Of a DNA stretch of 38,384 nucleotides, positions 1 through 38,384 are shown in pieces. Made by a program: the position numbers and the translations under genes. Position 1 is the stretch's first letter. Each line of letters opens with the position of its first letter. The stretch spans positions 1 to 38,384 of the forward strand of contig JAKQBO010000009.1 of assembly GCA_029559515.1 (NCBI GenBank), in the 5' to 3' direction. Source of the stretch: a bacterium. Lineage in GTDB: Bacteria; Patescibacteriota; Minisyncoccia; Minisyncoccales; UBA1441. The notes below the pieces were generated by a model. The model saw nothing but the letters and a program-made list of their open reading frames with translations. It had not been told where the DNA came from and made no database searches.

Positions 1-1
1 G

Positions 2-72
2 TGGAGTTAGAGGGAATCGAACCCTCATCTCGGCCATGCGAAGGCCGCGCTCGGCCATTGAGCTATAACCCC
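2..72 (-). tRNA. tRNA-Ala(CGC)
   Basis: Reverse complement folds as a cloverleaf: acceptor GGGGTTA/TAACTCC with the G3:U70 Ala identity pair, anticodon loop TT-CGC-AT, T-loop TTCGATT. The 3' end runs to the window edge. Confidence 0.95.
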
Positions 73-78
73 TAATAA

Positions 79-291
79 TTATGATTTTTTGTTCAGCTCC
101 GCCAGCAGATCCGATAAAGGCAGGCCGTACCGTTCGGCCACCTGTCCCAAGGATAGTTGGCTGATTTCGTAAGCCGCCAGAGGACAGCTGAGGCAGGGCA
201 GTTGATAGCGGGCTAAAATCTCTGCCGCTCCGGGACGATCGAGAATTTTGGCTAAATTCGTTTCTGCGGTAATTTTTTTCATCTTGGCCAT
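79..291 (-). CDS. Small CxxC protein, DUF1858-like (hybrid-cluster-associated redox disulfide domain)
   Basis: KITAETNLAKIL..PGAAEILARYQLPCLSCPLAAYE..LGQVAERYGL..DLLAELN resembles DUF1858. Start moved to ATG 291 (or 282) because the ORF-track extension to 375 overlaps the divergent promoter and gene. Confidence 0.75.
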   Translation of the reverse strand: MAKMKKITAETNLAKILDRPGAAEILARYQLPCLSCPLAAYEISQLSLGQVAERYGLPLSDLLAELNKKS

Positions 292-300
292 ACTACACTT

Positions 301-309
301 AAGATAGCA
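301..309 (-). promoter_or_regulatory. Extended -10 element (TGcTATCTT) of the CxxC gene
   Basis: TG-N-TATCTT ends 9 nt upstream of ATG 291. Confidence 0.45.
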
Positions 310-330
310 CAAAAGGCTATTTTCGGCCAT

Positions 331-359
331 TTGCTCCGGCCAAGACAATGGGATACAAT
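331..359 (+). promoter_or_regulatory. Sigma70-type promoter TTGCTC-N17-TACAAT
   Basis: -35 at 331-336, -10 at 354-359, 8 nt before ATG 368. Confidence 0.55.
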
Positions 360-367
360 CAGGGATC

Positions 368-1291
368 ATGAACAAGATAATTTACCTGGGAATGGTTATT
401 TTAGCCTTTGGTTTGCTTGGCGCCGGCCCAGCTTCAGCCGAAACAGTTACTGATGTACCGCTCTTTAGCAAGCTCGACCCCGAATCAGCTTCAATGTTGG
501 CAACCACGATTGTCCTTGGTTTTGTAGACGGGCTTAACCCATACTCTCTCTGGGGGCTGGTTTTTCTCTTAGGAATCGTCATGACTGCCGGCTCTCGCTC
601 CCGGGCAGTCATTGTCGGGCTAACCTATTTAGTAGTTGTTGGCCTGACCTACGGCCTGATGACCGTCGGCTTTTTGAATGTTTTTTCTCGCTTCTCTCAT
701 CAGTATCTGCTCCAGGTCATTGTCGGCCTGGTAGCCATGGTTTTTGCTTTAATTAATATTTATGATTATTTCCGCGGCCGGGACAAGTCAACCTTGGTGG
801 CTCCCAAAAGACAGTCTCGACTGCGCCAAAGAATCCAAAAAGTTATGAGCCCGACCAACGGCATCGGCACTCTGATTATCGGAACGGTGGTGGTGGCTTT
901 AGGGATGACAATTCTTGAATTCCCCCTAAGCTTTTCCACGCCTCTAATCTGGACTAATATTATAGCTCGGCATCAAGTTAACTTGCTCGTCTTCCTTCTG
1001 CTGTTGCTAGTATATCTACTGATTTATCTATTCGATGAATTCATTGTTTTCTTTTCAATCATCTTTGCCTTGGGCAAAAATAAGTCCCACCAAAATAGAG
1101 AGTCGGCTCTAAAGTTAATCGGTGGAACCGTTATCTTCTTTTTGGCCATTGCTTTAATTATGGATCTAGAACTCCTGAACACTTTGACCGGATCATTGCT
1201 CCTCTTTGGCTTAGCCTTAGCCGTTTCTTTTTCGATTCTAATAATTTTTCCCGATCGCCGAAAAAAGCTTGAGATTAAGAGCTCCACTTAA
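368..1291 (+). CDS. DsbD/CcdA-transmembrane-like polytopic membrane protein lacking cysteines
   Basis: Signal peptide, then about 7 TM segments. GFVDGLNPYS and LEFPLS align with the family motifs DGxNPC and ELPCT, but neither Cys is present. Confidence 0.65.
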   Translation: MNKIIYLGMVILAFGLLGAGPASAETVTDVPLFSKLDPESASMLATTIVLGFVDGLNPYSLWGLVFLLGIVMTAGSRSRAVIVGLTYLVVVGLTYGLMTVGFLNVFSRFSHQYLLQVIVGLVAMVFALINIYDYFRGRDKSTLVAPKRQSRLRQRIQKVMSPTNGIGTLIIGTVVVALGMTILEFPLSFSTPLIWTNIIARHQVNLLVFLLLLLVYLLIYLFDEFIVFFSIIFALGKNKSHQNRESALKLIGGTVIFFLAIALIMDLELLNTLTGSLLLFGLALAVSFSILIIFPDRRKKLEIKSST

Positions 1292-3956
1292 GTTTCACTC
1301 GGACTGTTATCATTTTCCTGATTTCTTCACCGATTATGACTGTGGCCGCCAAGCTAATGGCCATCAACCATTCGCTTAGAGTCAGGGATGTTGTCCGGAA
1401 AACTGCCTGCATCCAAGGGTTATAGACTACCAGCATCTGAAGCGGAATAACGGCGAGCATGACTCCAAGCAACCAGCGATTGCTTAATGGGTTCAGCTGA
1501 AAAATTGATTTGTTTTGGCTACGGCAATTCCAAGCATTAAACCACTGAGAAATAGCCATCGTTGTTAAGGCCAGAGTCTGGGCTTTAGCTAAATCAAAAT
1601 CAGCAAAATTAGAGTATTGGCTAAAAAGCCAGAGCGTTCCGAGCATCATTGGAACTGACATTAGTAATATTCTCAGGCCCATCAGTGAATCAACCAAGTG
1701 CTGCTTGGTTTTTCTAGACTTGGCCTTAAGGAGGCCCTCTGCCTTTGGCTCAAAGGCCAGGGCCACATCCAGGGAACCGTCGGTTACCACATTCAACCAG
1801 ATGATCTGAGCGGCGGTCAGCGGTAGTGGCAGACGCAGCAAGAAGGCAGCTGAAATAAGCAAAATTTCTCCGGCCGAAGTGGCAAAAAGATACAGAATAA
1901 CTCTTTTGATGCTCTGATAAATTCCCCGGCCTTCTTCCACCGCGGCAACAATACTTTCTAGATTATCATCGAGCAAGATAATGTCCGAGGCCTCTTTAGC
2001 CACTTCGGTTCCCAGCCGTCCCATAGCTACCCCTAGGTCGGCGGCCATCAGAGAGGGAGCGTCATTAACTCCGTCTCCGGTCATGGCAACAACTTCTTTT
2101 CTTCGGCGATAAGCCTTGACAATCCTGAGTTTATGCTTCGGAGTCACCCGGGCAAAGACACTCACCCGGTTCAGTTTCATTTCCAGTTCTTCATCTGACA
2201 TTTGGTCGAGCTCGGAGCCGCTTAAGCTCCGGTCTCCTTCAAGGAAGATATTTGCTTCCCGGGCGACCGCCCGGGCCGCCGCCTCGTAGTCTCCGGTAAT
2301 CATAGCAACTTTAAGCCCGGCCGCCTGTAGCTTCCTGACTGCCCGGGCCGCTTCCGGTCTTATTGCATCTCTCATTCCACAGAAACCCAGAAAATTAAGC
2401 TTCGGTAAATTCTTGGAATCTACCGATCCGCTAACTTCCCTCTCGGCAAAGGCCAGAACGCGCAAACCGTCTTCAGCCATCGCTTCAAAGATTTGTTTCA
2501 GCTCTGCCTTTCTTTCAGCTGTCAGCTGTAGCCGCTTATCTTCTTTTTGCCACCCTGAGCAGAAATCTACCACTATCTCCGGAGCCCCAACCACGATTAA
2601 GGTTTTTCTATCGCCTTCTTGAAAGACGGCGGCCTGGTACTTGGCTTGATAGTCGAAAGGCATTCTTTGAATCACCGGCTTTTCTTTTAAAAGATCTTCC
2701 CGCCTAACTCCCATTTTCTGAGCCAAAACTTGCAGAGCAGCTTCAGTGGGATCACCGGCCACGCGCCAACGATCCTCTTCCTCCAAGTAGGCTAGACGGG
2801 CCGAACCAGCAAAGGCAGCCGCCTGGGCTACCCGGAACAGCTCCGGCCATCTCTTTTCATCAGCCGGATGATCATTAAACAGAACCCGACCCTCGGGCTG
2901 GTAGCCGACTCCGGTAACCCGGAAGTGTTGGCCACTAACGTAAAGCTCTCGAACCACCAGCTCGTTTTTAGTAATGGTCCCAGTTTTATCAATAGCGATA
3001 ACATGAGCTTCGCCCAGGGATTCAACTGCCTGTAGTCTTTTAACCAGGACATTTCTTTTGCCCATTCGCCAGACTCCAGTTGCTAAAACCAAGGTAATTA
3101 CAACAGGTAACCCTTCCGGGATGACAGAAACAGCAATCGCAACAATCACCTCAAATGTCTCTAACATGTTTCGGCCGGTCAGCCAGGCAAAGGAAAAGAG
3201 GCCGGCAGCTACCACGGCAAAAGCGACAATAATCAAATGGGACAGCTTCTTGATGTTGTCCTTTAATGGTGAAGTGGTGTCGATTGCGGCAATCTCTTGT
3301 GATACCTGGCCAATGGCCGTGTTGACGCCCGTACCGACAACCACCGCCCGACCGACACCGGCCAGAACATAGGTCCCTTTAAAAACCATGTTCATCTGAT
3401 CAGCCAAAACAGCCTCACCCTTTATTGCTTCAGCCTTTTTATAGATCGGATGAGATTTTCCGGTCAGGGCGGCCTCGTCGATTCTGACTTGATGAGATTC
3501 AATTACTCGAGCATCGGCAGGAATCTTTTCGCCTTCCTGAAGCACAATAATGTCGCCCGGCACAATTTCTTTATCCGCAACAATTAGTTCCCGGCCTTCC
3601 CTGATAACCGTAGTATTGGTTTCCACAAATTTCTTCAGGGCCGTCAGGGCATTCTGAGCTTTTCCCTCCTGAACGGTGCCGATAACAGCGTTGAAGGTCA
3701 GCACCGCCAAAACAATTAGCCCGTCAATATAGTCGCCCAATAAAAAGAAAACTAGGCCGGCGCCCAAGAGAACGTAAATGAGCGGACTTCTGAACTGATG
3801 CCAGAAAATAGTCAATAGGCTGTCGACTTTAGCCTCGGGAAGCTTATTCGGACCAACCTGGCTGATTCTTTCTTTAACCTCTTGCTCCTTTAAGCCAGAA
3901 AGCCGACTATCAAGCTTCTGAATGACCTCATCTGGGCTGAGGTTGTACCAGTTCAT
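1275..3956 (-). CDS. P-type cation-transporting ATPase (P2A, Ca2+/SERCA-SPCA-like)
   Basis: IPEGLP, DKTGT phosphorylation motif, GDPTE, MITGD, TGDGVND, M6 NVVTDG. The A-domain motif reads TGKS instead of TGES. Confidence 0.93.
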   Translation of the reverse strand: MNWYNLSPDEVIQKLDSRLSGLKEQEVKERISQVGPNKLPEAKVDSLLTIFWHQFRSPLIYVLLGAGLVFFLLGDYIDGLIVLAVLTFNAVIGTVQEGKAQNALTALKKFVETNTTVIREGRELIVADKEIVPGDIIVLQEGEKIPADARVIESHQVRIDEAALTGKSHPIYKKAEAIKGEAVLADQMNMVFKGTYVLAGVGRAVVVGTGVNTAIGQVSQEIAAIDTTSPLKDNIKKLSHLIIVAFAVVAAGLFSFAWLTGRNMLETFEVIVAIAVSVIPEGLPVVITLVLATGVWRMGKRNVLVKRLQAVESLGEAHVIAIDKTGTITKNELVVRELYVSGQHFRVTGVGYQPEGRVLFNDHPADEKRWPELFRVAQAAAFAGSARLAYLEEEDRWRVAGDPTEAALQVLAQKMGVRREDLLKEKPVIQRMPFDYQAKYQAAVFQEGDRKTLIVVGAPEIVVDFCSGWQKEDKRLQLTAERKAELKQIFEAMAEDGLRVLAFAEREVSGSVDSKNLPKLNFLGFCGMRDAIRPEAARAVRKLQAAGLKVAMITGDYEAAARAVAREANIFLEGDRSLSGSELDQMSDEELEMKLNRVSVFARVTPKHKLRIVKAYRRRKEVVAMTGDGVNDAPSLMAADLGVAMGRLGTEVAKEASDIILLDDNLESIVAAVEEGRGIYQSIKRVILYLFATSAGEILLISAAFLLRLPLPLTAAQIIWLNVVTDGSLDVALAFEPKAEGLLKAKSRKTKQHLVDSLMGLRILLMSVPMMLGTLWLFSQYSNFADFDLAKAQTLALTTMAISQWFNAWNCRSQNKSIFQLNPLSNRWLLGVMLAVIPLQMLVVYNPWMQAVFRTTSLTLSEWLMAISLAATVIIGEEIRKMITVRVKLKWSS

Positions 3957-3989
3957 CTTAAACGTTTTTGCTAATTGTTATAAACACAG

Positions 3990-4060
3990 TCGGGACACCG
4001 AGATTCGAACTCGGACCAGAGCCACCCGAAGGCCCCGTGCTGCCATTACACCATGCCCCG
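3990..4060 (-). tRNA. tRNA-Pro(CGG)
   Basis: Acceptor CGGGGCA/TGTCCCG, anticodon loop TT-CGG-GT, T-loop TTCGAAT. CCA not encoded. Confidence 0.95.
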
Positions 4061-5518
4061 TTATTTGACATAAAACTTTTCTCGGATCGAAAGATCTTCT
4101 TCTTGCCTCACCTTATCTATTTCTTGCTTTGATTTTTCCGCCTGTTCCATCAGCTTTTCATCTGAAAGCTGGCCGAGCCTTCTGACTTCCTCAAGCAAAA
4201 TTTCTTTTTTATTTTTCTTCGGATCTTCTAAAACCTGCTCTAATAGAATATGCAAGACCTGACCAATCTTGGGTCCGGGTTTGATGTCTAAAGCCTGCAT
4301 AATGTCATAGCCGTTGACGGCCAGCATCTCGGTTGAGATCGGATCCTGAGCCAGGTGTTCAACCATATACTCCAGGTGCCGAAGCTTATAGGGCTTAGCC
4401 TTGGGCACTCCTGAACCGATTCGGTCGGCCATGCGGACCTGGATCAGGTCGGGGATGTTTTCCAAACCAACCCGGCGAATCAGCTTTCGCACCGAGGACT
4501 CGCCAACTTCGTCAACATTATAGTAGAAAAGATGATAACGAACCAGTCTGACCACTTGCCTGATGTCCTGACTTGGAAATCTCAGGCGTTTCATTATCTT
4601 TTCGGTCATATTAGCCCCAACTACCTCGTGGTTGTAAAAAGTCGCCTCTGCTCCTTGGCCGCTTTTTGTCTTTGGCTTGGCAACGTCATGCAATAAAGCC
4701 GCTAGGCGAACATGAAGATTAAACCCTTGCTCGGCCGCATAGCGCAGCGAGCGGATTGAATGCTCATAAACATTGTAAATATGGTGTTTGTTTTGATCAA
4801 CATCATATCCTTCTTCTAGCTCGGGGATGATATAACGCAGCAATCCAACTTGCCTCAAAAGGTCAACTCCTTCAGCGGCACGGACGCTCATAATAATTTT
4901 AACTAATTCGTCTCGAATTCTTTCCGCCGAAATGTTTTTCAACAGATGAGCCTGTTTTTGGATGGCCTGAATGGTTTTAAATTCAATTTCAAAATCTAGT
5001 GTTGTTGCTAGCCGGACAGCTCTCATCATGCGCAGAGCGTCTTCGTTAAAGCGTTCATCGGGTTGGCCAACGGCTCTGATAATATGATCGGCCAAGTCCT
5101 GCTGCCCTTCAAAGGGGTCAACTAATATTGTTTTGTCGTCTTTAACTTCTAAAGCAATGGCGTTGATGGTAAAGTCGCGCCGAGCCAAGTCCTCTTGTAA
5201 ACTGTCAATGAAATCAATCTTGCTCGGATGGCGTTGGTCGCGGTAGTCTCTTTCAATTCGGTAAGGCATAACCTGAATCTCCTTCAGGCTGCTCTCGGAA
5301 CTGCCGGTTAAGACCGTGACCATGCCAAAATTATTATCAATAAAGTGCTTTTTAAATAATTTGGTAATCTCCGGCGGCCGGGCATTGGTCGTCACATCCC
5401 AATCATTGGGTTTTTGATCCAGAATTAAATCCCGAACACAGCCGCCGACCAAGTAAGCCTCGTAGCCGGATTTCTTTAAAGTGGCCACAACTTCTTTTAC
5501 TTCTTTAGGAATAGTCAT
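4061..5518 (-). CDS. cca: CCA tRNA nucleotidyltransferase (class II) with HD domain
   Basis: VGGCVRD..DWDVTT, RRDFTINA, EDALR nucleotide-templating motif, and LLHDVAK...FYNHE HD domain. Confidence 0.9.
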   Translation of the reverse strand: MTIPKEVKEVVATLKKSGYEAYLVGGCVRDLILDQKPNDWDVTTNARPPEITKLFKKHFIDNNFGMVTVLTGSSESSLKEIQVMPYRIERDYRDQRHPSKIDFIDSLQEDLARRDFTINAIALEVKDDKTILVDPFEGQQDLADHIIRAVGQPDERFNEDALRMMRAVRLATTLDFEIEFKTIQAIQKQAHLLKNISAERIRDELVKIIMSVRAAEGVDLLRQVGLLRYIIPELEEGYDVDQNKHHIYNVYEHSIRSLRYAAEQGFNLHVRLAALLHDVAKPKTKSGQGAEATFYNHEVVGANMTEKIMKRLRFPSQDIRQVVRLVRYHLFYYNVDEVGESSVRKLIRRVGLENIPDLIQVRMADRIGSGVPKAKPYKLRHLEYMVEHLAQDPISTEMLAVNGYDIMQALDIKPGPKIGQVLHILLEQVLEDPKKNKKEILLEEVRRLGQLSDEKLMEQAEKSKQEIDKVRQEEDLSIREKFYVK

Positions 5519-5524
5519 GGCTTT

Positions 5525-5553
5525 ATTCTAACGGAATCGTCCCGGGCTTTCAA
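5525..5553 (-). promoter_or_regulatory. Sigma70 promoter of cca, TTGAAA-N17-TAGAAT (leaderless geometry)
   Basis: -35 at 5553-5548 and -10 at 5530-5525, only 6 nt before ATG 5518. Confidence 0.7.
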
Positions 5554-5594
5554 TTGACCTATGGGAGTTTTTATGATTAAATGGCCCTAGCTCG

Positions 5595-5668
5595 GCGCCC
5601 GTAGCTCAATCGGATAGAGTGAATGCCTTCGAAGCATTAGGTTGCAGGTTCGAGTCCTGCCGGGCGCA
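5595..5668 (+). tRNA. tRNA-Arg(TCG)
   Basis: Acceptor GCGCCCG/CGGGCGC, D-loop with GGA (A20 Arg identity), anticodon loop CT-TCG-AA. CCA not encoded. Confidence 0.95.
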
Positions 5669-5682
5669 CTTATCGTTGCCCA

Positions 5683-5754
5683 GCCCCCATAACTCAACGG
5701 TAGAGTAGCTGCCTCTTAAGCAGTAAGTTCTAGGTTCGAATCCTAGTGGGGGCA
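5683..5754 (+). tRNA. tRNA-Lys(CTT)
   Basis: Acceptor GCCCCCA/TGGGGGC, anticodon loop CT-CTT-AA, T-loop TTCGAAT. CCA not encoded. Confidence 0.95.
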
Positions 5755-5773
5755 CTAATTAATCATTAAGTAT

Positions 5774-5968
5774 ATGAGTGAAGACTCTGAAAAGAAAAAT
5801 CCAGATACTGGATCGGCTGAAGCCCAGATCGAAGCCATAAATCAACGCCTAGAAAAGCTGTCCCAGCACTTTGAGAAACACCCCAAAGACAAACATTCGC
5901 GGCGTGGCTTATTAGCCTTGATTAATCGGCGACGCCGGAATTTGGAGTATCTTAAAAAAGACAAATGA
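5774..5968 (+). CDS. rpsO: 30S ribosomal protein S15, shortened (64 aa)
   Basis: DTGSAEAQI...LSQHFEKHPKDKHSRRGLL..I.RRRR.LEYLK is the S15 signature, in the usual position upstream of pnp. Confidence 0.9.
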   Translation: MSEDSEKKNPDTGSAEAQIEAINQRLEKLSQHFEKHPKDKHSRRGLLALINRRRRNLEYLKKDK

Positions 5969-6495
5969 AAAAATCAAAAGAACAGCGCGTCGGGGTGTTT
6001 ATCGACGTCCAGAACCTTTATCACACCGCCAAAAATATCTATAAAACTCGAGTTGATTTTGGCCAAATCCTAAAAGAGGCCATTGACGGACGAAAGCTGA
6101 TTCGGGCTTTCGCTTATGTTATTCGAACTAAGGGCGGTGAAGAGAAGGCTTTCTTTGACGCCTTGAGCCAACTCGGTATTGAAACCCGGGTCAAAGACCT
6201 TAAGGAGTTTTACAGTGGCGTCAAGAAGGCCAACTGGGATGTCGGCCTGGCCGTTGATGCAATCCGAGTCGGCCCTGGAGTAGATGTAGTTGTGATCGTC
6301 TCCGGAGACGGAGACTTCGCTCCCCTGGTTGAATATTTAAAAAACCGGGGCAAGCGAGTAGAAGTGGTTGCTTTTGGAAAAACTACCGCTCAGGAATTAA
6401 TTGAAGTGGCTGATGAATTTATTAATCTCGACCAAAACTCAGGACACTTTCTAATGAAAGAGAAGTTCTACAGCCGTCTGATAAAAAATCAATAA
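5965..6495 (+). CDS. NYN-domain (LabA/DUF88, PIN-like) protein, putative ribonuclease
   Basis: FIDVQNLY, K.NWDVGLAVDA, VSGDGDFAPL, GKRVEV and LIEVADEFI acidic motifs. Confidence 0.88.
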   Translation: MKKSKEQRVGVFIDVQNLYHTAKNIYKTRVDFGQILKEAIDGRKLIRAFAYVIRTKGGEEKAFFDALSQLGIETRVKDLKEFYSGVKKANWDVGLAVDAIRVGPGVDVVVIVSGDGDFAPLVEYLKNRGKRVEVVAFGKTTAQELIEVADEFINLDQNSGHFLMKEKFYSRLIKNQ

Positions 6496-6498
6496 AAT

Positions 6499-8649
6499 AT
6501 GATAGGTGAAAAACAATTCAAAAAAGAAATTGCCGGGCAGGAATTTGAAGTCCGGATTGGCCAGATAGCCAATCAGGCTAATAGTAGCGTTATTGTTCGG
6601 CAAGGCGAAACCACCGTTATGGTTACTGTCTGTTCCGGCAGCAACCAGCACGGCAAAGATTTCTTTCCTTTAACCGTAGATTATGAAGAGCGCTATTATG
6701 CCGCTGGTAAGATTTTGGGGTCCCGGTTTATGCGGCGAGAGGGTCACCCCTCCGACGAGGCCACTTTAACCGGTCGATTAATTGATCGATCAATTCGGCC
6801 CCTCTTCCCGGAAAGTTTTAGAAATGAAGTTCAAGTAATTATTACCGTTCTTTCATTCGACGGAATTAATGATCCGGACGTCCCCGGCTTACTGGGAGCC
6901 TCGATTGCGCTGTCGCTGTCTGACCTCCCCTGGCAAGGGCCGATTGCTCCCTGCCGAGTTGGCTATCTAGATAATCAATGGAAGATTAACCCCTCTTACG
7001 AACAACAAGATCAGGCCGAGGTTTATTTAACCCTTTCCGCGGTTGAGGGAGAAAAAGAGATTTTAATCAACATGATTGAAGCCGCCGGGCAGGAGGCCGC
7101 TGAAGAAAAAATCGTCGAAGGACTAACCCAGGCCGAGCCAGTATTAAAAACGCTGATTCAGTTTCAGAAAGAAATTATCAACCAGTACTCCCCGACCAAG
7201 ATTCCGATCCCTGAAGTTGATATTTCTCTTGAAGCTCCAGTTGAGCAAAGCATCAGAAAGTTTATTCAAGAAAAATTAAATAATATTTTTCCGGTTCAGG
7301 CGGAGCAAGAGGTTAAGGAAGTTCTATCCCAGCTCCATCAAGCGCTTCAAGACTTTCTCAATCAGAACCATCCCGAGTGCTTGCCAGAGGGCTTCACTAT
7401 CCTAGAAGAGGAGCTTTATCAATTTATGCGACAACAGGTTCTAGATAACGATCAGCGGCTTGACGGTCGGGGGTTGAAAGAGATTCGGCCTCTCCAGGCT
7501 GAAGTTTCTTTGATTCCTCGAGTCCACGGATCGGGTCTCTTTCAACGAGGCCTGACTAAGGTTCTTTCTGTCGTTACTCTTGGACCAACCGGTGATTGCC
7601 GAAAACTCGAAGGCATGGAAGTGATCGAAGAACGGCGCTTTATGCACCACTACAACTTTCCGCCTTACTCAACCGGAGAGGTTAAGCCTCTCGTCGGCAC
7701 CAAGAGAAGAGAAATTGGACACGGCTATTTGGCTGAGAAGGCTCTCAGCCCCCTTATTCCCGATGTCGAAGACTTCCCTTACACGATTAGGCTGGTCTCA
7801 GAGTGTCTCTCTTCTAATGGCTCAACTTCCATGGGTTCGGTTTGCGCCTCTTCCCTTTCTTTGATGGATGCCGGAGTGCCAATTAAAGCTCCGGCGGCCG
7901 GTATTTCCGTTGGACTGGTTACCGGTCCAGACCACTATAAACTTCTAACCGACGTTCAGGGGGCCGAAGATCACTACGGTGACATGGACTTCAAGGTAGC
8001 CGGGACCAAACAAGGTGTTACGGCTATGCAGGTCGATGTTAAGATCAAAGGCTTAACTAAGCAGATGATCAATGAGGCCCTAGCTCAAGCCAAAGAAGCT
8101 CGCCTGGCTATTTTAGAGACAATGGCCCGGGCGATCGAGCGACCCCGGGATAATCTTTCTCCCTGGGCTCCAAAAATTGTAAGCGGACAAATTAATCCCA
8201 GCAAGATTGGTATGATCATCGGTCCCGGCGGACGAACGATCAATGCCCTAGTTGATAAACACGGCGTCACCATTGACATTGAGGACGACGGCCATGTTTA
8301 TGTTGCCGGGCCAGAAAGGCAGCAAGCTCAAAAAGCTCTTGATGAGATTATGGGAATGACTCATGAAGCCGAAGTTGGTGAAACTTTTGAAGGAAAGGTA
8401 ACTCGAATCTTCAATTTTGGAGCAATGATTGAGTTTTTACCCGGACAGGAGGGCCTGGTCCATATCTCCGAATTTGCTAATCACCGTATCGGACAAGTAG
8501 AAGACGTCGTCAAGGTTGGCGACACCATTCCTGTCAAAGTAATCGAAATAGACGAAAAAGGAAGAATAAACCTTTCGGCCAAGGCGGCCGGTTTTCAAGC
8601 CCCTCAAAAGGCAACCGGTGCCCGCCCTGGACGAACAAGTAAAAGCTGA
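6499..8649 (+). CDS. pnp: Polyribonucleotide nucleotidyltransferase (PNPase)
   Basis: DFFPLTVDYEE, RLIDRSIRPLFP, HHYNFPPYS, RREIGHG, SNGSTSMGS, EDHYGDMDFKVAGT, KH (IIGPGG) and S1 domains. Confidence 0.97.
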   Translation: MIGEKQFKKEIAGQEFEVRIGQIANQANSSVIVRQGETTVMVTVCSGSNQHGKDFFPLTVDYEERYYAAGKILGSRFMRREGHPSDEATLTGRLIDRSIRPLFPESFRNEVQVIITVLSFDGINDPDVPGLLGASIALSLSDLPWQGPIAPCRVGYLDNQWKINPSYEQQDQAEVYLTLSAVEGEKEILINMIEAAGQEAAEEKIVEGLTQAEPVLKTLIQFQKEIINQYSPTKIPIPEVDISLEAPVEQSIRKFIQEKLNNIFPVQAEQEVKEVLSQLHQALQDFLNQNHPECLPEGFTILEEELYQFMRQQVLDNDQRLDGRGLKEIRPLQAEVSLIPRVHGSGLFQRGLTKVLSVVTLGPTGDCRKLEGMEVIEERRFMHHYNFPPYSTGEVKPLVGTKRREIGHGYLAEKALSPLIPDVEDFPYTIRLVSECLSSNGSTSMGSVCASSLSLMDAGVPIKAPAAGISVGLVTGPDHYKLLTDVQGAEDHYGDMDFKVAGTKQGVTAMQVDVKIKGLTKQMINEALAQAKEARLAILETMARAIERPRDNLSPWAPKIVSGQINPSKIGMIIGPGGRTINALVDKHGVTIDIEDDGHVYVAGPERQQAQKALDEIMGMTHEAEVGETFEGKVTRIFNFGAMIEFLPGQEGLVHISEFANHRIGQVEDVVKVGDTIPVKVIEIDEKGRINLSAKAAGFQAPQKATGARPGRTSKS

Positions 8650-8660
8650 CGCTAACCATT

Positions 8661-10691
8661 ATGGTTTCTCCTAAGTTGCAAAACATCGTTGTTCGGACTA
8701 TGCAGCGAGACTTGGAGATGTTAGAACGGGGCGAAGTCCCGGGCCGAGCTGGTCGTCCTTCTAGCAAAGCCGAAGAGATGATCAAGCAGGCCCAGTCGGC
8801 CATTCGCCAGGCTGAGGCTGAAAGAGGCGTTATGCGCCCTCCGACCCCTTCTCTGGAAACAGCCCCCGCTCCTTCTTCTAAAGAAAAGGCTCAAAAAATA
8901 GCTGAAGAAAAGAAAGCTGAAGAAGAAAGAAAAAAGATAGCAGAGCAGAAGAAGCAAGAGGAGCTGTCTCGTAAAGAAGCCGAGGCCCCTCGCATAACCG
9001 AAGAAGAAAAGAAACGAGTTGAAGCTGAAGCCCTGCGCCAAGCTGAAGAAGAAAAGAAACAAGCTGATAAAGAACGGTGGCTAGAAATTTTCTCCGAGGC
9101 TGAGAAAATTGCTCAAACTAAAAGCCTCATTCTGCCTGATATCAGTGAGGTCGAAGAAGTCACAGATTCTTTGTTTAAAATCGAGCGAGAGATTGAGCTA
9201 GTTCGCCTTGAGCTGGCAGAAATTCCTGCCCGAGAAAACATTTTGTTACCGGAAAAGAAAAAACTTTCTGAACAAAAAGAACAACTTGAGAGAGAATATC
9301 AAAAAATTATTCACCGGCTAGAGGAATTAAAAATAAAACGGCAACAAACAGAACAGGCTGAGGCTCGAGCAACTACCAGCGACAAGAGAAGGAAATTCGA
9401 AGAACAGCGCTGGCAAGTAGCCAAGAGACAAAGAGAGGTAGAGCAGGAAAAATGGACTAAAAAGGATGAATTAGCCGGACTGAGTGCAGCTTTAGGCCGC
9501 CTAGAAGACCAGGTTCAAGAGCTAGAACAGCGGCGCCAAGGTTATGAAAGCCGTCTTCAGAAACTTAACTCCCAAAAAGAAGAATTAGATATTCGAAAAG
9601 AGAAGATTGATCTGCGCCGGGAGCTAGAAGAGCTAGAGCCTGCTAAAGAAAAACCTATTCAGCAATTAAAAGAACTGGAAAACCAGAGAGAAGAAATTCG
9701 GGAAGAGCTTAGAGCTATTCTAGCCGAGGAAAAGAAAGTCGAAGAAAAGGAAATTGAGCTTCATCAAAAAATTGAAGCCTGCACTAATGACGAGGAAAAA
9801 CGACGGCTCACCAAAGACCGCTGGTCTGTTGAAAAAGAAAGAGAGTCTGTTGAAAAGGATCGTTGGCAAATTGAACAGAAGGTGGCGGCCCTCAGAGAAC
9901 AACAGCGGCAGATCATTGAGCCTTATCGAACCATAGTCAGTAAAGAGCAGCAAATTTATCAGAGATTGAGAGAAATCGATCTTCTGTTGGCTTTTGGCCT
10001 AGAAGCCGGCCGTCAAAAGATCAAACAACGGGCTCAGCAAGAAGAAGATTTAAAAGAAAAGCGCCAGCGCGGAGTTTTAACTCGAACCCATCAGCAGCAG
10101 CTTGAAGCTGAACGCCAGCACCAAGAGGCAGAAGCGAGGAGGAAGAAAGAATTAGAAGCTTTAGCTTTAAAGCAGCAAGAAGAAGCTGAGAAAGAGCGGG
10201 AACGGCAACGCTTAATTAAAGAGCAAAGAGATAAAGCAGAAGCAGAAAAAAGACAAAAAGAAGCTGAAGAAGCAAAAAAGGCGGCTGAAGTCAAAGAAGC
10301 TGAAGAAGCAAAAAGGGCTGCCGAAGCCAAAGAGAAAGAGGTAGCCGAAAAAGAACCCCTCTTCTCTGAAGACCAGTCCATAGAAAAAACTGAAATAAAA
10401 GAGCCGGCCGACGTTGCCACCGCCCGCGACATCTTTATTGAACAACTAATGGCCTCAACCTCTGAAGAGGAAGAGGAAAGAGAGCAGTTTTTGCGCCGAG
10501 TTAGGGGTGAAGGCGCGAGTATTCCGGCCGAAGACCAGCTTGAATCACAGTTAAAAGAGGGTGTTGTTTTCCGGCCGGTTCCGCAGAAACCAAACCGCGG
10601 ACAGAAGATAATCGCTCGCGTCCTGATCGTGCTTTTGTTAATCGGCTTAGGCTTAATAGTCTATCTTATCTTCAGCGGGTATTTACTTTAA
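8661..10691 (+). CDS. Long E/K/Q/R-rich coiled-coil protein with a C-terminal transmembrane anchor
   Basis: About 500 aa of highly charged helical sequence; the only hydrophobic segment is VLIVLLLIGLGLIVYLIF at the extreme C-terminus; N-terminal RTMQRD motif. Confidence 0.8.
   Translation: MVSPKLQNIVVRTMQRDLEMLERGEVPGRAGRPSSKAEEMIKQAQSAIRQAEAERGVMRPPTPSLETAPAPSSKEKAQKIAEEKKAEEERKKIAEQKKQEELSRKEAEAPRITEEEKKRVEAEALRQAEEEKKQADKERWLEIFSEAEKIAQTKSLILPDISEVEEVTDSLFKIEREIELVRLELAEIPARENILLPEKKKLSEQKEQLEREYQKIIHRLEELKIKRQQTEQAEARATTSDKRRKFEEQRWQVAKRQREVEQEKWTKKDELAGLSAALGRLEDQVQELEQRRQGYESRLQKLNSQKEELDIRKEKIDLRRELEELEPAKEKPIQQLKELENQREEIREELRAILAEEKKVEEKEIELHQKIEACTNDEEKRRLTKDRWSVEKERESVEKDRWQIEQKVAALREQQRQIIEPYRTIVSKEQQIYQRLREIDLLLAFGLEAGRQKIKQRAQQEEDLKEKRQRGVLTRTHQQQLEAERQHQEAEARRKKELEALALKQQEEAEKERERQRLIKEQRDKAEAEKRQKEAEEAKKAAEVKEAEEAKRAAEAKEKEVAEKEPLFSEDQSIEKTEIKEPADVATARDIFIEQLMASTSEEEEEREQFLRRVRGEGASIPAEDQLESQLKEGVVFRPVPQKPNRGQKIIARVLIVLLLIGLGLIVYLIFSGYLL
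10257..10328 (+). repeat. 36-bp in-frame tandem duplication (KEAEEAKKAAEV / KEAEEAKRAAEA)
   Basis: aaagaagctgaagaagcaaaaaaggcggctgaagtc followed by aaagaagctgaagaagcaaaaagggctgccgaagcc. Confidence 0.85.
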
Positions 10692-10696
10692 ATTAA

Positions 10697-10733
10697 AAAC
10701 AAAAAGCGGCCCACTTAAGCCGCTTTTTTGTTT
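10697..10733. terminator. Bidirectional intrinsic terminator
   Basis: AAACAAAAAGCGGC-ccacttaa-GCCGCTTTTTTGTTT between convergent genes, with T tracts on both strands. Confidence 0.88.
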
Positions 10734-10744
10734 CTCTCTTTTAT

Positions 10745-11731
10745 TTAAAAACTAAGATAAGTTCCTACTGAATAGCGAGCTAACGGATTTGTTGCCCCTC
10801 TGACGTCAAAGTGCAGATGGCATCCGGTTGACCGTCCAGTTGTGCCCATTCGGCCAATCTGCTGTCCTTGAGCAACGCTCTGGCCAGCCTTCACCCATAT
10901 CTCTGAAAGATGCCCGTAATAGGTAACTACTCCGTTAGGATGGAGGATTTGTACTCTATTTCCTCCGATACTAATGTATCCGGCTCGCTGGACCGTTCCG
11001 GCGGCCGCAGCATAAATCGGAGTACCGCATTGGTTCGCAATATCAATTGCATTATAATGGTGTAGCCCCTGGGTGATGCGACCAGAGGTCGGACGGATAA
11101 AATAAGAAGAGGCTACCGTTGACTGGGTGCTGATTTGAGGCGTGGTCAGTTGCTTGCCTCCGGGAATGATCAAAACGTCTCCAATATATATTTCATTGGC
11201 ATCACTTATCTGATTGAAAGAAAGAATTGCTGCCTCCGAAACTTTATAAGCGCGAGCAATGTGGCTGAGTGTTTCGTTTTTCCCGACTAAATGTAGCGCT
11301 CCTGAAACCGGCAAGATAATTAAGCTATCACCCTCTTTTAAGGTATTATTACGGTTAAGGTCGTTCGCCCAAGAGATCGTGTCAGCTGAAATTCCGAACC
11401 TTTCAGCTAGCCCAGAAACAGTGTCGCCGGACTGAACGACGTAGTTAAAGATTTGGCTTTGATAGTCATAGCCGCCAGCCACCACCGTGCCCAGAGCCTG
11501 ACTGGTCACACTGGGGGAGGTATAAACCTGAAGGCTGGACTGCTCAATTAAACTCAGATGAGAAAAATCAAAACTCGCCGTCTTATCCAAAGCTGGAATG
11601 AACTCGCTAGAAGAGCTTAGTTCATATTGATCAAAAACCAACTCGGACGGCGAGACCGGCCAAACAGCGGTTATTAGTAACCCTATCGCAAGAGTAAGAA
11701 AAGCACCAACTACTCTTTTTGACAGATGCAT
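10745..11731 (-). CDS. LysM (x2) + M23 family peptidoglycan endopeptidase
   Basis: N-terminal signal/TM; YVVQSGDTVSGLA and HLVGKNETLSHIA LysM repeats; HYNAIDIA, YYGHL and GCHLHF M23 zinc motifs. Confidence 0.92.
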   Translation of the reverse strand: MHLSKRVVGAFLTLAIGLLITAVWPVSPSELVFDQYELSSSSEFIPALDKTASFDFSHLSLIEQSSLQVYTSPSVTSQALGTVVAGGYDYQSQIFNYVVQSGDTVSGLAERFGISADTISWANDLNRNNTLKEGDSLIILPVSGALHLVGKNETLSHIARAYKVSEAAILSFNQISDANEIYIGDVLIIPGGKQLTTPQISTQSTVASSYFIRPTSGRITQGLHHYNAIDIANQCGTPIYAAAAGTVQRAGYISIGGNRVQILHPNGVVTYYGHLSEIWVKAGQSVAQGQQIGRMGTTGRSTGCHLHFDVRGATNPLARYSVGTYLSF

Positions 11732-11741
11732 GACGTTGACT

Positions 11742-11770
11742 AATTTATCTAAATCGAGGCCTTATGTCAA
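11742..11770 (-). promoter_or_regulatory. Promoter TTGACA-N17-TAAATT for the LysM-M23 gene
   Basis: Perfect -35 at 11770-11765 (inside the first codons of rsmA) and -10 at 11747-11742, 10 nt before ATG 11731. Confidence 0.6.
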
Positions 11771-12612
11771 ACAAGTTATCCCCAATCGAACCTAATCTAG
11801 CTAACCACACTAGAAATTTGCTGAAGAAATACCAGCTGCGACCCAATAAACGTCTTGGGCAAAACTTTTTAATTGATGACCGCGTTTTAAATGATCTTCT
11901 TCAGGCAGCGGAGCTGACTTCTCAGGACACCGTTTTAGAGGTCGGTTCCGGCTTAGGCACCTTAACCCGGGCTCTCGCCCGCCGAGTTCGAAAGGTTATC
12001 TCTTTGGAAAAAGACCGCCGGCTAAACGATATTCTGGCCTCCGAATTAAATGAATTTGACAATGTTTCTATTCTCAATCAAGACATTCGGACTTTTCTGT
12101 CTCAAAAAGACATCCTCTTCGATAAAGTGGTGGCCAATCTGCCCTTTTATCTGACTTCGCCCCTAATTACCGGGTTGATGAAACTTTCGCCGCCTCCTTC
12201 CCTGATGGTTCTAATGGTTCAAAAGGAGGTGGCTGAAAGGATTTGCGCCCAGCCACCCAAGGCCAACCGAATGGCTGTTCTCTGCCAGATCCAGGCTAGG
12301 TGCCGGCTGGTTCGCCAGGTGCCGGCTCGGAGTTTTTGGCCCGCTCCCGAGGTAGACGCTGCCATCCTGAAGATGAACACATCTGGGATATCGCCCGATC
12401 CGCTTTTAGAAAAATTGGTTAATGCCGGTTTTCGTTCCCCTCGGAAGACCCTAGCTAACAACCTCTCTTCTTTTCCCGGCTTCAATCAAGAAATATTGGC
12501 ACAATGCAACCTAAACCCTAAAGTTCGAGCGGAGGCCTTGACTTTACAAGACTGGAAACATCTTAAAAATTGTTTTCTCGGCCAAAAAAATGTTATAATC
12601 AGGCCAATATGA
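11764..12612 (+). CDS. rsmA: 16S rRNA m6,2A dimethyltransferase RsmA/KsgA
   Basis: KRLGQNFLID, VLEVGSGLG, VVANLPFY, MVQKEVAERI, FWPAPEVDAA, RKTLANNL, RAEAL. Confidence 0.95.
   Translation: MSNKLSPIEPNLANHTRNLLKKYQLRPNKRLGQNFLIDDRVLNDLLQAAELTSQDTVLEVGSGLGTLTRALARRVRKVISLEKDRRLNDILASELNEFDNVSILNQDIRTFLSQKDILFDKVVANLPFYLTSPLITGLMKLSPPPSLMVLMVQKEVAERICAQPPKANRMAVLCQIQARCRLVRQVPARSFWPAPEVDAAILKMNTSGISPDPLLEKLVNAGFRSPRKTLANNLSSFPGFNQEILAQCNLNPKVRAEALTLQDWKHLKNCFLGQKNVIIRPI
12591..12599 (+). promoter_or_regulatory. Extended -10 (TGtTATAAT) for the T4SS-like operon, within the 3' end of rsmA
   Basis: Perfect TG-N-TATAAT 9 nt upstream of ATG 12609; TTGTTT lies 18 nt upstream of the -10 hexamer. Confidence 0.6.
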
Positions 12613-15170
12613 AAAAGAAAACCTTCAGAAGAATTTGTTTTCTTTTGATTGCTATTCTGGCGGTGGTTTTATTTATTGCCCCTGAATTTGTTGGACAAGC
12701 CGAAGCTGACACAATATACGAGAATATCCCAATTGTAGGAGGGCAGGGCGAAGCACTTCCTTTCTGGGCTTGGATTAAAAGACTTGTCCAGGATTTCTTT
12801 TGGTCTCTCCTCTCGTTAGTGTTATTGGTGATTAATTCGGTTTTTCTTGGAGCATTGGCTGTTGCTGAGATGCTCTTTAACGTCATCGCCAGTCCTGGCT
12901 TTATTTCTGAATCATTTACCGGTCCTGACAACCCCTTTGTTTACCCGAACTGGGTTCTGATCCGTGATTTGGCGAATATTGGTATTATCCTGGGCGTTGT
13001 TTTTTGCGGATTGAAAATGGCCTTTGGTCTCGATAGCCGTGCAACGAAGAAGAGCCTAGTTACTCTCATTGCTTTAGCTTTTTTGATCAACTTTACACCT
13101 GTTTTACTCGGCCTTTTAATCGACGCGGCTCAAATTGCCATGAACCAATTTATGGGCCCGGGGTTGACTCAGACGACCGGCATGGCTTCGGGGGTAATGA
13201 AAGCTTTCGCGAATATAAGAGATATTGGAGAAAACCAGATGGTCGCCTTTATTCAGATGTTAACCATGGGAGCAGTCTGCTTGTTTTTGGCTTTTATATA
13301 CTTTGTTTTGGCTATTGTCTTCCTGGTTCGCTACATCGTCCTCTGGGTTTTAGTAATTCTTTCGCCACTGGCCTTTTTAGCCTACGCTTTTAAAGGTGGT
13401 CAGAAGATTTGGAATATGTGGTGGTCTAATTTTATTAGCTGGACTTTTATTGGCGTCCCCATTGCCTTTTTTGTCGCTTTGGCTGGCTGGATGTACGGCT
13501 ATGGCCAGCCTTTATGGGATACAACCGCCCGAAATATGGCTCTTCGAATAAGCGATGAGGGATTGGCTGGAAGTGGCGTTATTTCGTCTGAAGTTTTTGC
13601 GCCCATCTTCCCCGGCATATTAATTGTGATCGGGTTCATGATCAGCCTTAATATTGCCCCGGCTTTCGCTAAGACGGTCATGGATTATACCAAGAAAGGC
13701 GCTCATGGTGCTGCGGCCTGGAGCTGGGGCAAAGTTAGATACCGTACCCGCGATCTTCGAGACAAGAGTAGAAGAGAGGTCCACGCCCGGCACGTTAAGG
13801 AAGACGCTCAAGCTCTGGGCATCAACACTGCCGGCTGGGATGACCCTAAAAAGAGTTATGCTGTACGCGCTCAGGTGGCGAAAGAGCTGCAAGAAAGCAA
13901 CCAGGCTAAAGGAGCGCAGAAGGCTCATGCTGCCAGGTATCTCGACGTTCAGCAAAAGATCGATGAACGCAAGCTGGAGCACTCTCGATTCGCTAAGAAG
14001 TTAAAAGATGCTAGTGAAGAAGAGCTTGATGCTCTGATTTATCAGCCCACGCCTCAGCTTGTGCCGCACACCAAGACCGGGGTTGCCAAAAAGAGGGCTC
14101 TGGCTTTACAGGAAGCCATGAACCGGGATAAAGGCAAGGCCCTGAAAAAGTTCAAGAACCTTGCCTCGTTAAGCGAAGAAGAGATCTTACAGACAGCAGG
14201 TGCTTTTGCTAGCCTGGGGCCGGCTTATCAGGGCACCCTTGAAAATTTTCTGGTTGCGGCAAGCGGCAAGCATGGCAAAACAATTAAAGAGCATGAAGAA
14301 GCGCTCGGCATTGAGAAAGGATCCCTCGATAAGGCGATAAAGAAGCTTAGGGCCGAAGACAACGAGCTCTTGGCTCATGTGTACCAAAATGCTTCAGAGG
14401 AAAACCAACGGCTTCTTCTGGATAATTTGATTGAGGCCGATACCAAGACAATTATTAGCACTATCCGCCGATTAAAGGCAGAAGAGAGAGGGCCTTTTGC
14501 CTTTAAATTAAAAGAGGCTGCTGAAAGAGCCGGTGGCGTCAAAGCAAAAAATTTCCAACATACAGCAAGATTTCTTAATGCACAGTGGTATCTTACCGAC
14601 TATGAAAAAGATCTCACTCCAGAGGCCGACCAATCAAGGATGAAAATCAAACAGATAGTAGAACGGGCTAAGGTGATAGAAAAAGAGACAGACCAGGGCA
14701 AGAGACAGAAAGAGGTTGCTGAAATTGTTTCTAAAATCATCTCTTCGGACAATGAGCAACGATCAGAAATTATGAACCGCATAGCGCCCGTGGCTCCTTC
14801 GGTTCATCAAGAAGCTCTACAGGAAACCATAAGGAAAGAATTAATTGGCCGCGCTAAGCAGATTAGGCGTATGAAAGACGATCCCCGAATGGAGCAAGAA
14901 AGCAAAGACCTCTCGGCTAAGCTTGCCGAGGACTTAAAGAAGATCGGCCCAAAGCAATGGCAAGAATTCCTTAAGGAAGATTTAATCGAGCGCGTTTATG
15001 AATTCCAGCAGAAGATAAAAAACGCCAAGACTTTGGAAGAAAAGAAGAAACTAGGTAATCGCATGATGCAAAGAGATATCCTGGATGAGATTAGCCTTCT
15101 TAATTCTAAAGACCAAAAAGAGATTACTGATCTAATAAACAAAATTTATGATCAAGAAATCCCGGCATAA
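12609..15170 (+). CDS. VirB6/TrbL-like polytopic membrane protein with a long charged C-terminal tail
   Basis: WVLIRDLANI..., LINFT...LIDAA, and LVRYIVLWVLVILSPLAFL...W..WW motifs typical of VirB6/TrbL-like proteins; position upstream of prgI/virB4. Start set at ATG 12609 (ATGA overlap with the rsmA stop). Confidence 0.72.
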   Translation: MKKKTFRRICFLLIAILAVVLFIAPEFVGQAEADTIYENIPIVGGQGEALPFWAWIKRLVQDFFWSLLSLVLLVINSVFLGALAVAEMLFNVIASPGFISESFTGPDNPFVYPNWVLIRDLANIGIILGVVFCGLKMAFGLDSRATKKSLVTLIALAFLINFTPVLLGLLIDAAQIAMNQFMGPGLTQTTGMASGVMKAFANIRDIGENQMVAFIQMLTMGAVCLFLAFIYFVLAIVFLVRYIVLWVLVILSPLAFLAYAFKGGQKIWNMWWSNFISWTFIGVPIAFFVALAGWMYGYGQPLWDTTARNMALRISDEGLAGSGVISSEVFAPIFPGILIVIGFMISLNIAPAFAKTVMDYTKKGAHGAAAWSWGKVRYRTRDLRDKSRREVHARHVKEDAQALGINTAGWDDPKKSYAVRAQVAKELQESNQAKGAQKAHAARYLDVQQKIDERKLEHSRFAKKLKDASEEELDALIYQPTPQLVPHTKTGVAKKRALALQEAMNRDKGKALKKFKNLASLSEEEILQTAGAFASLGPAYQGTLENFLVAASGKHGKTIKEHEEALGIEKGSLDKAIKKLRAEDNELLAHVYQNASEENQRLLLDNLIEADTKTIISTIRRLKAEERGPFAFKLKEAAERAGGVKAKNFQHTARFLNAQWYLTDYEKDLTPEADQSRMKIKQIVERAKVIEKETDQGKRQKEVAEIVSKIISSDNEQRSEIMNRIAPVAPSVHQEALQETIRKELIGRAKQIRRMKDDPRMEQESKDLSAKLAEDLKKIGPKQWQEFLKEDLIERVYEFQQKIKNAKTLEEKKKLGNRMMQRDILDEISLLNSKDQKEITDLINKIYDQEIPA

Positions 15171-15194
15171 TAGACCTAATCAACCTTAAAAACC

Positions 15195-15614
15195 ATGGAT
15201 AAATTAAGCCGCCGCAGCAATCTAAGCCACATTGAACTAATGAAGACGATTGATCGCCTCCCCCCAGCTTTGGGTGACGCTTATCATTCGATTGAAATGG
15301 TTGATGTTATTGGAAACATCGCTCGGCGTTATAAACTTAACCACGAAGAAGAGTGGGAGCTCTTAGGAATTGTTTACGATGTTATCCTGGGGCTACTGCC
15401 TCCGCCAGCCGTTGAGACTGAAATTAAAAATCGAGTCCGGCTAGAGCCTGAAGAAGCTGGCTTTGTTTCAGGTGAGCTTGACGCTTTCATATTCAATCAC
15501 ATTCGATCAGCATTGAATAAGATTTACGGATTAGAGAAAGCATCAAAAGAGGCAGAAGCAAAGAGTCTTCCGGATAAGAACACCGCTGACCCATATCGTG
15601 AGTCCATTGAATAA
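15195..15614 (+). CDS. Hypothetical protein with C-terminal DPYRE motif
   Basis: Intact ORF within the operon; LGLLPP...EIK and a terminal DPYRESIE resemble conserved CPR hypotheticals. Confidence 0.75.
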   Translation: MDKLSRRSNLSHIELMKTIDRLPPALGDAYHSIEMVDVIGNIARRYKLNHEEEWELLGIVYDVILGLLPPPAVETEIKNRVRLEPEEAGFVSGELDAFIFNHIRSALNKIYGLEKASKEAEAKSLPDKNTADPYRESIE

Positions 15615-15616
15615 TT

Positions 15617-16036
15617 ATGCAGTATCTCGTTCCCCAATTTATTGAGCGCGAGTCTAAAATCGTCGGGCCTTTGAGCTTTAAACAGGTTATTTTTCTGGGT
15701 GCAGCTGGCGGACTAAGCCTGGCGGTCTGGTTTCTTTTGCCGACAGCCGTCGCCATGGTTCTTATCTGCCTGATTGTAGCCGCCGCCGTTGCTTTAGCCT
15801 TTTGGAAGCCACACGGGCGCCCGCTGGCTGAAATTATTGTTTCCGCCTTCCGCCATTCCATTTCGACTCGCCAATACTTATGGCGGAGACAATCAATTGA
15901 AGACCTGCCGATAATTAGCAGCGAAGACGAAAAGACAAACGATGTCAAACTTGACCTCGAAGACCAGCAGGCCTTGATGGAGCTTTCACCGCGGAGCCGG
16001 TTGGAAAAACTAAAAACCCGAATCGAATCTAAATAA
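15617..16036 (+). CDS. prgI: PrgI family (VirB3-like) protein
   Basis: MQYLVPQFIERESKIVGPLSFKQ, two TM helices, then GRPL...P/R.YLWR. Confidence 0.85.
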   Translation: MQYLVPQFIERESKIVGPLSFKQVIFLGAAGGLSLAVWFLLPTAVAMVLICLIVAAAVALAFWKPHGRPLAEIIVSAFRHSISTRQYLWRRQSIEDLPIISSEDEKTNDVKLDLEDQQALMELSPRSRLEKLKTRIESK

Positions 16037-16038
16037 TC

Positions 16039-16692
16039 ATGAAAGGCTCGAGCCAACAATTTTTACCAATCGGCGAGATAAAAGAAGGGGTCCTCGTCCT
16101 TAAAAGTGGCGGCCTGAGGGGGATTTTAATGGTGTCGTCAATTAACTTCGCCTTAAAGTCGTCCGATGAACAGCAGGCCATTATTTATCAGTTTCAAAAT
16201 TTCCTGAATTCTCTTGATTTTACCACTCAAATTTTAGTTTACTCTCGGCGAGTGAATATGGCCGGTTATTTGGAAAAGCTAAAAAATCTAGAAGAGCGGC
16301 AAACCAACGACTTAATCAGAGCCCAGACGGCTGATTACCGCCGTTTTATTAAGCAGGTCTTAGAGAAGGGCGATATTATGAGTAAGACTTTTTATATTGT
16401 GGTTCCTTATACCCTGACTGAGGCTCAAGGAACGGTTTCAGCCACTCGAGAAATTTTCCGAAAAAAGAAGACTTCGCCAACCGGCTCCCGGATATCAAAC
16501 GAAGCATTTAATCGCGCCCGTTCCCAGTTGATGCAAAGAATGGAATTTGTCGCCATTGGTCTGAGACGGTGCCAGTTAGGGGCCGTTCCTTTGACCTCGC
16601 CGGAGCTAATTGAAATGCTTTGGGCTTTACACCACCCAGACTCAGCTGAACGGGGTTATTATCCGTCTATTATGCCGGAAATTATTAATTGA
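16039..16692 (+). CDS. TraC-like / VirB4-associated protein
   Basis: SQQFLPI.EIKEGVLVLK.GG.RGILMVSSINFALKS.DEQ.AII..FQNFLNSLDF...KTFYIVVPY, located between prgI and virB4. Confidence 0.7.
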   Translation: MKGSSQQFLPIGEIKEGVLVLKSGGLRGILMVSSINFALKSSDEQQAIIYQFQNFLNSLDFTTQILVYSRRVNMAGYLEKLKNLEERQTNDLIRAQTADYRRFIKQVLEKGDIMSKTFYIVVPYTLTEAQGTVSATREIFRKKKTSPTGSRISNEAFNRARSQLMQRMEFVAIGLRRCQLGAVPLTSPELIEMLWALHHPDSAERGYYPSIMPEIIN

Positions 16693-16694
16693 TT

Positions 16695-18509
16695 ATGTTA
16701 GATAAAATTAAGAAAAAACTTACCAAGGGAAGTAAGCCCGAGACTACCGGGGCCGGCAGTAGATTTGTCACCCTCCATGATTTAATTGCGCCTCCCTCGA
16801 TTCAAGTTAATCAGAACAGTATTGATTTAAGGGGGCGGCTAATTCGGACTATGTTTGTCTTCTCTTATCCCCGCTATCTGTCGGTTGGTTGGCTAACCCC
16901 GATTATTAACATGAATCGGCCGATAACAATCTCCTTTTTCTTTCACCCCGTTGAAACAGCCCCTATTCTTAAGAAACTCAGGAAAAAGACAACTGAAATC
17001 CAAGCCGAATTAATGGAACGCGAAGAGAAGGGCCTGGTCCGTGATCCGGAGCTAGAAACTGCCTTTCAGGATGTAGAAGATCTCCGCGACAAGTTGCGCA
17101 CTGCTCAGGAAAAAATGTTTCAGGTTGGTATTTACTTCGCCATTATGGGGAACAACGAAGAAGAGCTGCGCGATACCGAGGTGGAAATTCGTTCTATCTT
17201 AGAGTCCCGACTGGTTTACACCAAGCCAGCTTCCTTCCAACAAAAAGATGGGTTTTTAACTTGTTCGCCCTATGGTCTTGACGAGCTAATGATCCACACC
17301 CCTATGAATACCTCTCCCCTTTCCAGTGTTTTTCCTTTTGTTTCATTTGACTTGAGTTCTAATGAGGGCATTCTCTATGGTATTAATAAACATAATAATT
17401 CCCTAGTGCTTTTTGATCGCTTTTCACTGGAGAACGCTAACATGGTGATCTTTGGAAAATCAGGCGGCGGAAAAAGTTATGCCGCGAAACTAGAAATTCT
17501 GAGACTGATGATGGAAGGGATAGACGTAGTGATCGTGGATCCGGAGAATGAATATGAGTTTTTGAGCGATGCAGCTGATGGTTCTTTTGTCAAAGTCTCT
17601 CTTAACTCGACTAGCCACCTTAATCCCTTTGATTTACCTAAGATCGGAGTAGATGAAAAACCAGAAGACGCCCTGCGACGCAATGTTGTTGAGCTGGTCG
17701 GCCTATTTAGAATTATGTTGGGCGGACTGACACCCGAAGAAGATGCCATCATTGACCAGGCAATTGTTGAGACTTACGCCGCTAAAGACATTACGCCCGA
17801 TAACAACTTTGACAGAGCTCAGCCTCCCCTAATGAATGATTTCCAGGCTGTTTTAGAGAGCATGGAGGGGGCCGAGTCTCTCAGCCAGAGAACGCGTAAA
17901 TTTACCCGGGGCAGCTATGCCAATTTCTTTAATAACTACACCAATGTCGACATTGATCGCCATTTGGTTGTTTTTGGCATTCGTGATATGGAAGACGAAC
18001 TACGGCCCATGGCGATGTATATCATTCTCCACCACATCTGGAATGAAATAAGAGGAGAGTTAAAGAAAAGAGTTGTGGTCATTGACGAGGCCTGGGTGGT
18101 GATGCAGTCCCCAGATGGAGCTTCATTTCTTTTTGGGATGGCGAAGCGGGCCAGAAAGTACTGGCTTGGCCTGACAACTATTACCCAAGATGTCAATGAC
18201 TTTCTGGGCTCTCCTTATGGGGTGCCGATTCTCAACAACTCCTCCCTCCAGCTACTCATGAAACAGTCGCCGGCTTCAATTGATATTCTAGTTAAAACCT
18301 TTGCCTTAACTCTGAGCGAAAAACATCTAGTACTATCAAGTAATGTTGGCGAAGGGCTCTTCTTCGCCGGATCAAAGAGAGTCGCAGTTCAGGTTGTTGC
18401 TTCATACGCTGAAGACCAGATCATTACTAGCGACCCAGAGGAGGTAATTAAAATTAAAGAAGCGCAACGCGCTCGCAGGAGAGATGAGTTTATTAGGGGG
18501 TGGCGCTAA
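16695..18509 (+). CDS. virB4: VirB4-like type IV secretion ATPase
   Basis: Walker A GKSGGGKS, VDPENEY, LNPFD, Walker B VVIDEAW, RARKY, TQ motif, GEGL. Confidence 0.9.
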   Translation: MLDKIKKKLTKGSKPETTGAGSRFVTLHDLIAPPSIQVNQNSIDLRGRLIRTMFVFSYPRYLSVGWLTPIINMNRPITISFFFHPVETAPILKKLRKKTTEIQAELMEREEKGLVRDPELETAFQDVEDLRDKLRTAQEKMFQVGIYFAIMGNNEEELRDTEVEIRSILESRLVYTKPASFQQKDGFLTCSPYGLDELMIHTPMNTSPLSSVFPFVSFDLSSNEGILYGINKHNNSLVLFDRFSLENANMVIFGKSGGGKSYAAKLEILRLMMEGIDVVIVDPENEYEFLSDAADGSFVKVSLNSTSHLNPFDLPKIGVDEKPEDALRRNVVELVGLFRIMLGGLTPEEDAIIDQAIVETYAAKDITPDNNFDRAQPPLMNDFQAVLESMEGAESLSQRTRKFTRGSYANFFNNYTNVDIDRHLVVFGIRDMEDELRPMAMYIILHHIWNEIRGELKKRVVVIDEAWVVMQSPDGASFLFGMAKRARKYWLGLTTITQDVNDFLGSPYGVPILNNSSLQLLMKQSPASIDILVKTFALTLSEKHLVLSSNVGEGLFFAGSKRVAVQVVASYAEDQIITSDPEEVIKIKEAQRARRRDEFIRGWR

Positions 18510-19035
18510 AAAAAGCCAGGGCGGATTGGAAACATTTACTATCGACATCGCGATTATGTATATTGTCGCCTTTATTTTGGATATGGCCGGAATAATCCTG
18601 GCGGCCATAACCCTTACTATTATCCTAGCTCCGATCGCGATAATCCTTCAATGGATTTTATCTCTCTTGGGTGGTCTGATATTCACCCTCTGGATTGTGT
18701 TTGTGCGGTCACAATCATCTGCCGAAGAAACAAGCCATGAAATTCTCGAGCCAGAAATACCCCAGAAGACAGCTCCTTCTCAGGCGTCATCTCTCGATGA
18801 TTCTGCGCCAAAAAAGCTAAATCAAGCCACCGAAGTACAGCCTACAGTAACGCCGCCTAAAAAACCTCTGGGGAAAAAACCGGGGCTTATGAAAAAATCC
18901 AACCCTTCTTCTTTGTTGATGAAAAAATGGCTGAAGAGAGTTTGCCTCCCCGGGGTGGTTGAGTCAATTCCGATTGTCGGGAAAATATCCTTCACCTGGG
19001 TATTAGCAGTCTATCTTGAGCAAAAAAATGGTTAA
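18484..19035 (+). CDS. Small membrane protein of the T4SS-like locus
   Basis: Hydrophobic N-terminal half, Pro/Ser/Lys-rich linker, C-terminal ESIPIVG..FTW.LAV. Start uncertain. Confidence 0.65.
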   Translation: MSLLGGGAKKSQGGLETFTIDIAIMYIVAFILDMAGIILAAITLTIILAPIAIILQWILSLLGGLIFTLWIVFVRSQSSAEETSHEILEPEIPQKTAPSQASSLDDSAPKKLNQATEVQPTVTPPKKPLGKKPGLMKKSNPSSLLMKKWLKRVCLPGVVESIPIVGKISFTWVLAVYLEQKNG

Positions 19036-21562
19036 GATGCATTTTTTAATAAAAATTTTAATTTTTGCTTTGATTATTTGCCCGGCTAGTGTTCTGGCGG
19101 TGGAAATTCCCAGCGACGATATTGAGACCCTGCCCGAACTGGTTAACACCGTCTTTAGCGTCATATTCGGCTTGTCCGGCATAGCAATCTTCGTTGTTTT
19201 AATAATTGGCGGATTGGGCTATTTAACCGCCGGCGGATCACCGATGTTAATGGCTAAGGCCCGACAAAGGATTATTATGGGCCTGGTTGGATTTGGGTTG
19301 GTTTTTGGCGGCTACCTCATTATCGACCAAATAAATCCTGACATTTTGACCGGAATCTTTACGCCTTGGGATATCGATAACCCCGAGCCGTCCGACCCTC
19401 CAACGATACGGGAACCGGATACTGACACGTATGTCTATCAGGAGATCCCCTTCGGGACAATTTTAGAGACCAAAATATTAGCTAAAAACATAACCTGCTA
19501 TGGGGGAGAAGGGTTGGTTGACTGCCACACTGGGGAGCCGATATTAGAAGAAGAAATTGAGCGGATTATTTATATTATGGCCAAAGAATTCCCTGATATC
19601 TGGGGTGAGGCAACCAAAGAAGACGCCGAATTGGCCTACCTCTGCTACGACTTTGACGACCAGGGAAACTTTACTCAGACCGATCCAATAGGGCACAACG
19701 ACCGGCTTGACTGCATTAGGCGCGTTGTCCAGGCTTTTGAGAGAAAAAGCATGGCCTTAAACAATCAAGTCCTTGAATTAAAAAGACTAACTGAAGCATG
19801 TTCCTGCGGACAGTGTAATTGCGGAGAGTGCGCTGTCTGCGAAGACCCGGCAGAGGTTTGTGGCAACCCTGAGGAATGCGCGCCAGAGGATGAAGCCTGC
19901 TTGCTGGCTATTCAACAGTGCTGGGATTATTGGGAAAACTGTAGTCCATGCGACCCGGCCTATAATAGCACTTGCCCCTGTGGGCAATCCTGCGATGGCG
20001 ATCCATGTGGGGCTCAGCGAGCAGCCATAGACGTTATTCGCCAAAATTTAAACATGGAACAAATCGTTGGAGGACATGATCTGCTCCAAGACAACGAGCT
20101 CGTCAAAGTTTTACCCGAAGATTATGATGAGATGACCTTAATCAACCAGGTGCGCTATCTAGCTAACCGTTTTTTCCCACCCCACATTGCCAGTCTTGAA
20201 GTTGATTTAAGTTATTTAGTTAAGGTCCGGGATATGTATCGAGACCAGTGTAGCTACGGCACTCACCTTTCCCAAGCTAATTTTATGGACTTAATAGCAT
20301 CTCTGGACTCGATTCCTTATGTTGAAACAGAGGTTAACAAGTTTTGTCTTAACGGCAACGAGGCTCGCTGGGGAGAGAGTTGCCCCGAGGAGCAACAAGT
20401 CAGAACAGATTACTGGTGCCACGAATTCAACTGCACCGACTGCGAAGAAGAAGGCGAAGCAAAGCTAGCTTGCGGTGTTTGCAATCTTGACGTTTTAGAA
20501 AAAGGGACTGAGGTGCCTTTTGCTCGGGCCGGTGAAGACAATGTTTCTTACAAGTGTTCCCAATACTATATTAACCAACAAGATGGAGAATTAGACCGGG
20601 AAGCCGACGACGAGCTTGGCATTATGTGCCGTATTCAATCAGATGGCGAACGCTGCCAGGAATCAACCGGCAATCCGGTAACCTTCTACTGTCCTCAGCC
20701 TGAAAGCAATGTTCCGGTCGAAACAACCGAACTAGTCTTAACTCGAGAATTCAACATTGATCACGATGTAGTCAATGGTTACCGAGCTGGCTATATTGAG
20801 CTGGGCCAATTGATTGACAGCAGCCGAGCCTATATCGATGCAATCAGAGCCCCCTTGGTGGGGATGGTTCGGAACGGCGTTCCTAGAATTACCTGTCCTT
20901 CTTTTGATAAAAATGACCCGGATAACCTCTGCCTCTTGTATCTCTTGCCAACGCGATGTACCTGCAATGGCGTCATCCAGACCCAGTACGAACCAGGGGA
21001 TGAATCGCTCTGCAATATCTCTTGCGACACCTGGCACGGCTGTTTGTGTAACGCCTGTGCGGAACCCTGCGATGGCTGCTCTTGTTCAACCTGCCTGCCC
21101 ACTCTTAATCAGCCCGAGGAATATAATCCTTATCCCTGCCCCCAGACTGTTATTAATCAGAGACAAGGCGAAACCACTAATGCTTATGGATTAATCAGGG
21201 AACAGCACGATACTGTTGTTAGCTTAATTCGAGCCACTGGTTTAGCCAACAATCAGCCAAGCCGGACAGAGATGTTTAATCAGCTTCAGGACAGCCAGAA
21301 AAAGTTGCAACGATGCGTTAGTGGCTTCCAGGTTGATTATACTGAAAGAACCGTTGCCCGGGCCGTTAACTGTCGCTATTTGTTGGACAATCAAGCTTTA
21401 GATAAGTGGCAGATTAGTCCCTTTTTCGAAACGTGCTATCCTTATAACAGTGAGAGATTGACCCCTCAGCAGCGAGCTGCCTGTCAGGCTGATCGCAATA
21501 GTCAGGATTGTTTATCTGCTATTCGTAATTTAATGTTTGACTATTTCTGCCTTATAAAATAA
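19028..21562 (+). CDS. VirB2/TrbC-like pilin domain fused to a ~730-aa cysteine-rich extracellular region
   Basis: Signal peptide; pilin motif IIGG..YLTAGGSP....AR.RI....G...YLI...INP; about 53 Cys by manual count. Start at 19028 or 19037. Confidence 0.8.
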   Translation: MVKMHFLIKILIFALIICPASVLAVEIPSDDIETLPELVNTVFSVIFGLSGIAIFVVLIIGGLGYLTAGGSPMLMAKARQRIIMGLVGFGLVFGGYLIIDQINPDILTGIFTPWDIDNPEPSDPPTIREPDTDTYVYQEIPFGTILETKILAKNITCYGGEGLVDCHTGEPILEEEIERIIYIMAKEFPDIWGEATKEDAELAYLCYDFDDQGNFTQTDPIGHNDRLDCIRRVVQAFERKSMALNNQVLELKRLTEACSCGQCNCGECAVCEDPAEVCGNPEECAPEDEACLLAIQQCWDYWENCSPCDPAYNSTCPCGQSCDGDPCGAQRAAIDVIRQNLNMEQIVGGHDLLQDNELVKVLPEDYDEMTLINQVRYLANRFFPPHIASLEVDLSYLVKVRDMYRDQCSYGTHLSQANFMDLIASLDSIPYVETEVNKFCLNGNEARWGESCPEEQQVRTDYWCHEFNCTDCEEEGEAKLACGVCNLDVLEKGTEVPFARAGEDNVSYKCSQYYINQQDGELDREADDELGIMCRIQSDGERCQESTGNPVTFYCPQPESNVPVETTELVLTREFNIDHDVVNGYRAGYIELGQLIDSSRAYIDAIRAPLVGMVRNGVPRITCPSFDKNDPDNLCLLYLLPTRCTCNGVIQTQYEPGDESLCNISCDTWHGCLCNACAEPCDGCSCSTCLPTLNQPEEYNPYPCPQTVINQRQGETTNAYGLIREQHDTVVSLIRATGLANNQPSRTEMFNQLQDSQKKLQRCVSGFQVDYTERTVARAVNCRYLLDNQALDKWQISPFFETCYPYNSERLTPQQRAACQADRNSQDCLSAIRNLMFDYFCLIK

Positions 21563-21568
21563 TCAATT

Positions 21569-23053
21569 ATGCCTAAAAATATATTATTTTTTGCTTTAAC
21601 TGCCTTATTGTTTTTATCTCCATTAGTCGTAGTCGGCGACGCCCAGGTTCGTCAGTTAGAAACAACCTACCCCGACATTCCCGGGGTTGATACCATTGGA
21701 GAAGACGCTACTCTACCGCAATATCTAGAGTATATTTATTATTTCATTATTAGCTTAACTGGGATTGCCGCCTTGATTATATTGATCTGGGGCGGGTTAA
21801 TTTATTTAACCTCAGCCGGTTCGCCCAATAAAATGAAGGAGGGTATTAATCGTATTATTGGCGGACTATCCGGCGTTGCTATTATTTTATTCGCTCACCT
21901 CATTTTAACCACAATCAATCCCCATATCTTTGGCTCAATTACTCAAAAAATAGATCTTCCCGCTGAAGGATATTGCTTAAAAGGAGACCAGGTCTACTGG
22001 CGAGAAGAGTGTCCCGAGACATGGGCTCCTATAAACAATGATACTTGTCAGCAGGTAATCGGCCAAGCTCCTTATACCCACTATAACTGCTGCCGGGTTG
22101 AGAGAATCTATTGTTTCGATCAAAGCGTCAATGATTTGGCTAGAATTGGTTTTATCCCTAAGGAGATAAACTTCCGGAGCAAAGAGCCAAGAATTCACAG
22201 TGTCTTTTTCTTTGAAGAGCCCGATTACCAGGGAGATCAACAGTCTATGATAAACATGAAGAGACAGCTAAACAATGACATTTGGTGGCCGCTTAGTCAC
22301 CTCGGAATTCAGTTTATCAGATCTGTGTATCCAGTAAGGAGAAGCCCCGGGTTTGTTATCTTTCCTACTGACAATTGTTCGTATGATTTTAGCGATTTTA
22401 GTCGCAATATGCCGACTATGGCCTACTCTCGACCAACTTCTCGTTTTGACAAAGAGGCCGTTTCCATATTAAGAGTGCCCCGAGGCGAAGATGAGGATTG
22501 GTTTGATTATGTTTCGTGGGGAGGGGTGTTTTTCTCCTCCGAGGGATATCACGGAGAGTGTCAGATTATTTTTAGCGAAAGGCCTTCTATTCCCGGACAG
22601 GGCCAGAACTGTTTCCTTCCTAGACAGAATTTTCCGAATGCTCAAATTGGCAGTAGAGAGACCCCTCAGAGCGCTTACATCTTTAGACGAAACATCGCTA
22701 ATGATTTTTCAGGCCAAGTCACCTTTTGCCCTTTATTGAATTATGGATCTATAGAGGATCCCAATAATCCGGTTGAATGCCATACTGTTGAAGCTAGTGA
22801 GATTATAAGCCAAAACACAACTGACTCTATCTGGAGAATTAATGATCCGTTAGATCACTGGACGGGAGGAAGACAAGAAAACATTCTTTCTGTAAAAGTT
22901 GACGGAAAATTTCTGGTTGTTCTAAATTCTGGACTAAATTTCACAGGAAGATGTACAGTTATCGATCGAGATACCCCCAATCTAATTGGCTCATATGTTC
23001 TTGGAGACGAAAATCGTGAGATCATGTCCATCGCCATCATCCCCTTACAATAA
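21569..23053 (+). CDS. VirB2/TrbC-like pilin domain fused to beta/gamma-crystallin-like repeats
   Basis: Signal peptide, LETTYP, pilin motif IWGGLIYLTSAGSP...RI.GG..G...LILTTINP; C-terminal FEEPDYQG, FSSEGYHG, NSGLNFTG...SI motifs. Confidence 0.75.
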   Translation: MPKNILFFALTALLFLSPLVVVGDAQVRQLETTYPDIPGVDTIGEDATLPQYLEYIYYFIISLTGIAALIILIWGGLIYLTSAGSPNKMKEGINRIIGGLSGVAIILFAHLILTTINPHIFGSITQKIDLPAEGYCLKGDQVYWREECPETWAPINNDTCQQVIGQAPYTHYNCCRVERIYCFDQSVNDLARIGFIPKEINFRSKEPRIHSVFFFEEPDYQGDQQSMINMKRQLNNDIWWPLSHLGIQFIRSVYPVRRSPGFVIFPTDNCSYDFSDFSRNMPTMAYSRPTSRFDKEAVSILRVPRGEDEDWFDYVSWGGVFFSSEGYHGECQIIFSERPSIPGQGQNCFLPRQNFPNAQIGSRETPQSAYIFRRNIANDFSGQVTFCPLLNYGSIEDPNNPVECHTVEASEIISQNTTDSIWRINDPLDHWTGGRQENILSVKVDGKFLVVLNSGLNFTGRCTVIDRDTPNLIGSYVLGDENREIMSIAIIPLQ

Positions 23054-23054
23054 T

Positions 23055-23516
23055 TCAACTAGCCGGGTAGATCACAATGTGACGCTGATGACCGCGCCCG
23101 CTGCTTTGGCTGTAGACATCCTGCCTTTCGGCCAGAGCAGAGTGAATAATCCGGCGCTCCCAAGCCCACATTGGTTTTAAAGCCTGTGGCTTTTTAGTTA
23201 AGGCAGCCTGATCAGCCGCTGTCCGGGCTAAATCCTCTAGGTATTTGGCTTTCTTTTCTTTATAATTATTAATATCCAGGTCGATAAAAAGATGGCGGCC
23301 GGTCTCTTTGGCCAAAATTTTCTTAATTAAGTTCTGAGTCTCAACTAAAGTTTCGCCTCTTTCACCGATAAAGAAAGGTGCTTCTTCAACCCAAAAAGAG
23401 ATCTTAATGGTATCTGAGTTTATCTCTTCAAACTTAATAGGTGAATCAACATCTAAAAAACTGAAAAACTTTCTGACTTTTTCCTTTATTTTTTCTGTTT
23501 CGGAGGGTCGGAACAT
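23055..23516 (-). CDS. jag: Jag/KhpB (EloR) RNA-binding protein, KH + R3H, without Jag_N domain
   Basis: FIGERGETL, LDINNYK, LKPM.AWERRIIH..L, S.G.G..R.IVI; downstream of yidC. Confidence 0.9.
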   Translation of the reverse strand: MFRPSETEKIKEKVRKFFSFLDVDSPIKFEEINSDTIKISFWVEEAPFFIGERGETLVETQNLIKKILAKETGRHLFIDLDINNYKEKKAKYLEDLARTAADQAALTKKPQALKPMWAWERRIIHSALAERQDVYSQSSGRGHQRHIVIYPAS

Positions 23517-24193
23517 AATGACTTTTTCTTAAGATAATATTGTTGCCCAATCATAAACAGGGTGTTTATTAACCAGTATACTCCAATGACAGCGCTTAAT
23601 CTAGTTAAGACAATAAACGCAAAGGCTGGAAGAAAGTAGACCATATTCTTTTGCCAGCCGCTCTTTTTGCCCGATGTTTCGGCTGTTTTAAGCTGCCAAT
23701 ATTGGATTACCGCAACGACAACAGCCAAGATAATATTCGACTGGACTAGGTCCGGGTTACCGAGAAATGTCAGCTCGGCCGCTTCCAGAGAAGGCGTAAA
23801 AGAATAAAGGTGGCTGTTTAGAGCCAAAACACTTAAGTCTTGAAAGATTCTAAAAATAGCAATAATTATCGGCAACTGGATCAGCGGATAAACAAGGCTT
23901 GATAAAGGGCTGATGTTGTATTTTTTATACAAGGCCATTATTTTTTGAGACTGCTCCGCCGGGTCCTTTTTATATTTTTTCCTAATCTCTTTCATCTCGG
24001 CGTCAATCTTGCTCATCTTTTCTTGGGTTCGGGTGGCCTTCAATGAAATGGGAAAGGTGATCAATTTAATTATTATTGTTACCAAAATAACCGACCAGAT
24101 CAGATCCTGACCGGGAAGATAAACATAAAATAAGATCAGCAGATTAAGAATCGGCTGATAAAGTAAAACATTAAATATATCTCCAATTAACAT
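23486..24193 (-). CDS. yidC: Membrane protein insertase YidC (short form)
   Basis: ILVTIIIKLITFP, coiled-coil hairpin, MALYKKYNISP, PLIQLPI, VYWLINTLF..GQQ; rnpA-yidC-jag synteny. Confidence 0.92.
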   Translation of the reverse strand: MLIGDIFNVLLYQPILNLLILFYVYLPGQDLIWSVILVTIIIKLITFPISLKATRTQEKMSKIDAEMKEIRKKYKKDPAEQSQKIMALYKKYNISPLSSLVYPLIQLPIIIAIFRIFQDLSVLALNSHLYSFTPSLEAAELTFLGNPDLVQSNIILAVVVAVIQYWQLKTAETSGKKSGWQKNMVYFLPAFAFIVLTRLSAVIGVYWLINTLFMIGQQYYLKKKSLCSDPPKQKK

Positions 24194-24197
24194 AAAA

Positions 24198-24530
24198 TTA
24201 GGATAGTTTTAATAAAATGTTTTCCCAGTCTGCTTTCAGTTCCTGATAGCTTGATTTTTCCGAAGATCGTTTGGCAATAATTACAATATCCCCGACTGTT
24301 TTCCCTTCAAGAACTTCGCTTCTTACAATTTCCCTTATTCTCCTTTTTATTTTGTTTCGCTCGGTTGCCTTTTTGGCTACTTTTTTGCTTACAACAATCC
24401 CGACTCTTGTTTTATTTTCCTGGTTTGGACTTATCTTGACTAAAAGAAACTCTCCTCCGACCGCCTTTCCCTGTTGGTAGGTTTTTTCAAATTCTTTTTT
24501 TTTAGTCAAACGATTCGGGCGGGGTAACAT
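24198..24530 (-). CDS. rnpA: Ribonuclease P protein component
   Basis: MLPRPNRL.KKKEF, RVGIVVSKKV.KKATERNKIKRRIRE (RNR-type motif). Confidence 0.95.
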   Translation of the reverse strand: MLPRPNRLTKKKEFEKTYQQGKAVGGEFLLVKISPNQENKTRVGIVVSKKVAKKATERNKIKRRIREIVRSEVLEGKTVGDIVIIAKRSSEKSSYQELKADWENILLKLS

Positions 24531-24547
24531 AATAACTTAACCCCTAA

Positions 24548-24576
24548 AGGTTATCAGTCAAAAAGTCTTTAGTCAA
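24548..24576 (-). promoter_or_regulatory. Promoter TTGACT-N17-TAACCT for rnpA-yidC-jag
   Basis: -35 at 24576-24571 and -10 at 24553-24548, 17 nt before the rnpA ATG. Confidence 0.5.
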
Positions 24577-24606
24577 TTAACTTTTTTTGCCCAAAGTATT
24601 AACATT

Positions 24607-24615
24607 TTATCCCCA
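24607..24615 (+). promoter_or_regulatory. DnaA-box-like 9-mer TTATCCCCA upstream of dnaA
   Basis: One mismatch to TTATCCACA, in the dnaA promoter region. Confidence 0.55.
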
Positions 24616-24622
24616 CCACCTC

Positions 24623-24649
24623 AAAAGCCCCACTATTAAGGGGTTTTTT
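24623..24649 (+). terminator. Terminator-like hairpin upstream of dnaA
   Basis: AAAAGCCCC-actattaa-GGGGTTTTTT. Confidence 0.4.
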
Positions 24650-24692
24650 AGTAGTTCTCTTGATTTTTTAATTGTGGTAAAGTGAGTACACT

Positions 24693-26039
24693 ATGACCAA
24701 GGAAGAGTTATGGCAAGCTGCCCTAGCCCGCCTACAGTTTAGTGTTTCTCGCGCTAATTTTGCAGCCTGGTTTAAAGAGGCGGTTATTCTTGATTGGCAG
24801 GGAGACTCCGTCTCAATTGGTACTCCTAATAGCTTTTCTCAAGAATGGCTAAAGAAAAAATATCATTCAGATATTTTAAAAGCCTTGAACGAAGTCTGCT
24901 CTAAAATTAAAAAAGTAGACTATTTTGTCTCTAAGCAAAACAGAACCAGGGCTGAGGTCAGCCCGCCGGTTCCTGTTAATACCAAGCAAATACAATTTGA
25001 AGAGTTTCAACTCAATCCGAGAACCGGATTAAATACTCGCTATAACTTCAAAGATTTCATTGTTGCTTCTTTTAACGAGATGGCCTTTGCGGCAGCCGAA
25101 GCAGTCGTTCGAGAACCCGGCCGAGCTTATAACCCCTTGTTTGTTTATGGCGGAGTCGGTCTGGGAAAAACCCATCTTCTTCAGGCTGTGGGCAATAAGC
25201 TTGATGAAGAAGATGAAATGAAGATCAGGTATATTTCAGCCGACAAGCTGGTTTCCCAAATTGTTGCCAGTATTTATGAGCGCAGCATCGAGTCGCTCAA
25301 AAAAGAACTTCAACAGCTTGATGTATTAATTGTCGACGATATTCAGTTTATCGCCGGAAAAGAAAAAACCCAAGAAGAGTTTTTTCATGTCTTTAATGCG
25401 TTGTATGAAAAAAACAGCCAGATTATTCTCTCCTCTGATCGCTTGCCAAGCGCGATTCCGGCCCTAGAAAAAAGATTAAAATCAAGATTTGAGGGTGGAA
25501 TGGTGGTCGATATTAGCCGGCCTGACTATGAGAGCCGGCGGGCTATCCTTGAGACTAAAGTTAAAGAGTGGAAAGCCGAGATTGATTCGGAAGTTTTAGA
25601 TTATGTCGCAACTAATATTCAAAACAATGTTCGGGAGCTAGAGGGGGCTTTAAGGCGTCTGATTGCTCATCAAAATATTAAGAAAAATAAATTAAACACC
25701 GAAGTAGCTCAAAAGGTTTTAAAGGATTTAACCCGGACCCAAACTAAATCAGCTTCGCCTCAGAAGATAATTAGCAGCGTGGCTGATTTTTATGATTTAG
25801 ATTTAAAAGACCTGACTTCAGCTACTCGGAAAAAAGATGTTGCTTTTCCCCGCCAGATCGCTATGTATCTACTGAGAAAAGACCTAAAAAAATCATACTT
25901 AAGTATAGGCAACTTATTCGGCGGAAGAGACCATACAACCGTAATTTATGCCTGTCATAAAATTGAGAAGGAAGTTGATCAAGACGGCAGATTAGCTGAT
26001 GAAGTTAGTATGATTCGGCAAAGAATTTATGGGGAATAA
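24693..26039 (+). CDS. dnaA: Chromosomal replication initiator DnaA
   Basis: YNPLFVYGGVGLGKTHLL, DDIQF, QEEFFHVFN, RLKSRF, NVRELEGAL, RQIAMYL, GGRDHTTV. Confidence 0.98.
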   Translation: MTKEELWQAALARLQFSVSRANFAAWFKEAVILDWQGDSVSIGTPNSFSQEWLKKKYHSDILKALNEVCSKIKKVDYFVSKQNRTRAEVSPPVPVNTKQIQFEEFQLNPRTGLNTRYNFKDFIVASFNEMAFAAAEAVVREPGRAYNPLFVYGGVGLGKTHLLQAVGNKLDEEDEMKIRYISADKLVSQIVASIYERSIESLKKELQQLDVLIVDDIQFIAGKEKTQEEFFHVFNALYEKNSQIILSSDRLPSAIPALEKRLKSRFEGGMVVDISRPDYESRRAILETKVKEWKAEIDSEVLDYVATNIQNNVRELEGALRRLIAHQNIKKNKLNTEVAQKVLKDLTRTQTKSASPQKIISSVADFYDLDLKDLTSATRKKDVAFPRQIAMYLLRKDLKKSYLSIGNLFGGRDHTTVIYACHKIEKEVDQDGRLADEVSMIRQRIYGE

Positions 26040-26259
26040 AGCTGAATAACCGGTGGGTAAATATGGTACAATAAAGGGATAAGATTGACCGTTTTTAAAG
26101 CCCTCTATTTTAAACCAGATTTTCTCTCGTGGTTGTCCACCGCCTCTCCCCAAAATAAAATCTTTAAAATTCTTTATCTAAAAGAATTTTCATCTTTTCT
26201 CCCCAGGAAAACTTACCCTAACAACAACTATATATTTAAATAATTAAATTATTATTATT
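26031..26259. other. Probable replication origin (oriC)
   Basis: dnaA-dnaN spacer containing several degenerate DnaA-box-like 9-mers, a CAA/CTA trinucleotide run (about 26218-26230) and a pure A/T tract (26229-26259) next to dnaN. Confidence 0.75.
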
Positions 26260-27387
26260 ATGAAAATCGAAGTCCTCCGAGAAAAATTAAACCAAGCCGT
26301 TTCTATTGTCAGTCGAGCGGCTATTAAAAGCGCCAGTCTTCCTATTTTGGAAGGAGTAATGGTTAAAGCCGACGACAATACGGTCCAGTTTTCAGCAACA
26401 GATCTAGAAGTAGGTATAAGGGTTTCTGCTCTTGCTAAAATATCAAAGAGCGGCCAAGCCGTTGTTCCAGCTAGAATTCTTTCCGCGCTTGGCAAGTTAA
26501 TGAGCGGAGACAAGGTCTCTTTAGAGCTGATTAAAAACAGCTTAGTTATTAAAGACGACGACAACGAAACATCTCTACAAACCTTGGTATCGGAAGACTT
26601 TCCGGTTATTCCTCAACCTAATGATGATTTTTCAGTTGAAATAAACGGATCCGAGCTAAGTAAAGGATTAGCTCAGGTCATTGACTGTGTTTCAACCTCT
26701 CAATCTCGTCCGGAGATTTCCGGAGTTTATCTTAAAATAAGTGGTGACCAGTTGACGATTGCGGCTACCGACAGTTATCGCCTCGCTCAGAAAAACATTT
26801 CTTTGTCTGTAAAGGCGAAAAAAGACCGAGAGATGATTTTACCAGCTAAAGCGGTTAATCATCTAATTGGTATTATCGGCGAGACTAATAATTTAATTAA
26901 AGTCTCTGGAGATGATAATCAAATTAGGTTTGAATTTACCTTAGGCGAAGCGCCTTTAAGCTTGGAAATAGAAATGGTTTCTCGGCTAATTGAAGGAACT
27001 TATCCCCGCTATCAGGAGGTTATTCCACAAAAATCATCGGTCAAAATTAGAGTCGATCGACATGAATTTATGGGAAAGATTAAGGCAGCCAGCCTGCTTT
27101 CCGATCAAACCTATGAGGTTAGGCTTTCAACCCAGTCTGAAGAAGGCCGATTAAAAATAGAGGCTCGCAGTTCGCGAGTTGGAGAATTTAAATCCTCCTT
27201 AGTTGCTGAAATTGAAGGCGGCGAGACAGAGGTTTCATTTAATGGCCGGTTTTTATCAGATGCCTTACTTAATTTAAGTGGCTCAGACGCTCAAATTGGC
27301 TTAACTGATTCTGATAAAGCCGCTTTGATTAAATCCGGCGACGACCAGAGTTATTTGTATGTCTTGATGCCTATTCGCTCTAACTAA
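26260..27387 (+). CDS. dnaN: DNA polymerase III beta sliding clamp
   Basis: LPILEGV, ATDLEVG, EDFP, ATDSYRLA, SRLIEGTYP.Y..VIP, terminal YVLMPIR. Confidence 0.97.
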   Translation: MKIEVLREKLNQAVSIVSRAAIKSASLPILEGVMVKADDNTVQFSATDLEVGIRVSALAKISKSGQAVVPARILSALGKLMSGDKVSLELIKNSLVIKDDDNETSLQTLVSEDFPVIPQPNDDFSVEINGSELSKGLAQVIDCVSTSQSRPEISGVYLKISGDQLTIAATDSYRLAQKNISLSVKAKKDREMILPAKAVNHLIGIIGETNNLIKVSGDDNQIRFEFTLGEAPLSLEIEMVSRLIEGTYPRYQEVIPQKSSVKIRVDRHEFMGKIKAASLLSDQTYEVRLSTQSEEGRLKIEARSSRVGEFKSSLVAEIEGGETEVSFNGRFLSDALLNLSGSDAQIGLTDSDKAALIKSGDDQSYLYVLMPIRSN

Positions 27388-29285
27388 GGCTGGTTTATCG
27401 AATTTAAAGCGTAAGTCATAAACTCATTCCAGATAGCTCCAGCGGTGCTGACTGAAGGTCGCTGAACCATTGATTGCTGGTTGTTATTACCCAACCAGAC
27501 TCCGGCGACCAAGCTTTGATTATAGCCAATAGCCCAAAAGTCTTTATAGTCTTGGTTAGTTCCGGTCTTTACTGAAACTTCAGGATATTGAGGCAAAAAG
27601 AGATTTGAGTTGTAGCCAAACATTGGGGCCCGGGCATCTTCATCGGATAAAATGTCATTTATTTCTTGAGCGACCTGACGATTTAGAATTCTCTGGCTAA
27701 CCAAATTATTATTTTCATAAATTATCTGTCCTCGACTGTCTTCAATTCGGTCAATCAGGAATGGTTGAACCTTAAGCCCCTCGGTGGCAAAAATACCGTA
27801 TGAAGCAACTAGCTCAAATAACTTTACTCCGCCCCCGCCTAAAACTAGAGAGGGTACGGCGGGTAGATCGCTTTTAATACCCGCTTCTTCGAGTAATTTT
27901 AAGCTGTCTTCAATACCTGCTTTTTCCAAAAAAACCTTAACCGAAGGGATGTTTAATGACTGAGCTAAAGCACTGCGCAGGGTTACCTCACCTCGGAAAA
28001 GTCCGTCGTAGTTTCTGGGAATATAGTTAGACCCACCCCAGCGGCCAAAATTAGTTAACTCATCAACAACGATGTCATCAGGGGTCGCGCCTTTTTGAAA
28101 AGCCATTGCATAGATAAAGGGCTTTAAAGCAGACCCGGGATGCCGTTCGCCGGAAACAGCAACATTAAAATGAGGCTGGAAGAGACAATTCTGAGTACAA
28201 TCTTCAGGATAGGATGGTGCAAAGTAGTCTTTTGATCCAACTAAAGCCAAAACAGCTCCGCTTTGAGGATCAATGGCAACTAAAGATCCGTTGTAAATTC
28301 TAAAAACTTCGTAGTCATTAACCTTCTTTTTAATAATTTCTTCTGCTTTTTGCTGAAGATCCCAATTTAAGGTGGTATAAACCTTCAGGCCGTCTCTTTC
28401 TAGCCTCGAACGGCCATACATCTCTTCTAGTTGCTGAAGCACCTGCAGGGTAAAGTGGGGAGCTTTTAGAGAATGAATAATTTCATTGAAATTAATCTCC
28501 TCCTCTCGGGCCTGGCCTAGCTCTTCCTGGGTAATAAAGCCAAGTAACTCCATTCGGTTTAGGGCATGTTGTTGGCGCGCCACTAACTTTTCTAAGTTTC
28601 CACTGTAAGGGGAAAGAGCGCTTGGCGCTTGAATTAAAGCAGCCAAAGTAGCCGACTCTCCCAGGGTTAATTGGGCAGCTGGTTTATTAAAGAAGCCCTG
28701 GCTGGCCGACTCAATTCCATAGAAGTTAGAGCCGAAAGGAACCTGGTTTAAATACCACTCTAATATTTCATCTTTAGAATACTGGCGCTCCAACTCAAGA
28801 GTTAAAAGAACCTCTCTGATTTTTCTTTCAGTTGTTTTTTCAGTGGTCAGGAAGTGAGACCGGATGAGCTGCTGAGAAATAGTCGAGGCGCCTTCAGCTG
28901 GCCGCCGGAGTTTTAAATCAGTCAAAACAGCTCGCATAATACCGCGGGCGTCAACTCCTCGGTGCTCGTAAAATCGAGCATCCTCAAGAGCGATAACGGC
29001 CTGCTGAGCATATTCAGATATCTCTTCCAGCGGAACAACTAAACGGTTTTCCTCTCCAAAGACATTGTAAAGTAAAATTTCGCCGTCACGATCATAAATT
29101 CGAGTTGGTTGAGCGGCCGTGGTTCGGACAAATTTATCGGGTCGAGGAAAGTCATGAGTATAATAAAGAAAAAGAGCCAGGGCTAAAACAACTCCCGCTA
29201 AGAGAAGTATCAAGATAATCTGAATAAAAACGGACACCAGTCTTAAAAAAAGAGACTTCTTTTTCTTTGTCTTATTTTTTTTCAT
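27384..29285 (-). CDS. Class A penicillin-binding protein (transglycosylase + transpeptidase)
   Basis: EDARFYEHRGVD, GASTISQQL, RKIRE, KDEILEWYLN; SxxK (SALK), SxN (SLN), KTGT; N-terminal TM. Confidence 0.93.
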   Translation of the reverse strand: MKKNKTKKKKSLFLRLVSVFIQIILILLLAGVVLALALFLYYTHDFPRPDKFVRTTAAQPTRIYDRDGEILLYNVFGEENRLVVPLEEISEYAQQAVIALEDARFYEHRGVDARGIMRAVLTDLKLRRPAEGASTISQQLIRSHFLTTEKTTERKIREVLLTLELERQYSKDEILEWYLNQVPFGSNFYGIESASQGFFNKPAAQLTLGESATLAALIQAPSALSPYSGNLEKLVARQQHALNRMELLGFITQEELGQAREEEINFNEIIHSLKAPHFTLQVLQQLEEMYGRSRLERDGLKVYTTLNWDLQQKAEEIIKKKVNDYEVFRIYNGSLVAIDPQSGAVLALVGSKDYFAPSYPEDCTQNCLFQPHFNVAVSGERHPGSALKPFIYAMAFQKGATPDDIVVDELTNFGRWGGSNYIPRNYDGLFRGEVTLRSALAQSLNIPSVKVFLEKAGIEDSLKLLEEAGIKSDLPAVPSLVLGGGGVKLFELVASYGIFATEGLKVQPFLIDRIEDSRGQIIYENNNLVSQRILNRQVAQEINDILSDEDARAPMFGYNSNLFLPQYPEVSVKTGTNQDYKDFWAIGYNQSLVAGVWLGNNNQQSMVQRPSVSTAGAIWNEFMTYALNSINQP

Positions 29286-29785
29286 TTCTTATTCTTCCAG
29301 TCAACAGGATCAAGTAGTTTGTTTTTAATCAGATAACAGGCGGCGGCCCCCAGGGCGTCGGTGGCATGATGAGAATAATGATTTTCCTTTAGAGAGAATA
29401 ACTGCTGGACGGCCAGCCTCATCTCTTCTTTATCGGCCCGGCCCCATCCGGTGACGGCCAATTTAATCTCTAGGGGGCTGAACTCATAGATCGGCAGTTT
29501 GTGTTTTTCTGCTGCCAATAAAACAACACCCTTCATCTGACTGACGGCTAAAGCGGAGCGGCGGTTTTGGAAGAAAAAGATGCTTTCAATCGTTAAAACA
29601 TCAGGTTGATATTGGCGAATAATGCGGCGAGTTTCTTTTTCCATTATCAGAAGGCGGTAGGGGTCTTCTCGGTCTGACGCAGTTTCGATTAACCCGCAGT
29701 CAACTATTTTGGGCCGCTGGCGCTGGCAGGAAATTAAACCATAGCCTGTTTCAGCTGTTCCGGGATCGATACCGAGAACAATCAT
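29282..29785 (-). CDS. ruvC: Holliday junction resolvase RuvC
   Basis: VLGIDPG...GYG, IESIFF, EIKLAVTGWGRADK, TDALGAA. Confidence 0.95.
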   Translation of the reverse strand: MIVLGIDPGTAETGYGLISCQRQRPKIVDCGLIETASDREDPYRLLIMEKETRRIIRQYQPDVLTIESIFFFQNRRSALAVSQMKGVVLLAAEKHKLPIYEFSPLEIKLAVTGWGRADKEEMRLAVQQLFSLKENHYSHHATDALGAAACYLIKNKLLDPVDWKNKK

Positions 29786-30504
29786 AGTTCGGCATTAAGA
29801 TATACTTCTTGTACGTCGTCGTGATCGCTTAAAGCTTCTAAAAGACGGTTTAACTTTTGCTGGTTGGCTTCATCTAACTGGAGGTTTTTTTGGGGCCGCC
29901 AAATTAAAGAATGTTCTTTAAGCGACAAGCCTGCTTCTTCTAGATGCTTCTTTGATTTTTCTAATTCTTCGGGCTTAACGTAGACAATTAAATATTCTTC
30001 ATCCCATTCAACATCGGTCGCTCCAGCCTCAATGGCTTTTAATTCTAAGTCTGATTTATTTTCTGATGAAGGCGAAACAATTAATTGTCCGGTTTGGACA
30101 AAAAGCCATCGAACTGAACCAGACTCAGCCATCTTTCCACCGTATTTGTTTAAAATACCCCGAACTTCTTCTAGGGTTCGGTTTTTATTATTAGTAATTC
30201 CATCTATTAATAGGGCTGTTTGGCCAGGACCAAAAGCTTCGTAGTTTACCTTAAACCACTCTTCTCGGTCAGCCCCTAGCCCAGCGCCTCGTTGGATCGC
30301 CCGTTCGATGTTTTTATTAGGCATATTAGCCGAGCGGGCCTTGTCAATAGCGTTGCGGAGCTCAAAGTTTGTCTCCGGGTCGGGGCCTCCTTCCCGGGCA
30401 GCGATAGATAATAAGCGAGTCATGCGTGAAAAAACGGCCCCTCTTTTTTTATCTTGAGACTCTTTACGGTGTTTAATAGTTGACCAATGAGAATGTCCAC
30501 TCAT
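29782..30504 (-). CDS. yebC: YebC/PmpR family protein
   Basis: MSGHSHWSTIKHRK, NMP..NIERAI, YEAFGPG, TNNKNRT, DDVQEVY.N. Confidence 0.95.
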   Translation of the reverse strand: MSGHSHWSTIKHRKESQDKKRGAVFSRMTRLLSIAAREGGPDPETNFELRNAIDKARSANMPNKNIERAIQRGAGLGADREEWFKVNYEAFGPGQTALLIDGITNNKNRTLEEVRGILNKYGGKMAESGSVRWLFVQTGQLIVSPSSENKSDLELKAIEAGATDVEWDEEYLIVYVKPEELEKSKKHLEEAGLSLKEHSLIWRPQKNLQLDEANQQKLNRLLEALSDHDDVQEVYLNAEL

Positions 30505-31175
30505 GATTGTTTTAATTTTTTTTGATAATAAACATTGAAAATCTTTACAGAAGATAAGCTTACCGCAACAGCGGCCAGAATCAAGCCAAACCAGGAAGAG
30601 CTTTGCCGGCGCAAGGGGGCAGGTTCTACCACTGAAGAGGCCTGCGCCGATGCCGGCCGTTCCGTCAGGTAAAAATCATCATAGTTTGACTGGCTGTCTT
30701 GGTATTTTTCATTAACTAATTTTCTTTTGATCTGTTGATGCGGCTCGGGATTCGGCAGGCGGAGCCGACCTTCTTGATATTGATTGTTTCCCTGTCCCCA
30801 GGCTAGGGCACTAATTACTTCGCCCTCGGGGCTGATTAAGGCAATGCTGTTGTTGACAGACAGGGTGGCCGCGCTAGACAGATCAGCTTCTAGTTTTTCA
30901 GCAAAACCTTCTTGGGAATTAGCCCAGGTTAAACAATCCTGAGGGCCAATAAGGGTGCCTTTGGGAAAAAGACGCAGAGAGTAGTCTTTGCCAGTAGAGC
31001 TCTTTTTTCTTAATCGATAGCCACTGACATCAATTTCTCGATCCAGGTCATTATATATTCTAACATAATCATGGTTGGCTTGATCACCAGCAATTTGAAC
31101 CTCAACAATTATTAAAGCCGAAGCTGGCCGGGCCACCAGCAACAACAATAAAACAAGAAGACTAACTCTCTTCAT
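30501..31175 (-). CDS. Exported lamin-tail-domain-like protein with C-terminal TM
   Basis: Signal peptide from ATG 31175 (MKRVSLL...PASA), LIIVEVQIAG...DYVRIYN....IDVSGYRL, ..D...N.DDF; C-terminal hydrophobic segment. Confidence 0.7.
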   Translation of the reverse strand: MKRVSLLVLLLLLVARPASALIIVEVQIAGDQANHDYVRIYNDLDREIDVSGYRLRKKSSTGKDYSLRLFPKGTLIGPQDCLTWANSQEGFAEKLEADLSSAATLSVNNSIALISPEGEVISALAWGQGNNQYQEGRLRLPNPEPHQQIKRKLVNEKYQDSQSNYDDFYLTERPASAQASSVVEPAPLRRQSSSWFGLILAAVAVSLSSVKIFNVYYQKKLKQS

Positions 31176-32496
31176 TAATCTGAACCTTGGTTGTTGCTCG
31201 ATGTACTTCATCCAAGGTTGAGATATGGTTAACTACTCGAACCAAACCATCATAATACATAGGAACCATACCCTTTTCAATGGCCCTTTTTCTTAGGGCG
31301 GGAATGCTGGGTGATTGCTGGATTAATTCTTCCATTTCGTCGTCCACAAAGAAAGCTTCAAAAATTCCAATTCTTCCCCGATATCCAGTGAAGTTGCAGG
31401 AGCGGCAGCCTTCGGGATTGGCATAAAATATCTTAGTGTCTTTATTAAAATCAGGCACTTTGACTGTTGAGGGCAGGGCGGCCAGTCCATCCTTGATCTC
31501 TTTGAAGTCCTGTTCGTTTGGTTTTCCCAATTGTCCGCACTCCAGGCAAACTCGTCGAATTAAACGCTGAGCAATGGCGACATTCAGGGCGGGAGCAATG
31601 TTATGAGGCTTCTCTCCCAGGGCTTCTATTCGAGCAACCGTTCCGGCCGCATCATTAGTATGAACAGTGCTAAATACTAAATGGCCGGTCATAGAAGCTT
31701 GGAGGGCAATGTGGGCCGTTTCATAATCTCGAATCTCGCCGACTAGAATTACATCTGGATCTTGGCGGACGATAGCCGCCAGCCCCTTTGCAAAGTCATA
31801 ACCTTGCTGGGGATTAACCTGGGTCTGAGAAACTCCCGGTAGCTGATATTCGATCGGGTCTTCAATGGTGATGATCTTAATCTCAGGATGATTAATCTTT
31901 TTAAGAAAAGCGTAAAGAGTCGTTGTTTTTCCAGATCCGGTCGGACCGGTCAAGATAATCATGCCATTTGGCTTTTTTAACTCCTTCAGAATGTCCTGAT
32001 GCAGGTCGGGGCGGAGACCCAATCCCTCAATGTCTAATAAGGCAACCGGATCGAGGATTCTCATCACAATTGTTTCGCCATAACTGGAAGGAAGGACCGA
32101 GGTCCTTATCTCAATTTCCCGGCCCTCCTTCTCAAAATCAATGCCGAACCTTCCGTCTTGAGCCTTTTTGCTGATGTTTAATTTTAACTTAGCTAAAAAC
32201 TTAATTCGGGAAACGATCTGTCGATATAACTTTAAGGGCAATAAGTCAACCGTCTGCAAAATACCGTCAATTCTTAATCGGAGGCGGGCCTTTTCTGCCT
32301 CAGGCTCAAGGTGAACGTCGGAAGAGCCCAGGGTAATTGCGCCGCCCATAATAATGTCAACTAGGCGAGATATGCTTTCCTCGGAGTTGTAGCGGATTAG
32401 CCTTTTCAGGTCGCGAATACTATACAAACGAGGCAAGATTTCATCAGAAACCTGAGGATCAATTTTGACGTTGCGCTCAATGTCTTTATCGTCCAT
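31162..32496 (-). CDS. pilB: GspE/PilB family pilus assembly ATPase (short N-terminus)
   Basis: SDVHLEP, RLRIDG, QDGRF, GPTGSGKTT, TIEDPIEY, RQDPDVILVGEIRD, TGHLVFSTVH, CxxC...CxxC, GYRGRIG. Confidence 0.88.
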   Translation of the reverse strand: MDDKDIERNVKIDPQVSDEILPRLYSIRDLKRLIRYNSEESISRLVDIIMGGAITLGSSDVHLEPEAEKARLRLRIDGILQTVDLLPLKLYRQIVSRIKFLAKLKLNISKKAQDGRFGIDFEKEGREIEIRTSVLPSSYGETIVMRILDPVALLDIEGLGLRPDLHQDILKELKKPNGMIILTGPTGSGKTTTLYAFLKKINHPEIKIITIEDPIEYQLPGVSQTQVNPQQGYDFAKGLAAIVRQDPDVILVGEIRDYETAHIALQASMTGHLVFSTVHTNDAAGTVARIEALGEKPHNIAPALNVAIAQRLIRRVCLECGQLGKPNEQDFKEIKDGLAALPSTVKVPDFNKDTKIFYANPEGCRSCNFTGYRGRIGIFEAFFVDDEMEELIQQSPSIPALRKRAIEKGMVPMYYDGLVRVVNHISTLDEVHRATTKVQINEES

Positions 32497-33578
32497 TATA
32501 AAGAGAGAAGATAATTAGTTAATTGTTTCTTGATGATACTTAAGTCTGGCTGATTAACGGTAAACAGCCCTCGGCTTTCTTGATATTGGCCGGGGTAGAG
32601 ATAGGATAGCTGCTTCAGCCGGTCTTTTTCATCAAGATAAACAATTCCTTGGGTCAGGCTTCTTTTGGGCTGCCAAAGAACGATTAAGTTTTTTAGATCA
32701 AGCAGGCGGGACCTCAGCTCTTCGATTAAAAAAATTATATCATTAGAATATAGGCCTTGGTTTTCCCAATAGGGCAAACCTAAAACAGCCAGGTTTTTAG
32801 CCGGATAAAATTCCAATTTACGAATAGATCTTTCAAGCAGCGAAAGCTGTTCAATATCTTCGGTGGTGCAGGGGTTGGGAATATATGAGAGGGCTTCTTG
32901 GTTGACTAGCTCAGCTATCCACTGGCAGGAGTTATTTGAAAATTCCTGCGGGGAGGTGTAGAGCTTTAGCCCTTTTAAGAGATAGGCGCTCACTCGCTGA
33001 TCGATTAAATTTTCATCAATCGCCTTGATGGCATTAGCCACTATTTCCGCCAAGGGCTTCCCTGGATTGATTAAGTTAACCTGGCCAAAGGTCTCGTTTT
33101 CCCGATGATTATCTATATTGACAACAGCCGCCCGGTCTGATCTTTGGCGAAACTGTGGATGGACTATCTGTTTGCTACTGGAAAAACCCAGGCAGATAAA
33201 TAGATCGGGTTCGTTTTTAAAGGGCTCGAAAGCAATAGCCACGTCCTCGGCCCGGACAGAATCATTATGAGCGTTAATGTGGAGGTAAACCCGCCCATTG
33301 TTTTTATTGTATCTTATCTGGGAAATTTTATCAGCCGAAGGACGATTAATAATTATTGTCGGCTTGTCTCGCCATGATTGAGCCTCTTCTAGGCCGATTA
33401 TTGAAGGTGGCAGAGATTCAAGTAATAAACTTGTTTTTCGGTTTAAATTATCTAAACTGAAGAGTAGAGCTAAAGCGGAAAACAAAGATTCGCCCCTCGT
33501 TTCTAGCGAAGGGACTAGGGCGATCTCTCGGCTGTTTTCAATCAGTCTTTTAAATTCTGAAAGTTGACGTAAATCCAT
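32496..33578 (-). CDS. Degenerate DHH/NrnA-like phosphoesterase homolog
   Basis: VVNIDNH..NE.FG.VNLI, SALAL and PDLFI motifs in DHH order, with the catalytic Asp/His residues substituted. Confidence 0.65.
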   Translation of the reverse strand: MDLRQLSEFKRLIENSREIALVPSLETRGESLFSALALLFSLDNLNRKTSLLLESLPPSIIGLEEAQSWRDKPTIIINRPSADKISQIRYNKNNGRVYLHINAHNDSVRAEDVAIAFEPFKNEPDLFICLGFSSSKQIVHPQFRQRSDRAAVVNIDNHRENETFGQVNLINPGKPLAEIVANAIKAIDENLIDQRVSAYLLKGLKLYTSPQEFSNNSCQWIAELVNQEALSYIPNPCTTEDIEQLSLLERSIRKLEFYPAKNLAVLGLPYWENQGLYSNDIIFLIEELRSRLLDLKNLIVLWQPKRSLTQGIVYLDEKDRLKQLSYLYPGQYQESRGLFTVNQPDLSIIKKQLTNYLLSL

Positions 33579-33593
33579 TTCTCTTGTTTCGTT

Positions 33594-33622
33594 AATTTAT
33601 CCCATTTTTAGCCAATCGTCAA
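33594..33622 (-). promoter_or_regulatory. Promoter TTGACG-N17-TAAATT for the DHH-pilB-...-PBP operon
   Basis: Near-consensus elements, with the -10 ending 15 nt before ATG 33578. Confidence 0.55.
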
Positions 33623-33630
33623 TTATAATT

Positions 33631-34131
33631 ATGTTATTAACCACTCAAAGCCCCGAGGAGACCGAGGCAATAGGGCAGAAACTGGCTAGTTGGTGTCTGA
33701 ATCGGCCCGAAAAGGAAAAGCGGGCTTTAGTTTTGAATTTAGAAGGCGACCTAGGCGGCGGGAAAACAACCTTTGTTCGAGGGCTGGCCCGGGGGCTGGG
33801 AATTAGTCATCCTATCACCAGCCCGACTTTTGTTTTGTCCCGAAGGTATCCAGTTAAAGCCGGTAATCTTAAAAACTTCTATCACCTGGACTTCTATCGC
33901 CTGGCAAAGGAAGACGATCGGTTTTTAGATCAGATTAACTTCAGGCAGATAATCAATTGCTCAGAAAATATTGTCGCGATTGAATGGAGCGAGCGCCTGG
34001 GCCGCCTTCGTCCGTCTGGATTGATTCTCTGTTTTGTTTTCAAAAGCGAGCATCAGCGAGAAATTACTTTAAAAGGGGAAACTGACCTCTTAAACCAGGT
34101 CAAGGCTTATCTTTATGGAAAATCAGCTTGA
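33631..34131 (+). CDS. tsaE: tRNA t6A biosynthesis ATPase TsaE
   Basis: LEGDLGGGKTTFVRG, ITSPTFVL, YHLDFYRL, AIEWSE. Confidence 0.95.
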   Translation: MLLTTQSPEETEAIGQKLASWCLNRPEKEKRALVLNLEGDLGGGKTTFVRGLARGLGISHPITSPTFVLSRRYPVKAGNLKNFYHLDFYRLAKEDDRFLDQINFRQIINCSENIVAIEWSERLGRLRPSGLILCFVFKSEHQREITLKGETDLLNQVKAYLYGKSA

Positions 34132-35005
34132 TTTAAATTTTGGCCAAGCCAGCCTGGCGGTAGTTGACGGCAATGCCGTTATTCACCGGGCTTTTCACGC
34201 TTTGCCGCCTCTAACAAACAAACAAAACCAGCCAGTGGGAGCAGTGTACGGGTTTTTTCGGGTTCTTTTTAAGATTATTCGGGAGTACCAGCCGACTCAC
34301 TTAGCGGTGGCCTTTGACTCGCCCGGGCCGACTTTTCGCCACCAGGCTTTTCCGGAATATAAGGCAACCAGGATTAAAGCTCCGAAAGAGCTTTATCAGC
34401 AGATTCCGGTAATTAAAAAAATTCTTAAATCAATGCAAGTTCCAGTTCTAGAAAAAGAGGGACTAGAGGCGGACGACTTAATCGGTTCCTTAGTTAAAGG
34501 GGTCGACAGCCAGGTCGGCAAGCTCATCGTCAGCGGGGACTCTGATCTGCTTCAATTGGTTGATAAAAACACTAAAGTGGCTCTCTTGCGACAAGGGGTC
34601 AGCCAGTATCAAGTTTTGGGTTTGTCCGAGGTTAAAGACAAATATCAGGGGCTTGCGCCAGAGCAACTGATTGAGCTAAAGGGGTTGAAAGGTGATTCTT
34701 CGGACAATATTCCCGGGGTTCCTGGGGTGGGTGATAAAACTGGTCGAGGGCTCATTAAACGCTTTGGCTCGCTGGAAGATATTTATCGTCACCTAGAAGA
34801 GATTCCTCTGGGCCTCAGGAAAAAGCTGACTGAAAATAAGGAACAGGCTTTTCTGAGTCGCGATTTGGGCCGCATAAAAAACGACGCTCCTGTGCCTTTA
34901 GAATTAGAAAAATATCGAATAAAAAGCTATAATAAAAAAGAAGCCATTAAATTATTAGATCAAATGGGCCTGAAAGTTCTGGCTCGAGATTTAAGCAGAA
35001 CATGA
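34115..35005 (+). CDS. Stand-alone 5'-3' exonuclease / flap endonuclease (PolA N-terminal-like)
   Basis: DGNAVIHRAFHA, AFD, YKATR, EADDLIG, SGDSDLLQL, GDSSDNIPGVPGVGDKT; ends at 296 aa with no polymerase domain. Confidence 0.9.
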   Translation: MENQLDLNFGQASLAVVDGNAVIHRAFHALPPLTNKQNQPVGAVYGFFRVLFKIIREYQPTHLAVAFDSPGPTFRHQAFPEYKATRIKAPKELYQQIPVIKKILKSMQVPVLEKEGLEADDLIGSLVKGVDSQVGKLIVSGDSDLLQLVDKNTKVALLRQGVSQYQVLGLSEVKDKYQGLAPEQLIELKGLKGDSSDNIPGVPGVGDKTGRGLIKRFGSLEDIYRHLEEIPLGLRKKLTENKEQAFLSRDLGRIKNDAPVPLELEKYRIKSYNKKEAIKLLDQMGLKVLARDLSRT

Positions 35006-35856
35006 AGAATATCTTTGCCTCGGAATTAGTTCGGGATAGAGAATTTCAGAAATTTTTAGGGAAAGAAAAGTTTTCTTTCATCAACTTCTTTTTTATTTAC
35101 ATCGGAGCTTTAGTTACCTGTTTTCTTCTGAGCACATATCTTGATGTTCTTAAGTTTTCTCCTCTGTTCAGCTTTGGAAATCTGCTGTTGTTCTGGGCAG
35201 CTTGGCTAGTGATTAACTTCCCCCTAGCCTATCGTCCCGGATTTGAACGCTTGGTGCTTTGGACGAATAACCTATTTTTAACCTTTCTCTTTTTCTACTT
35301 AGTTTTTCTTTCTCCAGCCGAATGGGTATTAATTCTTCTGCCTTACTTGGTTTTTGGCCTGCTTTTGATTAACTTTATTCAAGCCAACTTTTTTCCTGTT
35401 GCTGACTCACTGGCCTCGGCCTTTATCGGCTTAATCGGGCTTATTTATTTCTATTTTAATCACCAGATTATCTTTCAAGCCGACCCTTCAGCTCTGTTGG
35501 TTTTTCTGTTCATGATTATTCTCTCTCTGGTTGGGACGGCCTTTTTCATTTGGAACAGCGTTCGCACTCAAAAGTTCCTTTATAAAACATATCTTCAAGG
35601 GCGAGAGCTTAAAGAAACGGCGGTTGTTTTAGAGATCAGAATTAAGGCCAAGACTCGGGAGCTACAGGAACAAGCCGAGCTGTTGCGCCAAGAGAATCGG
35701 CTAAAAACAGAAGCGCTCCGAAAAAGAATCGAAGAGCTGGAAAGATTTCGGCGGATGGTTGTCGGTCGAGAGCTGAAGATGGTTCAACTGAAAGAAGAAT
35801 TAGCGCAACAAAAAGAGGCTCTGGAAAAATTAAAGAAGCAAAAGGATGGAGAGTAA
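35002..35856 (+). CDS. Multi-TM membrane protein with C-terminal coiled coil (VGRELKM motif)
   Basis: About 6 TM segments followed by ...LEIRIKAKTRELQE...ELERF...VGRELKMVQLK; overlaps the kinase start. Confidence 0.75.
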   Translation: MKNIFASELVRDREFQKFLGKEKFSFINFFFIYIGALVTCFLLSTYLDVLKFSPLFSFGNLLLFWAAWLVINFPLAYRPGFERLVLWTNNLFLTFLFFYLVFLSPAEWVLILLPYLVFGLLLINFIQANFFPVADSLASAFIGLIGLIYFYFNHQIIFQADPSALLVFLFMIILSLVGTAFFIWNSVRTQKFLYKTYLQGRELKETAVVLEIRIKAKTRELQEQAELLRQENRLKTEALRKRIEELERFRRMVVGRELKMVQLKEELAQQKEALEKLKKQKDGE

Positions 35857-37795
35857 AGAGCTTGCCACCCAGGCCGAGAAGAGGATATTAATTAAGAGAA
35901 TTGAGCAACAGACCAGGTTAAGACAGCTTTTCCTGCCGGTATTTTCGTTGATACTGCTTATTTTGTTGATGTTGGGCCGGGAGACCAACTCCATGCTGTT
36001 AATTGCTCTTTGCGCTGGGTTTATTATTTTTTCTTTTCTGCTGTTCTTTCTGGCGGCCCGCTTTGTTCGGACAACGAAGTCGATTTCGCTGGAACAAATT
36101 AGGCACATTCTCTCGGGAATATTTGTTTTAGAGGTTTTGACAATCTGGTTGACCTTCTACCTTTTTGCTCCGATGGCCGCCGCCTACCAGATCCCCCTGT
36201 CCTACCTGGCTATCATCTGTTACGTCTTTTATATTATTCTCATTGCGCCCTTCTTCCGAGAAGACAATGTTTATCAAAACTTCTTTTATGCTCTGATTTG
36301 GTTCGCTTTGGCGATATTGATTTTCCTTAGTAGCAACTGCCGTTTTCTATTTGACTTTGGAGATAACGTCTGTTTTAGCGAACCAATGACGGAAGGCTTC
36401 TTATTGGTTGTTTCGGGATTAGTGATCTTTATGGTTCAATTTGCTGTCAACCATTTTCAGGAACAGACAAATTGGGTTTCGGACCAGCTAAGAAAAATTA
36501 ATCGAGTTCTGCAAGACAAACTTAAAGAAGAAGGGTATCAGGTAGCTCGCCTCCGGCAGGAACAAAATGCTCTTAAGGCTGAAAATACTCAAAAGCTCAG
36601 AGAAAAAGAGCGTCAGATTAAAGAGCTAAACCAAAAACTCAAGCAGCGGCTGGAAACAGTGGAAATTTCGGATAAAGACGAGGAAGTTTCTCAAATGAAA
36701 GAGACAACAGAAGCTCTGTTAAATATTTTAGAAGACACGGAAGAGGCTCGCCAGCGGGCCGAAGAAGAGAGAGAAAAAACCATGACGATCATTAATAACT
36801 TTGTTGACGCTCTTTTGGTGGTTAATCGCCATGGCTTAGTTGAAATGATTAATACCCGGGCCCGAGAAATATTTGGGTTTAAAGAGTCAGACCAGGGGCG
36901 GTCATTGCTTGAGCTGGGCGAAAACTCAAATCTGAAACCGGCTCTGCCACATATTCTCGATGGCCACCACTTGAGAATGGTTAAAAGGGCCGGCTTTGAA
37001 TTAAAAGAAGGCGTCTTTTTTGAAGTTTCAACGGTGCCGATGTCGAGCTCTAATGAAGGTAGTGATTATCTGGTGGTTTTTCATGACGTTTCTCGAGAAA
37101 AACTGGTTCAGCGTATGAAGACAGAATTTGTCTCAATTGCTGCTCATCAGCTCAGGACGCCACTTTCGGCGATTAAATGGAGCCTGAATATGTTACTAAA
37201 TGGAGACGAAGGCGAACTCAATAGCGGCCAGCTGGCCCTAATGAAAAAAACCTATCGTAGCAACCAACGAATGATTAATCTGGTTAATGACCTACTGAAT
37301 GTTTCCCGGATAGAAGAAGGGCGGTTCCTCTATGAGCTTGAGGAAACCGATCTCAAAGAGATGATCAGAAAAGTTATTGCCACGGCCGAACCGACTGCCC
37401 GGCAAAAGAAGATAAAAATAATCTTCCATTCGGGAAAAAAGAAACTGCCGCTTATTAAGGCCGACCAAGAGAAGCTGTTATTAGCCATCCAAAACGTAGT
37501 TGATAACGCGATCAAATACTCTAACGAGGGCGGAGAGGTTACCATCACCATCACCGCGGAAGACGGCTGGATTATGATTTCAGTCGCCGACCAGGGAATA
37601 GGCATTCCGCGTATCCAGCAACCCCGGGTTTTCCAGCGCTTTTTCCGGGCGAGTAATGCGATGGGCCAAGAACCTGAGGGCACCGGCCTCGGCCTGTTTA
37701 TCACTCAGAACATTATTGAGGCTCATCGGGGCAAGATCTGGTTTAAATCTAAGGAGAATGAGGGAACAACCTTCTACATCAAGCTTCCCTATTGA
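35846..37795 (+). CDS. Membrane-bound PAS sensor histidine kinase
   Basis: TM region, coiled coil, PAS, H-box AAHQLRTPL, N-box NVVDNAIKYS, DQGIGIP, GTGLGL. Confidence 0.95.
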   Translation: MESKELATQAEKRILIKRIEQQTRLRQLFLPVFSLILLILLMLGRETNSMLLIALCAGFIIFSFLLFFLAARFVRTTKSISLEQIRHILSGIFVLEVLTIWLTFYLFAPMAAAYQIPLSYLAIICYVFYIILIAPFFREDNVYQNFFYALIWFALAILIFLSSNCRFLFDFGDNVCFSEPMTEGFLLVVSGLVIFMVQFAVNHFQEQTNWVSDQLRKINRVLQDKLKEEGYQVARLRQEQNALKAENTQKLREKERQIKELNQKLKQRLETVEISDKDEEVSQMKETTEALLNILEDTEEARQRAEEEREKTMTIINNFVDALLVVNRHGLVEMINTRAREIFGFKESDQGRSLLELGENSNLKPALPHILDGHHLRMVKRAGFELKEGVFFEVSTVPMSSSNEGSDYLVVFHDVSREKLVQRMKTEFVSIAAHQLRTPLSAIKWSLNMLLNGDEGELNSGQLALMKKTYRSNQRMINLVNDLLNVSRIEEGRFLYELEETDLKEMIRKVIATAEPTARQKKIKIIFHSGKKKLPLIKADQEKLLLAIQNVVDNAIKYSNEGGEVTITITAEDGWIMISVADQGIGIPRIQQPRVFQRFFRASNAMGQEPEGTGLGLFITQNIIEAHRGKIWFKSKENEGTTFYIKLPY

Positions 37796-37797
37796 AT

Positions 37798-37825
37798 TTG
37801 CAAAGCAGATTTTCCTTGTTATAAT
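37798..37825 (+). promoter_or_regulatory. Promoter TTGCAA...TGtTATAAT for the response regulators
   Basis: Perfect extended -10 at 37817-37825, 11 nt before ATG 37837; TTGCAA lies 16 nt upstream of the -10 hexamer. Confidence 0.6.
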
Positions 37826-37836
37826 TACATTAGTCT

Positions 37837-38211
37837 ATGAAGAAGATCTTAATAATAGAAGACAACGAAGAGATCATGGGTCTTCTCAGTCAGAAGATAT
37901 CGGACGTTGGCTATCAGGTGATTGAGGCCCGAGACGGCGAAGAAGGTCTGAGGTTATTACGATCCGATCAGCCGGATCTGGTTCTGTTAGATATTATTCT
38001 GCCCAATATTGACGGCCTCGAGCTTTTAAAGAGAAAGCAAGCCCTGTCGGAGACGAAGGACATTCCGGTAGTAGTTATCTCTAATTCCGGAGCTCCGGCC
38101 GAAATCAGCCAAGCTCGGCGCTTGGGCGCAGTTGACTGGATTACGAAGACAGAGTTTAGTCTTCAGGAGACGATAGACAAAATAGAAAAAATTATTAAAG
38201 AACCAAGATAA
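37837..38211 (+). CDS. Single-domain response regulator (REC only)
   Basis: ILIIEDN, PDLVLLDIILPNIDG, IPVVVIS, GAVDWITK; no output domain. Confidence 0.93.
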   Translation: MKKILIIEDNEEIMGLLSQKISDVGYQVIEARDGEEGLRLLRSDQPDLVLLDIILPNIDGLELLKRKQALSETKDIPVVVISNSGAPAEISQARRLGAVDWITKTEFSLQETIDKIEKIIKEPR

Positions 38212-38222
38212 TTATCTTTAAA

Positions 38223-38384
38223 ATGCCTAACTCTCCTAAAAAAATACTAATTATCGAAGACGACGTTTTCCTTAATGAGCTGATGGCCAAAAAGCTAGTT
38301 GAAGAGGGCTTTGACGTGATTAAGGCGGTTAACGGCGAAGAAGGGCTAGAGATGGCCCGGCAAGAAAAGCCGGATTTGATTCTA
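38223..38384 (+). CDS. Second response regulator receiver domain (truncated by window end)
   Basis: My translation from ATG 38223: MPNSPKKILIIEDDVFLNELMAKKLVEEGFDVIKAVNGEEGLEMARQEKPDLIL. Confidence 0.88.
   Translation, partial: MPNSPKKILIIEDDVFLNELMAKKLVEEGFDVIKAVNGEEGLEMARQEKPDLIL

Follow-up and report, generated by a model that had tools for sequence, protein, structure and literature searches.

Pilins fused to predicted crystallin and cysteine-rich domains in the origin-proximal type IV secretion operon of a Minisyncoccales bacterium

Introduction

The locus described here raises the question of what a type IV secretion system (T4SS) that lacks a relaxase does beside dnaA in a patescibacterium, and why two of its pilins carry large additional domains. 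It lies in a stretch of 38,384 nt (the window). As a preliminary description of this DNA had stated, Patescibacteria, ultrasmall bacteria that depend on a host, carry a conserved chromosomal T4SS; it has been published (Quinonero-Coronel et al., 2025; PMC12102498). According to the main text of that paper, it comprises VirB6-like, PrgI, TrsD, VirB4 and VirB2-like pilin genes near dnaA, rnpA and ksgA, without a relaxase. In Southlakia epibionticum ML1, the one Patescibacterium tested, the T4SS and its pilin array are essential for epibiotic growth (Wang et al., 2023; PMC10633639), and in Paceibacteria that parasitise archaea, T4SS pilins rank with the most highly expressed genes for secreted proteins (PMC10936435). 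In the literature consulted on the patescibacterial T4SS no pilus is reported, one source naming it as a possibility (PMC12857230). The source genome consists of 27 contigs and is about 94.5% complete. It was compared across its order, covering 41 genomes, from which 40 loci were fetched, 26 of them reaching jag or yidC.

Operon layout and origin region

Eight plus-strand open reading frames at 12609-23053 form the operon (Table 1), bearing out the earlier account of eight co-oriented, tightly packed genes that end 1 nt from jag (operon stop at 23053, convergent jag stop at 23055). The spacings between them, in gene order, are 24, 2, 2, 2, -26, -8 and 6 nt. The first gene overlaps rsmA by 4 nt in an ATGA, as expected from the translational coupling to rsmA proposed earlier. 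However, a conserved extended -10 box stands 9 nt ahead of the start codon of this gene, which makes dependence on rsmA translation doubtful and a separate promoter for the operon likely. The genome contains 30 TGnTATAAT sites including this one, and of 19 relatives, seven carry a TA(T/A)AAT box 6-11 nt ahead of the start codon of the orthologue; a generic scan for promoters and terminators gave counts no better than chance. rsmA itself is found upstream of the operon in 8 of 40 loci.

At its other end, the operon is succeeded by jag or yidC in 26 of 40 loci, and in the remaining 14 the contig stops before that point; dnaA is nearby in 21 of 40. The operon ends 1.6 kb from the start of dnaA. 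Gene order suggests that oriC lies near dnaA, and so do weak DnaA-box-like sites in the AT-rich gap between dnaA and dnaN, four of which were seen where 0.65 would be expected; GC skew in the window marked no origin position.

Table 1. Features of the operon and its surroundings, in window coordinates
Feature	Position	Strand	Evidence and remarks
LysM-LysM-M23 peptidase	10745..11731	-	Pfam; divergent from rsmA and beyond it, outside the operon
rsmA/ksgA	11764..12612	+	TIGR00755; housekeeping gene upstream of the operon
Extended -10 promoter-like box TGTTATAAT	12591..12599	+	Candidate from sequence, within the end of rsmA
Extended VirB6-like polytopic membrane protein, 853 aa	12609..15170	+	Hydropathy, orthologue matches
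Soluble protein with conserved C-terminal DxYRE motif, 139 aa	15195..15614	+	Orthologues, alignment
PrgI (VirB3-like), 139 aa, two membrane segments	15617..16036	+	PF12666, E 2.4e-13
TrsD-like protein, 217 aa	16039..16692	+	NF041427, E 3e-7; counterpart of the VirB4 N-terminal region
VirB4 ATPase, 604 aa	16695..18509	+	NF045971, 367 bits (cut-off 325); PDB 4ag5, E 2e-59
Small membrane protein, 183 aa, hydrophobic hairpin	18484..19035	+	Conserved C-terminal E-x-I-P...W motif (alignment)
Pilin fusion A, 844 aa	19028..21562	+	PF18895 above cut-off; signal peptide, VirB2-like hairpin, 53-cysteine region
Pilin fusion B, 494 aa	21569..23053	+	PF18895 above cut-off; signal peptide, VirB2-like hairpin, three predicted beta/gamma-crystallin domains
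Crystallin cargo of pilin fusion B	21950..23050	+	Domains at residues about 128-259, 260-375 and 380-494
jag, yidC, rnpA; dnaA, dnaN	23055..27387	- (jag, yidC, rnpA); + (dnaA, dnaN)	Origin-region neighbours, Pfam

Membrane platform and ATPase genes

The names given earlier to the VirB6-like, PrgI, VirB4 and two pilin genes are upheld by PF04610 (weakly, through orthologues), PF12666, NF045971 and PF18895, respectively. The first gene has no family match of its own, NCBIfam included, and hydropathy places seven hydrophobic segments within residues 1-355 of its product, followed by a long hydrophilic tail. Among its orthologues, 4 of 21 match the VirB6 family PF04610 (best E 5e-5), and their profile finds TrwI, a VirB6 protein, on top in the PDB (E 0.017), weakly suggesting VirB6 homology. 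The gene previously called TraC-like proved TrsD-like, matching the N-terminal part of VirB4 models: along the 752 positions of NF045971 it covers 11-120, while VirB4 covers 186-733. A TrsD profile had no match in the PDB. The VirB4 start codon was corrected to ATG 16695; its Walker A (GKSGGGKS) and Walker B (VVIDEAW) motifs are both intact, and its best NCBIfam model is the CD1110 family.

For two further genes, searches of Pfam, of PDB profiles and of the Atlas turned up no family. The DxYRE protein is encoded once in the genome, and 25 of the 40 fetched loci contain an orthologue of it ahead of VirB4, with D132 and Y134 invariant in the alignment. Two designed toroids that matched it were judged chance, and the idea that its motif is a genome-wide export signal was rejected, as the motif is C-terminal in one real ORF among 2747 frames. 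The small membrane protein has an orthologue after VirB4 in 20 of the 26 loci reaching jag or yidC.

PrgI, TrsD, a CD1110-family VirB4 and VirB6 are common to this operon and MPF-FATA systems (pGO1 TrsD/TrsE type and CD1110 family ICEs). Unlike those, the window operon has no relaxase, integrase or linked coupling protein, occupies a fixed chromosomal site and contains pilins; to our knowledge, monoderm conjugation systems generally lack pilins.

Immobility, descent and the coupling protein

The preliminary description had taken the operon for an immobile, domesticated apparatus, and comparison across the order agrees. VirB4 is encoded at a single locus in 40 of 41 genomes and diverges as RpoB and EF-G do; within the order, its tree fits those of RpoB and EF-G as well as those two fit each other, and no recent acquisition was seen. 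The operon occupies one and the same chromosomal position in all 26 informative loci, its GC content is 0.453 against 0.456 for the genome, and its GC3 is also at the genome average. These observations support an operon that is vertically inherited and immobile. As had been claimed from the window, no relaxase was found: a search of the 94.5% complete genome with eight Pfam families (PF13814, PF03432, PF08751, PF03389, PF01076, PF02486, PF07514 and PF18555) gave no matches, nor were there any for resolvases. No integrase is linked to the operon, the sole tyrosine recombinase of the genome lying among housekeeping genes on another contig (C23), and the operon is not bounded by att-like direct repeats in any of the 20 largest repeat families listed, out of at least 60. 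The reported lack of a coupling protein is true of the window alone, as the genome encodes a VirD4/TrwB-like ATPase on contig C9, unlinked to the operon. Of the 41 genomes, 39 have this ATPase, with identities of about 57-91%, and in the one single-contig relative its gene lies 158 kb from virB4.

By gene content and setting, the operon can be assigned to the published patescibacterial T4SS. As the main text of that paper describes it, the two have in common VirB4 with an adjacent TrsD, PrgI, a VirB6-like protein and PF18895 pilins in the vicinity of dnaA, dnaN, rnpA and ksgA, along with the missing relaxase, a coupling-protein homologue distant from virB4 and vertical descent (PMC12102498). 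The arrangement is therefore no surprise, since the origin-proximal site and the missing relaxase are already given there; the existence, position and missing relaxase of the operon add nothing beyond print. Southlakia ML1 and TM7x likewise have a cluster resembling Gram-positive conjugative T4SSs, with pilins and without a relaxase (Wang et al., 2023, PMC10633639; McLean et al., 2020, PMC7427843). That cluster carries an array of four to six small pilins, whereas the window operon has two giant fusions, with the small pilins on another contig.

Pilins and their cargo

PF18895 pilin genes occur in all 41 genomes of the order, one to nine in each, in short and long forms. The source genome has five, two short and three fused. 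The short stand-alone pilins (116 and 155 aa) are both encoded on contig C5, away from the operon, and the third fusion, also far from it, bears InlB-repeat-like cargo. Among 49 proteins scanned in relatives, M23 was the cargo in two and a lamin-tail domain in two. Fusions are grouped beside virB4 in 17 of the 26 loci reaching jag. Hydropathy and modelling predict for the fusions a signal peptide, two membrane segments, a basic loop and cysteines past the hairpin. The hairpins agreed only moderately in structure with an archaeal conjugation pilin (8dfu; Z 7.6 and 7.1), which was listed alongside unrelated helical hairpins.

The start of pilin fusion A was corrected to ATG 19028, giving 844 aa; the earlier TTG 19016 would give 848 aa. 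Its cargo is predicted to form long helices with cysteine-rich tips, in a model of low confidence (pLDDT 52.6). With this weak model, Foldseek returned nothing at E 0.001, VIA-align found generic helical bundles alone, and no match to a VirB5-like fold was listed. In relatives, secreted cysteine-rich proteins that are encoded separately are similar to its second half (hhalign 90.8%). A two-repeat structure of the cargo is weakly suggested by hhalign (69% over 29 columns), and BLAST gave no self-match. The cargo is conserved as much as the hairpin, and is thus unlike a fast-changing adhesin.

In pilin fusion B, the VirB2-like hairpin (about 21713-21916) is followed by cargo predicted to consist of two-Greek-key beta/gamma-crystallin domains. 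All Foldseek matches listed for the predicted model (pLDDT 79.3) were crystallins (best E 1.4e-6). VIA-align gave Z 13.2 for residues 260-494 (rmsd 3.1, 169 aligned), Z 11.2 for residues 382-493 (rmsd 1.9, 84 aligned) and Z 9.6 for residues 128-259 (rmsd 2.7, 86 aligned), and 19 of its best 20 matches were crystallin-type by title or aligned to the same domains. In a profile search, Protein S was the top PDB match (E 0.016). A profile of the cargo alone found the pilin module in 123 of its best 150 matches and also recruited canonical PF00030 proteins, all 13 scanned non-pilin repeat matches being PF00030. Pilin B itself has no PF00030 match.

Predicted two-Greek-key domains and F/Y-x4-F/Y-x-G motifs are common to pilin B and the microbial beta/gamma-crystallins (Protein S, Clostridium and Flavobacterium; PF00030). 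Pilin B differs from them in that its three domains contain insertions, stand behind a pilin hairpin and fall below Pfam detection. Microbial crystallins bind calcium through the motif N/D-N/D-x-x-S/T-S. Pilin B lacks the strict form of this motif. Among 123 pilin-fused relatives the motif occurs in 46, where shuffled sequences gave 7.4. A crystallin fold held in common does not show a ligand. The cargo drifts faster than the hairpin, a same-genus orthologue having 66% identity in the hairpin and 40-52% in the cargo. In 9 of the 26 loci no pilin module separates VirB4 from jag, and the crystallin profile finds only 3 of 301 genomes across the phylum, so that the crystallin cargo is not a core part of the system.

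In the main text of PMC12102498, pilins are small subunits in arrays, whereas those of the window operon are fused to cargo; that text contains no crystallin- or cysteine-rich-fused pilins, DxYRE protein or post-virB4 small membrane protein. Pilin hairpins with cargo were not found elsewhere in the literature on the patescibacterial T4SS. Pilins fused to crystallin or cysteine-rich cargo thus appear to be a variant of a known T4SS not yet described in print.

Possible functions of the operon

The best explanation, held tentatively and at somewhat less than even probability, is that the operon is a vertically inherited T4SS core that builds a host-contact pilus, in which cargo-fused minor pilins display adhesive domains. 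Signal peptides would take the pilins to the membrane, where the lysine/arginine loop would face inward and the disulfide-rich cargo would be exposed on the outside. The VirB6-like protein, PrgI and the split ATPase (TrsD and VirB4) would make up a platform in the membrane for the extraction of pilins, a task that VirB4 performs in conjugation systems. The shaft may consist of the short pilins from contig C5 (116 and 155 aa), with the fusions sparse in it or at its tip, and the crystallin and cysteine-rich domains may bind the host surface, cargo exchange between lineages tuning host choice. Any transport through the contact would run by the unlinked VirD4-like ATPase. The role in surface display or attachment suggested earlier is consistent with the predicted surface domains on the pilins; polymerisation of a pilin carrying 370-730 aa of cargo would be required. 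A bolder version, possible though less probable, makes the T4SS a surface-display machine, in which the VirB2-like hairpin serves as an address tag and VirB4 builds folded, disulfide-bonded cargo (crystallin, cysteine-rich helical or wall peptidase) into the pilus, so that swapping cargo would set which bacterium or archaeon the epibiont holds and breaches.

Other readings are less likely still, the least unlikely being that the fusion hairpin is a membrane anchor alone. On this view the cargo proteins would be surface adhesins or wall enzymes of the ordinary kind, expressed together with the T4SS but never part of a pilus. The cargos are large (up to 1708 aa in relatives), the cysteine-rich module occurs both fused to pilins and as a separate secreted protein, the third fusion is distant from the operon, and one protein of one relative contains two hairpins. 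However, the hairpin can still be recognised as PF18895 and is more conserved than any other part of pilin B, and fusions are grouped beside virB4 in 17 of 26 loci. Also unlikely, ranking just after the anchor, is a main job in uptake, whereby a Ced/Ted-like conduit would import host DNA or macromolecules through VirB4 and the VirD4-like ATPase with pilins as the bridge; this can coexist with a host-contact pilus. Uptake is proposed in the main text of PMC12102498, and the wide conservation of the VirD4-like ATPase fits it, as do weak matches of VirB4 and of that ATPase to archaeal CedB and CedD models and the hairpin's best T4SS-related structural match, an Aeropyrum pilin. Archaeal Ced/Ted import systems and the window T4SS are alike domesticated and relaxase-free, with VirB6-like, VirB4-like and VirB2-like parts. 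They differ in that the pilins here are fused to cargo and that the weak matches of VirB4 to CedB (48 of 700 bits) and of the VirD4-like ATPase to CedD (26 of 600 bits) are far below cut-off. In addition, that main text gives the coupling-protein homologue of Southlakia as non-essential.

Effector export into the host, through the VirD4-like ATPase or, as in Ptl, from the outer face of the membrane, is improbable. It has been suggested for relatives (PMC10633639; PMC7427843) and would suit the conserved coupling-protein-like ATPase, but no candidate effector family or common export signal was found, C-terminal DxYxE occurring in one real ORF only, and the variable genes of the operon encode membrane-anchored proteins, not soluble effectors. 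Least probable by far is that a conjugative element, mobile or of recent acquisition, has integrated beside the origin. PrgI, TrsD, VirB4 and VirB6 are homologous to monoderm conjugation genes, and a relaxase could be missed in a genome of 27 contigs and 94.5% completeness. Against this stand the empty searches for relaxases and resolvases, the distant tyrosine recombinase, the constant site, the agreement of the VirB4 tree with RpoB and EF-G, and the matching GC content, which refute this reading as far as sequence tools go.

Implications

The cargo pilins provide a handle on the function of the T4SS, offering named, soluble domains suited to expression by themselves for host-binding tests, and they lead to the prediction that host range follows cargo type. 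Should they enter a pilus, a pilus of the conjugation type would here serve to display proteins, which would be one reason that tiny genomes keep the machine.

Gene content and expression of the operon

The preliminary description of eight co-oriented T4SS-like genes is borne out by open reading frames, packing and family matches. The window is contig C4 of a genome of 457 kb (27 contigs, completeness 94.5%). The genome is that of a Patescibacterium, Atlas proteins resembling two of the operon's products being from Minisyncoccota, and gene order compared with PMC12102498 puts it probably in class Paceibacteria. Eight tightly packed plus-strand genes occupy 12609-23053, flanked by rsmA and by convergent jag-yidC-rnpA, followed by dnaA-dnaN. 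Direct family matches identify PrgI, TrsD, VirB4 and two PF18895 (VirB2-like) pilin domains. TrsD aligns with the front part of a VirB4 model and VirB4 with the back part of the same model, so the ATPase is split between two genes. The first gene is putatively VirB6-like, on weaker sequence evidence than other members: 4 of 21 orthologues match PF04610, the orthologue profile has TrwI as its top PDB match (E 0.017), and no NCBIfam match was obtained. Searches found no family for the DxYRE protein or the small membrane protein, which are conserved in 25/40 fetched loci and in 20 of the 26 loci reaching jag/yidC, respectively, according to profiles built from these same loci.

An SPFH/band-7 gene sits between the VirB6-like gene and PrgI in the operons of many relatives; the window has none, and 10 of 12 such open reading frames scanned match PF01145. 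In one relative (G030), the VirB6-like and DxYRE genes are duplicated in tandem. Elsewhere in the window, the gap of only 162 bases between rnpA and dnaA holds no rpmH (L34) gene, a 676-aa charged coiled-coil protein carries one membrane anchor, at its C terminus, and near the origin a minus-strand block codes for a degenerate DHH protein, a secretion ATPase of the PilB type and a lamin-tail protein. Some relatives have lamin-tail domains as cargo of their pilins.

Regarding the proposed translational coupling to rsmA, the first operon gene does overlap rsmA at an ATGA, but an extended -10 box that is perfect in sequence lies 9 nt ahead of the operon start and rsmA is upstream of the operon in only 8/40 loci; as judged from sequence, the operon is probably transcribed on its own, with a short leader. 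A similar box is found 6-11 nt ahead of the orthologous start in 7/19 relatives. Across the whole genome there are 30 TGnTATAAT sites, and the ATG that follows many of them within about 6-16 bases points to transcripts with a short leader or none. The divergent LysM-M23 gene, which does not belong to the operon, adjoins rsmA in four of the eight loci with rsmA upstream.

Features of the window, of its genome (G000; contigs C5, C9 and C13; fetched stretches L001, L007 and L009) and of relatives (L050-L077)
Feature	Location	Remarks
Extended -10 box	window 12591-12599	
Coiled-coil protein gene	window 8661-10691	short near-exact tandem repeat at 10236-10328
rnpA-dnaA gap	window 24531-24692	
Lamin-tail, PilB-type, DHH block	window 30501-33578	minus strand
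SPFH/band-7 gene	L050:15473-16879; like loci L052, L054, L056, L064, L066, L068, L072, L075	opposite strand to operon
Tandem VirB6-like and DxYRE genes	L077	
Hairpin-M23 peptidase fusions	L056:8262-9821; L077:2-1786	two relatives
Protein with two pilin hairpins	L071:5956-7431	relative G020
Third pilin fusion, 362 aa	G000:C13 (L009:1234-2322)	two InlB B-repeat-like domains (PF18998); far from operon
Two short stand-alone VirB2-like pilins	G000:C5:69-911 (L007)	116 and 155 aa, tandem
VirD4/TrwB-like ATPase	G000:C9:27226-28767	L001:913-2457 and 2497-3795 cover ATPase and upstream gene

Immobility and the unlinked coupling-protein-like ATPase

The T4SS operon is immobile. Within the order, VirB4 was found in 40/41 genomes, always at one locus (split across contig ends in two genomes). 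Of 40 stretches from 39 relatives, 26 have jag or yidC downstream of the operon and 14 reach a contig edge first; dnaA is present in 21. RpoB and EF-G were sought in 30 of the 41 genomes, and 27 yielded both together with VirB4. In unrooted trees with poorly resolved deep branches, where agreement is a count of splits and not a formal topology test, VirB4 shares 10/24 splits with RpoB+EF-G, with one well-supported conflict, an agreement like that between RpoB and EF-G (9/24 splits, three conflicts). Every tree groups the nine genomes from the window's family into one clade (support 1.0), identities to the window run in parallel for VirB4 (0.58-0.85) and RpoB (0.57-0.87), and operon GC is 0.453 vs 0.456 for the genome.

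The lack of a relaxase extends from the window to the 94.5% complete genome, in which eight relaxase families and a resolvase family, each found in at least one control genome, had no matches. The sole tyrosine recombinase, presumably Xer, lies among housekeeping genes on another contig (C23). That the operon is a mobile element is thus exceedingly improbable.

The claimed lack of a coupling protein fails at the genome level. A 514-aa VirD4/TrwB-like ATPase, unlinked to the operon, scores above the PF10412 and PF12696 cut-offs and ends in a CxxC-x17-CxxC zinc finger; homologues occur in 39/41 genomes, including 30/30 near-complete ones. Another paralogue, some 800-850 aa long, is present in many relatives. 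The gene upstream encodes a 432-aa membrane protein for which no family was found.

Pilin fusions and their cargo

The predicted model of pilin B (494 aa; pLDDT 79.3) gave 66 Foldseek matches at E 0.001 or better, with crystallins throughout among the matches listed. VIA-align assigned residues 128-259, 260-375 and 380-494 to crystallin domains, with a best score for the cargo of Z 13.2 (rmsd 3.1, 169 residues). The fold agrees with sequence searches, in which the pilin B alignment had Protein S as its top PDB match (E 0.016) and a profile of the crystallin cargo alone, hairpin left out, matched 1,075 clusters at E 0.001. The pilin module is present in 123 of the best 150 of these clusters, and PF00030 was found in 13/13 non-pilin repeat proteins scanned from the remaining 27. 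A calcium motif occurs in 46 of the 123 (7.4 in shuffles) and is absent from the window's pilin B. The pilin-crystallin architecture is found in 18/39 fetched relatives, 10 of which were used in building the profile; across the phylum the profile matches only 3/301 genomes, including the window's own, so this form appears mostly order-restricted.

Pilin A has 53 largely invariant cysteines. Its predicted model is weak (pLDDT 52.6) and gave no matches beyond generic helical bundles. In other families, separate secreted cysteine-rich proteins similar to the second half of pilin A occupy the same place, and scanning the species collection with a pattern yielded 11 loci that have a close relative. 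Of 49 proteins scanned, two from relatives join the hairpin to an M23 peptidase, possibly a wall-cutting subunit of the same machine, and two join it to a lamin-tail domain; another relative has two hairpins in one protein. The short C5 pilins, candidates for the major pilin, are encoded at the end of a contig, downstream of gyrA and a methyltransferase gene.

Proposed function

In each fusion, a signal peptide is followed by two membrane segments with a basic loop between them and then by cysteine-bearing cargo. By the topology rule for membrane proteins, this order places the cargo outside. In conjugation systems, VirB4, VirB3 and VirB6 move VirB2 pilins out of the membrane into a pilus, and by analogy we infer, as the likeliest of the readings considered, that the window's machine assembles a pilus likewise. 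Short pilins would form the shaft and the fusions would be minor subunits, whose cargo may bind the host.

Several observations count against the assembly of a pilus: the hairpin matches a solved pilin only middlingly (Z 7.6), the downstream pilin is missing in 9/26 complete loci, and no pilus of this system was seen in the publications consulted, PMC12857230 among them. Host binding by the cargo is opposed by pilin A, whose cargo is not fast-evolving. That the hairpin is a mere anchor for the fusions is rather unlikely; uptake from the host as the machine's core job is also unlikely, and effector export is quite improbable. The earlier idea of an immobile, domesticated T4SS for display, attachment or delivery holds for immobility, absence of relaxase and vertical descent, but a coupling-protein-like ATPase exists and the arrangement was already known.

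Relation to the published system

VirB4 has been reported in 2,417 of 3,035 Patescibacteria assemblies, adjoined by TrsD, PrgI, VirB6 and VirB2-like pilins, with dnaA, dnaN, rnpA and ksgA as frequent neighbours, coupling-protein homologues mostly distant from VirB4, and relaxases in only 103 genomes of the survey (PMC12102498). In content, origin-region site and missing relaxase, that system is the same as the window's operon; the T4SS, its position and its absence of relaxase are therefore already known. In further sources, the T4SS cluster and its pilins are essential in Southlakia (PMC10633639), T4SS pilins rank with the most highly expressed genes for secreted products in archaea-parasitising Paceibacteria (PMC10936435), a small secreted array is described for TM7x (PMC7427843), and a pilus is considered a possibility for this T4SS (PMC12857230); nothing pertinent was met in PMC13059738. 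No relevant description of the pilin-crystallin or cargo-pilin architecture was found in a literature search that covered few subscription papers, and supplementary neighbourhood tables of PMC12102498 may list such domains. Cargo-bearing pilins, a variant for which we could find no description, offer a concrete test of what the T4SS machine does.

Follow-up and report, generated by a model that had tools for sequence, protein, structure and literature searches.

In the 38,384-nucleotide stretch of patescibacterial DNA analysed here (the window), a single gene, PIL848, fuses a VirB2-like T4SS pilin to a large cysteine-rich ectodomain and behaves as a conserved core gene, with one orthologue and a constant operon position. 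We tentatively favour a reading, held with belief and doubt nearly in balance, in which PIL848 is a core part of the chromosomal, dnaA-proximal, monoderm-type T4SS and works at the tip or the base as a minor pilin that displays a rigid surface stalk. The lineage carrying the gene is Patescibacteria with genomes of 0.4-0.5 Mb. Within the literature searched, a Cys-rich ectodomain fused to a T4SS pilin is previously undescribed: it is not mentioned in the consulted parts of the literature on Patescibacteria, CPR and Saccharibacteria T4SS pilins.

The translation agrees with the first-pass annotation, which had placed a pilin ORF with about 50 cysteines at 19028..21562. The product of 844 or 848 aa contains 53 cysteines (6.3%), 52 of them located past the predicted signal peptide, and has the highest Cys fraction among 432 crude ORFs of the genome, for which the mean is 0.85%. 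Its first codon region runs across the stop codon of the gene before it (ATGGTTAA). All motifs named earlier were recovered from the translation at the expected coordinates: EIPFG (codon of E143 beginning at 19442), IELGQLID (codon of I594 beginning at 20795), TFYC ending at 20692 (C559) and DYFC ending at 21550 (C845), as well as the Cys clusters CSCGQCNCGECAVC (residues 262-275) and CLCNACAEPCDGCSCSTC (676-693), both of which lead on to DPC or YPC and from there into a helix. An alignment of 12 sequences, 11 of them full-length homologues of PIL848, contains 42 invariant Cys columns. Strain SNPs from four metagenome runs were 26 synonymous and 14 nonsynonymous among the 40 listed of 59; these 40 included no indels and changed no cysteine. 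An artefact or a non-coding ORF was rejected, and PIL848 was accepted as a real gene, because of this homologue conservation and SNP pattern.

The N-terminus proved to be a VirB2-like T4SS pilin, as had been proposed. In a Pfam scan, PF18895 (T4SS_pilin) matched residues 38-97 above its cut-off (E 7.1e-8; 32.9 bits against 26.6), and the same gene scored 36.9 bits in a six-frame search of the genome; PF04956 (TrbC/VirB2) gave no match to PIL848 at E <= 0.1. Hydrophobic stretches lie at residues ~5-30, 41-72 and 85-102 (848 numbering), and hydropathy, the AlphaFold model and the translation together give the PF18895 architecture: behind a signal peptide lie two hydrophobic helices, connected by a short basic loop. 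The size is another matter, as PF18895 pilins consisting of the hairpin alone are ~70-190 aa long against 844/848 aa here. According to the consulted parts of the sources, published PF18895 arrays (PMC12102498; SEML1_0014-0019 of Southlakia epibionticum, PMC10633639) resemble PIL848 in signal peptide, two helices, basic loop, linkage to PrgI/VirB3 and VirB4, and proximity to dnaA, whereas the described pilins measure ~100-185 aa (312-558 nt) and PIL848 bears an additional Cys-rich ectodomain of ~710 aa without known family. The Mbov_0395 family (NF045849, pilin-like conjugal transfer proteins of Mycoplasma ICEs) matched the hairpin weakly (E 3e-4; 20.4 bits, under the 40-bit cut-off); its members are ~80 aa long and, unlike PIL848, lack an ectodomain. 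The archaeal conjugation pilin 8dfu_B aligned with residues 36..108 at a VIA-align Z of 7.6, which is in the range common for helical models. Judged from sequence and model, the signal peptide, the two helices and the basic loop KARQR would place the Cys-rich region outside the cell, in line with the surface position first suggested for it. The hairpin would be inserted via Sec/YidC, leaving the ectodomain outside, and would be handled by a VirB4/VirB6-type machine like the short pilins of this genome.

Table 1. Features of PIL848 and of the surrounding operon, in positions of the window
Feature	Position	Strand	Basis or remark
866-aa protein	12570-15170	+	upstream T4SS operon gene
139-aa protein	15195-15614	+	upstream T4SS operon gene
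PrgI/VirB3-like	15617-16036	+	domain scans
TrsD-like	16039-16692	+	domain scans
VirB4-like ATPase	16689-18509	+	domain scans
183-aa membrane protein	18484-19035	+	upstream T4SS operon gene; block as a whole 12570..19035
PIL848, whole gene	19028 (ATG) or 19016 (TTG)..21562	+	844 or 848 aa; 11 full-length homologues
Sec signal peptide, predicted (MVKMHFLIKILIFALIICPASVLA, followed by VE)	19028..19099	+	hydrophobic N-terminus; putative cleavage site, from sequence
VirB2-like pilin hairpin, helices 39-71 and 76-106, basic loop AGGSPMLMAKARQR, conserved INP end	19127..19351	+	PF18895, weak NF045849, AlphaFold helices
Pro/Asp-rich flexible linker, residues 113-137	19352..19426	+	pLDDT <50 at 117-129; mean pairwise identity 0.29
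YQEIPFGTILE..ILAKNI.C element, strand and short helix	19427..19540	+	mean identity 0.68, highest conservation in PIL848
Hairpin 1: helix A (230-260), Cys cluster 1 (262-334), DPC, helices up to 411	19703..20248	+	model, alignment
Beta-rich Cys subdomain (441-565), invariant CxxC-x9-CxxC (473-489), TFYC end	20336..20710	+	alignment, model, split forms
Module 2 (566-848): IELG, helix D (596-626), Cys cluster 2 (~627-709), YPCP, helix E (710-739), C-terminal domain ending DYFC	20711..21559	+	model, profile alignment, split forms
Second pilin fusion, three betagamma-crystallin domains on a PF18895 hairpin (494 aa)	21569..23053	+	always next gene after PIL848

The suspected link with a T4SS is borne out by the PrgI/VirB3, TrsD and VirB4 genes upstream. 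In 8/8 related loci the PIL848 orthologue lies directly 3' of PrgI-TrsD-VirB4 and a small membrane protein, beside dnaA; four further, more distant loci keep the same operon order, bringing the position after VirB4 and the small membrane protein to 12/12. A double Greek-key betagamma-crystallin fold was found for the neighbour gene at 21569-23053 only: the crystallin part of its product matched gamma-crystallins in Foldseek (E 1.2e-5, probability 1.00) and gave a VIA Z of 12.5 (rmsd 3.2, 170 aligned) over residues 260..494, with other domains at 132-258 and 382-494. The genome encodes five PF18895 proteins, and three of them differ in their extracellular domains (the Cys-rich ectodomain, three betagamma-crystallin domains, InlB B-repeats). 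Short pilins of 116 and 155 aa are encoded on contig C5 and could form a pilus shaft. The first view of the pilin as a carrier is supported by the genome, where three of five PF18895 proteins bear different extracellular domains; PIL848 itself behaves as a fixed core gene and not as variable cargo. Nor is the system an undescribed one, as had been suggested: dnaA-proximal Patescibacteria T4SSs with VirB2-like pilin arrays are reported in the consulted parts of PMC12102498 and PMC10633639.

As far as the consulted text goes, the only Patescibacterium tested genetically is Southlakia epibionticum, which requires the T4SS and its short pilins in order to grow epibiotically (PMC10633639). This essentiality is not simply transferable to PIL848, because the characterised Saccharibacteria system has, in the part of the source consulted, only short pilins (312-558 nt). 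The consulted passages of PMC10633639 and PMC11665869 describe the function of the Patescibacteria T4SS as completely unknown, and since the system is essential in that one species yet of undescribed function, what it presents to the host is a question that matters. In some lineages the pilin genes of the T4SS operon are not simple pilins: one bears a large, conserved, Cys-rich and predicted helical stalk, and the next bears crystallin domains.

The AlphaFold model of PIL848 (pLDDT 79.8, pTM 0.74) contains long helices at residues 230-260, 375-411, 596-626 and 710-739. These four helices, from both modules, are packed as one bundle, and the Cys clusters are modelled at pLDDT <50. The ectodomain of ~710 aa is predicted to comprise two similar units (IPxG strand, long helix, Cys cluster, PCP, another long helix), which a beta-rich Cys subdomain separates. 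The VIA-align matches that spanned residues 227..741 were each one bundle of four or five helices, the best with a Z of 10.7 (rmsd 2.8, 185 aligned); values up to Z 10.7 are rated by the tool as common for helical models and correspond to generic bundles and hairpins. In database searches the ectodomain did not prove to be an already characterised domain. Scans of PIL848 against Pfam (E <= 0.1) and NCBIfam (E <= 0.01) returned pilin families only and nothing on the ectodomain, and a PDB sequence search with the profile gave only a chance match (E 0.91). Foldseek searches with the full model reached a best E of 1.8 in PDB and 0.72 in the viral set BFVD, with none at E <= 0.001, and a search of the ESM Atlas with residues 135-848 gave no usable match. 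The ectodomain is a concrete target that could be expressed for solving its structure, mapping disulfides and metal, localising it with antibodies and assaying its binding to hosts.

The first-pass annotation had described two related modules, and this claim stands in part. When the more diverse set was used (32 of 35 rows), hhalign aligned the modules over 149 columns spanning helix, Cys cluster, PCP and helix (probability 84.7%, E 6.7e-6, score 46.6), but the 12 close sequences yielded only 28 Cys-cluster columns at a probability of 38%. Twenty column-shuffled controls scored at most 17.2 and the reversed control scored 31.8; because of this latter value, much of the signal is attributable to composition and symmetric layout. 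The boundary assigned at TFYC is exactly the point at which other lineages divide the gene into two. In L018 and L019 the units lie next to each other as genes of their own, whereas L020 has them fused, and module 2 of the split lineages is a separate protein with its own plain TM anchor. The two L019 halves are predicted to bind each other, with an ipSAE of 0.77, a mark reached by 116/157 solved complexes and 2/215 mismatched pairs; the best of three controls scored 0.00. The calibration is only rough, since our own alignments were used. Runs for this pair agreed in at least 46% of contacts, with a partner pLDDT of at least 57, and a PDB sequence search found no like complex solved.

Because an ectodomain of ~710 aa cannot fit every pilus subunit, the best place for PIL848 would be an end of the pilus, where it would serve as a minor pilin, either at the base or, like a VirB5 cap, at the tip. 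There, the rigid disulfide- or metal-stabilised stalk would meet the host cell envelope beside the crystallin-bearing pilin, and PIL848 would form the contact end of the T4SS machine. VirB5/TraC tip or stalk proteins are mainly helical, elongated, extracellular and associated with the VirB2 pilus. Their likeness to PIL848 would be one of function, proposed by analogy with Gram-negative T4SSs, and they differ in that the helical part of PIL848 is fused covalently to a pilin and is Cys-rich. The VirB5 family gave no sequence match in the Pfam (E <= 0.1) or NCBIfam (E <= 0.01) scans, and the 50 listed VIA-align fold matches were generic helical bundles (Z <= 10.7), with no VirB5 entry among those listed. 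In type IV pili and T2SS pseudopili, minor pilins carry a bulky C-terminal domain on a pilin anchor and sit only at the filament end. PIL848 may share this logic of an anchor with an end-only bulky domain; those minor pilins are of the N-terminal single-helix class, are processed by prepilin peptidase and belong to a different machine.

Several of these observations would equally be expected of a static, envelope-spanning T4SS part (a stalk, cap or cell-wall conduit, like the VirB5/VirB6 stalk or of VirB8 type), the hairpin being an anchor only and the protein never part of a filament. We hold this to be rather unlikely. It draws on the single orthologue with its constant place behind VirB4 and the small membrane protein at all 12 loci, on the strongly conserved helices and 42 invariant cysteines, and on the plain TM anchor of split module 2, unneeded by a pilus-borne subunit. 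The divergence of PIL848 (orthologue identity of 37-51%) is also akin to that of other membrane parts, PrgI and the 866-aa protein, with VirB4 at 67-88%. Fixed position, invariant cysteines and the lack of hypervariability other than in the length of Cys cluster 1 (32-104 aa across orthologues) suit a structural part no less than they would suit an adhesin. However, the full PF18895 hairpin and conserved INP motif are retained, a Pro-rich flexible linker separates hairpin and ectodomain, and the paralogues carry crystallin and InlB-type domains on the same hairpin, which looks like display and not channel building.

The Pro-rich linker that follows the hairpin could also be a cleavage site, in which case the ectodomain would be an effector or toxin released onto or into the host and the hairpin its export handle only. 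Effector delivery by Patescibacteria T4SSs is speculated upon in the consulted part of the review literature (PMC11665869), but we regard such a role for PIL848 as very improbable: no enzyme or toxin family was matched in Pfam, NCBIfam or PDB sequence searches, each genome has a single invariant orthologue in place of a variable repertoire, split module 2 has a membrane anchor of its own, and the model predicts a rigid bundle.

Whether at the pilus end or as a static part, the stalk could be stabilised in two ways. The Cys clusters may be metal sites (Zn or Fe/S-type) instead of disulfide knots, and PIL848 would then be a surface protein that is stabilised by metal or that handles metal or redox chemistry; such a reading is possible, if somewhat doubtful, and compatible with either role. 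By sequence alone, PIL848 contains paired CxxC knuckles of the zinc-ribbon/Cys4 type, with several invariant CxxC motifs, among them the arrangement C473-x2-C476-x9-C486-x2-C489 and the motif HGCxCxxCxxxCxxCxCxxC at 674-693 (a motif match only), and it is in the Cys clusters that the model is least confident. The DsbA/VKOR genes that the first-pass annotation had suggested looking for were sought to no avail: VKOR, DsbB, DSBA, Thioredoxin_4 and DsbD_TM were not found in the genome (94% complete), and in the family VKOR was found in 0/12 genomes, as was Thioredoxin_4 above its cut-off. The metagenomes listed as containing the sequence are from activated sludge, landfill, anaerobic digester and groundwater, with no RNA data set among them, and most of the settings in which the organism is found are engineered and anoxic. 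A stalk with ~26 disulfides is harder to explain because no canonical disulfide-forming enzymes were found and because of these largely anoxic habitats. On the other hand, C767 and C845 are missing together in 3/12 sequences, cysteines at 652/694 are gained together in one sequence and those at 653/695 in two; these three covarying pairs show the pattern expected of disulfides and favour them. The core Cys count of the family is even (42), a TM-anchored thioredoxin-fold protein is encoded on contig C8, and an MdbA-like oxidoreductase is enriched in CPR generally, according to the consulted part of 10.1101/335083, all of which also speaks against metal sites. The outcome is a biochemical puzzle: a 0.46 Mb genome, 42 invariant and presumably extracellular cysteines in one protein, and none of the searched canonical disulfide-forming enzymes.

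A broader and decidedly speculative proposal, which we think unlikely, is that the two-hairpin Cys-rich bundle is a host-contact or host-penetrating T4SS cap, either continuous with the pilin as a single protein or built from two interlocking ones where the gene is split, that replaces VirB5 and belongs to a very large undescribed 'pilin + EIPxG + Cys-cluster' superfamily of surface proteins with which ultrasmall epibionts would dock onto their hosts and take material from them. The EIPFG element is common to many other pilin-fusion proteins, most top matches extending to profile positions ~145-155, and the motif E[IVLM]P[IFLVM]G occurred in 110/160 proteins against 3/160 shuffled ones. A 'pilin + EIPxG + helix + Cys cluster' start was seen in 96 of 148 top-ranked representatives outside the family, in proteins of 240-1475 aa. 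Of the representatives listed outside the 12-member family, 141 of 148 are at least 300 aa long, in a list ranked by score and so biased to long matches. Distant relatives of the pilin fusion contain PKD or beta-helix inserts.

As for distribution, an orthologue was found in 5/5 sampled genomes of the same family, the match in G409 being a 169-aa frame that covers the N-terminal part only. Searching 401 genomes of the class with the single ectodomain sequence gave matches in two at E <= 1e-5, G000 among them, and when 201 genomes of the order were searched with a profile, 57 matched at E <= 1e-20, mainly via the pilin and EIPxG part. In the metagenome run X3, one contig omits positions 20215-20606 at a depth of 6, compared with 63, has a side of 32 letters, and was treated as coming from another organism or as an assembly artefact.

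The gene studied here, PIL848, encodes from its ATG, which overlaps the stop codon of the gene upstream, a protein of 844 aa with 53 Cys (6.3%), 52 of which lie downstream of the N-terminal hydrophobic signal; residues are numbered below in an 848-aa frame. This is the highest Cys content among the 432 crude ORFs of the source genome (457 kb, 94% complete, mean Cys 0.85%). The motifs listed in the first-pass annotation, which described a VirB2-like pilin fused to two related Cys-rich modules, were all found in place in the translation (EIPFG, IELG, TFYC, DYFC and two Cys clusters), and the pilin assignment was borne out by Pfam: PF18895 (T4SS_pilin) matches residues 38-97 with 32.9 bits for a cut-off of 26.6. 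PF04956 (TrbC/VirB2) was absent from the Pfam matches, and NCBIfam gave only a sub-threshold match to a Mycoplasma ICE pilin-like family. Hydropathy and AlphaFold both indicate a signal helix and then two helices, at 39-71 and 76-106. Since these are connected by the basic loop AGGSPMLMAKARQR, we infer from the positive-inside rule that the C-terminal region would lie outside the cell. A Pro/Asp-rich linker of low model confidence (residues 113-137) follows the hairpin.

Features of the PIL848 locus and of other sites in its genome, G000 (C, contig; L, extracted locus)
Feature	Position	Strand	Description
Coiled-coil protein	8661-10691	+	676 aa; weak SMC/APG6 coiled-coil matches only
866-aa protein	12570-15170	+	first gene of the T4SS operon; no family match
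139-aa protein			after the 866-aa gene
PrgI			VirB3-like
TrsD-like protein	16039-16692		217 aa; N-terminal part of VirB4 function
VirB4-type ATPase	16689-18509		606 aa; P-loop ATPase
183-aa membrane protein			directly upstream of PIL848
PIL848	19016 (TTG) or 19028 (ATG) to 21562	+	pilin with Cys-rich ectodomain
EIPFG	start 19442	+	PIL848 translation
Cys cluster 1	19799-20017	+	indel hot spot
TFYC	end 20692	+	PIL848 translation
IELG	start 20795	+	PIL848 translation
DYFC	end 21550	+	PIL848 translation
Dense Cys clusters	residues 262-275 and 676-693	+	PIL848 translation
Second PF18895 protein	21569-23053	+	494 aa; hairpin and betagamma-crystallin domains at 132-258, 260-372, 382-494
R3H, YidC, RnpA		other strand	after the 494-aa gene
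DnaA, DnaN			after RnpA
Gene group	30501-33578	-	lamin-tail-domain protein (236 aa), T2SSE/PilB-type ATPase (444 aa), unannotated 360-aa protein
TraG-D_C match	G000:C9:27742-27936		coupling-protein-like; separate site
Third pilin fusion	G000:C13:12900-13988 (L003:1234-2322)		PF18895 and divergent InlB B-repeats
Thioredoxin-fold protein	C8 (L021:1102-1740)		212 aa; TM-anchored

The locus is a dnaA-proximal, monoderm-type T4SS with VirB2-like pilins of Patescibacteria, as reported for this group (PMC12102498; PMC12857230); that of Southlakia epibionticum was shown to be essential (PMC10633639). The T4SS and the PF18895 family being already published, the proposal of an undescribed system does not hold. 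The pilins of S. epibionticum are short (312-558 nt; PMC10633639), whereas PIL848 carries a fused ectodomain within its 844/848 aa, and pilins with a large fused ectodomain go unmentioned in the available text of the three papers. The new part would be the two-hairpin Cys-rich ectodomain, fused or split, together with a broad 'pilin + EIPxG + Cys cluster' superfamily; both are absent from Pfam and NCBIfam, and neither was found in the accessible portions of the literature on T4SS pilins and Patescibacteria/CPR. The ectodomain matched no characterised domain: no Pfam or NCBIfam family extends beyond the pilin, and Foldseek with the model gave no match in PDB (best E 1.8) or BFVD (best E 0.72).

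PIL848 is a real gene under purifying selection. A word-indexed search recovered 11 full-length homologues (708-882 aa, 38-87% identity), and 42 Cys columns are invariant in their alignment with PIL848. Metagenomes of activated sludge, landfill, anaerobic digester and groundwater contain near-identical copies; in four runs, each of a different study, the gene showed no indels, and among 40 listed of 59 SNPs, 26 were synonymous and 14 nonsynonymous, with none at Cys. Among 201 sampled genomes of the order, all five of the window's own family encode an orthologue, one being a 169-aa frame with the N-terminal part only. Related loci carry the labels Candidatus Saccharibacteria or Patescibacteria group MAG. 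In all eight of those compared, the gene order from KsgA through the 866-aa, 139-aa, PrgI, TrsD, VirB4, small membrane protein, PIL848, 494-aa pilin and R3H-YidC-RnpA genes to DnaA is retained to the contig limits, with PIL848 orthologues at 37-51% identity against 67-88% for VirB4. Cys cluster 1 varies from 32 to 104 aa across orthologues, and in two homologues it is enlarged by Asp/Pro/Cys-rich repeats, the remaining protein length being unchanged.

Whether the two modules (residues 140-565 and 566-848) are related was examined with hhalign. The 12 close sequences aligned over only 28 Cys-cluster columns (38% probability), whereas slices of a 35-row alignment including distant relatives (32 rows used per slice) aligned over 149 columns (84.7% probability, E 6.7e-6, score 46.6), which comprise in turn a helix, a Cys cluster, a PCP motif and another helix. 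Twenty column-shuffled controls scored at most 17.2; because the reversed control reached 31.8, the putative internal duplication is only moderately supported. Gene structure independently supports two modules. In G523 and G489, genomes of other lineages, two adjacent genes occupy the orthologous position: the first (384 or 472 aa) encodes pilin and module 1 and ends in ATLYFPEQEYE (G523) or ATFYFPKEEYE (G489), exactly at the TFYC boundary drawn in the first-pass annotation; the second (305 or 359 aa) corresponds to module 2, has a start of the form ...KIPIGEA.DEAE and carries a separate hydrophobic anchor at its N-terminus. Genome G466 has a fused form of 864 aa. The two G489 ectodomains are predicted to bind each other (the best of 3 controls scored 0.00, the pair itself ipSAE 0.77), a mark attained by 116/157 solved complexes and 2/215 mismatched pairs, counts that are rough given the use of own alignments. 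Runs have 46% or more of their contacts in common, partner pLDDT is 57 or higher, and the predicted interface involves long helices from both halves and the EIPIG helix. A PDB sequence search found no similar solved complex, so this pass is unlikely to be recall.

The AlphaFold2 model of PIL848 from the 35-row alignment (mean pLDDT 79.8, pTM 0.74) contains long helices at 230-260, 375-411, 596-626, 710-739 and 750-766 and a beta-rich region at 436-560, with pLDDT below 50 at the Cys clusters 265-273, 313-326 and 650-706. The helices of both modules are modelled as packing in one bundle. The best VIA-align rows each match one bundle of four or five helices over model residues 227..741 (Z 10.7, rmsd 2.8, 185 aligned), followed by talin rod and chemoreceptor sensor bundles (Z 8-10), values within the range common for helical models.

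A profile search with the PIL848 family, run over 1.84 billion representatives, found 30,466 proteins at E <= 1e-3, mostly through the pilin part; 2,013 of them passed E <= 1e-10 and 34 passed E <= 1e-30. Local segment HMMs were run on the 148 best-listed proteins outside the family (median 608 aa; Cys at least 3% in 99), a score-ranked list biased to long matches. The pilin occurs in 142 of these, with the helix/Cys-cluster segment in 96 and with the module 2 C-terminal segment in 23; six contain module 2 parts without pilin. Of 160 proteins (the 148 and 12 family members), 110 contain E[IVLM]P[IFLVM]G, against 3/160 shuffled, and 34 contain it at least twice. Pfam found only the pilin in 14 distant members, save two; one distant member has a sub-threshold PKD match (22.5 for 23.5 bits) and another an N-terminal NosD/beta-helix. 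Two to six tandem pilin domains occur in 31/148. Such single ORFs with PF18895-like domains (e.g., P0044, P0059, P0115) are poly-pilin proteins, unlike the published Patescibacteria arrays of separate pilin genes.

The Cys of PIL848 may form disulfides. The family core count is even (42), C767 and C845 are lost jointly in 3/12 sequences, and pairs are gained jointly at 652/694 in one sequence and at 653/695 in two. They may instead be metal sites, or at least not easily oxidised: there are several invariant CxxC motifs, among them CxxC-x9-CxxC at 473-489, the habitats of PIL848 copies are largely anoxic, and VKOR, Thioredoxin_4, DsbB, DSBA and DsbD_TM were not found in the window's genome (94% complete), nor VKOR, or Thioredoxin_4 above cut-off, in any of 12 genomes of the family. 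CPR in general are described, in the available part of one source, as enriched in MdbA-like oxidoreductase and VKOR (10.1101/335083). The only candidate for extracytoplasmic thiol chemistry in the genome is the thioredoxin-fold protein on C8 (PF00085, E 1.2e-5), with a monothiol WCGYT motif.

PIL848 is a fixed T4SS component and not a variable cargo. Three roles can be inferred for it. We tentatively favour a minor pilin, which would sit at one end of the T4SS filament (tip or base) or at the machine mouth, and whose rigid helical stalk would present Cys-rich knobs to the host envelope; it would be functionally comparable to VirB5. We rank a purely static part of the envelope-spanning machine nearly as likely as the minor pilin, and an effector seems very improbable.

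The 494-aa crystallin pilin directly follows PIL848 in 10/12 related loci, the other two stopping at the contig end; its AlphaFold model (pLDDT 78.9) gave a Foldseek match to gamma-crystallins (E 1.2e-5, probability 1.00) and VIA Z 12.5 (rmsd 3.2, 170 aligned). A third fusion, on C13, carries the B-repeats (Flg_new_2, E 2.3e-15). Three of the five pilins of this genome thus serve as anchors for differing extracellular domains; the other two, short at 116 and 155 aa, could form a shaft. The GWSG.C-type repeats of the C13 pilin recur throughout Cys-rich proteins (1080 and 765 aa) encoded on contigs C1 and C21.

Elsewhere in the window, the 866-aa protein may be a candidate VirB6-like channel protein, and the gene group on the minus strand probably belongs to a type IV pilus or T2SS-like locus.

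Follow-up and report, generated by a model that had tools for sequence, protein, structure and literature searches.

Patescibacteria carry a chromosomal type IV secretion system (T4SS) in which tandem pilins of family PF18895 occur near virB4, prgI and trsD, within a cluster located near dnaA (Quinonero-Coronel et al. 2025, PMC12102498). That paper describes the pilin arrays as variable and possibly tuned to host strains, and its survey reports pilins and no detected adhesins. T4SS pilins are required for the epibiotic growth of Southlakia (Wang et al. 2023, PMC10633639) and are among the highly expressed genes of archaea-parasitising Paceibacteria (PMC10936435). Several VirB2/TrwL paralogues per T4SS are described for Bartonella and Anaplasma, where they are proposed to widen interaction with the host surface (PMC12102498). 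In the T-pilus, both VirB2 termini face outward (10.1101/2022.09.25.509369). With regard to the crystallin fold, the motif N/D-N/D-x-x-S/T-S defines the Ca2+-binding crystallins (PMC3551895), and crystallin domains of Vibrio RbmC bind mucin O-glycans (10.64898/2026.08.03.742583).

The fusion described here bears on the role of the relaxase-free T4SS of Patescibacteria and the choice of host by these epibionts. We analyzed a window of 38,384 nucleotides from an assembly of 457 kb that is 94% complete. Conventional VirB2-like pilins are small, stand-alone subunits of about 70–120 residues. The gene at positions 21,569 to 23,053 encodes a 494-aa protein in which the pilin module accounts for approximately one fifth of the length, and it is a pilin-domain fusion, by its sequence, rather than a conventional major pilin. 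Among the best-ranked results of a literature search that reached few subscription journals, no paper was found joining the crystallin fold to T4SS pilins or to Patescibacteria. The word crystallin was absent from the main texts of PMC12102498, PMC10633639, PMC9763046, PMC10936435, and PMC12281837; in supplements, it gave four matches in PMC9763046, all to Hsp20, and of the 18 matches in PMC10936435 the 4 listed were to Hsp20 or mu-crystallin.

Secretion Cluster and Genomic Context

The fusion gene is the last of a run of T4SS genes, and a housekeeping flank marks the end of the cluster. The features of this region are:

12570..15170, plus strand: 866-aa polytopic membrane protein, probably VirB6-like (two of six homologues match TrbL/VirB6 below cut-off)
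15617..16036, plus strand: PrgI/VirB3-like protein (PF12666)
16039..16692, plus strand: TrsD-like protein (below cut-off, E 3e-7)
16689..18509, plus strand: VirB4 ATPase (CD1110 family, over cut-off)
18484..19035, plus strand: 183-aa membrane protein of no clear family, with homologues at the same position in family loci
19016..21562, plus strand: 848-aa upstream pilin fusion (PF18895) with a 53-Cys cargo that lacks a Pfam family
21569..23053, plus strand: 494-aa pilin-crystallin fusion
23055..26039: jag, yidC, and rnpA (minus strand), followed by dnaA (plus strand)

The 866-aa protein had no family match of its own, and the TrbL_3 profile matched nothing in the source genome or in the controls. 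The genes jag and yidC were assigned by family matches, and those we take to be rnpA and dnaA were named by recognition of their sequence. The fusion sits in the chromosomal T4SS of Patescibacteria described in PMC12102498 and PMC10633639. Judging by gene layout and by the number of families in the class sample, the source may be a lineage of the Paceibacteria/Parcubacteria type.

The source assembly contained five PF18895 matches, namely the two tandem fusions, pilins of 155 and 116 aa on contig C5, and a 362-aa fusion on contig C13 (12900-13985), which is located away from the T4SS cluster. This third fusion carries two Cys-bracketed, beta-rich repeats which, by eye, presumably resemble divergent InlB B-repeat-type domains. 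A 1,348-aa open reading frame (C5:1446-5489, minus strand) lies two genes from the short pilins; by eye, we take it to be a DNA gyrase subunit A-like start followed by a long, CF-initiated, intein-like insertion. A coupling-protein-like ATPase (C9:27811-28701, minus strand; PF10412 over cut-off) is encoded outside the contig of the T4SS cluster. In the window, a gene for a LysM and M23 peptidase (10745-11731, minus strand) lies beside rsmA, and it is found just 5' of the T4SS cluster in many relatives; it is a candidate wall-cutting partner of the T4SS. Positions 8661-10691 encode a coiled-coil protein of 676 aa that is highly charged and ends in a membrane anchor; its coiled-coil match is below cut-off only.

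Runs of 12 studies, covering activated sludge, digesters, landfill, and groundwater, contained near-identical DNA. The 16S rRNA match (C23:23818-26318) spans 2,501 bases vs. the 1,533 positions of the model, implying an insertion of ~1 kb that probably represents one or more introns. The published 32-520/UBA5633 clade probe had no match within three mismatches in the source 16S locus, and for this reason the organism was not assigned to the Methanospirillum parasites.

Leader and Pilin Module

Two features were identified ahead of the cargo:

21569..21649, plus strand: N-terminal hydrophobic segment, residues 2-27, a likely cleaved signal peptide (predicted from hydropathy)
21719..21916, plus strand: VirB2-like pilin module PF18895, residues 51-116 (Pfam match and hydropathy)

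The module scored 32.8 bits against a cut-off of 26.6 (residues 51-116), and the upstream 848-aa protein scored 32.9 bits against the same cut-off (residues 38-97). Hydropathy places two hydrophobic helices at residues 53-85 and 93-118, separated by a short basic loop of two Lys and one Arg. An initial sequence-only reading of this DNA had noted the motif GG..YLT..GSP...INP in both tandem genes and different cargos behind it. Both observations held: the two fusions share 34% identity over the N-terminal 119 aa (E 4e-16), with both proteins above the PF18895 cut-off, and past the pilin stretch nothing convincing was found, the next similar segment having an E-value of 0.005 over 23 aa. Identity as a type IV (T4P) pilin was rejected because the match is to a T4SS pilin family.

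The Cargo Is Predicted to Consist of Three Crystallin Domains

The cargo is predicted, from homologue profiles and a structural model, to form three beta/gamma-crystallin domains with six Greek-key motifs:

21962..22345, plus strand: predicted crystallin domain 1, residues 132-259, motifs 1 and 2 (Z 9.9 to Ciona crystallin 2bv2, rmsd 2.0 over 74)
22010..22093, plus strand: Cys-rich insert within motif 1 (C148, C160, C174, C175; from alignment)
22346..22687, plus strand: predicted crystallin domain 2, residues 260-373, motifs 3 and 4 (structural search)
22706..23050, plus strand: predicted crystallin domain 3, residues 380-494, motifs 5 and 6 (Z 10.5 to Protein S and clostrillin, rmsd 1.9-2.1 over 84-85)

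Structure prediction for residues 130-494 used an alignment of 41 homologues and gave a pLDDT of 91 and a pTM of 0.87, while prediction without an alignment gave a pLDDT of 33 and was set aside. The alignment omitted the spurious repeat protein P0017, which was one of the 16 proteins returned by a single-sequence search of cluster representatives, and the near or exact duplicates P0001, P0006, and P0008. In Foldseek, the best 43 of 59 matches (E up to 0.001) were all crystallins, and in a wide structural search non-crystallin folds began at Z 4.4. Domains 2 and 3 together superposed on the two-domain gammaS-crystallin (Z 13.1, rmsd 3.1 over 170). When the 41-sequence profile was compared with the PDB, 15 sequences were matched at E up to 1, all of them of beta/gamma-crystallin type and 14 named crystallin or clostrillin, and the best was 3hzb, a Flavobacterium beta/gamma-crystallin domain (E 0.0019). 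A single-sequence PDB search returned one unrelated match only (E 0.43). Crystallin clusters also ranked first in an Atlas feature search (0.86-0.87), which serves as a lead only.

The Pfam Crystall family (PF00030, cut-off 25 bits) matched neither the 494-aa protein nor anything else in the source genome, and among related pilin proteins it matched 5 of 64 at E up to 0.05 (best 21 bits). Standard annotation misses these domains because the crystallin fold scores below the Pfam cut-off. The Y/FxxxxF/YxG hairpin is exact in two of the six motifs (2 and 4), degenerate in motifs 3, 5, and 6, and interrupted in motif 1, and the conserved fourth-strand Ser is present in five of six. A post hoc hairpin pattern gave three matches vs. 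0.64 in shuffles (P 0.02). The motif pattern alone is weak, and the fold was accepted because of the profile and model evidence. The four crystallin-like repeats proposed in the sequence-only reading were located at residues 212, 320, 384, and 450, and the fold proposed for them is supported, with all three domains matching crystallins in the structural comparison (Z 9.9-13.1). Their number required revision to six motifs in three domains, as two had been overlooked: motif 1, which starts at residue 134 and is interrupted by the Cys-rich insert, and motif 3 at residue 262. In two family members (L027 3874-5466; L028 3-1262), one loop of crystallin domain 2 contains a long low-complexity insert rich in Asp, Phe, and Gly.

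All 12 cysteines of the protein are in the cargo, after residue 135. The short Cys-rich segment noted from the sequence is present; it is an insert inside crystallin domain 1. It is limited to the closest relatives, with C160, C174, and C175 occurring jointly in 11 of 41 aligned sequences and C148 in 15 of 41. Among the 41 homologues, which as kin are not independent, C136 and C182 occur together in 22 of 22 and the C387/C404 pair occurs in 9.

Calcium-binding motifs were sought before the fourth strand of each Greek-key motif. The canonical motif was found at none of the six positions of the 494-aa protein and at 4 of 233 motif positions in the 41 homologues; partial N/D-rich motifs occur in relatives, mainly in motif 3 (11 of 41 relaxed matches). 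Since the canonical motif is missing from all six positions, Ca2+ binding by this protein appears unlikely, although a non-canonical site could still bind it. The proposal that this was a Ca2+-binding crystallin cargo was consequently not upheld, and a Ca2+ sensor role was rejected.

Distribution and Conservation of the Cargo

Crystallin cargo was found in 9 of 11 genomes of the family, and the loci of the other two are cut by contig ends. A cargo-only profile matched 82 of the 151 genomes of the source order (66 of 135 without the 16 seed genomes) vs. none of 145 genomes from other orders of the class, which makes the crystallin-pilin cargo a marker of one order. The order-wide figure of 82 counts cargo matches, with pilin N-termini confirmed for part of them, and both incomplete genomes and divergence contribute to the lack of a match in the other 69 genomes. 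Across a sample of 251 genomes of the phylum, the profile matched three from other classes. One of these three (locus L068, genome G389) has tandem pilin fusions with a two-domain, crystallin-like cargo, for which transfer or an older origin are possible explanations. Relatives carry two or three crystallin domains and one to four cargo matches per genome.

The position of the cargo is also conserved. All eight family loci that contain both genes place the Cys-rich cargo ahead of the crystallin cargo, which is last. Among 17 loci that reach jag, the last pilin gene before it bears crystallin cargo in 16 (14 of these 16 were seeds), and the profile reached an E-value of 0.014 in the seventeenth. 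All close alleles bear the crystallin cargo behind the pilin. A search of all six frames of the 457-kb assembly for a second cargo copy or silent donors returned one match only, where repeats may be missed. Relative to genome G001, identity was 42% for the cargo, 41% for the VirB6-like protein, and 39% for the 183-aa protein.

The cargo of the upstream pilin comprises 730 residues with 53 Cys, is 38-51% identical within the family, and matched no family in a Pfam search. In other families, parts of this cargo are separate genes or adjoin peptidase or lamin-tail domains, and the upstream pilin itself bears an M23 or C39 peptidase, a lysozyme-like domain, or a lamin-tail domain. A pilin tree grouped the 12 upstream modules of the family (support 93) apart from the nine crystallin-bearing ones; this tree was built rapidly from 77 rows and 100 columns, 31 of its 74 forks are open, and deep order is beyond its reach. 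Pilin modules of one genome sometimes grouped regardless of cargo (G014, G035, G013), with mostly weak support. Alignment A2 omits L028, which is cut by a contig end, and L043.

These comparisons separate two parts of the earlier proposal. A family of pilins with differing cargos is borne out, in that the cargo of the upstream gene varies between families. Tips interchangeable among relatives are not: both cargos and their order are constant across the eight family loci, the genome has a single copy of the crystallin cargo, and the comparison of loci found the cargo invariant in kind at the family level. The swapping of whole tips or cassettes was therefore rejected within the family, on these eight loci and on all close alleles. 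Modularity holds only at deeper levels, as turnover of the upstream-gene cargo between families and as differences among relatives in the number of domains and of cargo matches.

Strain-Level Variation

Comparison of close alleles identified three strain-variable patches in domain 3:

22808..22864, plus strand: patch A, residues 414-432, including an allele with a 6-bp in-frame insertion
22931..22945, plus strand: patch B, residues 455-459, in the motif 6 hairpin
23012..23026, plus strand: patch C, residues 482-486, where other crystallins have the Ca2+ motif

From crystallin geometry, all three would be expected to lie near one pole of domain 3. The metagenome contig L063 (3,682 bp) is 99.4% identical to the window, and within residues 414-486 it has 10 changed codons (8 amino-acid-changing) and the 6-bp in-frame insertion. 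Residues 204-379 (176 codons) are unchanged, and jag, yidC, rnpA, and dnaA together have four changed codons out of 884. This clustering gave Fisher P-values of 7e-5 and 2e-7, for sites that are not independent within one tract. In a set of six close alleles, domain 3 accounts for 14 of 38 variable positions; of the 12 positions that vary in at least two alleles, 10 lie in domain 3 and the pilin part contains none. Only 5 of 30 variable cargo positions are in strands, compared with 135 of 365 residues (P 0.017). The same three patches recurred in contigs from four runs, each belonging to a separate study. In close allele P0022 and in minor contigs of run X2, most differences fall in domains 1 and 2.

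Two forms of patch A were each found with both patch C types, and runs X2, X9, and X12 contain two alleles at once. The strain data are assembled, unphased contigs, with patches spaced 66-150 bases apart vs. assembly words of 31 bases. The clustered changes and their mixed combinations may reflect recombination and diversifying selection. Among the sites listed, domain 3 had 18 amino-acid-changing and 7 silent changes vs. 8 and 31 for VirB4, the 183-aa gene, the upstream pilin, yidC, and dnaA, a comparison that pools two differently truncated lists, which cover 40 of 64 and 40 of 180 sites and derive in part from different runs. Domain 3 is rich in silent changes as well (7 of 25 among the sites listed), and strain differences in the upstream pilin are mostly silent (16 of 21 among the sites listed). 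The amino-acid-changing share in domain 3 is thus high relative to its neighbours and not clearly above neutral expectation. Of the polymorphic display that the sequence-only reading had envisaged, allelic variation in domain 3 loops and turnover of upstream cargo between families remain, and the exchange of whole tips does not.

Proposed Role and Alternative Explanations

We propose that the pilin-crystallin fusion is a calcium-independent surface adhesin of the T4SS that grips the host cell, a proposal whose chances we regard as about even. The fold is predicted, and we infer the topology, display, binding, target, and cause of variation. The signal peptide would be removed, leaving a two-helix hairpin in the membrane with both termini outside. 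Given the outward orientation of both VirB2 ends in the T-pilus, the 365-residue cargo would be exposed on the outside, anchored in the membrane or incorporated as a minor component alongside the 116- and 155-aa pilins of contig C5. The cargo would be stabilised by disulfides; its crystallin cores would provide a stable scaffold and its long loops a binding surface, whose most plausible target would be glycans or S-layer protein on the host surface. Glycan binding has a precedent in the crystallin domains of RbmC. The domain 3 loops would be adjusted between strains by point change and short-tract recombination, as opposed to whole-cargo swaps. A near-constant anchor, a conserved scaffold, and variable terminal loops would together give the protein an adhesin-like appearance. 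Several observations limit this proposal. A shared fold shows no function, and the best matches of the modelled fold are to lens and Ca2+-binding types, not lectins. Cargo divergence between genera does not exceed that of the neighbouring genes, and with 69 of 151 genomes of the order yielding no match, the cargo is not universal.

The same conservation could also belong to a structural part of the T4SS, such as a cap, collar, or spacer replacing tip or wall-spanning parts, with loop variation arising from low constraint and ordinary recombination. The cargo gene's fixed place before jag would fit such a part, as would its conserved cores and Cys pairs, the packing of domains 2 and 3 in the model like that of two-domain lens crystallins, and the silent changes found alongside the variable patches. 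Nevertheless, a domain number of two or three and one to four matches per genome suit an accessory display better, and the same three loops differ in independent samples; we consider a structural role rather unlikely. The variation could also be driven by phages that use a surface-exposed fusion as their receptor: exposed loops in which amino-acid changes cluster and alleles are mixed fit receptor escape equally well, and conjugative pili are classic phage receptors. This reading leaves the order-wide fusion of a crystallin scaffold to a pilin unexplained, however, and seems distinctly unlikely to us.

We regard it as very unlikely that the strain mosaic arose artefactually when mixed populations were assembled and that the gene encodes an ordinary surface protein that evolves fast. 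The use of assembled contigs only, a patch spacing longer than the assembly words, and the coexistence of two alleles in three runs all leave room for chimerism, but chimerism mixes alleles and cannot create them, and three patch A forms and two patch B forms each recur across separate records or studies. Most improbable of all is the initial version, in which tandem pilins exchange Ca2+-binding crystallin tips as complete cassettes and thereby form a polymorphic display. The peptidase, lysozyme-like, and lamin-tail domains on upstream pilins elsewhere, the mostly weakly supported grouping of pilin modules by genome, and the partial N/D-rich motifs of relatives speak for it; the missing calcium motifs, the identical cargo slot across family loci and close alleles, and the single genomic copy speak against it.

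Under the adhesin proposal, the fusion would be a soluble, well-predicted candidate adhesin that standard annotation misses. Its natural loop alleles provide ready variants with which binding could be tested on communities from sludge, digesters, and landfills, and they could possibly serve as host probes. The strain-variable loops make host recognition testable, host recognition itself being what we infer from the sequences. An extended form of the proposal, which we consider unlikely, is that the crystallin-tipped pilin is the host-specificity determinant of one order, with loops on a calcium-free scaffold recombined under host-driven selection in an antibody-like manner; domain 3 alleles would then predict which host strain can be infected.

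Comparison with Known Systems

The fusion resembles microbial beta/gamma-crystallins (Protein S, clostrillin, flavollin, M-crystallin, and vibrillin) in its two-Greek-key fold (domain 3, Z 10.2-10.5). Unlike these, its cargo lacks the Ca2+ motif, has long loop inserts and conserved Cys pairs, scores below the PF00030 cut-off, and is fused to a pilin. Glycan-binding modules such as RbmC M1M2, StcE X409, and the fungal GH29 fucosidase use the crystallin fold as an accessory of a secreted protein, as here. The structural matches to X409 (Z 6.2-6.3) and to the GH29 fucosidase crystallin domain (Z 8.6) were weaker than those to lens and Ca2+-binding types, in a comparison that covers the fold. The RbmC and StcE modules target animal mucins and lack a pilin anchor, whereas the host of the 494-aa protein would be a microbe. 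Variation in Bartonella and Anaplasma resides in small pilins, whereas here it resides in the loops of a fused cargo, with a pilin module that is near-constant between strains. With the T4SS pilins of Patescibacteria (PMC12102498, PMC10633639), the fusion shares the PF18895 module, the tandem genes, and the cluster neighbours. These papers treat pilins as small subunits, whereas the 494-aa protein bears a 365-residue, three-domain cargo. The pilin-crystallin fusion is a conserved and apparently undescribed variant of the known Patescibacteria T4SS pilins.
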